Source: Blasia pusilla | Lineage: Eukaryota | DNA length: 64,000 nt | Reading direction: 5' to 3' | Assembly (NCBI GenBank): GCA_050084515.1 | Contig: CM114271.1 | Coordinates: forward strand, 18,104,001 to 18,168,000 | In this document: one piece after another, positions 1 to 64,000 of the stretch | Layout: each line of letters starts with the position of its first letter | Numbering within the stretch: the first letter of the stretch is position 1 | The notes under the pieces: generated by a model | The model's database searches: none | Seen by the model: only the letters and a program-made list of their open reading frames with translations | Told to the model about the DNA's origin: nothing | Made by a program: the position numbers and the translations under genes

Positions 1-176
1 TAAATCCATACCCAACTTTGAGGGAATTATGTCAACACACATGAGAATGATTGCCACTGCAAAGTGTGATATTGTTCAAAACAGTCACTATCAATCCATG
101 ATACTACATGCAATTCTATCGGTATCATCAGACGTGATGGGAGTAAGATCCACCTATGTAGTCAAAGAGAACAAAC

Positions 177-3100
177 CCCAAGAATAATTCAATAAGTCCA
201 GTGCACCCCGCCAAAGATGATGGTATCGCATTTATGCCTGCAGTCCATGCCAAAAGATCAAGACTACTGCACAACCTTAAGGAGAGCAGGCCATGATTGA
301 GGAACACTATTACGGAAACTTCTTCTTGCGAGGTGAAAGACCAACGGTTTCAAAACGTAAGCTTCAGATAGAAAGACGAGGAACACACTTGAGATTCAAA
401 GAACTGAAGGCAAAATACATTGCCTGAGCCTCAAAATATCCAAGTTAGTCCTTCACAGAGATGCTGGTTGAATTGATTCTTCACCTTAATTTCTCGAAAG
501 GATTACGACAGTTAGAATAGACATAGCTTATCCCTTGTCATGCGGTACTAAGTGCAATACAAACATGGCAGGATAGTGGAGGGGATCCAAGATAATGCTC
601 ACGGTTCTGATGAAGATCAAGACGTATCAACTTCGTAAGTCGTCCCAAATCAGAGGGAATCTCACTCAAGATATTCTTTGCTGCAAAACCACACAAATCT
701 TGCACTTGTAATAAAGTCCATCATCACATAACTATCCCACCTCAACTTTCTGAAGTTCTTCATTACTTCCCACACCATCAATTCCGAAGAACTAGACACT
801 CTACAACTTTCTGTCTTCCCAATAAATACAAAAACAAAAAAAAAACATGGAGCAAATGGAGAAGACATACATGCATTTAGCTCAGTGAGATTGACAAATC
901 CGCCAAGCATATTTTCAGGAATTTCAGCTAGCTTGTTACCCTGAAAGCGCCCAAAACAACTGTCAAGCCCAATCAATTCAAAAATATCAAGCACCTCATG
1001 GTGAATTTCTAAGCTGGCCAGATGCAGCTCCAACAAACAGGAAGAGGGCAAGAAATTTAATCCCAGAGAAAGGTTCATAACAAATTTCCTAAAAGAGGTG
1101 ATGAAACACTGGAGATAGTTCTTCTCAAGAACTATCTCCAGTGTCTGGAGATCCAAGCACAATTGTAACTGGTGCCTACTTCATATATCTCCCCAACAGA
1201 GGTCTGGGAAAGCCATGATCAAAAGGAGCACAAAATCCATACGAGCACATTGGGAAAGGATGTGTTCAACACAAAATTTACATGAAATAGACATTACATC
1301 AGATATCTGACCTCCAAATCTAGTACAGTCAGTCGTATACATTGACTCAACTCCTGTGGTAACTCTGTGAGCAAGTTATTTGGAACCTGCAGATATTGAC
1401 CGAACCCAAATTTGTGTAAATGGTAATACAGCCACATGAAATTTGAAGTAGGTGATTTGTAAGCTATTGCTCTCTTTTCAGACAAGTGCCACATGCCCAT
1501 AAAATTTGAAGCCTTATCCTGGCACTAAGATACATGATTGAATGGGAATGTGATGCCTTAAGCTCTGTTAGGTTCTTGCAGTTGCCAATAATCCGAGGCA
1601 AAGATGTCAAGGAGTTGCTGGCACAGTGAAGCCTGCACAAAGCCCCCAATGCTTCCATAAGATCCCAAAGCAAAGAATTGATATTGTACCTGCTGATAAA
1701 CTCTTGAAACTCCTCTAGGCTCAATTTGTCAACCTGTTAAAATTAAGTCGTGGATAACAAACTTGGAAACAATTAATAAGTAGAGCAGACCAATAAGAAG
1801 GGGCAAACCTTGTCAGAGAAGTCACAGCCCCAATTTCGTATGGTAGTTGAGCAATACTATTGTGAGAGATATCCAGAGCTTTCAGCACGCTCAGCCTGGT
1901 TAAGTCCATACAACCAATCAAGCATCACCACATTTTATGTAAACCTCCAAAAAAATCTGCAAGTCTACCCCTTTTTTCAAGCAATGTTTGTCCGGCCTTG
2001 TTCGGCCACTATTGAGTGTCCTGCACAGAGTGCAAGTGTGGCACTCTCCCAGTTACACTTTCATCTTTGATCAGAATGTATTTTCAAGATGCCTTGAAGG
2101 AACTCTCACTGTTAAGGCCCCACAATCTTCCACTTCACGCTTGGCACACCAGAAGCACATATAATGTATCATGGCCAAATGAAATCCTAGTGATCTCGAA
2201 CACTCAAAGAAAAGGTTTGTGGTCACCAACAGTGACTGGGCACACTAAGCAAAATTGACCACACAGGGAGTATGTGAAATTGAGATCGATTAGCACATTC
2301 ATAAATTAGTTCACTGAAAAAGCCTGGAAATGAACAGCGATGACCGATCTACCAAGCTCAAAGACAGTTCCTGCTAGGTCTATGAAATTCTGCTGCCTCC
2401 TATTATCATTCGCTGTACTGAAACATAGAATATGGTTGAGAAAATGCCTTACTGAGCAATAGCTGCAGGGAGAGAAGTCAACTGGTTATGGCTGACATTC
2501 AGAACAGTTAGAGAGATGATTTTCCCCAGATCCTCTGAGAGAACTTTGATATTGTTATGCGCTAAGATCAATTTCTGCAGCTCCACTACCTGCAACAATG
2601 CCAGGGCAACTCTGGGTCAGATTTTCAAATGTGAGTTACGCACCAGCGAGTATAACTCTTGTTAGGAGGATACAAGGAAATCATGACTACAAATCCATAA
2701 GCCTCTATCCGCTTGTCTGGTCAAGTTGTCCTCACCTCCCACCATTTTTCGTCCGCGCCAACCGTTTCCAGCAATTTGTATACGTCTGGAGGCACCTCTC
2801 TGCACATTTGATCATCGATCAGAACTGATACGACTGGACCATCGCAGACCCTCAGTTGAGATTTCAATTACTGTAAGTGTCAACAATACTACCGTTGCCT
2901 TCTACGAGCGCACGCCACTCGTCGGCGAGCGACTGCATCCGACTCCGGTGAATTGGAGAGACTTCCATGTGGCGAACGCAGAGAGGGACTTATGAACGAC
3001 GAGACATAGACACATGGATTGACGACAGCATTTGCCAATGCACTCATAGTGCCGGTCCTTCACAGGAAAACGAAGAAGGTCTGAGTTCTTCGAGGTTCGC

Positions 3101-4390
3101 CACCGGCCTCTTCCATACGTTCTGCCAACAACTTGATCACTGGTGAGATTCTTGAGTGAATCAAATTCATGGTTCGCAGCAACTTGATTCATTAGGTCGG
3201 AGAGGAGCGGCCTTCCACAAGAGATTTGTCCTCACTCGATTGAAAAAATCATCTTGAATGAAGAGACTGTATCGCGTCTTTCTTTACCCCTGCTGTTGCT
3301 CCTCCACTACTAAGGTCACAATGGCTGCACGTCTCACTGACAATTTCGAAGGTATGAATGAACAAAAGATGGTATGGAGCGATAACAGACGAGGTGGCTC
3401 AGCTAGTACATCTACATTGTGGTGGTTGATTTAACAATAAACTCTTGCGATAGCGTCTTCGGTGCACGTACGGGATAAAAGTCTCAGTGACTATCCAACT
3501 GTAAGGACAGATGATGAACAACATTATCTTTTCCACTGCAATTCCACGATCACCTTAGAGCAGAAAATCCTGATCTATACTAAGACACTGCTCTCGAGGT
3601 CTCCGATTTTAAGGCTAGACAGGACCAGGTTCAGATTGATAAGTTCTTGCGTAGGTGTATGAAAGCTAGAGAGCATCACCTGGCACAAATCACCTCTTAG
3701 GCATTCGCTGGTGATGCCTCTTCTTTGCTTGTCCAACTGTTGTACAAGCTGCAAAACTAAGTCCCGTGGTCCTCTGGGGTTTCCGTGGACAATAAATCTT
3801 TTCATTCTCTTTCTCTTACTAAAGTTCCCTGATCTCTTCCAAGGCCCTACCCTCACGATCGCTGGTTTCTTGGCTAACAAAAACCAGATTCAGATTGCTA
3901 AATTATTACGCAGGTCTGTGAAGCTAGAGAAGATCACATGCACTAAGAGGACCTGTGTGGACTTCCTTGTTGCTCTAGAGCTGTCTGGTCTGAGCTTTTG
4001 CATATTTCGCCAATCAGAGTCCCATGGCCCTTTCGGGTCCCCGCGGACTATATTCATTCATGTCTTTGTAAATCAAACTCACACGGCCCAATTGGATTCC
4101 CGTGAACCAAAAAATCACTTCCATCACTCATTTTCTTTAAGCTACAAAAGGTACTCACTTAATGAGTATAGTCTGTGGCTCCACAAACGGTGCTCATAAG
4201 TCAGGCCTTGGAACATGATGAAGTGAGAGGAAGGTTGAAGTGCCAGATGGACATGAAGATAGTAGAAAAAGGTCGTTTCTGTCTACAACAAGAATCCGCG
4301 CGTGCAAATGTTACGAGTAAATTACTTGAGAGATCGATTGGACAGATTGAGTGAACCCGAAGCGCGCGCAGATTTCAGTACTCTCTCCAT
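177..4390 (-). CDS. Leucine-rich-repeat protein (LRRC40 / plant intracellular LRR-like), multi-exon, 3' end runs off the window
   Basis: Spliced exons read [22 protein letters not shown] (4390-4326), [21 protein letters not shown] (2799-2736), [45 protein letters not shown] (2589-2453), [22 protein letters not shown] (~1895-1809), [25 protein letters not shown] (~1632-1557), [25 protein letters not shown] (1386-~1312), [23 protein letters not shown] (~940-872), [25 protein letters not shown] (~682-603), [20 protein letters not shown] (~238-177). LxxLxLxxNxL repeats with GT-AG boundaries except one apparent GC donor. Confidence 0.9.
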
Positions 4391-6215
4391 TGTAGAAGAG
4401 CCGGACCAATCCACCTCAGAATTGCGGTCGTGTAGGCTTTCTGCCTCCTTTTCTTGCTCGCAACGAGCCCGATGTACGAAAGACTCTGCCTTCGCCTCTC
4501 TTTCCCTTCCTAACTCACATCCTGTCTCTGGTCTAAGCTGCACGACTGTCTGTGGTCTTGGCTGCAGAAGCAGGATCTACACGCACGCAAACTATGGATA
4601 GGTTTCTGACTCACATCGTAACACCATCTCTCAGTTTGTTCGTCAGGAACGACGAATTGGTCCCAACAATTCCAAGCTGCAAGGCTTCAAGTACCCTACA
4701 TTGGTGGAACCCGACCACCAGTTCTGTACTACGTAGAAAGCCGAGCTTTTGTCTGTACCTGTAACCACCGTATTCTCTCTCTGCTTTCCGCTCTATTTAG
4801 TGAATGCGAGTCCGCTGACACAGGAGTACTGTAACTCTGCACATCTGCCACTTATCTTTCAGAAGCCGAAGCAGTCAGTCTATTAATACTGCATTCAGCT
4901 GTCCACTTATCGGTACTGTCGGTACTACACTCCGGTGGCGAAGATACTCTGCGGGCCTGAGACGCCCGGCCACGGCTTTTACCCGCGTTAGCAAACTTTG
5001 TCCCACATTTTCCACAACTCCTCGTTTCCTGCGACGATCGTCACCGAGTTCAGAGCATCCGACTTTCAGTGTTCATCTGGCGAGAACGGAACTTCGACGA
5101 CGAATGGCTTAAATGAAAACGTTTCTTGCGCTATTCTGTCTTGTCGAAGCAAGAACCTGCGAACGGAAGTTCTGTAGGAAACAGCTGATGTTGGTTGCTT
5201 AACACCTTGGTTTTGACTCGGGTGCTCCAGAGAGCGAGGGCGGGGATCCCGCGCTGATAAAATGTGCAGTGTTGTTTCTAATGAGCATGCAATCTGTGAA
5301 GACTTCGTTTCAGCCTATGAGTGCGGCTCATCACGAGGAAAAGTAAAATTTACTTCTGTAGACGTGCACGATCGTCATGTTCTTGCGAAGATGAACAAAA
5401 ACCGCGGTAAAGCACCTCAGATCTCTACATGATATCAACTTGACCAACGATGTAGGATCCCGGCAGCATTTCCAGGGTAGATGACAAGATCTACGGCAGA
5501 GCTCTTAATTCCGCCAGATAATGATGGCACTCTCGTGGCGAATCTGCACGCTGCGGAACGGGCAGTCGAGGAGTAGTAAGCAACGACATGAATGATTACA
5601 ACAGATGCTCTTTGAGTAAGCTATGCAGGTGCAAAGCTTCGCCCGTGCCAGAAACAGTAAGTACTTAATCGGCATGTTGGAGGATAGGCCCTGCGTAATC
5701 ATCAGACGGAGCAGTCCTCAAAGCATTTTAGAAGAGGGGAAAATCTTTGCTCGACCAGACTTCGGTGATACTCCCTGCATTATGCTGACAGAATGGAGCA
5801 GGTCTGAGGAGGTCTAGGAGAGGAAAATCTTCGCTTGAGTCGCCTTGGATTGCAGACCAGCGCTAAGATTGTGTCACGGAGCAGATCTAAGAGAAAGTTT
5901 TAAGGAGAGCGAATTATTTACCGCTCCATGCATTCGGTGACACAACGCAAACAATTCGGGACCCTTGTCATTTGAAGTAGCACTGCAATATCTAGAGAAT
6001 CCGGTCATCTCTAAACGCATCGACAAATCAGTACCAGACTAAACCTAAAAACGACCGGGATTCGCCACTTCTCACCATGTCACCAAAGAAGTCAGCTCGG
6101 ACAACACGAACACAATTTGACGCCAAGACGACACTCCCACAAGTCCTTCACGCGTAGATTTGAAGGAAGAAATGAACGCAATGCCGTCCTTCAATTAGAA
6201 AACAGCAATGCAGAC

Positions 6216-8393
6216 CTACGTCACATAATGAATGTGCTGAACTCTATTGGATGGGACTCTATGTGGAAAACTTTCGGGTGAATCTATTTGTCTCCCTCGG
6301 GTTGTCCTGAGATTGTTTAAAAATCGTCGACTAAGCTTGTCGGGGCGGAATCCGGCTCGTGACATTTGCTTAAACACTGCTCTAGCGTCTTCTAAATTGC
6401 CATCTTGAGCGTAAGCATGAATCATAGTATTGTAACAGGCTTCATTCGGTTGAATGCCTTCCGACTGCATCCTGCGGAACAGGCAGGCCGCTTGGCTCGG
6501 AAGGGCTTGGCGGTAAGCATTCATCATAATATTGTATAGTGTGGCATCAGCCTTTAATCCAGACTTTTGCATGTCTGTAAAACTTGAATTCAGCTCCGCC
6601 AGCATTCCTTTCTTTCCGTATGCCTGAATCAAGGAGCTCCATGTCACAACGTTCGGCTTGAATCCGGCCTCCTGCATTCTCCTGAAAGTCTGCCCAGCTT
6701 CATGCGCCATGCCCGCTCTTCCATAGACGTGCACCATGAGGCTGTATGTCATTAAGTCGGGCTTGCAGCCAGCTCTCTGCATCTGGACGAAGCACTCGAC
6801 TGCGTCATCCAACTTTTGAGCTTGGCTGAACATTTGGATGACATTAGTGTACGTCACAGTATCCGCTTTAAAACCTGATGCTCTCAGGGTGTTGAAGATC
6901 TTGACCGCCTCATCGTACTTCCCTGCTCGGGCGTACATGCCGACGAGAGTGTTGAATGTACACAGGTCTGGCAGCTGATTAGCGGATGTCATATCTTGAA
7001 GAATTTTCGCAGCGCCTTCTAAATTGCTGACTTTGCTGAAAAGCATTATGAGTGTATTATACGTGTATCGACCGGCAGATATTCCCGTCTGCTTCATCTT
7101 CGTGTAGAGCTTCTCAGCCATCTGTGTAGGCATGTCAGCCCTCGAGATTCCAGTAAAAAGCGTATTGAAGGTGACTTCATCTGCTTCCAGTCCCTTCTCG
7201 CACAATTCTTCGTATAACTTCCAAGCCCTTTTGAAGAAACCACTTCTCACATACGCACCCATCATCGCATTGTACAGATACACAGATTCCCCGAGGCCCT
7301 TCAGCTGCTCGGCGTCAAACACCTCCCGAGCTTTACTAACCATACCAGCTCGGCCTAACACCCCGAGGACCGCACTATATACATGTCGATTCGGTTTCAG
7401 CCTACCCTTTTGCATTTGCATCCAATGCAGCACTTCCAGCACTAGATCCATCTGCTTCAAATTGCCAAGATCTCTGATCAGATTTGTCAGTTCCACTCTA
7501 GTGATTTTCCCCAACCAGGAATCCAGTACGTCGTCAATTGGAACCCGACCTTCGTGAGCTTCTGAAAGAACAGCCTCCAGTAAAAGCCTCTCCCTATGTC
7601 TAAAATCATTCTCACTCCACGGTGGTTGTGGGGGCATGCGTTTCTGCTTCCGAACACCTGACCAAACCTTTTTGTGCTGTCGAGGTGAATCTGGTACTGG
7701 GACAGAAGTGCAGACTCCAGGGGTATCGTCCGAAGACCCACCATCAGACGACGAGGGTGGACATTTCAAATTGTCATCGTGTCTTTCGACGCCGGGTTCT
7801 GTCACCAAATCGAGCTGCCCTGGCCGCAGCCTCAACTGATGCAAGGAAATCTCCAGCTGATGCACTTGTGGAGACGGCAAGACCAATTGGTCTCTGCTCA
7901 ATTCTACCTGCTTCAGGGAGACGCTTACCTTGCACAAGGGAGCCTCAACCTGCTGCGACGGTAATCCCATGTGACATTTCAATTCAAACCCTGTTCCACT
8001 TCCTCCTTTCCCTCCTGCACCGGGGTTGCAGCGCCAGCATTCCCTCCCTCCACTACCCCAGGACTTCGAAATCGATTGTGGACGACCCACGTCTGGAACT
8101 GGACAAGCCTTGCCCTGAATCAAAACGACACGACACAGTCAGGTCGGCGAATGAGACGCACTTCCTTCTCTAGCACAATGCCCATTCCTTCCCAGAAAAA
8201 TGCTGATCAGAACCAGCACTTCCAACCAAAGGGTCTTTCTTACTCATTCCATCCACAAGCAGGGAAGCGCAAATTTTCAAGAATTCCCATTTCCATGCCT
8301 CGAATTGCCAACAATCCCACTTACGCGATCGGCACTCGTAGACGGCGACGAGCTGGCGGCACACACGGAGCGAGTGGCTATGGACATCGCCAT
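6216..8393 (-). CDS. P-class pentatricopeptide repeat (PPR) protein, probably organelle-targeted; join(8393..8325, 8114..6216), ~655 aa
   Basis: About 10 tandem 35-aa PPR motifs (e.g. YNAMMGAYVRSGFFKRAWKLYEELCEKGLEADEVT, YSLMVHVYGRAGMAHEAGQTFRRMQEAGFKPNVVT). The track ORF starts at TTG. A short Ser/Ala-rich exon MAMSIATRSVCAASSSPSTSADR ends in GTAAGT and splices in frame to the CAG acceptor at 8115. Confidence 0.92.
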
Positions 8394-10750
8394 CGTTTAC
8401 ACACCACCTTCTCCCCTCTCCCTCTCACGCCATTTCCCCTCCTTCCTGCCCCGACACGGAACTCGGACCGTCCTACTCCTCCTCCCCACAACCCCGCACC
8501 AATTCTCCTCCTCGCTGCGTCCTCGATCCCTGCACCCGAACCCGACGAGCTCCCCCGACGACGCCACACGATGTCGGCCGCGCTCTGGAGAGCTCCCAGG
8601 AGCTGCAGACCTCCATGGAACGGATGGCTGCAGGAATGGTCTGTGCGGCAGCAGAGGAGCTAGTCGCTGCGGAACAACCGCAACTCAACAGGAGAAAGAT
8701 GAGCGAAGAGGAGAATCGCTGGATAATGAAGCTGTGGCTCATCGTCACTACATCACCCGCGAACGATGATCGGTTTTCGCCAACCCCTCCCTTCCCTTTC
8801 TTTTCCCTCTTCCTCCCGCAACTCCGTCTCTTTGTCCAACGTACTTACGTTTCGGTCTCCGGCTCCTCAGACGGCCTGACCGACGTCGCTTTACCCCTCG
8901 TTTACCCCTCCTGCGCCCTGCCAATCGGCTGGGAGCATTAGATCAATCGATCGATGCCGTGGAAACTTACTCGGTGGAACCTGAGTACCCGGAACACAGT
9001 TCCTCCTCTGCGCATGAAAACGCATCGCAGCCGCTACAGGCCTCGAAACAAGGGAGTATCGGGAGAGTTTATTCCGATCGGACGGCTGTCTTTGGTAGAG
9101 GAACGTCGTAGTGGCACTGCATGACAACCCGGGCTTGTGCGACATACGCAGTTGGATGATGTACGTCGTAGACGAGAGTCTGGAAAGAGCTGTATTGTAG
9201 TTGACGCCGTTCGAGTTCTTCTTTTGCTCAAATTACGGAAGGAATCTTCGAGGGATCGTGGGGCCTTCCAGCGATCAGAATATCGACGGCTGAAGCTCTG
9301 CCAAATCGATTTTCTCAACCAGATGGAAATATCGATGGCTCATAATTTGCCAAATCAACTCCTCCACCGGCTGAGAATAATTACCGCTTGATTCTCTGAC
9401 AAATCCAAGTCTGGTAACTTCAGTTTTCATCTGGGAATGGTAAAAGTACTCCACGTACTGGCCCTCATGCCACATGCTGCGCTCGCATTGGACTGAGGAC
9501 GTCACAGAGTCTAAAAGCAGAAGTTTCAACTCGGTCGCCCCCTCTCCCTTTCTATTTAGAAGCGGATCTAAATCGCCTCCAAATCACCTACTCCCCCAAA
9601 CTACACATTTTCCGGGATACCTTCAATGAAGCAAACTAATGAAAACAACTATTCCGGGACTCTCGGACGTCAGTTAAGAAACGGACTCTATTACTTGTTG
9701 AAAGTTGGCTATTACTTGTTGAACGTTGAAAAGAAGTAATAGTGTTTGCAATGAAGTGGAAGTTAGTAGGATACATAAATTTAATATAAAAAAGTTTTTT
9801 AACGAAATTTTAAAAAAGGTAAATTTAATTTTAAATAAATTTTGAATTATATTCTTGGTTTAGAAGGGAAATAATTCAAATGATTGAAAGTGCCATGTGC
9901 CAAGAGGAGAGGAGTTTGCAAAATTAAAGGCACTCTCCAATAATAATATAGATGTTTCTCACAAAATTCTTTCTAAATTCTTGAGTGTAATTTTAAATCA
10001 ATTTTGAGCGATCCCATTGGTTTTAAAGGGGAAATTATGTTGGTTGAAAGTCTCATGTATCAAGAAGAGAGGAGTTTGAAAAATGAAGAATCACTCTCCA
10101 ATAATAATATAGATGATACTCTTCATCCATCAACTGGTGTAGCTACTAGCACGGAAGCATTAATGGAACATGCCACGATATTAGTCATAGTAAGCACGAC
10201 AAAATATGGGAGAAGAGTAGTTCATACTAGAGTGGAAATGTTATGGTACAAGAAAAAAAAACATGTCATGCTTTGCTGAGAATGATCAAGATTAGGAGGT
10301 GGAGTGAAAAAAAGAAAGCGGCGATGGAGGTCAAGATAAGAATTCTTCCGACGACTACGAGGATTAGAGTTATGTCGTGCAATGTAGCAACCACCCTCAC
10401 TTGCATTGAGGGTGGTTTCTAGGCTCTTAGCCCATGGCTTCAAAGGTAAGTTGGTTTAGAATAAATTTCCTACTATGTCTCACCATCAATAGCAATCAAC
10501 TAGCCTACTTGAGTGCCCTATAATATGAGTAGCTTTTATTTGCACAATGTAAATACTATCTTACTTGCAAGAATGAAACATCAATCATTTGTACTCTTAG
10601 ATATTAACGTAATTTGATTTTCCTCAATGATGTGGTGTGGTTACGAGTAATACGGTGGAGCAATAACGACGTGTTACTGCTACAATTGTAATGGCATATC
10701 AGCTAATATTGTGATGTGGCTCTATGATCAAGATAATACGATGGGGCTTT

Positions 10751-11159
10751 TGTGAGAAAACATAAAGTGACGAAATCACTGAAATCTTTACAAAACTTAG
10801 AGATACAAAGTGGCCTAGTCCGTCCGTACGCTCACACAAGAGTTTCGATGGAACCTGAACATGGAGATAATTCGACATACGAGAATGCGCTACTGCTGCG
10901 GCTCCCGACTATTTCACTACTCGAGAAACTAGGGTTTTTACCTATTTTTCTTCGTTTCTATTAATAGAAAAAATTTCCCGCACCCTGATGCAATATAGGG
11001 TTAGAAAATCCTAGTAACGCTATTCCATAAACCACCTACGTCATATTACTATGACTCCTCCGACGTCTAAGTCGAAACCATCAATCTAGGCTTCTCCTCA
11101 TACAAAGGGGGCCGATCAGATTAATTGTGCTTAGAGAAGTGGATGTTGAGAATCCAACA
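10751..11159 (-). repeat. Copia 3' LTR
   Basis: Near-identical to 18629-19041; TGTGAG...CCAACA termini. Confidence 0.93.
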
Positions 11160-11184
11160 TCCTCAATATCCACTCTCATGTAGA

Positions 11185-11560
11185 TTATTGTCTTGGACCT
11201 ATGCCAAAACCCTTCAAATGTCGGTGAAGTTGATCTCCGCTCAAAGCTTTCGTGAAGATGTCTACACGGTTATCCTCTGTTGGACAATAAACTAACTTCA
11301 AAACCTCTCTCTCGATCAATTCACGAACAAAATGATACATGATCTCTATGTGCTTCGTACGAGCATGAAACACAGGATTATGTGCTATGGCAATGCAACT
11401 CTTATTCTCACACCACATTACAGTAGCACTTTCTGGTGCTTCTCCTATGTCCTCCTATATCCATCTCAACCATACTGCTTCACAAGAAGCAAAACAAGCC
11501 GCCTTGTACTGTGCCTTGGTAGAAGAAAGAGCCTCTGTAGGTTGCTTCTTGTTGACCCAT
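11185..11560 (-). pseudogene. Copia RNase H remnant
   Basis: WVNKKQPTEALSSTKAQYKAA...AVWLR...IAHNPVFHARTKHIEIMYHFVRE...DIFTKAL is the typical copia RNase H; one internal stop. Confidence 0.9.
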
Positions 11561-14500
11561 ATTTTGCAAGGGTCCTTCTAGGATCGGCAAGGGATGCAGT
11601 AAGCCTTGTTTATTATCATAAGAAACTCTATTTGCTTAGCAAGTCACACAGGTCTTCATATATTGAGCAACATCCTCTTTCATGTTGGGCCAAAAGAACC
11701 GCTTCGACAGAACAGCTAGCGTAGATTTCTCTCCTTTATGTCCTGCCAAGGGTCCATCGTGACACTTTGCTAACACTTTGGTTCGCATCCTGCCTTGCCC
11801 AACATAGATCCTACTCTACTTGAACCATAAAAAACCGTGCCTCAAACTTATGTTGGCCACCTTCTCACCCTGCTTCAACTTCTTCAGGTACTCCCCTACA
11901 TGAGCATCCTTCATATATCCTTCACGAATCCTTCTTTCCAGGTCTCTTTCTTTAGGGAACATTGCTCTCAAGACCTGTGTCGTCGATGGCATGTGTTCCT
12001 CCTTGCGACTCAACGCATCTAGAATCACATTATCTTTACCTGGCTTGTGAATCAACTCAACATGCATTAACGCCAAGGTATCATGCCATCGCAGTTGTTT
12101 CGGTGTCACTTGATCTTGGGTCTCAAAATACTTGAGTGATATATTATCGGTGAATACTCGAGTCCTATGGAGCCCTAAATAATGCCGCCACTTCCTCAAG
12201 CAATAGACCACCGCGAACAACTCTTTCTCATGAGTGGGCCATCTTCTTTCAGTATCGCTAAGCTTCTTGCTCTCATATGCTACATGTCTCCCTTCTTGCA
12301 CCAACATTCCTGCAACCGCAAAATCACTAGCATCGGTATGCACTTCGAACGGTTTGTCAAACTCCGGCAGCTTCAATACTGGTTCCTGCGATAGAATCTG
12401 CTTCACTCGGATGAATTCCTCATTAACTTCCTGGGTCCAAGTCGTGTTGGCAAACTTTGCTGTCCAATCCGTGAGAGGTCTCACAATTCCAGAAAAGTTT
12501 TTCACATAAGTGCGATAGAACTGCACCGCACCTATGAACCTCCTCATCCCCTTTACAGTGGATGGGGGTTCCCACTCGACAATCACTTTCACCTTCTCCA
12601 TGTCTGGACTGAAGCCATCTGCACTGACCAAGTGACCCAAGAATTTGATCTTGCTCAAACCAAATTTGCTCTTCTCTACATTCGCATACAGTTGAGTTTC
12701 CCTTAGCTTAGACAAGACCGCTTTCACATGTCAAACGTGCTCCTCTAGTGACTTCAAATAGATAAGTATGTCATCAATATAGATAATAGATACTCATCCA
12801 TTTCCTTGTGAAAAATGGAGTTCATCAGTGTGGTGAACGTCGGAGGCGCGTTACATAGACCGAAAGGCATCACTACAAACTCAAAGGAACCGTATCTTGT
12901 CCTACACGCAGTCTTCTCCACATCCACCTCGGCAATCCGGATTTGGTAATATCCTGACTTCAAGTCAATCCTAGTGAAATATCTCGCGCCTGCCAGCCTA
13001 TCGAAGAGATCATCTATCCTTGGAAGAGGATAATTTTTCCGAACCATCACTTTATTCAGCGCACGGTAATCAACACACAGCCTCATCTTTCCATCCTTCT
13101 TCTTTACAAAAAGAACAAGTGCTCCATAAGATGACTTGCTAGTCCTAATGTAACCCTTTTCCAAGAGCTCACTTAACTACCTTTTCAACTCAAGAAGTTC
13201 CTCCTGATTCAACATGTATGGTGCTTTTGAGGGTGGTTGGGAACCAGGTATGATCTCTATCTTATGATCGACGGCTCTATGTGGTGGCAACTCAGTCGGA
13301 AGCTCCTTTGTCAAGACATCCTCAAACTCCTTGACCACTTCCTAAAGTGGTTCTAGGATTCCCCTTGAAACAGTGTCATGATCTCTGCGTATTTTGCTTG
13401 TAGCCTCCTCCACTTGTCTCATCAAGCAGAGAAATCCATCCTCCAACTCGGTCATGCTCCTCCTTGTAATCGAGTTTACTAACTCCTTTTTTCCCGGAAC
13501 CTCAAGGACCAACCGCACCTGTAACCGTTTTCCTTTTAGCAAGATGCTCAACCTCAAGGGTCTACATCTTAACCCCACCTCATACGCATCTAGGAATTTA
13601 TTCCCCAAGACTCCGTCAATGCCATCCATTTCGCACATAGTGAAATTCTCCTTCAACTCGAATACCCCGCATCCTACGGTCAAACCCAAGACCAATTCAG
13701 AAGTCCGATGAGACTTGCCTCCTACAAATCCTACTCAAATGGGCTCATCCGCCTTAGAGGTAGACAACCCCAGTTCCTTCACGATTCTCGGGCTTAGGAA
13801 GGAGTGCAAAGCACCTCTATCCACGAGCAACAACACATCGTGATCAGCAATCTTTGATCTTGGATCTTAGGTACACCAAATTGTGCGTCCTCTTGGTGAC
13901 CTGAAGGGACGTCTCGAGATCACCCACCAACAGATGCTTAGCGGCAAACGCAATCATACTCCCATTACTAACCTTCGGTTTCGAACACACTTTTTCCAGG
14001 TGCCCCGGTTCGCCACAGTTGTAGCATATGACCTTGCCATTCCCTGACTTTGAGTGTTGTCCTTCTCTCGGCTTCGCATGAAGTTCCACTCGTTTTGCTG
14101 CCATGGCAGACGACTCTCCTGGATCGTGTAGGCCCCCTCTCCAGACTCTTTTGAACGTCTCCTTATTTTTTGACTTCTTCGAAAAACCTTTTGGCTCAAA
14201 GGATTTTGGGTTTGGACCTCATCGTCCCCAATCCGCTCCGCTAGCTTCAGAAGATCCGTGCATGTATCTAGCAACGTCGGCATTCGGTAAAGGGCCTTTT
14301 CAGTGCTCGACTTGAGTCTACTAATGAAGATAGCCTTCTTTGCGTGCTCATCCATCTTTGGAAGAGAAGTCAGTTTCGCACTTAACTCCCTCATATACGC
14401 GCTTAAGGAACCACTTTGCCGCATCCGCACGCATTCCACCGTATCGCGCAACCCTTGGTACTCTGGAGTGAATCGATCCCCAATCAACACCTTAAACTCC

Positions 14501-16168
14501 TCCCAACTCAGAGGTGACTCGCCGACCAGATATTCCTCTCGTTGAGCTATCCATCATTGTAGCGCATGATCCTTCAAGAAAGTAACGGCTACCATCACCT
14601 TGTCCTGCTCAAGCGCCTTGTGCCTTGAAGTATAGTTCCAGTTCCGTAAGAAAATCCTTCACTTTCCGCGAGCGCCCCACCCCAGTGAATGGCGTGGGCA
14701 GGTTTGTCCTGCAGAGCTTTTTTCCCGCTCCCGGAGTTCGGGTGGCCTCTAACTTGCTTTGCTGGGACATATGCTCCACCAACAGCTTCAACAAGTCCAA
14801 CGTCTAGCTTGACTCGGTCGCTTCTCCTGATTTTGGGCCCGATGGTCCCGCGGAAGGATTCGCCTTTGGAACGTCCTCACGTCTAGCGTTCAGCTCTTCG
14901 GGAGTCTCCGTCTCCTCCATAGCTTCACAGTCCGGCATTGGTTCCTCTCTTGGTTCACATCGCTTGATTCGGCGCTTCTTGGGTTGTTCTCCCTCGATCG
15001 CCATTTTCAAGCCAACTCACTCAGACTCCTCCTCGTTTCTTGCGTCCCTCCTTGAGCGTCTGAGTCTAGCCGCTACCTTGAGTTTTCTCAAGCGTTCGGT
15101 TGATCCCACGACCCCAAGTTCTCGCTCACCAAGGATTAGCTCTAATACCACTTGTCGCGCCCCTACTCTCCTTGAACGTCAATCTTTAGTGTTACGGAAG
15201 CGTAACGTTCAGTAGGACACGATCTCATCGCCGATCTGCACCCAAACACGCACTCTCGTTAGTCGGGTCCGGGCCAACCAGCGTTCCAAACCACCGAGTT
15301 CTCAACTCGGCGTCTCATCAAGCTCAACCTTCCTTAATTACTAGTTTCCAAAACATGGCAAGTCCTTCAAGACTTGGAACAGACTTCATGATTAGTCGAG
15401 GAACCTAAAACGGCACTTGCGCGCCTAGCGATCCCAACTGTTCAACGGACCTCGTGCGAGTTCCAAACCGAGACCCAAGTAATTGAGTCGTGGGGTGAAA
15501 TCCAAGAGGGATGTCTAAAATTGCCTTCGTAGACTTGGTTCAGGTTTTCCAACCCAACCCCAAACTCTTGATCCCTTCCATGCCCTTGAGCCGCCCCATG
15601 GCGCCCAAAGTGGGGTTCGAGTTCCAAGCACTCTCGGAGACCTTACCCCTTTCTAGTAATTTTAGGGTTCTCCAATAACACCCCCCTCCTTTGGAAAAGG
15701 ATGGGGGGGCCCTTCATTGTGGCCCTCAACCCGACTCTATTTACAATCGTTTCCGGGTTGTTTCTCATCCGCTGCTTATGCGTTTGCAAAGATCTTTAGT
15801 GCGTTTGAACCAGCTTTCCATAAGCCTTCCAACACACCATTTTTTAATCCAAACGCATCTTGGTGCTTCTCGGCGCTAAAAGTTATGGCCATAAATATAG
15901 TCGAAAACTCTCAAACGCTTGTGGCGTTCCAAATCCGGATTCTTCCTTTGGCAACCCACTTCCTAGACTCAACTCCTTTCAAGTCTTGTTCCACGTTTGG
16001 TCCAAGTTTCTCAGTCACGACCAAAACATCTAAAATGCGAAGCCTCGCTTGTGTCTCATCTCTTGTCTCTTCTTCGAGACCACTCCAACACGCAAACCAT
16101 CTTAGCGTGAGCCCGCTAATGTTCCGATGTTCCGCTTTGGCACTCGTTTGGTCATGAGGGTCACGACA
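11561..16168 (-). mobile_element. Ty3/gypsy element nested in the copia; 3'-truncated (no integrase core, no 3' LTR)
   Basis: 5' LTR 15153-16168 with inverted termini TGTCGCGCCC/GGGTCACGACA. PBS TGGTATTAGAGC at 15150-15139. gag with CYNCGEPGHLEKVC knuckle (~14030), protease LLVDRGA (~13820), RT (12754-13164: [20 protein letters not shown]), RT/RNase H (11816-12727: VHTDASDFA), integrase HHCC zinc finger ~11600-11790. Confidence 0.92.
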
Positions 16169-16169
16169 T

Positions 16170-18556
16170 TGCTGGTGGATCCTTACCATCCAAGAGCTTC
16201 TTTATCCACTAAGGCTATGACGACTGTAGTGGAAGAGCATGATGCTTTTTGTAATCATCATCAAATTCTTCTTCTTGATGATCCGGTGTAAACATTGGTG
16301 GTGTGCTCTGGTGGGTTATCTCTTCGTTTGATGATAATATGGACGGACCATTGAAACCCACCACTTGACGAGGCTGTTCGTGGAACATCACATCACGAAT
16401 CACAAGCATCTGCTTTGCCTCATGACACCATAGGCGATAAGCTTTAGACTGATCACTGTATACCATAAAGATGCACTTCCTGCTCTTGGACTCTAGCTTG
16501 GTCATGGATGCTTCAGGAATATGTACAAAACACTCACTACCAAAAGTCATGAAATGTTGGACTGATGATACCTTACCTGAGTATGATTGATGAGGAGTCA
16601 TGCCTTGCAATGACTTGGTAGCACTTCTATTTAGAATGTAAAGGGTAGTATTAACAGCTTCAGCCCAAAATCCTTCTGTCAAACCTTTTGCTTTCATCAT
16701 ACATCTTGCCATCTCCACCACTATACGGTTTCGACGCTCAACAACTCTATTTTATTGTGGTGTATGTGTCGTGGTTAACTGTCGCTTGATTCCATGCTCC
16801 CCCAAATATTTGTTGAATTCTGTTGATAATAATTCTCCTCCTCGATCGGTGCGAAGCTCTTGTACCTTCTTTCCTATCTCATTCTCGACCAGCTTGTGCC
16901 ATACTTTAAATTTTCCAAAAGCACTTGCCTTATCACGAAGGAAATACACCCACATCTTCCTACTATAATCGTTGACAACTAAGAAGAAGTTGGAAGAACC
17001 ACCTAATGCCAGTGTTCTCATTTTACCACAAAGGTCAGCTTGAATCAGCTCTAGAGGAGCCTTTGCTCTATTGCTGGACTCTTGTGGAAATGGTTGTCGG
17101 TGTTGCTTGCCCATCATACAAGCTTCACATGTATCCGACATTCCAAAAATTATTGGTAAATCAACAACCATGCCAGATTTCCGTATCTGACTTAGTAAAG
17201 GAAAGCTTAGGTGACCAAATCTTTCATGCCACAACTTAATGCTACTAAGATCTGTACCTACACTTGTCGTGAAAGCATATAACTCGTAGATATTTCCACG
17301 TCGTATACCATCACCCACTACTTTCCCATTGGCATCCTCAATGATTGCTCCAGTTTTTCTTGAAACAAAATTCTAGGTCACGATCACATAATACTGCTAC
17401 CAAAATCAAATTTTGCTTCAACTCTGGTACGTATAGTACATCAATTAACTTCTTTTCATCTCCTTTTTGTGAGACTAAAGAAATTTTGCCTTTCCCTTCT
17501 ACAGAGCACTTTGCATTATTCCCAACAGTAACAACGATGAGCTCTAGTAGGGGCTGTAAGGAGCTATACCAATCCTTATGATTGGTCATATGCCTAGATG
17601 CTCCACTATTGAGCACCCATGCATCTTCACTCTTTGACTTAGTGGAATGTTCTGCCTGTGTGCAAAACTTTTCGATTGCTACCCAAACATCTATTTCATG
17701 TTCTCCTAGTTCTACAAAATTTCCAAACTCCTTCTTAGGACGTAAACAACCATTCTTCTCATCCTGACTCCTCTTTTTACAATCTTTGATAAGATGACCT
17801 AGCTTACCACAATAAAAGCATTTGAAGGCTTTTCTTGGAAATTTCTTCTTGACATTTGAACTGTAATCCTGATTTCTACCTCTCTGTACGTTGGCAGTAA
17901 ATGCTGCATCACTTCCCTCTCTTGCTTTGAAGCGTATTTCCTCTTCTACCAACATTGCACTAAATTGTTCAAAAGTAAGCGGCGTGGGTCTTACTTGAGT
18001 ATTCAATCGATGACAAACCATCATACCTTGGAGGCAAAATCCTTATGCACCGAGCGTGCCAAATCTTTGCTAGACTTTGAAATTCCTACAGACGCCATCT
18101 GATCTTGAAGATTCTTGATCCTTGTCAAAAATTGCTCCGCGCTTTCTCCTTCTGAAAATTTCTCGGACGTAAGCTGATTCTTCAGATTTTGAATCGAGTC
18201 TCTTTCCTCGTTTCATACTGATTTTTCAGAATGTTCCACGCCTCAGTAATAATGGTTGCATGTTGAATGAGAGTCATGACATAATCAGTTACATTCGTGA
18301 TAATCGTATATAGAGCATCAACGTTTCTCCGTTTCCATGCCAGCAATACAACACGATCCATATCCCCAGACGAAGATGAACATGCAAAACTCAAAGTAGC
18401 TTGTGGATTCGAATCAACCTTTATGGCTGTCTCCCAAATCTCAAATGATTCGAGGACAATTCTCATTTTGAACTTCCACAATGTATAGTTAGACCCATCT
18501 AACTTCCCTTCATCCAATAGAGGAGGGCGAGCACGAACTAACGAAGAAGTAGCCAT
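16170..18556 (-). pseudogene. Copia gag-protease-integrase, frameshifted
   Basis: KLDGSNYTLWKFKM gag, CFYCGKLGHLIKDC knuckle, WVLNSGASRHM protease, LWHERFGH...CEAC, LRTDRGGE integrase, FWAEAVNT. Confidence 0.92.
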
Positions 18557-18628
18557 CTCTCAAGATTTTGTGCAAACATACTAGATCGCCAGATATAAAA
18601 TACTGGAAAACCTACTGCTCTAATACCA

Positions 18629-19041
18629 TGTGAGAAAACAAAAAGTGACGAAATCACTGAAATCTTTATAAAACTTATAGATACAAAGTGGCCTAGTCTG
18701 TCCATGCGCTGATAGAAGAGCTTCGATGGAACCTCAACGTGGAGATAACTCGCCATACGAGAATGCGCTACCGCTACGTCTCCCAACTATTTCACTACTC
18801 GGAAAACTAGGGTTTTTACCTAGTTTTCTTCATTTCTATTAATAAAAAAATCTTGCATCATGCACCCTAATGCAATATAGGGTTAGATAATCCTAGTAAC
18901 GCTACTCCGTAAATCACCTACGTCATATTACTATGACTTCTTCGACGTCTAAGTCGAAACCATCAATCTAGGCTTCTCCTCATACAAAGGGGTCCGATCA
19001 GATTAATGGTGCTCATAAAAGTGGATGTTGAGAATCCAACA
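18629..19041 (-). repeat. Copia 5' LTR
   Basis: Direct repeat of 10751-11159, adjacent to the PBS. Confidence 0.93.
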
Positions 19042-19056
19042 GCCTTGAGCGACATG

Positions 19057-20473
19057 TGTCATGCCAAGAGCTTCTCTTTTCGAGCAAAGGCATACCTTAT
19101 AGTTGCGGAAATCGTTGATGCAAGATGAATTCTCTAGTAAGTTTTCGTATTATGTATCAAATCACTATCTACACTCTATGTTCTCTTACAATGAGAATCA
19201 CAAACGATTTTGTCAATTGCAAGATTATCACTTCTTTATAATACCAAACTCCGAAATTCTTGACTATCAAATTTGTATGAACTACTTGGCGTTTGTACAT
19301 AAAGAAAATGTCATAACTTATATCAAATGTAACTTAAGGAGGCATGTTTATATTTATAGGCTGCTAGAGAAGGACAAACAAAATACAATCGTAATTCCTT
19401 ACGAAAGTGATAATAAAAATATCATTGGAGTTGGTGGTTGCATAACTTGGTTTATGAATATCTTTCCAAAGTGATAGACTAGATAATGAGTAAGCCAATG
19501 CATATTTACAAAGATAATCTTTGGGTGATATAGATTAATAAAAAGGAATTCGGATACCACTCACGTTATCTCATCGAGAGCTTTCTTCAAGTAAAAATAT
19601 ACCTTCTCGTTGTAATAGCCATTGAAGCAAAATTGAGTTTTATGATAAGTTTCAAGTGTATATTTGTCACAAACGGTAGTGTTGAGGCGATCATTTTTCA
19701 TAATTTTTAATCAATACCATAAAGCATGATCTTGTTACTATAAAGTATACCATGAAATATACCATAAAGTATATAATCCATCCTCATTAGAAAAGTAACA
19801 AGACCAAATCCATCCATTATCCATAAAATAACAAAGTGAACTTTTCTAAGATAAAAGTCTCTCCAAATAATCATCTCCACACATATTTGATCTTCAAAAC
19901 TTTCAAAGAATAGATCATAACTAATTCACTCTACCAAGAAGGATAATTCACACTAAAAGGACAAGCAAACAAGCCCAATGTCATACACTCAAGAGTGAAA
20001 AGCTAAAAACAAATTCAAGAAATGAATTTCAGGTGATGAATCCTTGAAGGTCCTTGCTCTTTATATACTCACAAGGGATCCTCAAGGATACAAAATAAGT
20101 CTAATCTTATTTTGTGCTATATGACTTCCTCTAAAGGTTTAGCCAATTCCATTTTGAGACAAGTAGATTAACTCTTATCTCTTTCTAAAATATCCTCATA
20201 AATCCACTTCATATCCTCCCAACTATCATAGCCATCAACCAATAATATTCTAGCTTTATTTTCATTAATACACTAATTCACTACTTTACTTTTATGTTTC
20301 CAATATCGCATTTATCAACTTTCTTTTTTATAATTGGACACATACAAATAAGGCATGATTAAAAGGTTTGAACATGGTTTTTTTTCCTAAAGTTTTCACT
20401 CAATACTTATGTAAGCTCTCTCTAACACTAATAAGAGTGAATTATATATTTTAGATTATTTTACTCCACGACA
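19057..20473 (-). repeat. Decayed LTR of Gypsy family X (ORF-bearing LTR)
   Basis: TGTCATGCC...CCACGACA termini; collinear with 33130-34411; decayed ORF-X (KIIFVNMHWLTHYLVYHFGKIFINQVMQPPTP) at ~19165-19570. Confidence 0.75.
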
Positions 20474-21520
20474 ATGGCACAAAAATTGGCAACTCGTAGT
20501 ATCTACGACATAGTATTTGATCCCTAACAAATGACTACTAGTCTTTAAGCATCATAGAATAAGAATGAGAGCTCAAATCCATCAATCTAAAAATCACCTC
20601 GTATTGATGGATGACCAACTCTCACTTGGTTAGTACACGGTGGTAAATGATGAGAAGGGTGCACTTCTCATGTCAAAATAACATGAAAATGGAAAGGGAG
20701 CGAACATAACTTTTGGTATCACAACCTTGTGAGCTTATATTTCAAATTGGAACTCTAATTTGTTACAAGTGGCGATGTTGATCCTCCAAAGGTCCCAAAT
20801 TCATCGAAGAATTGACAAATTTTTGCAATTGTTTTTTCCATACTAACTCAAACCATTGATCTAGTGCTTTTAAGAGCATTCTCATAAGCTCTTAAGCAGT
20901 GGATATAATCCTCAATCTATAAATTAGTGAACACATTGACAACCCTTTTTCGATAATTATCGTAATGTGGAATTCACTCATTATAAAATAGATCAAAATT
21001 CTTGTCCAACACACAAAGAAGACTCTCTATGGCTCTCATGTATACTTTATATTCTCTCTTGTTAAACCAAAGCTACTATGGGATTATTTAGAAGACAAGG
21101 AGCACCATAGCTCCTCCGCCTCATACATAAGAGGATCAACAACCAAAGAATAAACTCTCAAAGCTTACTCTCCTTGAAATATACCATCTTTCCCATATTC
21201 TTCCTTTGATCTTCCATAAAGTCTCTCCCAAAGTCATCCCTTTAGTTCTCTTCAAAGTCTTTCCCTTTATGATTTATGGACTAAAGATTTGTGCACCAAG
21301 GTCACTAATTAATCATAATCCTAAAATAATGGCTAAGGAACCACCATTCACACATAGAATTTCAAAGCTCACATAATTAGGGAGCTTATTTGGAATAGGA
21401 AGTTTCTCAAATAGCTTCCAAATAGATCTACATAAAAGGAGAATCTAGTATAATAGATTACCCTACTTAATAGCAAGTAATCAATGATATATTGAACGCC
21501 GCCTCTTATATATACTAAAG

Positions 21521-22911
21521 TGTCGCACAAAAGCTTATCGTTACACTATAAAAGACTTGATAGGGATGACAAATGGTTATGGTGAGACAATTATTTATTT
21601 GCAGCAAAAAACCCCAATTTTCTTAACTATAAAGTCTCTATAATATCTGTTTGTTTGTACACTAAGAAGATTATACAATTGGTATGAAGACCTAATCGAG
21701 CAGGTATGCTTGCACCCATAAGTTACTAAACGAGAACATATAAAGTGTAATCCCAAGTCCTTCTATAAGTGACAATTAGAGGTACCTCAAAATTTGGTGA
21801 TTGCATGACTTGCTTCATAAATGTGTCTTTGGAATTATGGCCTTGATAGTGAATACACTAATGATTATTTACGAAGAGGATCTTTATATATATAGTACAA
21901 GTTTTTGAAAGGAAAATCAAATACCACGCGCGGTCCATCTTTGTTTATATTTGACAAACATCTTCTATTCCCTTATCTTTTCCTACACAATTTAAAGTCA
22001 TAGATAACCACTACACATATTCTCTTAAACTTATGAATAATAAGTTCCCAAAATTTAATCTACACTCATCAATTTCGAAAGCTCATTCGAAAATGAATCA
22101 TAATTGAGTTATTTTCCCAAGAAGGATAATCAACTTTCATTAAAAGAGTAACCAATATCTCAAGAAATACAAATATAACTCTTTTACGAGAATAAATCTC
22201 TCCAAAATATTCAAATCCAAACTCATCAAACCCTCAAATTTCTCAAGGATGGATGATGGTCAAATTATTCTCTTAAGAGTGATGATCCATTTTCGATAGG
22301 AAAGAAACCAAGTCCAATATTAGTATCCCAAGAATGACAAAAATAACTTGAGAAAATGAAATTTAAGAAAGTGAACGCTTGAATGTCCCTCCTATTTATA
22401 AACTCATGCGGTATCCAAAAGAGTATAAAGTAGGCTAATTTTATCTTGTATCAAATGATTTTCTCTTAAGGCTTAGCCAATCCTTTTTGGACACTAGTAA
22501 ATTAATTTGTATCTCTTTCTAAAATATCTCCATAAAACCATCTTACATCTCTTAACTATCCCAATTATTCTAGTCTCGACTTCTTTATCAATCATGATAA
22601 CTTTAACTTTATTATCATTAATATATCGATCCAATATCTTACTTGAATTTTTCCATGTTATAGTTATGATTTCCTTTTATAGAGTTGGATCTACATAAAT
22701 GAAGTAAATACCAATCCACTACTTTATTTTTCTACTTTTCATGGCTCATTTGTGACATCTTTTCTTGTAATTGGATTTAAATAAATAATCTATTATTACG
22801 AGGTTCAAACATGGAATTTTAAAAAAATTAATCACTTAATATTTATATAAATTATTTCTAACATTCATAAGAAGTAAATATATATATGTCGAATCATTAT
22901 ATTATACGATA
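21521..22911 (-). repeat. Highly decayed family-X LTR
   Basis: TGTCGCAC...TATACGATA termini; shared blocks GGCTTAGCCAAT and CAAGAAGGATAAT. Confidence 0.6.
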
Positions 22912-23149
22912 ATGTGATAACGTTGTTGTATAGTAAAATGACATACCATATATATTTCACTCTTATTAATGTTGGAGAGAGTTGGATAAGTGTTAAATAA
23001 TTTTGCTCATGAAAACAAGATTTAATGTTTAAACTTTTTAATCGAGCCTCATTTATGCAAGTACATGGTAGCAACAGCCGATTTAGGATTTAAAATATTT
23101 ATACCCTATAAAATTTTGAAATGGATACTTATCCTTTTCATGATGCAGA

Positions 23150-23390
23150 TAAATCTCAATCTCTCCCTCTCTCTCTCTGAGAGGCTTGGGTTACACAATA
23201 AGCCAAGGAGGAACACAACTCTACAACCTCATGCCAAGAGGTTCCACAAATAGATAATGAGTTTTCAAGTTCTCTCATCTCAAGGTATATCCCTTCTCTT
23301 ATTCTAATCTCGCTCTATGGTAATCTTTGCTCCCAAGTCACCTTCTTGGCTCTTGACTTGATGTAGGAGGACAAAGTCACTTTCTAAAAT
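23150..23390. repeat. Fragment related to the solo LTR at 37201-38289
   Basis: CATGCCAAGAGGTT...GGTATATCCC...CTCCCAAGTCACC...TTGGCTCTTGAC shared with ~37890-38090. Confidence 0.65.
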
Positions 23391-23719
23391 GATAAATTAA
23401 CTATACTTAAAATGAAACTTTTACACCAATCCCTTACTTTACTTTTATATTTCCTATCTTCCATTTATTATATTTTTTTCTAAAATTGGACCTGCACAAA
23501 TGAGGCACTATCTAAAATTTTAAATATGAAAAAATATTTTCATAAAATAATTACTTAATATTTCTAAAACTCTCTCTAATATTAATAAGAGAAGAATATA
23601 TGTAATGGATTATTTTTTTACACGATAATCTATCTCTAAAATGATAAATTACATAGAAAAAAAAACTAATGCTTATCTAGTAGGATAATTTGATATTGTA
23701 TAAATTGAAAGGAAATCAA

Positions 23720-24610
23720 ATATCCTTTATATGTGATATTTATCGATGATTCACAAACTTCCTTTATCCTTCTTTCTCTCCTTACATAGCTTAAAGTTAT
23801 GATTCTTACGCATATCCGTCTAAACTAATTGATGAATGATAAAATTTTCCCAAAATTAATTTATATTTATTAATTTCTAAAACTCCTTAAAAATTGAAGA
23901 AAGGTCAAACTATTTTCCCAAGAGGATTAAGCCACTCTCATTGAGAGAGTAAGTAAATCTTATTTCATTCTATCAACAATGACAATCAAAACTCTTCTAA
24001 GATGACACTTCTCTTAAAAAATTATGCGTAATTATAAAAAATTAAAATCCCTCAAGAATGGATTATGTCCAAATTATTCTTTTAAGAAAAATAATCCACT
24101 CTTATTGGAAGAGTGACCAACTCTAATAATACAGTCTTAAGAAAGACAACGACATCTCATAAAAAATGCAATCGAAGGTAGTGAATGCTTGAAGATACTT
24201 GATCCATAAAAGTACAAAATAAGGTTAATATATTTTGTGTGCCACATGGCTCTCGCTCCAGACTCAAGTAATCCTCTTTGATACAAATAACATATTTTTT
24301 TATCTCTGCTAAAATATCATCCTAAAACCACTTCGTATCCTCCCAACTATCCTAGCCTTGACTTCTTCACCAATTATAATTACTTCAACTTTATTTTCAT
24401 TAAGATACTTACCAATTATTTGGACTATATTTTTCTTGTGTCTCCTTTATAACCTTGTTCATAAGACTTTTACTTACACAAATAAGATATCTTAAAAAAA
24501 GTTAAATGAGATATTTTTTTTTCTGAGATAATAATTCAACATTTGTAGAAAACCTCTAAAAAACTCATAAGAGTGGAATATATATCTCGAATCCAATTAC
24601 TACACGAAAT
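23720..24610 (-). repeat. Partial, decayed family-X LTR
   Basis: Two copies of the CAAGAGGATAATCCACTCTCATTGG-like motif, GTGCCACATGGC block and a TACTACACGA end; boundaries approximate. Confidence 0.55.
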
Positions 24611-25270
24611 TTATCCCTATACATCTTTTGGTACATGTCATGCTATCAACACTTTTTGCTATATTATTCAAATTCATTTTTATCGTAGGTCTCTCTTTCA
24701 AAAAAATTACAGAGAAATTGATTTGATGAAAGTAACCCGTTAAAATCAATAAATTCATTTTCGTCTACGAAAAAATCTTAACCATTTTACATGTGATGGT
24801 TAGCTTAAGAGGTGTATCATCCAACTCACATAGTTCTTAAGCGGAATTTCTAAAATAAGATACTACAAAAATACCCTTAACCACGTAGCTTCTAAGCTTT
24901 TTAACAATATTATCGGTCGTCGAACGTTAAGATCCAATATCCTTCTCTTAGTAACTTCTTTCACAATCACTAGGTTTTATTCAATTATTTTTGTTTTTTT
25001 TATCATCATAAATTCTTTCATTTTGACTAATCATTCTCTTATATCCTCTTCATGTTGTTTTAGCTGTTGTATTTGAAGTACCAAGAATTTCATCTATCAA
25101 CTCCATCCATCAATTATTCTTCCTCCAAACTCCATCCATTGACCTTGTTATATCCATTAATCCCATCCGTCCATGCATTCCATCATCATCTAGTTATGAA
25201 TCCTGTATATGTCCATCTATTCATTCGCTCCAACTTACACTCGTCATCTTGATATACCAAAATATGTATT

Positions 25271-25330
25271 GGGCAAGATTCAAACCTACACTGTTAGGCC
25301 TATGGTGCAATCTTCTACCACTAGTCCACA
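25271..25330 (-). other. tRNA-like/SINE-head remnant
   Basis: Minus strand TAGTGGTAGA (A-box-like) ... GGTTTGAATCTT (B-box-like) at tRNA-like spacing in an AT-rich tract; no intact cloverleaf. Confidence 0.35.
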
Positions 25331-26269
25331 CATTATTATATGTACATGAAATAAAATTTAAATATATATAAAAATATCAAAAATATCGATATTTTATTTT
25401 TTAAATTTTAAATTATTTTGTTTCAAAAAAATATTATATTCATTTTTTTATTTATTATAATAAATAAGAAATATAAATCCATACATAAAATAATGAAAAT
25501 ATAAAAATATGAATATTATAAATCCATATATAAAATAATAAATATTTTATATATTTCTTATAATAAATAATAAAATTGGATTTAATTATTGGTATTTTAA
25601 GTATATGGAAATTTTTTTATTGTAAAATTTGAAAATTGAAAAATAATGATATGAAAATATGAGAATATAAATGAAAATGATATTTTAAACATCTACCCTT
25701 AAAGTCTTATATTTAATTTTCTTCCTTATATTTTTATCCTTTTATCAACAAATAAATGCATTAATCATGCAACTCTATCACAATATGCATTTAGGTCTCA
25801 AGAAACAAACCAAAAAAAATCTTTAAATGAAAATCCAAAGAGGGAATTAAAAATGAAAAAATTAATTTGATTTTCCAAATTTTATCTCGTTTTAGAAGAG
25901 TAAATAAAAGATCCGAACCTTTTAAATAAGAGAGGGTAATCCCAACATCAAGTCCTCCAACTTTTAGCTTAATGCAATGGCGGGAAACTTTAAGTTAAAA
26001 AATATTTTCACTTAAAGTTATCCTCTTTCTCCTTGTCTCTTTATTTTTTTACCTTTCTTTCTAATGAGCATTTCATAAATCATGTCGCATGATAAAAATA
26101 CGCAATTTGGTCTTAGGATCGGATGTCGGGATGAAAATATTGAAATGGTCATCCAAGGAGGGAATTAAAATTAAAAATCATAAATCATAATTATAGTTTC
26201 ATCATAGAAGATTTTACTTTAGAGAAATTTACTCTTTACAACATTTGAAATACTAAGTCAGAAGAATCG

Positions 26270-28131
26270 GTGTAGATAGAGGTGAGTTGAATGCGGAAGA
26301 AGCACTAGAGTTCTTTAAGAAGTATAGAGTTCAGTTGAGACTAACAACCTCCATGAATCCGGAGGCAAACGACAAGAGTGAAAGGGGACATCTGTCAATC
26401 ATTCAAGCATTGGTAAAGACGTGTGTAGATCGTTATGTTGATTGGCCTATATTGCTTCCATTTGCTTTATGGGTAGATAGAACCACTCACAACACCGTTA
26501 CAAGGTTCATGCCTATAGAGTTGATGACATGTCAAAAGCCGATAATGCATGTAGAAGGAGATATTCCCACTTGGATGGGTTTGGCGTGGGAGGACGGACT
26601 CGAAATGGAAGAGCTCATAGCACTTAGAATGCAACAACTATAGCGGCTTGCAAAAGATATTGCACAAGCATTAGTCGAAATGAAGGAAGCAAGGTTGAAA
26701 AAAAAGGGGAGCTTCGACGAAATTCATCGACTCCGGAAGGAGCATATAAGAGAATGAGGTTAGGTCTTGATGCGCGATAACAACTCCGACAACCAATATA
26801 GTATATTTAAAAAAAATTCACGTCGTTGGTTTTATGCATATATTTTAGTATTTATTTTTATAATGCGAACTTATAAACTATGAGAGCTACATGGCAGAAT
26901 TCTCAAGTTGCCCATTGCGGGAAAAAGGGTCAAGATTTTCCGTAGACGTAAAGGATTTCTTTATTTTGACGAGTCAAATCAATTTATCTAAAGATGCAGC
27001 AAAAATAAGATTGAATAAGATAGCAATAAATTCTCATATTTTCGGCACATACCTGAGGATGTGCAGGTTTGGAGGGGATGAGCGTCGTATAGTAAAATCA
27101 TCCACTATGTAAAATTCTCTCTCATTAGGTATTAGTGAGAGTTTTATTAGTATTAAATAAATTAGTTTAGAAAAATAATTTTTTCATATTTAAACCTCTT
27201 TATGGTGCATCTTTTATTCGGGCCCAAATTTAAGAAAAGAGGTTATAAATAAAACATGGGATTATAAAAATAAAATAATGGGATTGATGGATTAATGAAA
27301 GAAAAATAACTAAATTTGGTTGGAATATAGGGTAGTTTGGATAGTTTAAATTATATGCAGTGAATAAACGAGCATATTTTAGAAGAGATAAAAAGTAATC
27401 TACTTGTGTATAAATATGATTGGCTAAGCCTTGAGAGGAAGCCATGTGGCACAAGATAAGATTAGCCCTATTTCATACTCTTGTGAATCCTTGCGAGTAA
27501 ATAAATAAAAGGGACTTTCAAGGATTAATCACCTTCTACTTCATTTCTTGTGTTCTCATGCTACTATTGAGTGGATGGCATTGGGGTCTACTTGTTCTTC
27601 TTATCAGATTGGATTATCCTTCTTAGGAGAGTAACTTGACCATGGTCTATTCTTCGAGAGGTTTATAGAGTGTGATATGTGTGGAGATGAGAGACTTGTC
27701 ATCTTAGGGGAGTTTATTCATACTAGAGATAGTGGATGGTTTTGGCTGGAATCTCCAACTTCGGTGATTCTTCCTATTGTCACGTATATGGGAGAACATG
27801 GGATTGTACGTTGTGTATTCTTATATAGCGATCCATGGATGTTCATAGGCTTGCTCGGGTAGGGTTTAACACTAGTTTTGTTATATTTCCTTTATACAAG
27901 CGTACAGTAATTTACAGGGACTTTACAATTAGGAATTTTTGGGTTCGATGTTATAAAGAAGTGATGGCCTCGATACTACCCTTCATGATTTTTGTCATTA
28001 GAGAATGGAGGATTTATATAATAATTCTGTATTGAAAAAGAGAACATTTTTATAGACTTCACCTTGCATCAACCACGTCTACCGTAGTTAGAAGGTTCGT
28101 CCTTACTCGAAGAAAAGCTCTCAATAGGACA
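26270..28131 (+). mobile_element. 3' remnant of a family-X Gypsy: integrase + PPT + 3' LTR (27083-28131)
   Basis: Integrase NPEANDKSERGH...WPILLPFALWVDRTT (26287-26643); PPT GGAGGGGATGAG at 27071-27082 directly before the LTR start (C/T)GTCGTATAGTAAAATC; LTR ends ...AATAGGACA. Confidence 0.85.
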
Positions 28132-31100
28132 ATAGGCATAATGAGACCCATCATCCATCACTTTGGTTTCCATTCTAGATGTTGTGATGTAGGATTGCCC
28201 AAGAATCACAAAATAAGCAACTCCATTTTGAACAAAGAAGTTTTGCTCAATCAACACATCTTCGATACAAGTTTTAACATATGAACAAGCGCCATAGAAT
28301 TCATCTTCCTGATTAGTGGCCACACGTAGTACTCATCCATATCGTGTATCAATTGGCTAGATTCCTTTGTCGTGTATACTTTCTGACATAATGTTGAATT
28401 ATGAACCATGACAGACGAGAACTAGAATTGACCCTAAGATAGAGCCTAGTCAAACTCCGACCTCCATCCTTGCACCTGCCCAATAGAATCAAGAATAGTG
28501 ACCACCATTGTGCTTTTCTTTAATTTTTTCTATTAAAGCTTCCCCTACTCTCGCCTCTTATGCTTGTAAGTCAAGCCTTTGTCCAAAAACTTGTCCAAGC
28601 TCTTCGCCTTCTCCTTCTGTAATGTGAGTATCCAATGCCCTAACCATCACCACATCTAGATCTGCAGTCATTTGCCTTTTTCTCTTGATCACCTCTATGA
28701 TCAATTCATGAAAGTCACGTTTGGATATCCCCAAGACTTCCCTCAAAGAAAACTCTATTTTTTGCATCCAAAATCTCTTCCTTAAGAATCTCTTTCAAAT
28801 TTATGCTTATCTCTATATCAGATTGCAGCTTCTATGTAGGAATCTTATCCTTGGTCTTATGAGGAGATCTCGATTCTTTCTCCTTTATCCTTGCTTCTTT
28901 GATATGAGAATGCATCATATATTCAGATGTGGAAGGCCCTTCTTCTCTTGATGGCTACACCTTCAGTTGCCCTTTCCTTCTCATGGTTCTCGCTCTTCTT
29001 AAAGCTTCCTCAAGATCAACACCATTATTATCGTGTCTCCTCTTCTCCTCCACAATTGCATCTTGCCAACTTACATGTTTATCTTGTGTTAGATATGCTT
29101 TAAGATATTCAGCTTCCACCGGATCATCCCATCTAGTGAGATGACAGATAATCTCTGCCTATAACTCTCGAGCTCACGGAACCACTCTAGAGTTACTCAA
29201 AGGTAGAATGTCCCTCGAGGCCTCTCCTCTTCCCTTTATATACTTAGAGATAGGTATGATGAAGACAAATTAGCTCTTCCTATCTGTATGTCATATGTCC
29301 TAGTCTCATAGCATGAGAGGATCGTCTTTGGACTTTAATGTCCCAACCTCATCTTCCTCAATCTCATCCTTATATTCCTTTTCACCAACCTATGGCCCCA
29401 CTCTCATCTTTATCCCATGTATCTTATTTTTTCTCTTTTTGGTTGATTTTTCCCACTTATGCGCTTCATGTCATAGATTCTAACTTAACTATGACTAACA
29501 AAAGATGGTTACAAACCTCCCCCCATTTAAGACACAACGTATTCATTGTGAGAACTTTTAAACTCTTACACTATTTATGGTGCGCTGGCCAAGTTGGCTT
29601 AGGGTTCCCATGTGGCCTCAAATAGTGGATATCCTTTCCATTGGACCAAGTATTCAACTCGTTGGTGATGAGCTCCTCAAGTGCATTTCTTCAAGATACG
29701 TTCACTTTAGAAAGACCATGATGGACAAAAATTGTCTCGATATAGATCCAAGCCAACTTTGGTGCAGTCACAATCTTCTTGGTTGGACAAAGATGGATAA
29801 TCTTGTTTAGTCTATCCATCAAGACTACAATATAATCATATATCGTGATCGTATATGGTAGCTCACAAAAAATATCCATAGTGACTTGTTCCCAATATTA
29901 TTGAGGTATTGGGATGGGCTGTAACAACCTTGTTGGTTTTGTGTTACTAGCCTTTAATTGTTAACAAATCCTACAACTCTTTACGTATACGTCAACATCT
30001 TGTCTCATTTTGGGCCAATAGTATGCACGTTGTAATCCTTCAAGGTTTCTTCAACTCCTATATGACCCGCAATGATTATGTCGTGAGCTTTAGACAATAC
30101 TTCAGTGCATAACTATGGATCTTATGGGATCCATACTTTACCTTTATGGAAAACGAATCCTTGAGCCTTGTGTATTTTGTTGGGCTGGATAGTAACTACA
30201 ATTTTTTCATCCTATTTTGTGGCTTTGGATAACTTTTTTCACCGACTAGAGTGAATATCCACTTCATACATATTATTCATATATGGTATACGAGTCAAGG
30301 CGTATGCCAACTACTTATTTTCTTCCACATAGATAATTTTCATCGTGAATTATTTTTGTCATTCTCCCCATCGAATTTGGTGTTTGGAAAGCTTTTTTTG
30401 GGACTCTAAGTAGACCAAGGGCTTGTGATCTGTCTCCACCACAAACTCCTTGTCGTCTAAGTAATATTTCCAATGCTTGGTTGGTAGCACAATAGCGAGT
30501 TCTTTTCGCTCAATTGTATAGTAGTTTTGCTTAATTGGCAATAACTTGCGAGAAAAAGAGGCAATAGGATGTCATCCATCCTCCCATTTTTGTTGTAGTA
30601 CTCCTCCAATGCTAGTACCTGAAGCATAGGGGCTTTGATCAAGACATCCTTTAATGATTGAAAAACAATCTCTTATGATGTGCCCCAATTCCATTTTTAT
30701 TCTTTCCCTAGTAGTCATCAAAGATCGTGCAATTTGAGCAAAACCTTTGACAAATCTTCCAATGAATCCTGTTAATCCTAGAAATCTTTTCAATTGAGTT
30801 TGATCCTCATGTGCATCCTATTTTTTGATCGCTTTTACCTTCTTACTCATCACTTAAATACCTTCTGCGCTTACTCAATGCCCTTGATAATCAACTTCTG
30901 TCTTACCGAACTCACATTTTGAAGCTTTAGCATACAACTCATTTTCTCTTATGATTTGAAGGATTTATTGTAGATGATTTATATGCTCATCAATGGTTTT
31001 ACTATAGACTAATATATCATCTAAGAAAACAATTATAGACTTATCTAAATATGGACGAAAGATATCAATCATTAGGCCCATAAAGGTTGGAGGTGCATGA

Positions 31101-31965
31101 GTAAGACCAAATGACATGACTAAGTATTCAAAGTGTTCATACCTAGTACGAAACGCAGTCTTGGGCACATCTTCATCTGCAATTTGAATTTGGTTATAGC
31201 CGCTTCTAAGGTCTAGTTTGGTGAAGTATTTTACTTATCGTAGTTGGTCAAACAAATCATTCATTCTTGATAATGGATATTTGTTTTTTAATGTTTGTTG
31301 ATTCAGTGCTCGATAGTCAATACAAAGTTGCATGCTTCCATCCTTATTTTTCACAAAAAAAGGAGAGGGGCTACATATGGCGAGACGCTTGGTTGGATGA
31401 AGAAGCCTTTTTGCAACATCTCCTCCACTTTGGCTTTGCATTCTTCTAATTCCCTTGGAGCTACGCGGTTAGGAGTCTTACATGATGGTGTGCTTCCTAG
31501 AAGGACCTCAATCTTGTGGTCTACCCTCTGTTTGGGTGGTAACCCTCATGGTAAATCATTTGGGAATACATATTTATATTCCTCCAATATTTCTCTCAAT
31601 TCGTCTAGTACCTCTTAATATTTTTTCAAACCACCAATATCTCTTATTAAACCTAGGAAACATACATCTTGAGGTTTGATGACGGTTTTTCCTATTACAT
31701 ATAGGGGTAGGATTTTAAGACGTGATCTAACTTTATATTCGTAAAGCTTCCACTTTCGGGTCTTCACAAATTTTTTTCTCCAATCTACTTGTGAATTTTA
31801 CTGTTCTATTCAAGGCATTTACGAGATAACATCATAACGTGTTAATCTAACGATTTTAATCTCCAACTCTACCTAACACTTTCCTATCCTCGACTCTGCC
31901 CTTCGAGGAAGCTTCTCGAACTTTTATGTTTGCCCATTTGGAAATTCTATCTCTTCTTTTTTATG

Positions 31966-32438
31966 TGTCGTGCGAATCCACATCGTCATACAACATACAT
32001 CGATGACATATCATATTCACAAACATACATAACATAAACGAGAGCATCCACAAACACAAGTGTACGACAACTGAAATCCGTGAAAGACCTACTGTCATAA
32101 AGCACGTATAGAATCACATACAATCGAGCCAAATCCACTCCACGATGGGAGAATCCAGGTCGAAGCTTGCGGGAATCACCATAGTGAAGAGCTCTACTCA
32201 CTACCAAGGCTAACTCCCAACGCAACAGGCTCAACTCAAAGAACTAACTATTTTTTGAGTGCACTCCACACTATATCCTCCAACCTGAGAGCGGGCCCTA
32301 TTGGAAAAGTCACCCTCAACGAGTAACCCCCAACCCTATGTATGAAACCGCATCTCTACCTAGACACTACGCCCCTACATAAGGTATGGCCTCTACTAGC
32401 ACACTATACTCTACGACATAATCCGTATGGTCATGACA
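31966..32438 (-). repeat. Solo LTR of the DNMT-carrying Gypsy family
   Basis: Reverse complement of 56385-56851 (TGTCATGACCATACGG...GGATTCGCACGACA); flanks TATG/TATC (4-bp TSD, 1 mismatch). Confidence 0.9.
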
Positions 32439-33129
32439 TATCCCTCTCTAAAGCTAAGCCCAATTTCATAGTTATGGCTCTTGAAATGAAGTTTTCTCTT
32501 GCCCTAGGATCAATCAACACTCTAACTTGGGTTCCTTATAATTCCCCATTTATTATAATGAGACGCGTTTATCCTAACTTCAAACTATTTACCTCCACAT
32601 GTTTGTGTCGACCCTCGTCTTTCCTCCTTTTGTTAGAACGAGTATATCCACGAGGCGCGATTAGTCGTGGTTGGCGTTTCCCTGAGATCCACCAAGCTTC
32701 TTTTTCATCTTTCTCAATATGTCTTCCTTCAAGATAATTAAGACGACAACGATATGGCTTATTTGCGAGCCTACGAAGACGATAATTCATGGCTATATCA
32801 CCATATCTACCATATTCAAAATATTAGAATGTATCTCTTCGGACTTTGAATTCTCTCCCTCCTCTAGGAATCCCAATCCCGTCGATTCGAGGAGCAATCC
32901 CTTGTATGTTGGAATTTGATCTCTCTCCATTGACATCCTTCCATTATACCTCGGCGGCGCATAACCATATCGTGCTTGAAGATTATCTAAGTGCATGGAT
33001 ATGGATCTGTAGTGGTTTTTCATGGAAGGAACCACCTCTCCTCCTCCTTCGTACATATTTTCCATACATTGGGCATATGCGATTGCTTCATTGATATCTT
33101 TTGGGTTTTCTGGAATCACCTCTTGACGT

Positions 33130-34411
33130 TGTCGTGTCGAGAGTCTTTCTTCAAGCAAGGGCGGGCCTTCTAGCTGCAGTAGATACGGTCGATGCAAGAT
33201 GAACTCTCTAAGAAGTTCTACTTTTTCAATACAAAATTATGATGTACACTCTCCATTCTCTCACGACAGGTATCACAAATGGAAGTGCCGAGGCGATCAC
33301 TTCTTCGTAACATCGGACCCAGAAATTCCTAACTATAAAATCCCTATAAACTATCTTACGCTTGTACACAAGGAAGATAGCACAACTAGTGTTAAACCCT
33401 ACTTGAGCAGGCCTATTGACATCCATGGGTCGCTCTATAAGGACATACAAAGTACAATCCCATGTCCTTCCATATGTGACGATAGGAAGAATCACCGGAG
33501 TTGGAGATTGCATGACCTAGTTCATGAACGCTTCCCCAAAGCGATAAACTAAATATTGATTGAACCAGTGTCTATCTACAAAGAGTATCTTGACATGGTA
33601 TGGATTGAGGAAAGGAAAGTCGGGTACAACTCGTGCTCCACCCCTATCCATGCTTGACAAACATTCTTTTCTCTCCTCAAGAATGGATTTTGGCGGAATT
33701 ATTCTCCCAAGAGGGATAATCCACTCTCATTGGGGAAGTAACAAGCCAAAACATTCACTATTTTAGTATGACTAAACTCCTCTAAGGTGACAAACCTCTC
33801 ATCTCCACACACACACACACACACCACACTCTAGAAACCTCTCGAAGAATAGACCATGATCAAGTTACTATCCCAAGAGGGGTAATCCACTCTCATTGGA
33901 AGAGCAATCAATCCCAAAACCATACACTCAAGAGAGACACGAGAGACTCAAGATGTGACCTTCAAGGGTTCATCATGAACCCTTGAAGGTCCCTCCTCTA
34001 TATACTCACAAGGAATCCACAAGAGTACAAAATAGAGCTTATCTTATCTTGTGCCACATGGCTTGCTCTCAAGGCTTAGCCAATCACATTTTGACACAAG
34101 TATATTTCCTCTTATCTCTTCCAAAATATCCTCTTTTACCCACTTAATATTTTCCAAATTACCCCAACTAACCTAGCCACCAACCAAGACTACTTTTGCT
34201 TTTCATTAAAACAACTACTTTACTTTTATAAAATCATCTTTTATTTATTACCTGCTTTTTCTAAAGTTGGGCCCGCATAAAAGAGGCACCATAAAGAGAT
34301 TTAAACATGGGGATTTCCTTTTCCTAAGCTAATTTACTTAATACTAATAAAACTCTATCTAACACTTAACGAGGAAGGAATTTATACACTGGCTGATTTT
34401 ACTATACGACA
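33130..34411 (-). repeat. Solo LTR of family X, best-preserved copy
   Basis: TGTCGTGTC...TATACGACA termini; flanks ACGT/ACGC; inserted in the chromovirus gag. Confidence 0.85.
33226..33651 (-). pseudogene. ORF-X: unknown 141-codon ORF inside the LTR (one CAG->TAG stop)
   Basis: MDRGGARVVPDFPFLNPYHVKILFVDRHWFNQYLVYRFGEAFMN*VMQSPTPVILPIVTYGRTWDCTLYVLIERPMDVNRPAQVGFNTSCAIFLVYKRKIVYRDFIVRNFWVRCYEEVIASALPFVIPVVREWRVYIIILY; conserved in other copies. Confidence 0.7.
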
Positions 34412-34967
34412 ACGCACCTTCTTATTCTAACCTTTATTGAATAAATCGAGAACTTCTGGCCGACTCATGCGTAGATTTGTATCTGCAAGTCATGAAACTC
34501 TTCGATGTTGTTCTCCACAATATCTTTCTATTTCAATTACCATAATTTCATTATAGCAGTGAGGATTGGATCCACAACTTGGAAATTTTACAGCAACCCT
34601 TGCTTCATTTCGCTCCATGTGATTTTTTGAGTTGTTTCAATCAAGGATCTCTCCCATCCTTGATACCATGTCAGTACTCTATGAGTTAATTAAGATCTTA
34701 AGAATATCCATGCAATATAATCATCAATGTTGAAAAGGATAAATGGATTTCCATCCGAGTGATCCAACCCTCTAATACCACCATGGCTTGACTTCCTTTG
34801 TACGGTTCAATATTGCATATCTTTAACATTTTCAATATCAATAAGGCTTGAGTAGTCATCTCCATCACAATTTGTGGTGAGTGAGCCTCTAATGCTCGTG
34901 CATTTAAGATCTCGTCATTCTCCCCAAAAGTCATTACACTCATGGTTTCCATCTCCATCCCACCTAT

Positions 34968-35152
<185 letters not shown>

Positions 35153-35312
35153 CTTACACTTATTTCTAACCAAAGCAACTTCTTACACTAATTCTTGGAC
35201 TTGGTTTTGACTTTGATCAAATGCAACTCTCAACTCTCTCAATTCACGAATCATATCCCTTAAAGTTTCTTCCATGATCGCTCCAACTTTCCCCTGACCC
35301 ATTACTACCATT

Positions 35313-35746
35313 CTAATATAAGATCAACATATACACATGCCAATTTTGCACAATAAGGACTACAAAAGGCAATGTTGACGTAATGACTTCATCATAATAC
35401 TCTTGGCCAAACTTCCTCACCATAAACTCTCTATATGCTATCTTAGGTTGACAACCCACATGGACTATACATTGATTGTTAAAAAATACTTGTGGAGGCC
35501 CATTCAAATCCATTCTCCATATCTCATCTAAAATAGTATATAAATAGTCCAATCCCACACACGATCATACGTAACTATAGGGAGGATCGTCGGGAAGCGA
35601 GACTCCATCACTTGCGTAATGAAAACTTCATCAAAATGATATACGAGGTATCTTGTGAACCAGTGTCTATCTACGTATAAGATTTTGATAGTGAATGCAT
35701 TAAGAAACAAAAAATTAGGAGCCACTCTTGCTCCCACTCCATCCAT
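35313..35746 (-). pseudogene. ORF-X homolog in the chromovirus leader (one frameshift near 35530)
   Basis: MDGVGARVAPNFLFLNAFTIKILYVDRHWFTRYLVYHFDEVFITQVMESRFPTILPIVTYDRVWDWTIYILF / ...KIAYREFMVRKFGQEYYDEVITSTLPFVVLIVQNWHVYMLILY aligns end-to-end with 33226-33651. Confidence 0.7.
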
Positions 35747-37200
35747 TACTTGCAAAACAACCCTTTCTCCATTCTCTACTTGCATCTCAATAACCATTTT
35801 CAACCTCTAGCAATCTATCTACTTTCCACAGTATACCATTACTTGGTCATCCCTTCAAGAGGGATAATCCACTCTCGTTGGAAGAGCAACATTGCTCTAA
35901 TATTATTGTAAGTCTCGAGCTCACGGAACCACTGTAGAGTTGCTTAAAGGGTGGAATGCCCCTCGATGCCTCTCCTCTTCCTTTGTATACTTATAGATAG
36001 GTACAATGAAGATAAATTAGCTCTTTACCTATCCTTATGCCACATGTCTTATTCTCATAGCATGAGAGGATCTCCTTGAGACTCTAATGTCCCAACCTCA
36101 TCCTTATCTTCCTTTTCACCAACCTATGACCCCACACTTATCTTTATCTCATGTATCTTTTTTTTTTTTCTTTTTTTGGTTGATTCTTTCCCATTTATGC
36201 ACGCTTTATGTCATAGATGTTAACTTAACTATGACTAACAAAGGATGGTTACACTGCCGTCGTAGCATCACTTCTTGAGGAAACAGTAATGATTCATTCT
36301 TAATTACAAACACAATAGGTCATTTTATCTCCACTACAAAGGTTTCAAAATTTAATACCGTAGTGGCAACTCCTACTTGACCTCTTAAGAAGCTCTTCAT
36401 TCCTCCTCTACCAAAGTTCGTACTCAATGATATACCTCTTTACATTGAATGAATCTTTTCATCTTTGAAATTTACAATTCCATTCCTAAAAGCTTTTGAT
36501 AACTCCTCGCATTTTCGACATTGATGCTCAATACTATCACCACATATGCCTCTCATCACAAAGTTCCTACTCGTTGAAGGAGCATGACCACTAGGATTCC
36601 GATCTAGTTTAAGCTCGACCATCTCTACTCTCAACTTTCTCAAACCTTTCACCAACTCATCTATGGCAGATTCTTCAAATTTTATCGAAACGGGCTTAGG
36701 CAAAGGAGTTGGAATTGATACCACTGACTTAAATATTACGATTTTATCTCTATCTCTACTTTGTTTTGTAAGGATAGCAATAGCTTATTCCACCTACTTC
36801 CAATTTGTGCTTACATCTCATTCTTTGGTCTTTTCCACCAACATTAGGAAGATCTTTGCCTCCAAATTCTTATCAGCCACCTCAAGGAATAGCTCAATTT
36901 TCCTCAAGTCAAGAATTGCCCTTTCGGAGGAAGATAACTGTAAAACCCACTTCTCAAACTCACGCAATAATTCATTAGGAGTCATTCCTCTTCTTAGACG
37001 TTACTGTATTCATTCTAGAAAACTCCACTTAGTCACCCGATCCACATCATCATTGAATAATTCTCCTTTCAACAATTGTTCATACTCTTCCCACGAATTT
37101 GGATTTTCAACTCTCACTTTTTTGACCTGACTAAGAATCTTTCGTAATACAACTAACTCAAAATTTCACACCATGTCACCTTCGAGCACACGGTTTACAT

Positions 37201-38289
37201 TATCGTGCGCATATACATCGCTACACAACATATATTGTTGTCACCCAACACACACACGAAACACGATCTCATGCTAACTCATGGCATCCAAACAACGAGA
37301 CAAGAAGTACCAAAATATCTCCAATGCTCCAACTCCACAATTGCACACTATTTGTTGCACAACGTGCCGAACTTCATGATCTACGACGACATCAAAAAAT
37401 ATTTGGAATTGGATATTCGAGTAAAACCTGACGGGGACTGTCGTAAAGCCCAATGTCTCTTTCTCATACACAAAATTCGGCAGGGCTTCCGCGCTGATTT
37501 CTCCCAACCAAAATGTAAAACCTGTAAAAATACAAATCAGCAAGCTACATGGTGCTCCCGAGAGCACTGGTATGGGGCAATCCGCCCACGTAATCAATCC
37601 CTATTAGAAATTGGGTAGCGCTTCCGCGCGCCATTCTTCCACACGAAAAATCGGCAAATGCAAAGAAGAATCAAAGCAAACCTTGCTCCGGTGAGCACTC
37701 CCATGAGCCGTTGAACGGTAAACACGGTCCCCAACCTGCAAAAACAGCGAGTGACCAACAAACTCCTCCATGAAGGTATCTCACTCTCTCATTCTCTCTT
37801 TGTAAAGTAACATCCAATCTCTCTCTACACCATCTCACACCATAACTCTCAAAATTATGCACTCTCTCTCATGTCAAACCAAACCCATTCTCCTAATGAG
37901 AGGTTTGGATTACACTCACAAGACAAGGGACCATAGTTGCGCCGCCTCATGCCAAGAGGTTCAACAAAGAGAGAATGAACTCTCAAGCTCTCTCTCCTTG
38001 AGGTATATCCCTCCCCTTTCCCAAGCTCTCTCAATGGTAATCTATTCTCCCAAGTCACCCCCTTGGCTCTTGACCTGATGGAAGTCAAGGGCCACTTACC
38101 AAAAATACAAAGTCGATCATATACTCAAAATAGTACTTACCTAAAATAGTAAGTTCCTCAATATGGCTCCAAATAAGCCGAAACGAAGGGGAAACCTCAA
38201 TAGGTCATCCTCGACATATTGAGCTTGTCCTCCATTACTCACGAAGGTGCTCTATTAGATCTCACCGATCTATCCTAAAAGATGTGACA
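37201..38289. repeat. Solo LTR (~1.09 kb) inserted in the family-X gag
   Basis: T(A)TCGTGC...TGTGACA termini; perfect 4-bp TSD ACAT (37197-37200 / 38290-38293); removal restores the gag frame EMYVNRVLE. Confidence 0.8.
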
Positions 38290-38568
38290 ACATACATCTC
38301 ACACAAGTACTCTCGAATATATTTGGTGATATTCCTCCCATCAAAGCTTCCCAACTTTTTTACAATCGCTTGGAGAGCTTTCGTTGATCTTTGCTCTCCC
38401 AAATCAACTCCTCTTTGTTGGCTTAACAATGTTGTCAAAATTTAGAGAAGATACTCAACTCCCTCGGTTTCCATTGATGGAGTACTACCAAAAGAACTCA
38501 TCTTGATAAGACTCGAACTTGCAAAACAAAATCTATTGCCTCAAAGATCTCTTAGTGGAAGCATTATT

Positions 38569-39837
38569 TGTCGCGTCAAAAGCTTTTCTTCGAGTAAGGT
38601 CAGACCTTCTAACTACGGTAGATGTGGTTGATGCAAGGTACACTCTATATGAAATTATCCTTTTTCAATACAAAATTATTATATAAACCTTATATTCTCT
38701 CACGACAAGAATCACAAATGGTAGTGCCAAGGCAATCACTTCTTCATAATATCGAACCCCAAAATTCAGAATTATGAATTATGAAATCCATATAAATTAT
38801 TTTCCGCTTATACACAAGAAAAATAGCATAAATTATGTTAAAACCTACTCGAGAAAGCCTATTAACATCCATGGATTGTAATATAAGAAGATACATCATA
38901 CAATCCATGTCCTTCCATACGTGACAATGTGAAGGATCAACGGAGCTGGAGATTTTGGGACCTAGTTCATGAATGCCTCCCCAAAGTTGGTAAACTAATA
39001 GAGGATAAACCAATGTCCATCTACGAAGAGATTCTTCAAGTGATACGAGTTAACAAAAGGAAAATCATGTACAATTCATGCTCCATCCATATCCATACTT
39101 GACAAATATTATATTCTCCTCAAGAATGGATTTTGGCGGAGTTGCTCTGCCAAGAGGGGTAACATTGGGAAAATAACCATCCCAAACCACATACTATTTC
39201 TAATATAACAAAACTCTCATAAGATGATAAGTCTCTCATCTCCGTACAAACCATATTTTTAAAAACTTCTCAAAGAATAATTCATGGTCAAATTACTCTC
39301 CTAAGAGGGGTAACCCATTCTCATTAGAAGAGCAAGCAAACCCCAATGCCATCCACTGAAGAGTGATACGAGAAACTCAAGAAATGAAATATAACGTGAT
39401 AAACCATTGAAGGGCCCTCCTCTTTATATACTCTAAAGGAATTTACAAGAGGGTTAATCTTATCTTATGCCTCATGACTTCCTCTCGAGGCTTAGCCAAT
39501 CATATTTTGGCATAAATAGATTACATGTTATCTTTTCTAAAATATCCTCATAAACTCACTTCATATCTTCCAAACTACCCCAACTATCCTAACCACCAAC
39601 CAAAAATATTTATGCTTTCTTTCATTAATGCACAAACCCCAATACTTTACTTTTATAATCCCATATCTCATTTATTACTTCTTTTTCTAAATTTGGGCCC
39701 GTATAAAAGAGGCACCATAAAAAGGTTTAAACATTAAAATTTTATTTTTCTAAGTTTATTTACTCGATGCTAATAAAACTCTCACTAACACTTAATGAGA
39801 GAGAGGTTTGCATAGTGGATGATTTTATTATGCGACA
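38569..39837 (-). repeat. 5' LTR of the family-X element, containing decayed ORF-X (~38665-39095)
   Basis: TGTCGCGTC...TATGCGACA termini; collinear with 33130-34411; followed on the minus strand by a decayed PBS-like TAATGCTTCCACTAAGAG and gag. Confidence 0.85.
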
Positions 39838-39989
39838 ACGTGGTTGCTCTTTCGACGAGAATGAGTTACTCTTCTTGCAAACATTACTTCTTCATGATCA
39901 ATTCTTGAAAAGTTTGAGAATTGGAAGAACGTGGAGTCGAGTAAGTTTCTTATATTTGTCGTATTAGAAAAGTTGTATTTGTCCTTCTT

Positions 39990-40716
39990 CAGATAATGGA
40001 AGCTATGGGATTTGGATTATCTCTCTTGAAAGATTAACTCAATCCTGATCCAATCTCGAGGAGCTTTACAGATTAATGAATGTAGACCAATTCTTAGAAA
40101 CTTATAGTTCATGAGTTTGAGATTATATATTAGCTCTTGCCTATGACTTTAAGTTATGTAGCAAGAGAGAGGAGGATTGAGGATGTTTCTCCAATAAGGA
40201 TAGAGATAAAGCGCGAGTGGTACTTGATTCTCTTTTCCTAAATCCATACAACAAAAATATCCTCTTCGTAGATAAGCAATATTTTTTTCGCTATGTATAT
40301 TATCACTTTGGAGAGATATTAATGAACCAATTCATACAATTTCCAACTCTGATGATACTTATGATTGTCACTTATGGAAGGACTTAGGATTTCACATCGT
40401 ATGTCCTCATTTTCAAACTTATGAATAGAAGCACATCTTCTCGAGTATATTTTAATTACTGAATATAAAAATTTCCGAGTGTATAATTTTAACGAGGTTT
40501 ATAAAGACTTCATAGTTAAGAAATTTTAAATTATGTAAAATAGAAAAAAAATTCCTTGACAAAACTATTTGTAATTCTTTTTGTTAGAGAATGGGGACTG
40601 CATGTTATGATTCTATACTAAATAGGGAAGAAAAATTGTAGATAAATTAATCTGTATGAACAACTGCTTCAACTAGAAGGTCCGTCCTTACTCGAAGAAA
40701 GACTTTCGATATAACA
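39990..40716 (+). repeat. Partial, decayed family-X LTR with ORF-X remnant
   Basis: ARVVLDSLFLNPY...ILFVDKQYFFRYVYYHFGE...IVTYGRT at ~40200-40620; ends CCTTACTCGAAGAAAG...GATATAACA. Confidence 0.7.
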
Positions 40717-43700
40717 ATATATTTCTCTAAAATACAATGATATGCAATGTTGGAGGAATTAAATAACAATTAAAAAATAATAAACAAAAGTATTTTCAAA
40801 ATTTTACATATTGAATTGTGCATTATCATCTCTGCCATAGCTATGTGGTTTGGATATGGATAAAATAAAATATTATTTAATATGAAGTATGTCATGGATT
40901 GTACGAGAGTCTACGCTTCCTTGCCAACTTAATCCAAGCTATAAATCAATGATTTCCACCAAATATATAGAAGTATTAATAAGATCAACCATCGATTCTC
41001 TATGTGCTTAACATATTTTCTTTTCAAATTTCTATCCCATTTTTCGCAATCAGCCTTCGTAAAATTTTGGACACTATTAGTGTTGTATATTTGAACATAC
41101 AATGATGAATAATTCTCTTCATATAAAGTTGTAACTACACATTATTTCAATTTGTGCAAGTATTTAACTTTTTGTATCTCCCTAACATAATGCATATTTT
41201 GAAGCCAATGTAACTACACTCATGGTACTTTAAGATCACTAATCATTGTCACTTGCTCCATGAGATATACTCATACACATCAAATTAGTCAACTCATATA
41301 ATTAAAGATTTTTGAACAAATCTTTCACAATAGTCCTACATCTTAATTTAAATAGTATTTTATCCTCTCGAATATTGGATACGTGTTATCTTTCCTTGTA
41401 AAATTGAGGTCATCTTCATTCAATAACTAATATGCATATGTTTCCAATATTTATGAGCATCACCTATAAGTATTCATTCCTTCCAAAATCACCAAACAAG
41501 TGCAAGTACATATGACGGAGATTTTATCCTTGCAACTCAAGAGAGTATTCAAGTAATAAAACTTCATGATGTTATTGCAAAAAAATATCAATTTGTTATT
41601 CGACAAGTGTTTTATGATTGCTTGTTATATTGTTCAATTGAAGAGTATGTGATCGTCTGTACATGCCCATAGAAATGAACTTTGCAAAGTAATTCGTTTA
41701 AGCTAGCATGTTGATAGTAGGCATAATAAATACCAACGAGCTTAGACTTGCAATTGCCATTGCATAATTTTGAACGGAAAATTGAAGATATTTTATTTAC
41801 CGTATTGTCGATCATACTATCTATATTTTCTAGTGGCTATCTATAACTATTTTGTTGTTCTTATTCAATATTAGTGGTGGATGACATAAAATTTTTTTCA
41901 TCCAAACATATAATTTTTTCTTTGCATTTGTTAAATATCTTATTGATTGTTATTTGACCAAAGAAATATCGAAGACTACTAATATCTAATATGTTTGGTA
42001 TTTTGAACTTGTTGATGTTTGTATCTTTCAATTCTTTTAGTTTATGGTGGCCAATCTCTTACTTAGACTAGATTTCCACATCTAGTATGATGTCATCTAT
42101 ATTTTGATGAATCATGTTTTGCTTAGGTAGTTCCAATACAAGTTTATTCATATTCTTATGTTTATTACCATATGCGTTCATAATAATTTATGCACCATTC
42201 GGTTGAGATCTATTCATAACTTTGGGACTTTCTATTCAATATCATTTTGTAATGAATTCTAATTGCTATAGTTTATTGAAAGTGACTTATCTTGTATTCA
42301 CCTTGTAGGATAATTTTAGACAATGAATTGCAATAAGTTCATTGTATTGTTGCTCTCCGATGTTGCATCATTTGGAGATTTCATCATCATTAACTAAACA
42401 ATATACCCACACATATCGATGTTTTCCAAAGCAAGAAAGCCCACTTTCAAGTACCATGGATCCAATTTTCAACGATGCTATCGTTATAATTTCACTATTC
42501 AAGAGAGCAATGAAGAACATTGAGGCGATTCGTGATACGTTTGATGAGTCATGAAGTAAAGTTGACACCTTTAACACTCTATTATAATATGTTGCCAATG
42601 ATGTGAAGTATCACCACAGTAGTGTAGGACAACTTAAGTAAAGGAATCAGATCGATACGTTCAACAATTCGTTTTTTTGGCAAGTATTTATTAAATGATG
42701 AAGATTTGCTTGAATGCGATAATTACTTGTAACTTATTTTAGATTTTTTGGTATAGATATCATGTATGTGGGGGAGTCTTAACTTCTAGTTGCACATTTT
42801 TAATTCCTCCTCTTTAGCAATTGATATCCAATTTGACTTACCTTACTATAAAGTTCAATACTAGATACTAAAATATTTTGTTTACATTTGGTTGATGCAA
42901 TATATTTTCTATGATATAATTTGTCATAATTATAGTTGATAAAATTTATTTATTTCATGAAAGATTATGGTATACATGCAATTTTCAATTATCAACCATT
43001 GAAGTTTCTTATTAAGGCATTTATAGCCCTTTGAGGAAATTTTCCCAATTGCCCATCTAATTGACTGGATTCGTGTATCTAAGTCAATCTCTTGTGAATG
43101 ATATTTTGTATTGAGTTCTAATTATATATTATAAAAGTTTAATCAAACATCCTTCTTATATTGAGATTTACTATTCAATATCATTTTGGCCCATGGAATT
43201 TCATATTCGAAGACTTCTCATTTTTAACAACTATTATTCATGATTATTTTACATATTAGCAACCATAACATTCATACAAAATAATTTGTTTATATAGTAG
43301 CAACCATAAAATTTGTATAAAGTTAGACTCCACATTAATATATACATTATTATGTGTCTTCAATACCACCATGTTACTTTGTATTATTCATAGTTGTTTG
43401 TCAAATAAGAAATGTTGTAAGCATCTTACGTTCTTTGCCTTAGGCTTCTATATTGCATATAAGTGTTGATTCATAATATAGATTAAATATATAACTATTG
43501 TTCACATTGTATTACGTATTAGCAATACTATACTCTTAGTATACAAATGGACTTTCTACTACTGAATTTTTTGGTTGGTAGCCTAATCTTATGTATTTAA
43601 TATAGAAAATAATTAATAATAGGATTTGGTGGTTCATTTTACAAGCACTCCACACAATATGTACTTATGGCGTAATGTATTTTGTGGCATATCACAAAAA

Positions 43701-46700
43701 TATAGGATATAAGTTGAGGTCATAAAAAACTCTGAATAATATATATTGAGGGCCAATGCTTGGAGCATACAATAGTGTAAACATATTTGGGCATCTTGGT
43801 TGGTATCTTAGATAATTATAATTATTTTCCATATATTAACGTCCTCGTTTCCAAGTTTATACAAAGTAGGATGCCCTCTATTGAAGTATCTTAGGTATTT
43901 ATAGTCTATGTATTGACATCCCCATTCCTAGGTTTACACAAAGTGAGAGGAAATGTATTTACATTTTATATTCTCATCAAACAAAGCCTTTGAATATGAA
44001 ACATTTTAACTGTGATTATGATTATGATTACATCTAATCCACGAAATTCATGGAACCTATAAACTCGTTTAAAACTTAAATTGATCTATCAACATTGAGT
44101 AAATAGAGAGATCAATATCTCCACTCAAGTGCAATATTCACATTTTTGCAATCACACCCCTAAGGATCACTGTACTTGTTTTCAATGAAAGTTATATTCT
44201 ATTCTCTAAACATGTTAAGTTACGCTATCTACAATCAATCATTACCACAAAGGGTAATGGGCATTTTCAACATCTAAAGAAACCACCATTAAGTATCGTA
44301 GTGCTTATATACATGAAATAATCGATACAATATGTAAAGAAAATAAAATGTATGCAAATGAGCAATCGTTGCACTTTTAGTATGTAGATATATCTTCAAC
44401 TTAATTGGGCGATAAAGATCTAAACCAAAATTGAGTATGATCATCTAAATCGAGACTTGGAGCCTTAGAAGTCGAAGCTAAAAGATCTTGCAAGGAAAGT
44501 CGTAGTGAAGTCCGACAGAAACCTGATGTAATACTTATGAAGGCTACACTCCCATAAATAAAAAAAAATACTTCTTAAGTTAATAAGGAAAGAAGAAAGA
44601 ATATGGAGGGTAATAATAGGGAACCGTTGTCCAAAAAGTAACGATGTCGTTGATATCTTGTTGAGAACTAGAGAATCTTGGTAAAAATATAGTTAAGAGC
44701 AAATCTTAAAGATAGAGGATGTATTACCTTTAGTTAAATTAGGAAGGTATGAAGATTGACCAAGGATGAATAGAAAAGTCCTACCATTCAAAGCTAGCAA
44801 AATGGCAAAAGCTCCTCAGAAATGATTTGGAAGGATAAGTTAAGAGAGAGTGAAAAACATTTTGGAGAAACAAAATAGGAAGCATTCCGAGAGATCAAGG
44901 ATGCACTTGGAAAGCCAAGAAGTAGACGCTTCCAGAACGCTAGGTTGGAGAGCCCAATCAGAATCAAAGAGCACATATATAACTCTAAAGTGAAAGGGGA
45001 TATACAAATTTTGCTGCAAAAAATTGGAAAATATTTTTGGGAGCTTTATGGAAGATCTATTTATAAGCTTGAGAAGATTGGAAAAAAATTAGAAAACAAG
45101 GAAGATGTGCGTTCTTTCATAAGTTTAATCTCATCAAGATTGTTTCCACATCTTTCAGAAAGTGAGATTAAGTACGTAATGTTGTTGCCGTAAATTTTGA
45201 GTGTTGATTGAAAGTGTTTGAATTTGGAGAGATCAAGGAGGAGTTTGAAGGGAGAAATTAATATCATTTGGGAGACTTGAGAAGATAAGCTCATTATCTT
45301 AATCAATTTTCATAGTGATTATTGTTGAGAGATGAAGAAGAGAGAGAAAGAAATCCTTTTAACTTCACGACTACCTTACAGGTTTTATAGTTGGATTCTA
45401 AGTTCTAGGCATTAAGCTTTGGTGATGAGTTGAGTGGTCTTCTTATTAAAAGAATTATGCCTTGAATTTTTTTATCTCAGAGTTTGGATGTATAGTTGAA
45501 AGTGATTTGATTGGTCAATAAGGGATGGAGAATTCTTTGGTTATAAAAGTTTCAATTTTGTTGATAGTGGTGGCTCTTGTTACGGCCCTATTACTAGACC
45601 ACATTAATTGGTTCTCTCTCTCCACCTACCGCGTGTTTTGGTGGGATTGGATGCTAAGTCGATTTCGAGTGCAGACGTTATAGAATGCAAGTTATTTTGT
45701 AGTAACTTCTCAACCGCCGTATGTGAATGGGGACGTGAGTCAAAATAAAGACATTTGGACTCACTCCGCTCTCCACTTTATGTTAATATTCTTCAGCTCT
45801 TAATGGTGTGTTATCTTTCTTTTGCTCTCCACATCGTGTTACTTATTTTCATGTTGCGTTTCCTCAATTAATTTCATTTTCTTCTACTCTCCACACCGTG
45901 TTAGTATCTTACCCGATTCACATCGCAATAATATTCCTCTGTTTGGAGGGATATTGAAAGAATATGCTTCTTATGTTCCGGCTTTGGACAAGCCAGATCG
46001 AAACGGAGCATGGGTGAGGCCGGAACATAGCCTCCAAATGGAGGGCTCCGTTTATGTGGCTTCTCCTCCATTTACTATTAAGAAAAGGATGCGGGTATTA
46101 TTTAGGATGAACGGGCACTCTGAATTCTCTCTCTCCCATTTTGTGACATCAAAATTTCCAGAGAGCTCTTTTGCCTTTTTTTTTTAAGGTAAGCTACAAA
46201 ATATTGTTATGAGAGTGTACTAGATTATGATAGTCATATCTTTTCCGTTGCAGATCATTACGCCCTGTTCTTAGAGTCAAAATGAACGCAATGAGAAGAT
46301 CTTCAAACCTTTTTTTTTTTTTTTTGGATATCTGTATGAAATATACATTAAATCTTATATATTTTTGCGTAAAGTCAGTTATACCATTCAATGATGATTT
46401 AGATTATATTAAAGTGTTTTTGTGTGCTCTAGGTACAAGAAATGTCTGCCCTACATGGAGAGGACTATCGACGTTTCAGAAAACACGGTGGTATTCGACT
46501 CATAAAGAACTATGACCTCAACCAAGATCAAGAAACAGTTTCGGTATGCTTTCTGATATGATTGCAATCCTTCATGTTGCATCATATGCATTTTATGAGG
46601 GTTTTGTTTGTGATGATGCTTATCACTATGAATCGTGTTGTCTTGATTTCACGTCCTTCTTCTCTTAGAAAACCAGAAGTAGAATGGAGTAAAGAGAAGG

Positions 46701-49700
46701 AGAGAATATTTCTTGATTTGTATGAAGAATGTTTCCACCATTGTAATCAAAGCAATGTGAGCCAAGATCAATGGCGATTGCTTGCAATTCATATGAATGA
46801 AAAATACCAAGTGACCATACCATATGAGTCACAAATGTTAAGAAAAAAATTAGATGGGTTAGTAAAAAAGTATAAGAGTGAAAAAATGAAACAAGGTCAA
46901 ACCGGTACCGCACCAAGTGAGTTGGAATATTATGCTTAAATACATAGGTTTAGAGGTCCATTTCCAAAAGAATCATGAATACCTGGTGCATGTGATGGTG
47001 ATACTAACATCCAAGATGTCATGACCATACGGATTATGTCGTAGAGTATAGTGCTGGTAGAGGCCATTCCTTATGTAGGACCGTAGTGGCTTGGTAGAGA
47101 TGCGGTTCCATACATAGGGTTGGGGTTACTCACTTGGGGTGACTTTCCCAGTAGGGCCCGCTCTTAGGTTGGAGGATATAAGGTGGCTTGCCCTCAAAGA
47201 ACAGTCAGTTCTTTGAGTTGAGCCTGTTGCGTTGGGAGTTAGCCTTGGTAGTGAGTAGAGATCTTGGCTATGGTGTTTCCCGCAAGCTTCGACCTAGATT
47301 CTCCCATCGTGGAATGGGTTTGGCTCGATTGTATGTGATTGTAAACGTGTTTAATGCGATGAGGTCTTTCACGGATTTCACTCAAAGAACTCGGAGTAGA
47401 TCGATGGTAGCCGATTGTAGATCAAGAGATTTGGTTAGGGTTGATTGTGTACTCAACCGTGGATATTCGCGGCTTGTTGCCTATGTTGGAGGTGTGAATC
47501 AGGTGCGTGGTTGGTTGGGAAAGAAGCGCCTTGCTGAGAGCTTTCCAACGCGTTATAGATCGCGGATTTCGTCAAGGGAGTTGGAAGTTATCAAGCATTG
47601 AAGATTAGTTCGTGTTCGACAATTTTTACGATGTGGAGAGCTTGGAGTGCGGAAGCTCTGTTGAAGTTCATCCAGATCGGGTGAGAGGTTCCTATTGCTA
47701 CTTGTATTGTGATCTCATGTGAAGCTATCTCGCCGAGTGCGTGGAGCGTTATGGATTTCTGCGTGCATGAAACTTGGCGGAAGCGCTGCCGGATTTGCGG
47801 TTCTAGAGGTGTATGGACAGCAAGTTTGTATGATTTTTAGCTCGGAGTACGGAGCTCGGTTGTAGTTGATTTTTTGTGGGGAGATAGCTATGGTGGTCAA
47901 TTGAATTCTGATTGAAACAGATTTGATTTCGGTCACGTATTTGTGAAGAAATTTTTGATCGAAATTTCGCGGACTAGCTCAAGGTCTAGCTATGGTGGAC
48001 AGCGGATCGGAGGGGCTGGTTGGTTGGTGACTCGTTCATTGTTGGAGACACCTATCCCGTTAGGGGCGCCCTGGTTGGACCTCTCTCCATAGCGAAGCAT
48101 GGCGAAGCATGGCAAACGGGGCATGTCTCGAGCATTTTGAGGCTTCGAGGCAACTCGTGGTAGCTCGGGGCGAGTGGGCGTGAGAGGCGGAGTAAGGAGC
48201 AAGGAGCAAGGAGCAAGCAAGCAAGCTTGCTTGCTTGGGCGTGAGGCAATTTTTGCAGGATTTGGGATTTGAGTTTTGCATAACTGGTCACCTATCTTTG
48301 GGCTATTCTACCTGGAGGACGCTTAACTGCTGAGTTCTTAACTATGCTAGTGTACATACTGTTGTAGCTCATTTGGTGCTGTTCGGAGAGGTGTTAGGCA
48401 CTTTATGCATCTCAGGTTTTTGGTTGATGTACCTCTAGCGCATAGTACGGTGTAGCCTCTCCATGCAGGTGATATTTTCAGGTGTCTTTGCGAGTTCGAC
48501 CGGCACGTCATCGACCGTGGCGGAGTAGCTATTGCGTTAGAATTGTGTGGTGGGTTTTGTGGATTCGAGAGGGCACCACGTTTGGTGGATTGTGTTACCT
48601 TGATTTCCATTTGCGATTGGAGGGTTGTCGTTGGATTTCTGTGTTTGGATCCCCTCCATTGTGCTTTTGCTTGCGCCCATTGTTAGGGTTGACGCTGATT
48701 TCCATAGTAGTGTTACTCTGTGTGCTACTTGATAGTGAGGTGGAGTGATGACCGATGAGACCGTGGGAGTCTTCTTGTGGTGATGAGAGGTTAGGTTGCC
48801 TACACCCATAGCTAGTAGAGCTACAATAGTAGAGCGACATCGGCGTCACTTGGGTAATTTGGTGGTGGTGCGGCATCGGCGTTGGTCATCACGGAGTCGG
48901 GTGGTCGGTTTGGGACCGTGGTGCGGGACAAGTGTTGGTTTCACACGGAGTGGATTTAGGTATCGCTACCTTTTCCACTTTCGACGATTGATGAAGAGGA
49001 GGGCGAGGGTGTTCCAAACACCGAGTCTTCTACGTTGTTATCGAGTGTTGCGGCTCCATTGATTTGGGACATGGACGGTGGATATGGGGCCATGAAGGGC
49101 CCACGACAATACTCGGGTGTAGTGGGTACCATTGAGTTGGAGGACTTCATGCAGGAGTTTGATACGTGGTGTGATATGCAGATGTTTGAACGGCACGTTG
49201 TTTACACCCTTCTTGGCTTGGAAGGGGTTGTTTCAAAGACTTGGAAGGACCACCCATGGATGATTACCATGAGTTTAGGAAGGACCATGTTGTTGAGATT
49301 GAGGCATGGAGACAATATTGGTCTCAGGCTATGTGTCTATCACCCATGGTGGTATTGGTAGTAGTGCTCCTACTATGCCCGGCCGGCCCGACGTTGAGTG
49401 AGTGGTACGAGCACTGAGCCGGAGTGGGGGTACCGTGGAGGTACTAGTGGGGGTACTAGTGGAGGTACTAGTGCCCCACCATCATTTAGCCAGTTTTGCA
49501 GAGTTCTTCAAGAGGTTGAAGAAGAACTATCAAGGAGTGAAGACGGAGAAGTTGAGGAATCTTCAGGACTTTGAGCGAAAAGACTGGTGAGAGTCTTCGT
49601 GAGGCATACACGCGTATCGACGCTTGATTTCAGATTACCAGGGTGTGGACCGAGGATTAGGCAGCCGATCGATTTTGGTATGGGATCTTGGAGAGATTTG

Positions 49701-51726
49701 CGCCGTAGGGTGCGTGATGCTACTCTTATGAGTGATGATTCACCCACATTGACCCATGTGTTTGCTCTATCTCGAGAAGATTGAGCTTAACATGGTGAAG
49801 GAGAGAGTGGTGACATCCGCATTCAAGAGGGGATACAACTACTACTTCTCATGTTCACCGCCCACCTCACAGTCTCGTAGTAGTGGTGGTGGTAGTAGTA
49901 GTGGGAGTCGTGGGGGTACACGCGACCTCGTCAAGTCCTAGAGGGACATTTGTGTAGAGACCATTGCCTTCATTTGCTGCCCGCAGCAAGGACAATCATG
50001 TTGGACATGTGGAGGTGATCATGTTAGGAATTTTTGTCCCCAAGAGGATGGGGGCGGACTTTGGAGGATGGGCCTCGGTCGGCCCCAACTCGGTGTGATC
50101 ATTGTGGAGACTAGGTCATCCTCGAGAGCATTGCTTTGATCTTCATCCGAGTTGAGATCAGGCCGTGGCCGTGGTGGAGTAGCTCGAGAGGCCGAGGTGG
50201 TAGAGGTGGTAGAGGTGGACCAATGGTTAGAGAGCCTCACGGTGGCTACCCCTACCACTACGACAGAGTCGCACTATGGTCGCCAAAGATTGAGCAGTTG
50301 GAGCAGAGTTGGCTACTATGGTCGGTATCCAACATAGATCAGGAGTTCGGGAGCAGGGCTTCCACCTCTTATGGAGGGGATGATCTCTCTTATATGGCGA
50401 GTGCAAAGGGGTTGAGGCATCACCGAGCAGATCGAGAGAGGAGCCACTCGAGCGTCGAGCCACGTGGTGCTATGTGGAGTTGGACCCATAGAGGGGTGAG
50501 GTGGGGAGGCGAGCTAGGCTTCCCAGTCATTCTTGTTGTCCGAGGTGCTTAGGACTCCATCCATGGTTCCTACGCATCCTATTGAGCCAGCAGTGGGGAT
50601 CGGGCATCTACATCGCGTGTAGTAGACACGGATGCAGACTTCAAAGGCGATTGCGGATGGCAACCGGTGTTGGGATCCCCATTGTTTTCGGCCACTGAGG
50701 CGATGGCTTTAGGAGTTGACTTAGCTCTGTATTTCAGCTAGCGACCACATTGTGTGAACGTGGGGGTATTCTTGCTACACGTGTTGAGGTGGATGAGGAT
50801 GTTGCGGTGGAGCGACCCTCTATGTCGAGTAGCATTGAGTACCGGTGCTACTTGGCATGCAAAGCAGAGGCGAAGATGGATGCATTACGGCCGGCCAACC
50901 ATTGATCGTGAGAGGCTTACACTGGTGTATGTATGTTGGACAACCAGAGTGGGATCTTCCGATTGGTGAGTCCAACAGGACAGGTGTATAAACCAGATAG
51001 AGTCTTGTTAGACTCAGGTGCCCAACCTTTGATGTTGGGAAAGCGGCATGTATTGGTTTGGGTATTCGGAGGTCGAGCTTGAGCCTTGCCCATTCCGATT
51101 CAAACATCACTTGGAGGAGCCAATGATAGGTCTCAATTCATGACACGGGAAAAGTTTTTTGTACAGTTGAGACCAGATCATGCGACTGATAGCTCCCGGT
51201 TGGGAGTATCTGCGGTAGTCACATCGGCCGAGTCGTATGATGTACTAGTTGGAGGAGCGATTGTACCCGATGGGTTTTGGATGGATTACTGGATCGAGAC
51301 AGCGTCTTATAGACCAGGTTAGCGGCAAGACGGGATGGACGTATGAGCCAAGTTCGTGTGAGATTTATTTGGGGCTCGACCAGGAGGGTCTTCCCCAACA
51401 AGTGTTAGCATCTATGCCTGGTTTTAGTGGAGTAGTCACTTGGCCAGAGACTTTTTGAGGGTAATGTTTCGCTATGGATTCTCCTGCATGCATGAGGAGG
51501 TAGAGGAGGTCCCTATTTTTGCAGCAAATGGCATCCTCATCATTGGATGTGCCACTTTGGAGGAGTGCACTCAAAGCAGAGGGCGTCGCCTAGTGCAGAG
51601 GCTTGGTGTGAGGTCAGTTATACCTCACGAGGAAGAGGAGGCCCCACGGCGGACTCCTACGCCTGGTCCAGTTAGGTTATCCCTTTGGATACTACACCCA
51701 TTGTATGGCAAGTATCCGCCGGAGGG

Positions 51727-52670
51727 CATTTGTGTGTTAGATCTCTTTGGTGGGATTAGCACTGGTTTGGCAGATGTTGCAGCCGGTATTCTGTCTTGGA
51801 GATACGTGTATGTGGAGCGAGATGAGACGGTCCAGAGAGTCTCATCCCGACATATTGGTCAGTTGATGCGGAGATATCCTGAGTTGTTGTCGCCATCAGC
51901 TATTCGTGGGTACCAGCGTGCTTTACCATCACACATTGCATTGTTGGGGGCGCAGGACCTTGAGAGGGTTGGTCCTGTGGATTTGGTGATTGCTGGATGG
52001 CCATGTCAAGGTCATACACGTGCTGGTCGTGGTGAGGGATTACATGACCCTAGGTCTCGATTGTTTTGGGAGATGTTACGGGTGTTACGACATCTTCAGG
52101 TTCATCAGGCACGTGCTCTAGCTTACATTCTGGAGAATGTTCCATTGTTGGGTGACACTCGGACCCGGATGATGGCGAGTGTTCATGAGGTGCGGTCTTG
52201 GATTGGACCGGCGGTGTTGTTGGATGCAAAGGCGAGTTGGCTCAGCGTGCACATCGCTTGTGCTTGTGGTGGACAAACTTGTTGCTTAGGAGGTTCTCGT
52301 CGAGCATATGATGCAAAGGCAACGGGATCCTCGCCTTTACGGTGGATAGTATCTTGATCTTGGGCAACTTTCTCAAGTGGTGAGGGTTATTGATCGGTCA
52401 CCCATGGCGGTGGTGAACCGGTGGGCGACCTAGGATGGCGCTACCCACATTTGTGAGTTTTCCTCGTCACATGCCTAGGGAAGGGGGTCCGGGGCTTGTA
52501 TGGGATTCTCATGTGCGAAAGTTGGTGGAGCCTAACGCTCATGAGAGAGAGCGTGCGATGGGATTTGCTCTTGGTGTGACAAAGCGGTTGCTTCTAACCG
52601 AGGCTTCACGACGTCATGTGTTGGGTCATGCCATGGACCTGAATTGTTTGACTTGGATTTTGAGTCTTGG
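51727..52670 (+). CDS. C5 cytosine DNA methyltransferase domain (DNMT3-like motif layout) within the retroelement pol; frameshifted
   Basis: Motif I VLDLFGGISTG; II YVERD; IV DLVIAGWPCQG (catalytic PC); V-like PRSRLFWE; VI YILENV; VIII RAHRLCLWWTN (shifted frame ~52245); IX EPNAHERERAMGF; X RRHVLGHAMDL. Confidence 0.92.
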
Positions 52671-55600
52671 TATGGCCGAGCAAGCAGCGTCGACTTCGGA
52701 CTATGTCGTGGGTCTTCCACCCCTTGTAATGAGCTCGATGGCTATCGGGGACGGTAGAGGCATCGGTCAGCGAGGAGAGTAGTATTTTGCATCCTTGGAG
52801 TAAATGGGATGTAATGGCTGGGCATGTGGAGTTGGTTGCTCATGCTAGTGGAGGAGTTATTTGCTCAGATGATGGTGTAGCTAAGGGTGTACCATCTTGT
52901 GAGGGGGTTATGAGCGACCAATGGCATCGTCCTCTCCCTCTAGTGTGCCAGTGGAGGAGACTTGGGAGCCATTACTTGGGCCCAAGCTTACGGGAGGTGA
53001 GAAACGACGCTTGACACAATTCCTACGTGCTTATAGGATTTGTTTTGCCTTTAGCATGAAGGAGTTGGGTTCTCTGGTTGGACCCGGTATACGGATTGAT
53101 TTGGCTAGTGATACGCCAATCTTCCGTCGTCCCTACCGATATAGTGATATGGAGAGGGACTTGATTCAGAGTAGGACGTTGGACCTTTTGGAGGCTGGAT
53201 TAGTGGAGTTGTCTCATGGAGAGTATGCATCAGCCACTATCATGCCTGCTAAAAAGGATATGCATGGCAACTACACGGATAGGCGGATGTGTGGAGATTA
53301 CCATCCTATCAATCGGCAAACCAAGGCCGATAGGTATGCCATGCCTACACCTGAGGAGATCTTTGATGTGGTGAGACAGGCAAAGATTTTCAGTACTTTG
53401 GATCTTCGGGCAGGATACCATCAATTGCCGATTCGGGAGAGTGACAAGGCCAAGACAGCATTTTGGGGTGTCAACTCTCATGGCAAGGATTGTTTGTACC
53501 AATGCAAATTCTTACCCTTTGGGTTGAAGAATGCACCTTCCGAGTTTCAAAGAGTGATGGACAGGATCCTAGCAGGGTTGGATTTTGTTCGGTGTTACAT
53601 TGATGATATCTTGGTGTTCAGTAACACGGTGGAGGAGCATCAGATACATTTGCAGATGGTGTTTGAGCGGTTGAAAGCTCATGGTCTACGTTGCATCCGG
53701 AAAGTGTAAGTTCTTCCATGAGGATGTTGAGTACTTGGGTCATGTGATCTATCCAGGTGGTTTGGGAGTTCAGCAAGCAAAGGTGGAGGCTATTGCACTT
53801 ATTCCGCGTCCGGTAGATGTGAGTAGAGTTCGAGCATTCATGGGATTGGCGAACTACTATCGGAGGTATGTGAAGGATTTAGTGCTATGGCAAAGCCTTT
53901 GAACCAATTGCTGAATCAGATCAAGAGTGGCACTATGGTGAGATGATCGGGAGAGAGCTTTTGGGGAGCTTAAGGCCCAGTTGGTGGCGGCGCCTATCTT
54001 GAGGAGACCTATCGAGGGCGCCCATTTGATTACACGATTGGAGTAGGTTGGGACTTGGAGCGGTGTTGACACAACATGATGATGAGCACATGGAGTTTGT
54101 GGTGGCCTATGCAAGTCGTTCGAATAATGCAATGGAGTCGCGCTTTAGTTCATATGAGGGAGAGTACTTGGCAAGAGTGTGGGTGTGGGCACACTTTAGG
54201 TGTTACTTGTTTGGCACAATACGATTTACCCTTGTTACGATCACCGGCCGCTCAAGTGGTTGATGGAGTCGGACAAGCTTACAGGGAAGCTTGCACGGTG
54301 GGCTCTTATCTTACAGAGTATGACTTCGGGTGGTACATAGACCTGGAGTTGCCAACCTTGATCTTGATGGGTTGAGTAGGAACCCATGTACTAGCCAAGA
54401 GGATACAATCGGGGCTAGATGGCATGGCGAGGTTGATGAGGAGATGGTGCTAGGTTGGCATGCATCCGCCTTTTATGTTGGTTAGGTGGACTCTAGTATG
54501 GAGGACCACATGATATCTTACTCTAGTCGAGGGTAGATGGCCACCTTGAGATCCTAAGGTTGGAGATGGTGGTACGGATGAGCGTGATATTCATGATGAT
54601 GCGTTGGTGTTGGAGTTCCTACGGACCAAGAGGGTGCTAGGCATAGTGAGTGCCAAGGAGCGAGACCGTGTTCTTCAACGTGCTAAGAGGTATCGATTGG
54701 AGGGAACACATATTCTCCGCATGTGGGAGGATGGTAGAGTACGAGTAGTGCCACATTTGGCTCGAGAGAGCGATTGTGCGACATGCCCATGAGGAGTTGG
54801 GACATTTTGGGGTAAAGCGTGACGTATAGCTTACTCCGTGGCCACTATTGGTGGCGTGGCATGCATACTCAGGTGCAGCAGATTGGTGTCACGTTGTATG
54901 GTTTGTGACCGGGTGAGGGCATCATTTAATGCCCCTACACCACAATTACACCCCTTGCCTATTATGGGGTTGGGTTACCGTTGGAGTGTGGACTTTGCGG
55001 GGACCGTTATTGATTGGTATCGACATCATCGATATGTGTTGGTGATGGTGGAGCACTTCTCCAAGTGGATTGAGTTGGTGGCATTACGGACAAGGCAAGT
55101 GAGGAACGGCGATGCGTTTGGATAGAGTGCTTAGTCATTTTGGTGCACCACCGGTGAAGTGTCGACCAACCAGGGTCTGCAATTTCAGGGTGAGTTTCAC
55201 GTCTTGTGTGACAAGGCGTTGATTGATCATCGGACCACGTCTCGAGATCATCCAGAGGCGGATGGTTTGGTGAGCGTGTGGTTCAGACGGTGAAGAGGGC
55301 ATTGCGTAAGTATGGCCTCTGAAGGGGCATCTTGGAGATTGGGATATTCGTTGCCATGGTTAGCCATGGGGTATAGGTTCGCCGCCAAGCATCCTTGGCT
55401 TCCTTCTCACCTTATTTTTCATTATACGGCCGAGATCCAGACTTGCCAAAGAAGAATTGCGTCGGGAGTCTAGTGAGGTGGTGGACCTTGATGACCGAGA
55501 GATGTGGATGAGGGTGTGTTCTCGTAGGCGGAGCTCTTTTGGAGAGTTATGCCAATGACCTTTGAGAATCTTGCCATTGCTCAACACAGGGATACGTTGC

Positions 55601-55879
55601 GGTATGCAACCATTCGGGTGGAGGTTATCGACCAGCGATTCGTAGGTTCCATGTGGGGGACTATGTCTATTTGCAGCAGATTGCCCCGACAACGTTGGAT
55701 GTGACGGCAGCCGCACTATTTTACGAGTGCGTGAGGTGTTAGCTTTTGGAGTTCTCATGTTGGAGGGTCGTGATGGAGTTGTTTGGAAGGACCATGTGCG
55801 TAATTATGCGCCATGTCATCTTCCAAATATGGATGGTATTATTGACCCAAGCTTAGCCATGATACGTGCTAGCTTGAGG

Positions 55880-56019
55880 TGCATGTTGTGTGGGTCTGCT
55901 GTAACGTAGCCCGTATGTTGGTGTGTGATCGGTGTTCTAGGGTTGGCACATGATGTGTTTGACTCCACGTTTGGATGTTGTTCCTACTTTGGAAGGTGGG
56001 TTTGTCTCGATGTACTTAG
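55880..56019 (+). CDS. PHD finger at the integrase C-terminus (frameshifted)
   Basis: CMLCGS...MLVCDRCSR(G)WHMMCLTPRLDVVP..RWVC.RCT* = C4HC3 with typical PHD residues. Confidence 0.85.
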
Positions 56020-56384
56020 GAGAGGTAGATGACTTGATCTTTGCATGATATGGATTACGGATGTGCGATTAACGATGGGGCAACCTAGCATCGGGCACCA
56101 AGAAGGTGTATAACATGTAGTAGATTACACGGGAGTTAGGGACCCAAGAAGGTGTATAGCATGTAGTAGATGTGTATAGGGCTATGGTAATGGGAGTTAG
56201 AGGGACCTAACCAGTTGTCATGATTACGGGGGGATCTTTGCATGATATGGATTACACTTGCGTTTGTGGATACTCTTCGATTCGGGCACCCAAGAATGTT
56301 ATGTAGGGCTGTATGTGAGTATGGTATGTCGTCTATGTTATGTTGTATGACGTATGGGATTCGATGTATGTTGTATGACAAATT

Positions 56385-56851
56385 TGTCATGACCATACGG
56401 ATTATGTCGAGAGTATAGTCTTTGGTAGAGGCCATTCCTTATGTAGGACCGTAGTGGCTTGGTAGAGATGCGGTTCCATACATAGGGTTGGGGTTACTCA
56501 CTTGGGGGTGACTTTCCCAATAGGGCCCGCTCTTAGGTTGGAGGATATAAGGTGGCTTGCCCTCAAAGAACATTCTTTGAGTTGAGCCTGCTATGCGTTG
56601 GGAGTTAGCCTTGGTAGTGAGTAGAGATCTTGGCTATGGTGTTTCCCGCAAGCTTCGACCTAGATTCTCCCATCGTGGAGTGGGTTTGGCTCGATTGTAT
56701 GTGATTGTAAACGTGTTTAATGATGAGAGGTCTTTCACGGATTTCGTTGTGGTACACTTGCGTTTGTGGATACTCTCGTCTATGTTATGTATGTATGTGA
56801 GTATGGTATGTCAGCGATGTATGTTGTATGACGATGGGGATTCGCACGACA
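56385..56851 (+). repeat. 3' LTR (467 bp) of the DNMT-Gypsy
   Basis: TGTCATGAC...GCACGACA; matches 47017-47380 and the solo LTR at 31966-32438. Confidence 0.93.
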
Positions 56852-57383
56852 AAGAATGCGTTGGTATGGATGCTTTTGTTGATTTGAGAGAAGAAGATCT
56901 CATTCATACTAAATCTCAACCGTCATTTATTCACATTCTATCCGATGAGGGTGAGAAATTTATGGATGAATTGAGCAATCCACCTATTCATCCATCTATA
57001 GATACACCATTATGTGAACCAAAAGATATATCTCGAACTCACACATCCAATGTGAATTCAAGTGAAGCTCTACCTACCGAACAAAGTCCAAGAAGCAAAG
57101 CATGTTCTCGACCGGGTATTACAGGACAACCAAACAGAAAAAGATAGTCGAGAGATACCAGTGATAACATTACACAATCAATAAATGGCTTTATTCAAGT
57201 TTTGAAGGAGATAAGTGAGAAGAAAGCTCAAAAAGAAGATAAAAATTGGAGCTCATGTCTCAATTGTTTGAACTTCGTTGTATGGAGTTCCAGTTGAAGA
57301 GAGAAAATCAAGCAGGAAAATCATAAAAAACAAATACTTCTGAAAAAGAAGTATGTATGATCTACCTTAAGCTCTATCGTCGC

Positions 57384-58648
57384 TCAAGTAAGCATGTGTG
57401 TCATAAAATCTTTAAACAGTGTTGCTCGCATAAGTTCATCCGCGATTGTTCTTCTCCCCTCAACTGTACTTTTAGGTTGTGATAGGATAATCCCACCATT
57501 CATCCTATCATCCACTGGATTGATGTCTTGCGGTAAGGGCTCTGTATGTAGGATAACAAAATTATGGAGGACTCCGCATGCAAGCGTTATTTGAGAAACC
57601 ATTTCTAGAGAGATTGGGCAATCGCGTAGAATTGTCCGGCTTCCTTTCAAATGACCAAAAGCATTTTCTATTGTCACTCTTGCCTTTGATGTATGTCTAT
57701 CAAATATATTTTCCAATGGATTGCCTTGATGTAGGTGTCGATGGAAACGCTTCAATAGCCATGGTTGTAGGGGATAGGCGGTATTCTCAAGTATTATGGG
57801 CGGAATGCCTTGAAGTTCTCCGTGATCAAGCGACAATGTAAGTTCTGGTTGAGAAAGGAAACGTTTCTCTTCAATGCATTGAAACAATGTAGATTGCCTT
57901 AAATATGCAGCATCATGAGTGGATCCAGACTTGGTACAACATAAGTCCCAAAACTTCAGATGGGCATCACATATACCTTGGAGAAGCACCGAATAATCAG
58001 AGTGACAATTCCCATAGTGCTATGGGAAATATTTCACAGCAGGTTTGAATTTAAGTTTTATGTGAGACCCATCTATGGCACCTATGATTTGTGAACCTCC
58101 ACAAATACGCTTATATTTGCGCATTTGTTCAATCATTTCATCAATTGTTGGCCATCTATCATATTTGGCATACAATTTATGTCTACTCAATAGAATGTCA
58201 ATGATAATGGATGTGTATTTGACAATTGTCGATTGTCCAATTCCGTATAAGTCACTCAAGATTCAAATTGGTGGATTGTGAGCAAATCAGTAGATAACGC
58301 AACACACTTTGCCATCTTAACTATTTTTCTTGCTCTCTCCCACGATGACACAAGTGACATGAATGGTTCAATCACATCTACTAGCTTCTGGAAATTTTCA
58401 AAATACATTCTATGTCGACTTCTCATGTGAGTGTAAAGAAAATCGTTATTATAAGTCCAAACCTCTTTATGAATGATCTCCCACCAAGTGAATTGTCTTG
58501 GTATTACCCAAAATTCTTTTCCTCCATTTGATTGATTTCGATGCCACTCTGCGATCATGAAATAGAACATGAATAAACTTTGAATATTGACTTCGTCATC
58601 TTCCGTGGTCCGCATCATAAAAGTAACGAGCTCGATTTCACTAAACAT
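57384..58648 (-). pseudogene. Harbinger DDE transposase (HARBI1/DDE_Tnp_4-like), inactivated
   Basis: SDLYGIGQSTI HTH, IIGAIDGSHI, LLQGICDAHLKFWD...GSTHDA, ILENTAYPL (canonical GDxAYPL, second Asp lost), RVTIENAFGHLKG, ACGVLHNF; stop at ~58020 and frameshift at ~58258. Confidence 0.9.
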
Positions 58649-59338
58649 TACACCTTCAAGAAATCATGTCCAAATTAGTAAAAAATATCCATAATAATCG
58701 CTAGAATAGTGCCAATGAAAATCTCCTTTTTTTTCACAACCTAGAATATATATGCCTTCCTTGTTGTTCCAAATAAGATCATTAAATAATGTGCTGTGTG
58801 TAAATGCTCTCCCTAATTTGATCTCTTTGAAATGCTCTCTATTTTGCTTTGTAGATCCGTATTGCTTTATACCTAAACCTGTGAGTTGCCAACCCGTAAA
58901 AAAAAGTACTAAATAAGATCAAACGGAGCCGCACACGTTTGTTGCTGCGGAGCCATAGAAGGGTGGCTCCATGTGACCCGCCCTTCTCTTTAGTTCTATA
59001 TTGTTATCTATGCCGTGTTAGAATTTTTAAAATCTTGATAAAAAATGCAAAAATCTAGGTCACAAATACCAATATTTTTGGCGATATTAGGGCATACTTG
59101 TTTCTATGCACTAAATAATAAATTAAAGAAATATAATTCAAATAAGTATATGGAAAACATTCTTAAATTAAAAACACGTCATATGTTTATCCGAATGAGT
59201 CACCGAGACGGTAGTCACGGTACCCAGCGGAGATAATGTCAAGCACCGAGTCAGACGCTCGTGGTCACACAGTTGGACTAGAGTAGCCTCCTGGACGTCT
59301 ACGCGGAGCGCGACGTCGCGAATGCATAGACCGGTACT

Positions 59339-59390
59339 ATCTTGGAGATCCGGTCGCGACCGTGCAGTGTCGCGACCGGATCTCCAAGAT
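59339..59390. repeat. Perfect 22-bp inverted repeat with 8-nt spacer
   Basis: ATCTTGGAGATCCGGTCGCGAC-cgtgcagt-GTCGCGACCGGATCTCCAAGAT. Confidence 0.95.
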
Positions 59391-60132
59391 TCCCCATCCC
59401 TGATTGGCTGGAGCCCCAAGTGCCGCAACAGACCTACGCGACATTCCGAGTGTCGTTTTCCTTGTTCGGACTCGCGTCGGCTTATTCGCCAGACGGTTTA
59501 AATTGTTCTTACCACTAACCACTACATTGCTACAGTGAGAAAGAAAAAGAAATAAATGAAGGCACTGTTCGATGGTGTTTCTTTCTCTTTATACTTAGGG
59601 TTAGGGTTTGCGAGCCCTGGCACTGGGCACCCACGCACGACATGCATTTCCAAGGAAGAACAAAACGCCTTGTCGTGCTGCGGTCGCGCTTGCTGGAACG
59701 ATCGGAGACAGATTCATCCGCAATCCATGGGATCCGTTTTCCAGTGGCGATTTGCGGAGACTTCTGGAATACAGTGAATCAGGGATTGAGGAATTCGATG
59801 TGAGCCGCTTTTGGCGACTACGGAGACTGGAGTCGCCGACCGGAAGTGGTGGAAGAGGCGGAGGAGGTTGTTGTGATGGGAAGAGGAAGTTGGGATATGG
59901 GGATCAGAATGAAAATTGTGTGGGATGGGTAGGTGCGCGGATCGCAGCAGTGTTGATAATGTGTCCATGGAACTGGAATGAATGATGCATATGCGGGAGA
60001 TCGGGAAAGCGGACGATTGAAACAGGCGGGAGGATTTGATGCTTAGAGAGAAGGAGTGGGCTTTATGATTTGGAGGACTGGACTGTAGGTAGGGAGTATT
60101 GATATTGAGCGTCGATGATCGGGAGGGAAAGC

Positions 60133-63100
60133 ATGGAGCTGGGGCAGCAGCAGCAGCAGGCGATCACGCAGTGGCGAGCTAACATGAGGGCAATGAAGGA
60201 GAAAGTGAGAGAAAGACTGAGAGTGACCCGTTTTCCTCAACGCTTTCTGCGGCAATCGCAGAGACATCCTGGTGTCGGATGGCGGGCCACCGCCACTGGT
60301 TTAGTAGTCGCGCGGGTGTTTCAGGGAAACATAGTGTTCGCACGCGTCGCTAGGAGCATGGCGATCGAAGAATGGCAGAAGAGGATGGGTAGACTTGGGG
60401 ATTTGCTTCCAAGGTTTCGGATTTTTGCGGCGTCAGTGGCTGCAGGATCTGTTGGTCTCTCTGAACCTGCCCTAGCAGACGGGCTTGCTTTGCCTTCTGT
60501 ATCGCATCGTCCAGGATCAACGATCGAGACACGTTTTGGCGACTACGAGGTTTCACTTTCCTTATATGGACAGAATCCTGCATATCAAGGTTTGTACCCA
60601 TGTCACAGAATCATGGGGATCGGTTTCTTCCGGGCTGTTTCTAGTTACTCGAGCTCCCCTCTGTCCTGCGCTGAGACCTGAATGGTTCGTTGTTGATCTA
60701 GGGATGAGGCGTTTTGTGATTGGAGGTCGGTGGTTCACCGAGGGTGAATGACGAGACTGGTCAGGTAGTGTTTATCAAATTGATTGCTCATGCGATCTTG
60801 TCCGGTTTCTGTACAGCGTCAATTCTAGCGCCTGGGGTCAAAAGTGAAGTGACGGAAGACTCTCGACTTTTAACATTGATGCAGGCAGTTGCTATACCCC
60901 TTATAGCCAATGCGTGTCATGTTTTTATGCATGGCCTCAACTACACGGAGGTACTTTCTAGTTGCTTGTTCATGCCTTCGGCTAGTTGTTCAGAATTGGT
61001 GTTTTTCACTTCCCCTTAGAAGGCGTTCTGTGTTAATTTTTTAACCTGCCAAAGGGTACTTGCAGATCTATGGTGCTGAGAAAATGCAGAATGCAGTATT
61101 CAACCGGGCACCTGGTCAGCCTTTGATATCTGTGAGTTCGTGGATGGTTTCAGCGCAGTAATCTTGTGGGAACAAAGTTTTTACAATATCTGATCCTCCA
61201 TTTCAATCTCAATGAACATACGTTGTCGGGGTATGGCGATATCTGGTTGAAAGTAGGCTACTGGATTGTGCAGGTCAGCAACCATGCAGCTGCGGTAGAC
61301 GATCCATTCGTGATCTCCTCCGTTCTATCGCCCCACAAGCTGTTGAACTCAAAGAACCTTAGATGGACTTTATGTGCTTCGGATCGATGCTTCACTAATG
61401 CAGCCACTTCTGCATTTTTCCGTAGTGTTAAAGTGCTTCCACTGACGAAGGGACATGGAGTTTTTCAAGAGGTACTCATCTCTCTCAGTTCAAACTTCAG
61501 TGTTGTGAATTGCTTGTGGGTTGTGACTTTCTAGAGACGTATGAAACCTTACCCAGTTTAAGATTTCGTCGAGTAGGTTTGAAAGGTCGACACTATGGCC
61601 TCTCTATTTTCTGACTACAGGTATTTACCTTGGTGTTCGTGTGATTCCTGTTTGCACGTCACTATGGCAGCAGTCCGTAGAATGTGCCATCTTTTCACAT
61701 CATTAGTATAACACTCTCATCCTTGATGGGATTAAGAATCTTCATTTGTGTTTAGCTAACTTGAACCTGCTCCAGGGGATGGAGGTAGCTCTGTCTAAAC
61801 TGAAGCGTGGTGATTGGGTTCACATCTTTCCTGAAGGCAGCCGCTCACGGGATGGAAATCTTGGGCTGTTCAAGAGGGGAGTGGGCAGGTATGACTGGTT
61901 TTTTCTTGGTACTTCTGAGCTGACACTTTTATGATTGAGGCAAAAGACAGAAAGGACTAGTGCCAAGATGTGGAATTGTTTTGGGGAGGTGGCAGATGAA
62001 AATAAAACATTTTCTCATTGCACTAAATTAGATGGCCTTTTGAAGTTGTTGAGTGGAATGGCTCGGTATTTAAAGAATGAAGAGCAGACTGCACAGTTTT
62101 TGAACATTGTGTTCAGGTTTTAATTCTAATTTCTCTTCTGTGCTTATTGCAGACTTGTGTTAGATTCTGAAAAGCTACCTCTGATAATTCCCTTTATACA
62201 CACAGGCATGCAAGACATTATGCCTATTGGGCAGAAGCTTCCGGGTATATACAAAAGGGTAAGAACAGAGGATACTAGCTATCACTTGGTCTCAGGGCCT
62301 TGCATGAGGTTACTTAGCAGATGGCCAACATTATGGTTTGTCACTGGCAATTCCAAACTGCACATCTAAGAACTTGGACTCAGTCAGGAGTTGGTCTATT
62401 GCATGCATTTAAAGGATATAATCCACTGCAATGAAAGACCAAGGTTTTATGGATTTAATCTGGTGTGTAAGTGGACAGGTAGTATTGTCTTAACATTAGT
62501 CTTTTTCGACCGCTTCCGCTTTTAGAAGAGAAAAGGTATAGGGCAAATTTTAAACAATGTGCGTATATGCTAACAATAAAATTCCTTCATGGTTCGCCAC
62601 AGGTCACTGTGGTAGTTGGAGATCCAATATACATGGATGATCTGGTGAAAAAGCACACCGAGGAGGGTCTGTCTAAGGCCATCTTATATGATGCAATTGC
62701 ACTCCGCATTGAGGAGACTATGTGGAGAATGAAGAAAGAACTCGAAGAGCTTGTAGTCCTCAATCAAACCCGGGAGAGTAATGCTGCAGTTGGTGGAGTG
62801 CGTAAGATTGGCAAGGTCGGTGGCATCTGGCAGTATGTGGATTGGGACACCCAAGGCATTTTAGCCAATGAGCTTGATTCAAGCGACTCTCCAACTTCTG
62901 CTGACAACAAGGAGACGGTTGCTGAAACTTCACTCGGTCTGCAGAGAGTCGATGGATTTTCTAATTTTGATAGTCTGGAAACTCCTGAATCAAACTGTAA
63001 GCACTATCCTGATAATGAGACGGAGCTCTGCTTAACAGACATGTATCATGGTGCTATTAAAAGAATACAAGGCCACATAGACCCATCCATGTGGATGGGT

Positions 63101-63217
63101 TTTGCTGCCAGGAGTTTTTTGAAATATGGAACAAAGGTAGAGAATGTCCAGGACTGTCTAGGGGGAAGATATTGGAGAAGAGTAGAGTCAGCTCTAGAAA
63201 GGCTCTTGTACAGTTGA
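60133..63217 (+). CDS. TAZ: Tafazzin-like phospholipid/glycerol acyltransferase, 7 exons
   Basis: Exons approx. 60133-60589, 60818-60950, 61066-61131, 61274-61471, 61776-61888, 62153-62258, 62602-63217. Motifs VSNHAAAVDDP (HX4D), RWTLCASDRCF, WVHIFPEGSRSRDG, PFIHTGMQDIMPIG, VTVVVGDPI. Confidence 0.9.
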
Positions 63218-64000
63218 GGGCTTAAAGAGGACCATGGAATCTGATGTGGAGCAATTTTTACGAGGTCGTGTTGAGGCTATAGAGGATAGAGTATTCCCTC
63301 ATTCTACGTCAAGGGAATCGTTCGTCTAAGGGTTTAGAAACCATGTTAGAGTTCCTTGTGCTATGTGATCATACATGCATGAGACCCCTAGGTGCCTTTC
63401 TAGTTGAGCAACCTCAATTGTGAATATAGGGATAGAAATGTAGCTCTGCTGTCTGTCTGCTACTGAGGGTGAGAGTTTTGATGGAGTTAGGATGTGAAGA
63501 TTAAGTTAGATGCGCTTTGAGCACTTGGAATGTTATCATGAGAGTTGCCAATTGTCAAATGGTGTGGGGCTTGTGTGGACTTCTTCATGAAGGATGGTGA
63601 AGTTGCCCTGTTGCTGTATTTCCTCAACATCAGTCCATCCTATTTCTGTTTTGTTTGGGAGGGTCCTGTTTTAACCATAACCAGACCTTTAGCTGGATTC
63701 CCAACTCCCTCATTGTGAAAGAATTTCAGACCGTGATTTGATTGTCTTGACGACATTTGTTATCCCTTGTACGGTTGAAAAAGCAGGTGGAATGTCACCT
63801 CTACAAACAATTTCAGATAAAATGATTTAAAAAATCTGTGTCTTAGACCAGAAAGTCTATTATTACTGGGGTGGCCATGGTAAGGGTTAGTTCCACATGA
63901 TTAGGAGCTTTTTTCGCAGATGAAAAATGCATCGGTTTTCCATTGTCAAACTCATCTTTGGATAGTTTGCACTTTCCACCATGACAAGCATCTTGTTGCA

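Follow-up and report, generated by a model that had tools for sequence, protein, structure and literature searches.

Tandem paralogous reading frames inside a long terminal repeat and ahead of gag in a neighbouring chromovirus

In retroviruses, reading frames may overlap the LTRs: MMTV sag lies in U3 and lentiviral nef reaches into U3, and in both cases translation uses the 3' end of RNAs that are spliced or start at an internal promoter. In plant pararetroviruses (badnaviruses and tungroviruses), ORF I and ORF II precede the polyprotein. Additional or extra ORFs (aORFs; eORF-5'F class) have been described in plant Ty3/gypsy retrotransposons (Vicient and Casacuberta, 2020, PMC7264820; Neumann et al., 2019, PMC6317226; Steinbauerova et al., 2011, as cited in PMC7264820), the survey of Neumann et al. 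having scored only ORFs of at least 250 codons. Drosophila elements of the MDG1 group (412, mdg1, Stalker and blood) carry two small ORFs upstream of gag, sORF1 (~110 aa), predicted to contain a helix-turn-helix, and sORF2 (~70 aa), predicted to form a myristoylated transmembrane FAST-like helix (bioRxiv 10.1101/2025.03.14.642691).

Here we describe a gene pair, Xa and Xb, found in a 64,000-nt stretch of Blasia pusilla DNA (contig CM114271.1; the whole stretch is referred to as the window). It occurs inside the LTRs of one retrotransposon family (family X) and, intact, within a neighbouring complete element (Y); we class it with the "additional ORFs" of LTR retrotransposons. Like the aORFs, Xa and Xb are sense ORFs outside gag-pol that are kept across family copies and have no known domain, and the intact pair in Y (copy E) shares with the eORF-5'F class, as described in PMC6317226, its position between the 5' LTR and gag. 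Unlike the aORFs described in PMC7264820 and PMC6317226, the genes are two tandem paralogues, and, with 72 and 66 codons, they fall below the criterion of at least 250 codons used in the latter survey; moreover, aORFs are placed in the internal region (PMC7264820), whereas the family-X pair lies inside the LTR. As described in the bioRxiv account, the MDG1 sORFs resemble Xa/Xb in being two small sense ORFs ahead of gag in Ty3/gypsy elements, with low nonsynonymous rates, carried on a full-length LTR-to-LTR transcript and read as accessory proteins. In contrast to Xa and Xb, sORF1 and sORF2 are not paralogues of each other, and Xa/Xb have a plant host and a predicted beta-alpha-beta-beta fold, the likeness to the fly proteins being one of description. 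The FAST-like features of sORF2 (a central transmembrane helix, an N-myristoylation motif and a polybasic stretch) were not seen on inspection of Xa and Xb of copy E, whose sequences start with MD... and contain no hydrophobic run of at least 18 residues, the AlphaFold2 prediction being beta-alpha-beta-beta.

Reading frames Xa and Xb

The frame under study is located on the minus strand of an LTR of family X (copy D), where it runs from 33651 to 33229 (141 codons, with an ATG at 33651, a TTG at 33660 and a stop at 33226-33228). An earlier reading of the window, made from the sequence alone, had described this frame, named ORF-X, as open for 141 codons except for one TAG (33517-33519), which proved correct. 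Using tblastn and a six-frame HMM scan, ORF-X-like sequence was detected at seven sites in the 64 kb and nowhere else in it (19154-19560, 21559-21957, 27746-28032, 33229-33651, 35316-35746, 38668-39105 and 40190-40618); the six sites listed by the sequence-only reading were recovered, and a seventh, 35316-35746 (copy E), had been overlooked. Both halves are intact only in copy E; the other six copies of the pair are broken, and every window copy except E is dead. The best preserved frames are as follows.

33436..33651, minus strand: Xa of copy D, 72 codons, with a TAG at 33517-33519 and without the usual Xa-terminal stop
33226..33426, minus strand: Xb of copy D, 66 codons plus stop, open
27835-28032, plus strand: Xb of copy C, open
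35528..35746, minus strand: Xa of copy E, intact, 72 codons plus TAG, internal to Y
35313..35513, minus strand: Xb of copy E, intact, 66 codons plus TAG

ORF-X had been taken for a single protein of ~141 aa, but it is two tandem paralogous ORFs of ~70 codons, Xa (~72) and Xb (~66), each with its own start and stop. The two profiles align with each other (hhalign probability 98.2%, E 4.9e-14), Xa runs directly into a stop in 4 of the 7 copies of the window and in 19 of the 26 database proteins of Xa type, and Xb-type relatives have a Met start of their own. In copy E, both ORFs are intact and in different frames, Xb starting 14 nt past the Xa stop and a gag ATG lying 1 nt past the Xb stop; the frame of copy D is continuous because the stop between Xa and Xb has been lost.

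Differences per site, pooled over the 21 pairs of the seven window copies, amount to 867/2623 (0.331), 811/2612 (0.310) and 1285/2624 (0.490) at codon positions 1, 2 and 3, respectively (chi-square = 212, from pairs that are not independent of one another). In a four-copy LTR alignment, the corresponding values for the ORF segment are 0.271, 0.212 and 0.384, and a single raised codon position is absent from all other LTR-X segments of this alignment. The median pN/pS is 0.51 in the ORF frame, with values below 1 in 41 of 42 comparisons, and 1.04 and 1.05 in two control frames. Values of dN/dS, a measure that the earlier reading had proposed, are mostly 0.17-0.5 where dS is correctable and approach 1 (~0.8-1.0) only in the closest pairs, c27-c38 and c21-c40. 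These substitution patterns support the claim that ORF-X, which runs in sense with pol, is genuinely coding, and indicate that the amino-acid sequence of Xa and Xb is under purifying selection.

An ORF on the plus strand (33127-33552) was rejected as a shadow frame: it uses the same triplets as ORF-X, and its own codon position 1 would be the most variable. Separately, LTR-X segment 251-500 shows uneven values (0.23, 0.265 and 0.158), for which we have no explanation at hand and which count against our best explanation of the locus.

Among 1.84 billion representatives, 33 proteins, all of 44-197 aa, matched at E<=1e-3. Relatives with 25-49% identity share the same motifs, and one database cluster contains 16 near-identical members with identical start and stop. 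A further profile search gave 13 short proteins, and a whole-frame word-index search gave no match. The search for longer relatives returned only two read-through forms (176 and 211 aa); polyprotein fusions were absent from its results, and none of the relatives recovered had a Pfam domain. The database relatives are unnamed ORFs on short contigs; scans of metagenome and viral contigs yielded pattern matches, with no locus confirmed.

The sequence-only reading had recognised no domain in ORF-X, which is borne out by the Pfam, PDB and viral-fold searches. No Pfam family is common to more than one of 26 + 12 members, the four matches obtained (E 0.011-0.068) each falling on a single member. The profile and fold analyses which that reading had suggested (AlphaFold, Foldseek) gave a compact predicted beta-alpha-beta-beta fold (AlphaFold2, mean pLDDT 86.4) with no Foldseek match at E<=1e-3 against pdb and BFVD, the latter offering no viral relative by sequence or fold. 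The best Z in the VIA structure comparison was 3.2, the only row in the PDB sequence comparison was Crov588 (E 3.8e-4), with no passing stretch, and the best ESM Atlas scores (0.78 and 0.76) were below lead level. A two-domain AlphaFold2 model of copy D was left out of the fold search; the pLDDT of its second half was below 50 because only one alignment row covered that half. According to the models, Xa and Xb would each be a small beta-alpha-beta-beta domain without known relative.

The 1.28-kb LTR and element Y

The 1.28-kb unit carrying the pair in family X is an LTR: it has TG...CA ends with a short terminal inverted repeat, occurs as a solo copy with a target-site duplication and an empty site, and follows pol and a polypurine tract. 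The proposal that the ORF lies inside a true LTR was thus confirmed on copies D and C. The following copies were distinguished in the window.

19057..20474, minus strand: LTR-X copy A, ORF trace 19154-19560 with stops and a frameshift; abuts the 5' LTR of an unrelated copia element
21559..22528, minus strand: LTR-X copy B, partial; ORF trace 21559-21957 broken
27084..28132, plus strand: LTR-X copy C, 3' LTR past an integrase-like ORF (26257-26643) and a purine-rich tract; most of Xa deleted
33130..34411, minus strand: LTR-X copy D, solo LTR of 1282 bp, TGTCGT...ACGACA, inserted in gag of Y
33126..33129: left flank of copy D, ACGT, target-site duplication
34412..34415: right flank of copy D, ACGC, target-site duplication
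38568..39840, minus strand: LTR-X copy F, ORF trace 38668-39105 with stops and frameshifts
39893..40717, plus strand: LTR-X copy G, 5' end truncated; ORF trace 40190-40618 broken

The 3' end point of the LTR is common to copies A, C, D, F and G. In copy D, the ORF pair spans approximately LTR positions 761-1186, and the target-site duplication is 4 bp long with one mismatch (ACGT/ACGC). RNA was taken from three raw runs of the same species label. In reads of paralogues, the empty-site joint of 33125/8 to 34412/5 is represented by few reads (3, 0 and 5 in the three runs), and 68, 64 and 71 reads join 33128 to 34474; copy D is missing from the expressed paralogues. At copy C, the integrase-like ORF (26257-26643) is followed by GGAGGGGATGAG and then by the LTR start. 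The integrase likeness was judged by eye, this ORF having no Pfam match. Reads extend from the pol 3' flank into the start of LTR-X at copy C (48, 100 and 77 in the three runs), a read joint 27082/34411 bridging 27082 to the LTR start.

At no place in the window do two LTR-X copies bracket one family-X element; Y lies between copies D and F, which are 76% alike. Joining D and F into one element, with an apparent purine-rich tract beside D, was rejected, since D is a solo insertion and the two copies are only 76% alike. No PBS was recognised after copies A, F and G. Neither ARAGORN (over the window) nor Rfam (over 18-42 kb) revealed tRNA genes or RNA families, and therefore no tRNA gene of the window was on hand to match a family-X PBS against. 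The arrangement asserted by the earlier reading, with the ORF just before PBS and gag, was seen in no family-X copy in the window: (i) the gag beside copy A belongs to the copia element, which has its own 417-bp LTR and PBS, (ii) the gag around copy D is that of Y, into which the solo LTR inserted, and (iii) the candidate gag after copy F is gag-like by eye, with no Pfam match even at E 5.

The element that houses copy E, and into which copy D inserted, has the following outline.

29162..36253, minus strand: element Y, a complete chromovirus with paired LTRs, target-site duplication, PBS, Xa, Xb, gag, RT, RNase H, integrase zinc finger, chromodomain and polypurine tract
35909-36253, minus strand: 5' LTR of Y
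29162-29513, minus strand: 3' LTR of Y

The LTRs of Y are 83.4% identical over 361 aligned columns and are flanked by a 5-bp target-site duplication (GGCAG at 36254-36258 and 29157-29161), and the polypurine tract AATGGGGGGAGG precedes the 3' LTR. The PBS, complementary to tRNA-iMet, is decayed in the window (~35890-35908); RNA reads give it as TGGTATCAGAGC (as reverse complement), between the LTR end and the leader. The pol domains follow one another on the minus strand in the order RVT_1 (3.7e-29), RT_RNaseH (9.8e-23), Integrase_H2C2 (2.2e-8) and Chromo (2.8e-10). With its RT-RNase H-integrase order, C-terminal chromodomain, paired LTRs, target-site duplication, PBS and polypurine tract, Y is a Ty3/gypsy chromovirus. 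A weak gag match is located downstream of Xa/Xb; an HJURP_C match (E 6e-4, below cut-off) on the ORF 32793-33197 was discarded, this stretch being a continuation of the Y gag. Copy E sits between the PBS and gag of Y, outside any LTR, and the gene pair is consequently not, as had been supposed, tied to LTRs.

Proposed growth of the LTR over the leader

Three features of copy D, all upstream of the ORFs, relate LTR-X to the leader of Y.

33998..34006, minus strand: TATA-like motif, approximately LTR-X position 408-418
33911..33922, minus strand: PBS-like relic inside LTR-X, aligned with the tRNA-iMet PBS of Y
33874..33907, minus strand: leader block of 34 nt, 94% identical to the post-PBS leader of Y (35856-35889)

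The TATA-like motif is kept in all four aligned LTR-X copies. Of 16 bases, the relic and the iMet PBS share only 8, a further 5 differing by transitions; together with the leader block, which is repeated at LTR-X positions 680-705, the relic is colinear with Y. Between the internal regions of the X and Y families, no sense-to-sense tblastx similarity was found at E 1e-3.

We consider it fairly probable that Xa and Xb are paralogous accessory ORFs of Ty3/gypsy elements, which are leader genes in Y and have been enclosed by a grown LTR in family X. The ancestral order, kept in Y, would be LTR, tRNA-iMet PBS, a leader of ~145 nt, Xa, Xb and gag, with Xa and Xb as the first ORFs on the genomic RNA, in sense and ahead of gag; in family X, the LTR boundary would have come to lie downstream of Xb. 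Reverse transcription sets the 3' end of an LTR at the base preceding the PBS, and therefore a priming site between Xb and gag would make the old PBS, the leader and the ORFs part of U5. From the colinearity with Y we infer that LTR-X grew over the leader gene pair as the PBS moved downstream, a shift that would copy the old PBS, leader and ORFs into both LTRs within one replication cycle. The genomic RNA of family X would still contain the pair once, at its 5' end, and in the DNA form every LTR and solo LTR would carry it downstream of the TATA-like motif. Several results weigh against this explanation: the window has no two-LTR element of family X and no recognisable PBS past its LTR-X copies, the gag-like stretch past copy F has no Pfam match, the relic agrees with the iMet PBS at half of the 16 bases, the internal regions of the two families gave no tblastx similarity at E 1e-3, and the RNA pattern over LTR-X described below fits poorly with the TATA-like motif.

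Translation of the pair would probably proceed from a polycistronic leader by reinitiation or leaky scanning, as judged by the short spacers of copy E (14 nt and 1 nt). Badnaviruses and tungroviruses likewise have closely spaced small ORFs before the capsid-polymerase ORF on one pregenomic RNA, and by analogy the close spacing of small leading ORFs suggests polycistronic translation. The products would presumably serve the element's own cycle. The family-X pair has in common with sag and nef that the coding sequence is duplicated in both LTRs of the DNA form; sag and nef, however, are located in U3, whereas Xa and Xb, putatively in U5, would be read from the 5' leader. The U5 placement is suggested by the TATA-like motif and the PBS-like relic lying upstream of the ORFs, with which the parallel to MMTV sag drawn by the sequence-only reading seems not to agree.

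The leader position of the pair and its tight spacing in copy E would also be expected if Xa and Xb were upstream ORFs tuning gag translation in cis, their peptides being irrelevant. This appears improbable in the light of the purifying selection on the amino-acid sequence, the motifs retained in distant relatives and the compact predicted fold, and in family X the next possible gag start lies ~170 nt away from Xb, beyond the LTR end. The pair might instead be a passenger, a fragment of a host gene or of some other mobile element that was taken up once and is now decaying without a role, in keeping with the six broken copies in the window and with Pfam, Foldseek and VIA searches from which no function could be assigned. 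We give this reading little probability, as the selection signal was measured between retrotransposon lineages, hence after the pair had joined the elements, two families that differ in their LTRs and in their pol ends have both retained the pair, no long or Pfam-bearing relative was found, and one database cluster holds 16 intact, near-identical members. Quite unlikely, too, is a single sag-like accessory protein of ~141 aa, encoded as such in the LTR, as in MMTV, and produced either from the LTR or from the RNA 3' end: although copy D reads through as a single frame and in-frame fusions occur in a few relatives (P0003, 169 aa; P0017, P0027 and P0054, with an Xa tail ahead of Xb), Xa is followed by a stop in most window copies and database relatives, the sole intact copy has Xb in another frame, the TATA-like motif and PBS relic precede the ORFs, and pol-derived RNA entering the 3' LTR copy C ends near LTR position 245, well short of them.

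A broader interpretation, possible but doubtful, would see in Xa and Xb an unrecognised, widespread accessory pair of a plant gypsy lineage and the counterpart of the fly MDG1 sORFs, forming a two-subunit protein for the element cycle or for host evasion; a single PBS shift would have put the pair in the LTR, and solo LTRs would be promoter-plus-gene units supplying proteins in trans or co-opted by the host. Genes of ~70 codons are excluded by length cut-offs such as that of the plant retrotransposon survey cited above (PMC6317226), and the fly work (bioRxiv 10.1101/2025.03.14.642691), as far as described there, indicates that equally small ORFs ahead of gag can decide the spread of an element. 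The window adds a case from plants, in which the signal of selection is clear and the predicted fold is an orphan. That one of two neighbouring families has the gene pair inside its LTR and the other outside suggests that LTRs may grow in one step, taking a gene along, via a moved priming site. Were this true, the solo LTRs of such families would be small genes besides promoters, which bears on plant genome annotation and on the domestication of retrotransposon proteins.

Transcription of the LTR and the ORF region

RNA-seq, also proposed by the earlier reading, showed the ORF region of copy D to be covered in sense by reads that are mostly 85-95% alike and so derive from paralogues, with stranded sense depths of 50-97 and 80-143 versus antisense depths of 2-11. 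Many RNA molecules begin at 34162 (approximately LTR position 250), RNA coverage of copy C reaches only ~27327, and read depth in LTR-X dips at 33814-34095; these three observations do not simply fit a start ~30 nt past the TATA-like motif. Seven molecules, all from a single run, end at 33943.

Coding capacity of the repeat and the Xa-Xb pair

What was designated ORF-X is in fact two leader ORFs belonging to gypsy-type elements, here named Xa and Xb. The surrounding DNA is plant-like: it contains a nest of copia and gypsy elements as well as an intact pentatricopeptide-repeat (PPR) ORF (6216-8138, minus strand; 640 codons), the sole evident host gene near the retrotransposon nest. ORF-X was found by tblastn, and by an HMM scan with all six frames translated, at seven sites within the 64 kb and at no others; the sites listed in the sequence-only reading were right, while that at 35316-35746 (copy E) was absent from its list. 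Copy D lies within a ~1.28-kb repeat (family X), other copies or parts of which were detected by blastn:

33651-33229, minus strand, ORF-X frame of copy D, from ATG at 33651 (TTG upstream at 33660), stop at 33226-33228
33130-34411, minus strand, ~1.28-kb repeat containing this frame (ends TGTCGT...ACGACA)
19057-20474, copy or part of the repeat (copy A)
21559-22528, copy or part of the repeat
27084-28132, copy or part of the repeat, inverted (copy C)
35410-35889, copy or part of the repeat
38568-39840, copy or part of the repeat (copy F)
~39893-40717, copy or part of the repeat, inverted

The copy D frame is interrupted by a single in-frame TAG (33517-33519), a position occupied by a sense codon in four of the six other copies and by the same TAG in one.

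Alignment of the seven copies in the ORF sense, with differences pooled over 21 pairs, gave 0.331 (867/2623), 0.310 (811/2612) and 0.490 (1285/2624) differences per site at codon positions 1, 2 and 3, respectively. The chi-square of 212 overstates the significance, because copy pairs are non-independent; the direction is the same in nearly all of them. Uncorrected pN/pS in the ORF frame had a median of 0.51 (below 1 in 41 and below 0.6 in 32 of the 42 pair-by-half comparisons), against medians of 1.04 and 1.05 in the two shifted control frames. Where dS was correctable, dN/dS was mostly 0.17-0.5; values near 0.8-1.0 were obtained only for the closest pairs (the copies near 27 and 38 kb, and those near 21 and 40 kb), as expected if these diverged recently as dead copies. 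When four full LTR copies were aligned, one raised codon position appeared in the ORF segment alone (0.271, 0.212, 0.384); LTR segment 251-500 is uneven in a different manner (0.23, 0.265, 0.158), which is unexplained. The codon-position differences and the pN/pS values relative to the control frames thus bear out ORF-X as real coding sequence. Two overlapping plus-strand frames were rejected as genes: (i) 33127-33552 (141 codons), which uses the same triplets and whose own codon position 1 would vary most, and (ii) 19103-19474 (123 codons), opposite ORF-X on the same triplets, a shadow frame by its substitution pattern, like the first.

An exhaustive phmmer search of 1.84 billion representatives yielded 33 proteins at E<=1e-3 (best 4.7e-13), all of 44-197 aa. 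They are of two kinds: (i) those matching residues 4-75 of the translated frame (Xa), whose ORF ends at exactly the same column in 19 of 26 proteins, and (ii) those matching residues 79-144 (Xb), which have their own initial methionine (typically MDLN...). A stop directly follows Xa in four of the seven window copies; copy D lacks it, and its frame therefore appears as a single 141-codon ORF. The stops after Xa, in the window and among the relatives, and the separate methionine of Xb speak for two ORFs, not for the one ~141-aa protein first proposed. In-frame fusions occur in a few database relatives (P0003, P0017, P0027 and P0054). The Xa and Xb alignments are related to each other (hhalign probability 98.2%, E 4.9e-14, 67 columns). 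One database cluster holds 16 near-identical members with shared start and stop. All relatives are unnamed ORFs from short contigs, at best labelled 'hypothetical protein'; scans for the genomic loci behind them confirmed none, and no fusion to gag or pol turned up in phmmer across all lengths or in a profile search restricted to longer proteins.

Element Y and its expressed paralogues

The intact ORF pair of copy E is internal to element Y, a complete chromovirus, and lies outside any LTR:

29162-36253, minus strand, complete element Y, host of copy E
35909-36253 and 29162-29513, LTRs of Y, ~350 bp, 83.4% identical

The same 5 bp, GGCAG, are present at both outer sides of Y, a purine-rich tract precedes its 3' LTR, and its domain order is RVT_1, RT_RNaseH, Integrase_H2C2, Chromo. 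The layout is LTR, primer-binding site (PBS), ~145 nt, Xa, Xb, gag. Both ORFs of copy E are open (Xa, 35746-35528, 72 codons; Xb, 35513-35313, 66 codons), in different frames and 14 nt apart, and a gag-like frame (MVVMGQGK...) begins 1 nt past the Xb stop; farther along, this frame matches Retrotrans_gag weakly (E 0.0041, short of the Pfam cut-off). Given their close spacing in copy E, Xa and Xb may be translated by reinitiation or leaky scanning.

RNA reads from three stranded runs labelled with the same species were mapped on 26200-34650 at a likeness threshold of 85%. Reads at least 99% alike numbered 13, 5 and 12; the majority were 85-95% alike, which places their origin in paralogues elsewhere and not at this locus. 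The strands of the reads agree with those of the genes: over 26200-27045 (integrase-like, plus coded) the read pairs have their first mate on the minus strand, and over 29000-34650 (minus coded) the mate orientation is opposite. In run X9, mismatches in the mapped region mostly had A/T in the window and G/C in the reads (A>G at 178 and T>C at 198 places), the reverse being far rarer (G>A 62, C>T 67). The window copies have therefore decayed by C-to-T changes relative to expressed paralogues. This decay accounts for the degraded PBS of Y: the window has ATAATATTAGAGCAATG directly after the 5' LTR, and reads of more intact paralogues have, at the same joint, the reverse complement of CAATGGTATCAGAGCAAGG, the PBS for initiator tRNA-Met (iMet). 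Plant LTR retrotransposons commonly have such a PBS.

Y carries an inserted 478-bp unit (31962-32439), which is also found at 47016-47380 and 56382-56817. It is absent from expressed paralogues, in which 31961 is joined to 32440 (241, 186 and 237 reads in the three runs). In further reads the end of the unit is linked to its own start across 2 intervening letters, comparable to tandem or circular LTR junctions.

LTR-X and the proposed origin of its ORF pair

The 1.28-kb unit is a true LTR (LTR-X). In copy D it occurs as a solo LTR between ACGT and ACGC, inserted in the gag of Y just past the weak Retrotrans_gag match. Reads joining 33128 to 34474 (68, 64 and 71 in the three runs), or, in a few cases, directly 33125/8 to 34412/5 (3, 0 and 5), span copy D and therefore derive from expressed relatives of Y without it. 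Five LTR-X copies have a common ...ACA end point. Upstream of copy C are an integrase-like ORF (identified by eye; no Pfam match) and a purine-rich tract, and reads bridge from 27082 into the LTR start (48, 100 and 77). The shared ends, the copy D flanks and these bridging reads confirm that ORF-X lies inside a real LTR. Its supposed position just before a PBS and gag is not supported by any family-X copy: the gag next to copy A is that of a copia element, which has an LTR and a PBS of its own:

10751-19045, minus strand, Ty1/copia element with 417-bp LTRs (89% identical), PBS TGGTATTAGAGC, and gag, protease-barrel and integrase domains

The 5' LTR of this element begins 12-16 bp from the end of copy A and was probably the source of the 'PBS and gag' in the sequence-only reading. 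The copia element is interrupted by a gypsy fragment (RT_RNaseH 11816-12730, gag 13954-14553). The window yielded no family-X element in which both LTRs are present and a PBS is recognisable after the 5' LTR; the stretch past copy F is gag-like by eye, without a Pfam match.

A shift of the LTR boundary offers the best explanation for finding the ORF pair within the LTR. LTR-X and the 5' end of Y are colinear: all four copies compared have a TATA-like motif at LTR position ~408-418, and ~80 nt past it ATGGCATTGGGG (copies F and C) aligns with the PBS of Y, ATGGTATCAGAG in expressed Y-type reads (8 of 16 bases identical, 5 transitions). There follow a 34-nt block 94% identical to the leader of Y and, downstream, Xa and Xb (~65% DNA identity to those of Y); LTR-X ends ~96 nt past Xb. 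In reverse transcription, the last base of the LTR is the one next to the PBS, the point at which synthesis of minus-strand strong-stop DNA begins. Since the PBS sets this boundary, a new priming site arising downstream of Xb would make U5 out of the former PBS, the leader and both ORFs, and one cycle would suffice to copy them into both LTRs. Family-X genomic RNA would still carry a single ORF pair in its 5' leader, as in Y.

Two observations support the leader reading: sense reads over the ORF part of copy D reach depths of 50-97 and 80-143, versus 2-11 antisense, and reads from pol into the 3' LTR copy C end near LTR position 245, upstream of the ORFs. Against a tidy leader picture, many molecules start at 34162 (LTR position ~250), upstream of the TATA-like motif, the depth dips at 33814-34095, and just seven molecules, all from one run, have their end at 33943. 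The 34162 start (sense strand GGGTAAT) accounts for about one-fifth of the molecules over copy D in two of the three runs, and reads entering copy C from pol halt at its equivalent (27328-27891); candidate explanations are a poly(A) site, a splice donor and a homology break.

The post-PBS block (TTGCTCTTCC...GGATTA.CCCTCTTG; 33874-33907, 33699-33759 and 35856-35889) is the best conserved non-coding piece common to X and Y, and LTR-X contains it twice. Complementarity of its first 7 bases to the 3' half of the iMet PBS would allow the block and the PBS to pair as a hairpin, possibly with a role in priming or packaging.

Predicted proteins and known systems

No Pfam family was common to the 26 Xa-type and 12 Xb-type sequences, which gave four below-threshold matches (E 0.011-0.068), each on a single sequence, and the copy D translation had no Pfam match, in agreement with the original remark that no domain was recognisable. 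In the AlphaFold2 model of Xa (31-row alignment; mean pLDDT 86.4), a proline-rich N-terminus precedes a compact strand-helix-strand-strand fold. Foldseek against PDB and BFVD found nothing at E<=1e-3, the best Z in a representative-wide VIA search was 3.2, and a PDB sequence search gave one row, without a passing stretch; the predicted fold is small and without an informative relative. We commit only to Xa and Xb being putative paralogous small proteins under amino-acid-level selection, probably made from the genomic-RNA leader and serving the element. Of the initial interpretation, coding capacity, location in a real LTR and the unrecognised domain stand, and the single gene gives way to a pair of leader ORFs.

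In the largest survey, only ORFs of at least 250 codons were counted (PMC6317226). The nearest analogue in layout is the pair sORF1 and sORF2 of the Drosophila MDG1 group, which lie upstream of gag and are translated; sORF2 is read there as a FAST-like membrane protein (bioRxiv 10.1101/2025.03.14.642691). In contrast to sORF2, Xa and Xb have neither a transmembrane helix nor a myristoylation motif. Openly searchable full-text literature on small leader ORFs in plant retrotransposons and on LTR-encoded ORFs did not describe the Xa-Xb pair or an LTR engulfing a leader gene.

Elsewhere in the window, a GC-rich stretch at 51428-53709 (plus strand) holds an ORF with a C-5 cytosine DNA methylase match (PF00145, E 2.4e-9) and, just downstream on the same strand, an RVT_1 ORF (E 4.5e-24); this arrangement may represent a retroelement carrying a methyltransferase-like domain.

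Follow-up and report, generated by a model that had tools for sequence, protein, structure and literature searches.

A pre-gag pair of small paralogous genes and adjoining cis segments, shared by a chromovirus and a putatively Phygy-like Ty3/gypsy family in Blasia pusilla

The window, i.e. the whole stretch of 64,000 nucleotides of Blasia pusilla DNA analyzed here, contains a decayed chromovirus, termed family C, that carries two short ORFs, a and b, between its PBS and gag. Its features all lie on the minus strand:

29160-36253 (-): chromovirus family C element, decayed, with RT, RNase H, integrase, and chromodomain
35907-36253 (-): 5' LTR, with the TSD CTGCC common to the 3' LTR
35939-36076 (-), approximate: segment of the C LTR with a homologue in the LTR of a second family, X; contains the CATGTGGCAYAAG motif and a TATA-like box
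35894-35905 (-): iMet-type PBS, degenerate in this copy, read from the sequence
35843-35892 (-): hairpin motif of ~45 nt directly after the PBS, one copy in C, two in the X LTR
35528-35746 (-): ORF a, 72 residues, intact, with an in-frame ATG 17 codons upstream in the window copy
35313-35513 (-): ORF b, 66 residues, intact, a paralogue of a
29514-35275 (-): gag, protease region, RT, RNase H, integrase, and chromodomain, from domain matches, decayed
29160-29513 (-): 3' LTR, same TSD

The first-pass annotation had described a chromovirus at 29160-36253 with LTRs, a 5-bp TSD, a chromodomain, and an iMet PBS. The first three are borne out: the TSD CTGCC of the window copy is read directly, family C has TG..CA LTRs and a PPT, and domain analysis reports RVT_1, RNase H, H2C2, and, at the C-terminus of the integrase, a chromodomain (PF00385, E 1.8e-10, and 2.6e-13 in a second scan). 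The PBS assignment holds for the family, the canonical 12-mer being present in most of 30 sister loci, but the window copy departs from the iMet-type 12-mer at three positions. According to the available text of a plant survey, chromoviruses of the Tcn1 clade are self-priming in 83% of cases and use a tRNA-Met PBS in 5% (PMC6317226); the iMet-type PBS of family C would be the minority state there. The two LTRs of the window copy are 83% identical, and those of full-length C copies are 95.5-99.7% alike. Two solo LTRs and a (CA)n tract break up the coding region 29514-35275, the gag ATG is at 35275, 37 nt past the stop of b, and the whole copy sits inside the gag of an older family X element. 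The long (CA)n tract covers 34967-35142, within the start of C gag; sister copies exhibit a short repeat encoding ERERER.

Family X is represented in the window by the following features:

33130-34411 (-): solo X LTR inside C gag, flanked by the 4-bp TSD ACGT/ACGC
33978-34099 (-): segment of this LTR homologous to the C LTR (nhmmer E 2.1e-6)
33861-33910 (-): hairpin copy 1, motif match
33695-33744 (-): hairpin copy 2, motif match
33433-33651 (-): X ORF a, broken in this copy by a premature stop at codon 45, terminal stop missing
33226-33426 (-): X ORF b, 66 residues, intact
38568-39840 (-): 5' LTR of the older X element hosting the C insertion, with decayed a/b at 38668-39090

The X LTR measures 1.28 kb, is bounded by TG..CA, and is flanked by a 4-bp NCGN duplication (flanks of 30 LTRs). 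A full-length copy (L062) comprises 8.5 kb, has LTRs 98.6% alike and the TSD ACGT/ACGT, and returns RT, RNase H, and integrase matches but no chromodomain in the four frames scanned. Its PBS is not of the iMet type and presumably resembles the end of tRNA-Thr. In the available part of PMC6317226, the Phygy clade is non-chromoviral, 7.7-10 kb long, and characterized by a 4-bp NCGN TSD and a tRNA-Trp (81%) or Thr (6%) PBS. By its TSD, its length of ~8.5 kb, and the chromodomain not being found, family X fits a Phygy-like assignment, from which it stands apart in having the a/b pair and two hairpins in its 1.28-kb LTR (PMC6317226). Both gag and pol of X differ from those of C, in agreement with the earlier statement on gag and protease. 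A first look at the genome returns 2833 X candidates. X insertions occur at NCGN, mostly within other GC-richer retroelements, and most of the 30 loci are solo LTRs; at one locus (L036), two X LTRs lie side by side. Older decayed X-type LTRs with a/b remnants are found in the window at 19054-20474, 21559-22655, 27084-28132, and 39893-40702; the three of them that were searched have best genome matches of ~66-75%.

Several other elements share the window. An element at 10751-19045, which we take to be of Copia type from its gag sequence, contains a nested second chromovirus family at ~11300-16170, in which the cassette is absent. A further Gypsy family at 47017-56851 exhibits a C-5 cytosine DNA methylase-like segment (51428-52357, plus strand; PF00145, E 2.4e-9) upstream of the RT, and its relatives carry after the integrase a Cys/His tail that is presumably PHD-like. 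A host PPR-like gene and Harbinger/PIF-like transposase fragments were noted by eye at 6216-8138 (-) and 57384-58663 (-).

The segment 35313-35746 had first been read as a single ORF homologous from end to end to 33226-33651. The homology holds (tblastn E 3e-26 over the first 71 codons; 65% nucleotide identity over 363 nt), but the segment comprises two genes, a and b, that lie in different frames with a 14-nt spacer between the stop of a and the ATG of b. In 29 of 30 X LTR loci, an in-frame stop follows codon 72 and a new ATG appears 6 nt later; the window copy at 33226-33651, the only one of the 30 devoid of the a stop and also interrupted at codon 45, looks continuous because that stop is missing in this copy alone. 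A single 141-codon ORF, or recoding, was considered and rejected, because the spacer varies across lineages (6 nt in X, 14 nt in C, an ATGA overlap in a third lineage described below) and b retains its own ATG. Exact-length intact ORFs are found for a in 21/30 C and 24/30 X loci, and for b in 20/30 C and 27/30 X loci, while both decay in old copies. The two genes are paralogous, as indicated by HMM cross-hits (E 1e-7), hhalign (E 1e-4, probability 58), and BLASTP (21% identity). The module had also been placed right after the PBS: it does lie between PBS and gag, but the hairpin at 35843-35892 comes first, and a starts ~150 nt downstream.

When the C leader is compared with the genome, each of the 40 matches scored spans its full length, with 87-90% identity besides the self-match. 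Such a search favours cassette carriers, and the RT was used as an alternative anchor: among the best 80 RT matches, 62 have an a match upstream on the same strand. Of the 18 misses, 14 were examined. Ten of them retain a and/or b; one of these has lost the PBS too, through an internal deletion, and another is truncated. The other four stop short of the leader within 8 kb. None of the 14 exhibits an intact PBS-gag leader without the cassette. The module thus occupies the same site in sister copies, a point on which the first-pass annotation had hinged its claim, and the cassette is a fixed part of family C. The next-closest chromovirus family, with an RT 61-62% identical to that of C, has elements without a/b in 6/6 loci; its gag starts within ~150 nt of the PBS in the four loci where a PBS was found, and the sole a/b HMM matches at these loci fall on an adjoining X remnant.

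Selection was estimated on intact ORFs only. Between C and X, a has a pS of 0.744 and a pN of 0.198 (bootstrap pN/pS 0.15-0.34), b a pS of 0.690 and a pN of 0.244 (0.22-0.46), and pS<=pN is never reached in codon bootstraps. Identities at the three codon positions are 0.75/0.83/0.44 for a and 0.71/0.82/0.42 for b; the divergence is concentrated at synonymous sites, as the Ka/Ks comparison proposed beforehand required for a selected module. The between-family omega values of 0.06 and 0.16 are rough because synonymous sites are near saturation, and the window pair alone gives dN/dS of 0.15 and 0.26. Four other reading frames return omega values of 1.0-3.4. In the antisense frame whose third positions coincide with those of the genes, omega is 0.3-0.45, but ~3 stops interrupt it. 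An antisense ORF that is open in many X LTRs was discarded as a candidate gene (omega ~1.1, no selection). Within families, omega amounts to 0.34-0.54, a value inflated because intact ORFs were chosen and reflecting post-insertion decay. Purifying selection is shown on both a and b.

ORF a is ~64-69% identical between C and X, against 29.6% for the RT. In the protein tree, C-a joins X-a (99/97), and C-b and X-b fall within the b clade (98/93); the pair was therefore transferred after the duplication. Regarding the incongruence between the ORF and RT trees suggested earlier, the distances are in favour, but a four-family RT test does not reject a C+X grouping (p-AU 0.43; support for C+sister 48/22, with a long X branch), and the incongruence hence rests on the distances and on the absence of the cassette from the sister chromovirus. 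Transfer from X to C would be the simpler reading, but the internal pre-gag position is also found in another lineage. That a and b belong to a selected, transferred, protein-coding cassette shared between lineages appears very probable. The original proposal of a selected module exchanged between lineages and kept upstream of gag in the sense orientation is thereby supported, with the amendment that it consists of two paralogous genes and of cis elements that include part of the LTR.

These cis elements run against the statement that the LTRs of the two families are unrelated. A segment of ~135 nt (C LTR ~180-315, X LTR ~315-447) matches in 30/30 X LTRs, at nhmmer E-values from 8.5e-9 to 5.8e-6; with reversed sequences as control, the best E is 7.9. 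Four pairwise comparisons score 68-90, against maxima of 48-59 for dinucleotide shuffles. The CATGTGGCAYAAG motif occurs in 21/30 C and 27/30 X LTRs, and from its sequence the shared segment is probably a promoter piece. The 30-nt core of the hairpin is 85-88% identical between C and X while synonymous sites are saturated; its folding z-scores are -2.3 to -4.0, and covariation is not above that of shuffles (26-214 of 500), so that the motif may act as an RNA structure or as a DNA site. Rfam analysis of the C leader returns no match. Both families arrange these parts alike (promoter segment, hairpin, a, b, gag), except that in C the LTR end and PBS of the element itself intervene.

AlphaFold2 prediction of a from a 30-row alignment reaches a pLDDT of 83 and a pTM of 0.61 (a first model on 12 rows had a pLDDT of 52). 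The model comprises a strand (residues 18-25), two helices (27-37 and 40-48), and two further strands (53-60 and 64-71). Among 32 representatives, F38, G39, P52, P56, Y60, W64, and Y69 are conserved, the aromatic Y60, W64, and Y69 being located on strands, and position 27, at the start of helix 1, is basic in 97%. The a proteins are near neutral in charge, and their strands are hydrophobic up to the last C-terminal residue. Foldseek analysis against PDB and BFVD reports nothing at E<=0.001, the best VIA-align hit has a Z of 4.1 (rmsd 3.1, 53 aligned), and the best ESM Atlas scores (0.78 and 0.80) are uninformative. At E<=0.1, Pfam offers just two sub-threshold rows of a single member each, and the PDB searched by sequence gives no hit. 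The predicted beta-alpha-alpha-beta-beta arrangement, which lacks a clear structural match that would speak for nucleic-acid binding, is possibly a new fold, though a missing match does not by itself establish one; KH, B3, and ribbon-helix-helix were among the candidate folds considered.

The a profile collects 33 representatives at E<=0.001, and a deeper profile 77 proteins among 274 candidates, all named no further than "hypothetical". Among 8000 longer proteins scored, five match; one protein (P0021) is an a+b fusion, and a Marchantia polymorpha gene model has an a-type segment as its tail. In three of four metagenome loci, the fourth being a false hit, a tandem pair of 75 and 70 residues, overlapping at ATGA, lies 14-30 nt before a Retrotrans_gag ORF for which tblastn reports no relation to the gags of C, X, and the others compared. 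The a and b of this third lineage group together (96/93) and not with those of C and X, which suggests an independent duplication. The hairpin profile returns nothing at E<=1 in the three loci, and hairpin and proteins are therefore not obligate partners. Upstream of the third-lineage pair lies an ORF of ~250 residues (L119:330-1076, L120:1828-2634, L121:150-956), 64% identical among the three and without Pfam or PHROG match. Another family member (P0119) continues into an RNase H domain (PF13456), recalling the aRH upstream of gag described for moss Tat elements in the available part of PMC10508981, and gives a lead to a further lineage. When two distant homologues were searched in the genome from which the window comes, all 24 loci examined among the 150 + 150 matches listed were X LTRs, with no third family. 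A single-sequence homologue search gave no candidate, viral contigs and a first metagenome scan contained no family members, and PHROG 6160 matches one of 30 members.

Expression was assessed by mapping three RNA runs, from one study and with the same species label, on the X 5' LTR and gag. In 3/3 runs, a, b, PBS, and gag of X are covered continuously and mainly on one strand at a depth of ~20-210, the sense strand being assigned on the assumption of the usual library orientation; no splice joint is listed across a-b-PBS-gag, and most reads preserve the a frame where the X reference copy is frameshifted. Depth is low over X LTR ~345-620, a stretch that includes a skipped repeat. RNA ends form pile-ups at L062:1568 and 1591, i.e. 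X LTR ~250-273; the TATA-like box shared with C, at 408, is downstream of them, and a second TATAAA lies at 182. On either reading of the start, a and b are 3' of these pile-ups, in U5 and ahead of gag. Reads that run from the end of the X LTR into the start of the LTR, with an extra AA (L062:2598 to 1319), resemble a two-LTR circle or tandem-LTR junction, which suggests recent X activity. For C, 18-67 reads per run link the LTR end and PBS to the shared hairpin and continue into the leader, so that the C leader is transcribed; a search of indexed RNA datasets with it lists none. This leader has numerous out-of-frame ATGs ahead of gag, which would argue against leaky scanning; taken with the short spacers and the ATGA overlap of the third lineage, they would favour reinitiation.

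Taken together, the promoter segment, the hairpin, and ORFs a and b would form a cassette that precedes gag, in sense orientation, on the RNA of two Ty3/gypsy lineages only distantly related: in the Phygy-like family it is housed in the long LTR, in a single chromovirus family it follows the PBS. Recombination would have carried it from one lineage to the other, the likeliest route being a template switch between RNAs packaged together, and synonymous sites would since have had time to saturate. Both a and b would be translated, b and gag probably by termination-reinitiation, and the small domains may pair through their hydrophobic sheets into an a/b oligomer. This oligomer would then regulate transcription, RNA fate, or gag translation of its own element via the co-inherited hairpin or promoter segment. 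We give a probability of roughly 0.4 to this reading of a and b as an oligomeric self-regulator acting through a cis block, like a small viral transactivator, which places it ahead of the five alternatives below, taken in descending order.

The closest contender, although unlikely, is that a and b are counter-defence proteins that suppress RNA silencing, DNA methylation, or another host restriction, with the hairpin and promoter as passengers. The conservation of a/b in at least three element lineages, one without the hairpin, speaks for it, as do the great abundance and the expression of X, and accessory ORFs of plant pararetroviruses that suppress defence provide a precedent in the available text of PMC5902531. 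It leaves unexplained why a non-coding hairpin is so well conserved between C and X, no likeness of a/b to any family or solved fold was found, and arms races are generally considered to seldom leave strong purifying selection.

Rather improbable is a mainly cis role, in which conserved-peptide uORFs throttle gag translation. The ORFs always lie just 5' of gag, with short spacers or an ATGA overlap, and no splice joint removes them from X RNA; against this, both proteins are conserved over their whole length, the model of a is confident and globular, and in X ~160 nt and the PBS separate the ORFs from gag. Slightly less plausible again are particle- or membrane-associated factors of cell-to-cell movement, like sORF2/FAST of the Drosophila MDG1 group, with which a and b share a hydrophobic composition and, judging from the accessible part of the preprint, the position, number, and size class of sORF1/sORF2 (bioRxiv 10.1101/2025.03.14.642691). 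The N-myristoylation motif MGxxxS/T is absent from 16/16 sequences, no 19-residue stretch exceeds a KD of 1.8 (maxima of 0.96-1.78, on predicted strands), and the model is a mixed alpha/beta domain rather than a single membrane helix. Very improbable is a poison-antidote pair favouring element-bearing cells or spores. In its favour, a and b are small, paralogous, and coupled, they reside on a selfish element, and the host is presumably haploid-dominant; against it, both ORFs decay freely in old copies. That C picked up a piece of an X LTR by chance, without function, a reading to which the frequent X/C nesting (in the window and at L076) and the decay reflected in the within-family omega might point, is largely refuted by exact-length intact ORFs in both families despite saturated synonymous sites, by the fixation of the cassette in C, and by homologues in other organisms.

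If the self-regulator reading is true, LTR retrotransposons would possess accessory regulation like that of complex retroviruses. The shared cassette shows that a promoter piece, a hairpin, and accessory genes can travel together between deep Ty3/gypsy lineages. The family itself is unnamed, conserved, and foldable, located pre-gag, and selected in element families whose RTs are ~30% alike. Two proteins of ~70 residues and a 45-nt hairpin offer a small testable system for self-regulation, evasion of silencing, and gag translation behind long uORFs. In its broadest form, held with reserve, the proposal is that Ty3/gypsy elements of non-seed plants possess an undescribed pair of ~70-residue regulators which, jointly with the cis element belonging to it, works as a portable cassette for transactivation or anti-silencing and has been recombined among a chromovirus, Phygy, and at least one further lineage.

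No description of such a cassette was found in the literature covered, which did not extend to subscription journals, Repbase entries, or bioRxiv supplements, and the available parts of PMC7466625 and PMC11899658 make no mention of pre-gag ORFs of this kind. In plant Ty3/gypsy elements, Ogre/Tat and other OTA members carry an extra eORF-5'F 5' of gag, and the accessible sections of that survey list no eORF for Phygy or Tcn1; since only ORFs of at least 250 codons were counted, ORFs of 66-75 codons like a and b fall below its threshold (PMC6317226). With the leader sORFs and TAV of caulimovirids, a and b share a polycistronic reverse-transcribing RNA and a structured leader, and the stop/start overlap of the third lineage resembles termination-reinitiation in caliciviruses and SART1, a mechanism described, in the part of PMC5902531 available, for non-LTR rather than LTR elements. 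No sequence link to any of the three systems was found. The retroviral Tat/TAR system pairs a small transactivator with a leader hairpin. By analogy only, a and b are likewise small proteins inherited along with a hairpin of the leader, itself preceded by a TATA-like box, although they lack an arginine-rich motif and no splicing is seen. The nearest parallel in organization comes from insect retrotransposons, in which small pre-gag accessory ORFs were recently shown to encode real proteins: as presented in the available part of the preprint, members of the MDG1 group (412, Mdg1, Stalker, Blood, Tabor) have an unspliced RNA on which a pair of short sense ORFs with low dN/dS precedes gag, sORF1 being a predicted helix-turn-helix, nuclear protein and sORF2 a transmembrane, FAST-like one (bioRxiv 10.1101/2025.03.14.642691). 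Like these, a and b are two short sense pre-gag ORFs under purifying selection and unspliced in X; they differ from sORF2/FAST in having neither the myristoylation motif nor, by hydropathy and model, a clear single transmembrane helix with a polybasic region behind it, and from the MDG1 pair as a whole in being paralogous, in their predicted alpha/beta structure, and in being common to different lineages together with cis elements.

Follow-up and report, generated by a model that had tools for sequence, protein, structure and literature searches.

A decayed PHD finger behind the integrase of a dead Gypsy-DNMT3-type element, and its probable part in the choice of insertion sites

Positions 55880 to 56019 of the 64,000-nucleotide stretch of DNA analysed here (the window; 41% G+C) contain the residues of a C4HC3 PHD finger, and the question raised by this locus is what a finger of a histone-reading type would do at the end of the pol region of a retroelement that also encodes a DNA methyltransferase. 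The first-pass annotation had proposed that the finger ends the pol frame where chromoviruses carry a chromodomain, and that it pairs a reader of chromatin with a writer of DNA methylation in one element. Our preferred reading, to which we give a probability of about 0.6, is that the window holds a dead element of the Gypsy-DNMT3 type with a decayed integrase PHD, and that in working members of the family this PHD docks the intasome on the histone H3 tail and thereby biases insertion.

The features of the element are collected in Table 1. Repeats, flanks and tblastn comparisons identify a single insertion of 9.8 kb (47017-56851) that begins with TG and ends with CA, and its 4-bp target duplication fits insertion by a DDE integrase. 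The order within it is A1, a 1.7-kb leader, gag, protease (PR), the DNMT3-like methyltransferase (DNMT), reverse transcriptase (RT), RNase H, integrase (IN), the integrase C-terminal domain, the finger and B1-A2-B2. By tblastn the DNMT is located between protease and RT, and the gap of ~3 kb (~1000 codons) between it and the finger is occupied by the RT, RNase H and integrase regions. The coding sequence of Pol is dispersed over all three frames, every domain being broken (tblastn), and the window copy is therefore dead. The DNMT itself breaks between 52357 and 52417, its C-terminal part running on to 52764 in another frame (tblastn), and the translation of its ORF retains LFGGIS, GWPCQ and ENVP. 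Searches of the window's own ORFs with Pfam returned no match in the gag/protease region, and for the integrase core a weak rve match (E 0.0038) that is below the cut-off. The proposal that the same element encodes a DNA-methylation writer was upheld both by the PF00145 match in the window and by the nearest solved relatives of the family enzyme (Marchantia protein P0004), which are DNMT3A, DNMT3B and DNMT3C (E 1.7e-8).

Table 1. Coordinates of the element, of its parts and of a related solo repeat in the window
Feature	Positions	Strand	Evidence or remark
Solo A-B repeat of the element's family	31966..32439	-	88.7% over 477 columns to 56385-56851
Target-site duplication, 5' copy AAGA	47013..47016	.	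Same 4 bases flank element bases 47017 and 56851
Repeat A1, 5' LTR-like, starts TG	47017..47379	+	95.4% identity over 368 columns to 56385-56745
Gag-like and protease region, several frames	49071..51581	+	tblastn with Marchantia P0004 residues 1-831, E down to 1e-168 (joined pieces)
DNMT3-like C5 cytosine methyltransferase	51428..52764	+	PF00145 E 2.4e-9 in ORF 51428-52357; tblastn
Reverse transcriptase	52903..54027	+	RVT_1 E 4.5e-24 in ORF 52903-53709; tblastn with P0014
RNase H	53889..54473	+	tblastn with P0014 residues 740-935 and P0097 residues 2-190; both RT_RNaseH by Pfam
Integrase, zinc-binding domain and catalytic core, frame breaks	54550..55617	+	tblastn with P0097 residues 235-592, E 7e-79
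Integrase C-terminal domain	55646..55879	+	Real reading from ~55712; residues of 55712-55906 match relatives
C4HC3 PHD finger, decayed	55880..56019	+	Four indels, premature TAG 55907-55909, family stop 56017-56019
Repeat B1, directly before A2	56253..56380	+	56253-56276 = 56753-56776 (24/24); 56296-56363 vs 56782-56844 85.5%
Repeat A2, 3' copy of A	56385..56745	+	95.4% to A1
Repeat B2, element end (CA)	56753..56851	+	56385-56851 matches solo copy 32438-31966; likeness stops at same base in both
Target-site duplication, 3' copy AAGA	56852..56855	.	Identical to 47013..47016

Several other features of the window and of the family should be mentioned here. The leader (47380-49070), which separates A1 from the first gag-like match, is unusually long and contains no recognised domain. 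Target duplications read AAGA in the window, CATA at the related loci L003 and L063, and G/CATA at the solo repeat, perhaps a hint of a preference for targets such as CATA. The solo repeat has, to judge from its sequence, the form left by A1/A2 recombination. About 530 bases downstream of the element there is a remnant of a PIF/Harbinger-type DDE_Tnp_4 transposase (57384-58019, minus strand, E 6e-16), and two unrelated Gypsy RT/RNase H/IN remnants occupy 11579-13083 and 29715-31330, both on the minus strand.

The window retains all eight zinc-ligand codons of the finger (C,C / C,C / H,C / C,C), from the first Cys codon, which starts at 55880, to the TAG that ends the finger in relatives, but they are spread over three frames. 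The ORF from 55646 to 55909, which is that of the integrase, reads ...IDPSLAMIRASLRCMLCGSAVT (LRCMLCGSAVT) at its C-terminus and is closed by the premature TAG; beyond it, ARMLVCDRCSR is found in the second frame and GWHMMCLTP..VVP in the third, and the W.C and RCT-stop of the finger need further frame changes. When the DNA of the finger (~140 nt, 92% mean column identity) was aligned with that of four loci in which it is in frame (L009, L003, L042 and L022), the window differed by indels of -1, -1, +2 and -1 and otherwise corresponded base for base, which argues that its finger is the decayed remnant of a real PHD and not a chance pattern. The window's own fragment (ORF 55646-55909) gave no Pfam match, because its frames are broken, and identification as a PHD thus rests on the relatives. 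The finger in the window is, then, a real but decayed PHD remnant; the coordinates and eight ligand codons first reported for it are exact, whereas the accompanying claim that it ends the pol frame does not hold for this copy, with its three frames, four indels and TAG at 55907.

The state of the finger in other copies from the same organism was examined with contigs of four public runs (X1, X4, X7 and X9), aligned to the window at 85% likeness, for which contig depth is a rough measure. At three of the four indel sites (55939, 55988 and 56005), X4 and X7 contained only the frame-keeping form (depths of 11.3/11.3 and 20.9/20.9, respectively). In the DNA run X9 this form took 1776/3369, 638/1157 and 853/1491 of the depth at the three sites, and in the DNA run X1 it took 10060/96882, 3607/29339 and 12012/57404; the indel state of the window corresponds to about half of the X9 depth and most of the X1 depth. 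The T at 55907, which makes the TAG, is C in 3080/3130 of the depth in X1, in 740/740 in X9 and in all of the X4 and X7 depth. A 420-nt X7 contig that covers the finger aligns with 5 gap letters, as the four indels together would give. These depths suggest that the TAG is private to the window copy and that the three indels occur in a considerable part of the copies. It may be that a lineage whose finger is truncated has multiplied, which would argue that the finger is not indispensable in cis. That errors of assembly had produced the frame breaks was considered; X9, an independent DNA run, shares the three indel states in about half of its depth, and at the level of the organism the indels are therefore real variants.

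In relatives, the finger is found where the broken frames of the window would place it. The residues of 55712-55906 (65, before the finger) gave 75 protein matches of 52-96% identity (best E 1.4e-30), including Marchantia polymorpha, Sphagnum fallax, Calypogeia fissa and many contigs, and PF00628 is listed for 59 of the 75. The strict pattern C-x2-C-x(8-14)-C-x2-C-x4-H-x2-C-x(10-20)-C-x2-C is kept in 38 of them, in every one of which (38/38) the last Cys lies 1-7 residues from the end of the protein; the others are cut short or exhibit decay of the Cys-to-Tyr or His-to-Tyr type. In P0097 (728 aa) a single ORF contains RNase H, both integrase domains and a PHD at residues 681-725, and P0062, P0044 and P0041 likewise join IN and PHD in one ORF; PF00628 is above its cut-off of 24 bits in these four proteins and in the Marchantia protein P0036 (43.2 bits, E 3.9e-11). 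Pfam scans of eight close relatives gave no match to the Chromo family, whose place is held by the PHD. Intact relatives thus confirm the part of the earlier proposal that placed the PHD at the chromodomain's position in frame with the integrase, and we conclude that the enzyme has in the PHD a genuine and conserved extension at its C-terminus.

A script rule found the finger in 66 of the 68 related metagenome loci that were long enough, and L070, one of the two misses, does carry it, behind an insertion. None of the 80 metagenome loci contains an intact full-length element, and their longest plus-strand ORF is 467 aa, from which the family appears to be old, and decayed wherever its DNA was seen. 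A DNMT-based search for full polyproteins returned 31 matches; 21 were scanned, and all of these stop short of the end of the integrase. For the PHD codons, median dN/dS was 0.90 in 861 mostly recent pairs and 0.13 in the only 8 pairs with dS >0.5, a difference that points to neutral decay of dead copies atop purifying selection between lineages. Four loci (L062, L064, L065 and L066) share an internal deletion that fuses gag to the distal two thirds of the integrase and spares the finger; this form recurs as if mobilised in trans.

The distribution of the DNMT could be followed in the same material. It lies upstream of the integrase, on the same strand, in 32 of the 41 loci that extend for 3.4 kb or more in that direction. 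The remaining nine are 5'-truncated in or before RT (L002, L042, L053, L061, L071, L073 and L074) or are gag-to-integrase deletions (L062 and L064), and in none of the nine is protease joined directly to RT; a complete element lacking the DNMT was accordingly rejected as an explanation for any of them. Where the PR-RT interval is kept, the DNMT is present in 32 of 32 loci.

A wider search, in which a profile of integrase plus finger was compared with 1.84 billion 50%-identity cluster representatives, gave 807 matches at E <=1e-30. Among the best 150 of these 807, a strict C4HC3 finger is found behind the integrase in 133 and a DNMT in 72, and the homologous fingers match PF00628 at E 1e-7 to 4e-13. 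Named members of the clade come from Scenedesmus, Haematococcus, Tetrabaena and Cymbomonas. Pfam analysis of 18 long members revealed another architecture, RT-RNaseH-DNMT-IN-PHD, behind which stands a tail of ~330 residues. Most algal relatives are of this kind, and of 255 proteins classified 98 have the order RT-RNaseH-DNMT-IN-PHD and 9 that of the window, with DNMT before RT. Roughly 100 of 120 polyproteins with RT, IN and PHD contain a DNMT. Twenty do not; eight of these start near RT and are uninformative, and P0190 and P0213 have long N-terminal parts in which there is no DNMT. The co-occurrence of PHD and DNMT that the first-pass annotation had put forward for study is therefore very common without being obligatory, and the finger is more widely distributed in the clade than the pairing.

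The algal tail, seen in P0112, P0137, P0154, P0166, P0128 and others, is conserved and includes DPWxGxG and (T/S)PW motifs, with weak Pfam hints of a D12 N6-adenine methyltransferase (E 0.033) and of a Tudor-like stretch (E 0.007). In an AlphaFold model that includes the tail (mean pLDDT 81.7), VIA-align matched residues 474-652 with METTL5 (Z 12.0) and M.TaqI (Z 11.7); Foldseek, run on the 655-residue model as a whole, matched it mostly to integrases, and the fold of the tail comes from VIA-align only. Neighbours of the tail in the ESM Atlas are phage N6-methylase-like clusters. As modelled, the domain behind the PHD in the chlorophyte relatives matches an amino-methyltransferase fold. A tail of this type is absent from the window and from 80 of 80 loci. 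Single proteins of the clade showed other additions: P0313 is listed with Chromo as well as PHD, a G-patch separates DNMT from integrase in P0166, and CCCH zinc fingers occur N-terminally in P0198.

We compared the finger with solved structures and examined its alignment for residues that bear on its type. The best solved matches are PHF12, CHD4, PHF21A, the ATXR5 PHD, KDM5B PHD1, KMT2D, DPF3, AIRE and UHRF1 (E 6e-15 to 1e-7), which are known as readers of the unmodified H3 N-terminus, and none of the 60 solved matches listed is an ING, BPTF or TAF3 finger. Readers of K4me3 have a cage Trp two residues before the zinc-binding His. That residue is Gly, not Trp, in 79 of 92 fingers of the family, and the window and bryophyte fingers read R-G-W-H around the His. 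The zinc ligands are invariant or nearly so in the family alignment, and a ML(V/L)CD strand, an Asp after Cys3 and a P-x-G-x-W loop are conserved. At the finger, the Pfam matches of eight close relatives were PF00628 and NSD-type PHD models only, with no ADD model. On these grounds the finger resembles, in sequence, the readers of the unmodified H3 tail. The wider family has an Asp two residues before Cys1 in 41 of 92 fingers and a P-D-D-E loop between Cys2 and Cys3, whereas the bryophyte branch has G-L-R/K before Cys1 and non-acidic loops (KGGAAH, AVQAAR and similar). The acidic K4/R2-contact residues of K4me0 readers are thus present in the wider family and absent from the bryophyte branch, and with this loss K4 specificity may differ or be weak in the latter.

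Elements comparable to the one in the window are known. KnitGypsy-Dnmt3, or Gypsy-DNMT3, was described from streptophytes (de Mendoza et al. 2018, PMC5890265) and is named again in bioRxiv 10.64898/2026.05.21.726589; according to the legends of Fig. 4 and Fig. 1e in PMC5890265, its repeats are laid out as A-coding-B-A-B. The window element is similar in having a DNMT3-related methyltransferase inside a Gypsy-type Pol in a streptophyte host, the Gypsy domain order RT - RNase H - DDE integrase, and the repeats A1, coding region, B1, A2 and B2, i.e., the layout given in those legends. The B-A-B arrangement recurs in L003 and L063, two B copies are also present in L005, L049, L058 and L075, and the A1-A2 pair was found in L003, L028 and L063. 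Judged by domain content, domain order and repeat layout, the element belongs to the Gypsy-DNMT3 group, as a dead member of bryophyte type. It differs from KnitGypsy-Dnmt3 in coming from a bryophyte genome and not from Klebsormidium, and no Klebsormidium sequence was among the relatives returned by the DNMT, integrase and finger searches. The word PHD does not occur in the text and three supplements of PMC5890265, and in the literature searched no Gypsy element with a DNMT is described as carrying a PHD at the end of its integrase.

The placement of the finger has a counterpart in the chromoviruses (Ty3/gypsy, e.g., MAGGY), which have a chromodomain at the integrase C-terminus, for which a targeting role has been published. 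In both cases a small domain of histone-reader type stands behind the integrase C-terminal domain at the end of Pol and presumably serves the choice of insertion sites; in contrast to the chromoviruses, the domain here is a zinc-binding PHD, and its likely ligand is the H3 N-terminus and not H3K9me. PHDs have also been reported in CR1 LINEs, in REM1 and other Chlamydomonas elements and in cnidarian retrotransposons with a PYGO-like PHD, and they are called common in transposons and a probable chromatin-targeting device (PMC6673714, PMC8557442, bioRxiv 10.1101/2021.11.30.470311). There, as here, a retroelement has the PHD as an accessory domain, so that an addition of this kind is not new in mobile elements; those reports describe no finger at the integrase end of a DNMT-bearing Gypsy. 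The DAM-LTRs/EpiLTRs of chlorophytes and Euglena contain a chromodomain, DAM and a 3' DNMT, with no PHD mentioned in the description consulted, which also gives DAM-LTRs as absent from Streptophyta (bioRxiv 10.64898/2026.05.21.726589). Like the present clade, whose chlorophyte PHD relatives have the modelled amino-methyltransferase-fold domain, they are LTR elements that stack several epigenetic domains; unlike them, the window branch is without such a tail, in agreement with the absence reported from Streptophyta.

The finger is on the integrase in every architecture seen, it stands at the place of the chromodomain, and its tail-binding framework is kept, all of which argues for a function in integration targeting. 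In working members of the family, Pol comprises protease, DNMT3-like methyltransferase, RT, RNase H, integrase and PHD, followed by the stop. The PHD would tether the integrase, or intasome, to nucleosomes through the H3 N-terminal tail and would thus bias the landing sites of new copies; its predicted reading of the unmethylated tail would lead insertion away from promoters methylated at H3K4. The DNMT would be a separate product of Pol that acts on the element's own DNA. Against the targeting role stands the observation that copies with indels like those of the window account for about half of the X9 depth at the three sites, as do the loss of the acidic residues in the bryophyte branch, to which the window belongs, and the existence of PHDs with non-histone partners.

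Alternatively, the finger might not read histones, and might instead bind a non-histone host factor or nucleic acid, or serve as a structural zinc module in integrase assembly. Some PHDs do bind non-histone partners, among them PHF12, which is the best solved match and the second PHD of which is a protein-interaction module. The loss of the acidic K4-contact residues in the bryophyte branch would be in keeping with such a role, as would the use of host proteins for targeting by other integrases (Ty3 with TFIIIB is among the fold matches). However, the conserved features of the family (the ML(V/L)CD strand, the Asp after Cys3 and the PxGxW loop) are those of an H3-tail-binding framework, and the close solved sequence relatives are all chromatin proteins, and we regard a finger of this other kind as unlikely.

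A coupled read/write module, the idea of the first-pass annotation, would make the element a mobile analogue of animal ADD-DNMT3: by reading H3K4me0, the PHD would direct or license the DNMT3-like enzyme that the element itself encodes. In animal DNMT3 the ADD domain (a GATA-like finger plus a PHD) reads the unmethylated H3K4 tail and adjoins the methyltransferase on one chain. The window family would likewise encode a candidate reader of PHD type and a DNMT3-type writer in one gene, but here a single canonical PHD is fused to the integrase and not to the methyltransferase. The finger is a plain PHD ~3 kb from the DNMT, and not an ADD domain. The constancy of the pairing (32/32 loci with the PR-RT interval, and the ~100 polyproteins) and the type of the finger, which is that of readers of unmodified H3, speak for such coupling, and in the 98 polyproteins of algal order the DNMT directly precedes IN-PHD and could stay on one polypeptide with the reader; coupling is conceivable in general, and more so in that order. 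In the window branch, however, ~1000 codons intervene, and Pol proteins are normally cut by the protease. The 20 PHD-integrase proteins without a DNMT, including P0190 and P0213, also weigh against it, as does the constant attachment of the finger to the integrase throughout the architectures seen, which integration targeting would predict. We consider coupling of reader and writer rather improbable for these reasons; that the element methylates itself or its landing site according to chromatin state is, similarly, the less likely reading.

The notion that the finger is a chance pattern, a misread zinc motif of integrase or gag, or a host exon captured by one copy might draw on the lack of a Pfam match in the window fragment and on the four frame changes required there, but it is ruled out, to within a negligible residue of doubt, by the PF00628 matches of the homologous fingers, by their presence in the related loci (L070 included) and in most of the best 150 distant representatives, and by the base-for-base alignment with in-frame copies.

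Integration targeting by the finger remains our preferred reading, and a broader proposal, which we put forward as doubtful, may be added to it. The elements would form a large and old green-lineage clade of Ty3/gypsy, from chlorophytes to bryophytes, with a portable epigenetic kit made up of a DNMT3-like 5mC writer and an integrase-borne H3-tail reader, to which the chlorophytes would add the Tudor-like stretch and the amino-methyltransferase-fold domain; reader and writer, or writers, would cooperate in choosing H3K4-unmethylated chromatin and in marking the element's own new copy. If this were true, the clade would parallel the ADD-DNMT3 logic of animals in a mobile and self-contained form.

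The window itself is ordinary, a dead copy amid a transposon-rich stretch, and the interest of the finger lies in the family. If it guides integration, the family would be a second independent case, beside the chromoviruses, of a retrotransposon that reads histone marks for safe landing, and one set in early land plants, for which maps of chromatin have been made. The pairing of reader and DNA-methylation writer extends over hundreds of sequence clusters and two domain orders, and with it the question whether a mobile element manipulates its epigenetic state can be tested on naturally intact copies from Marchantia or green algae.
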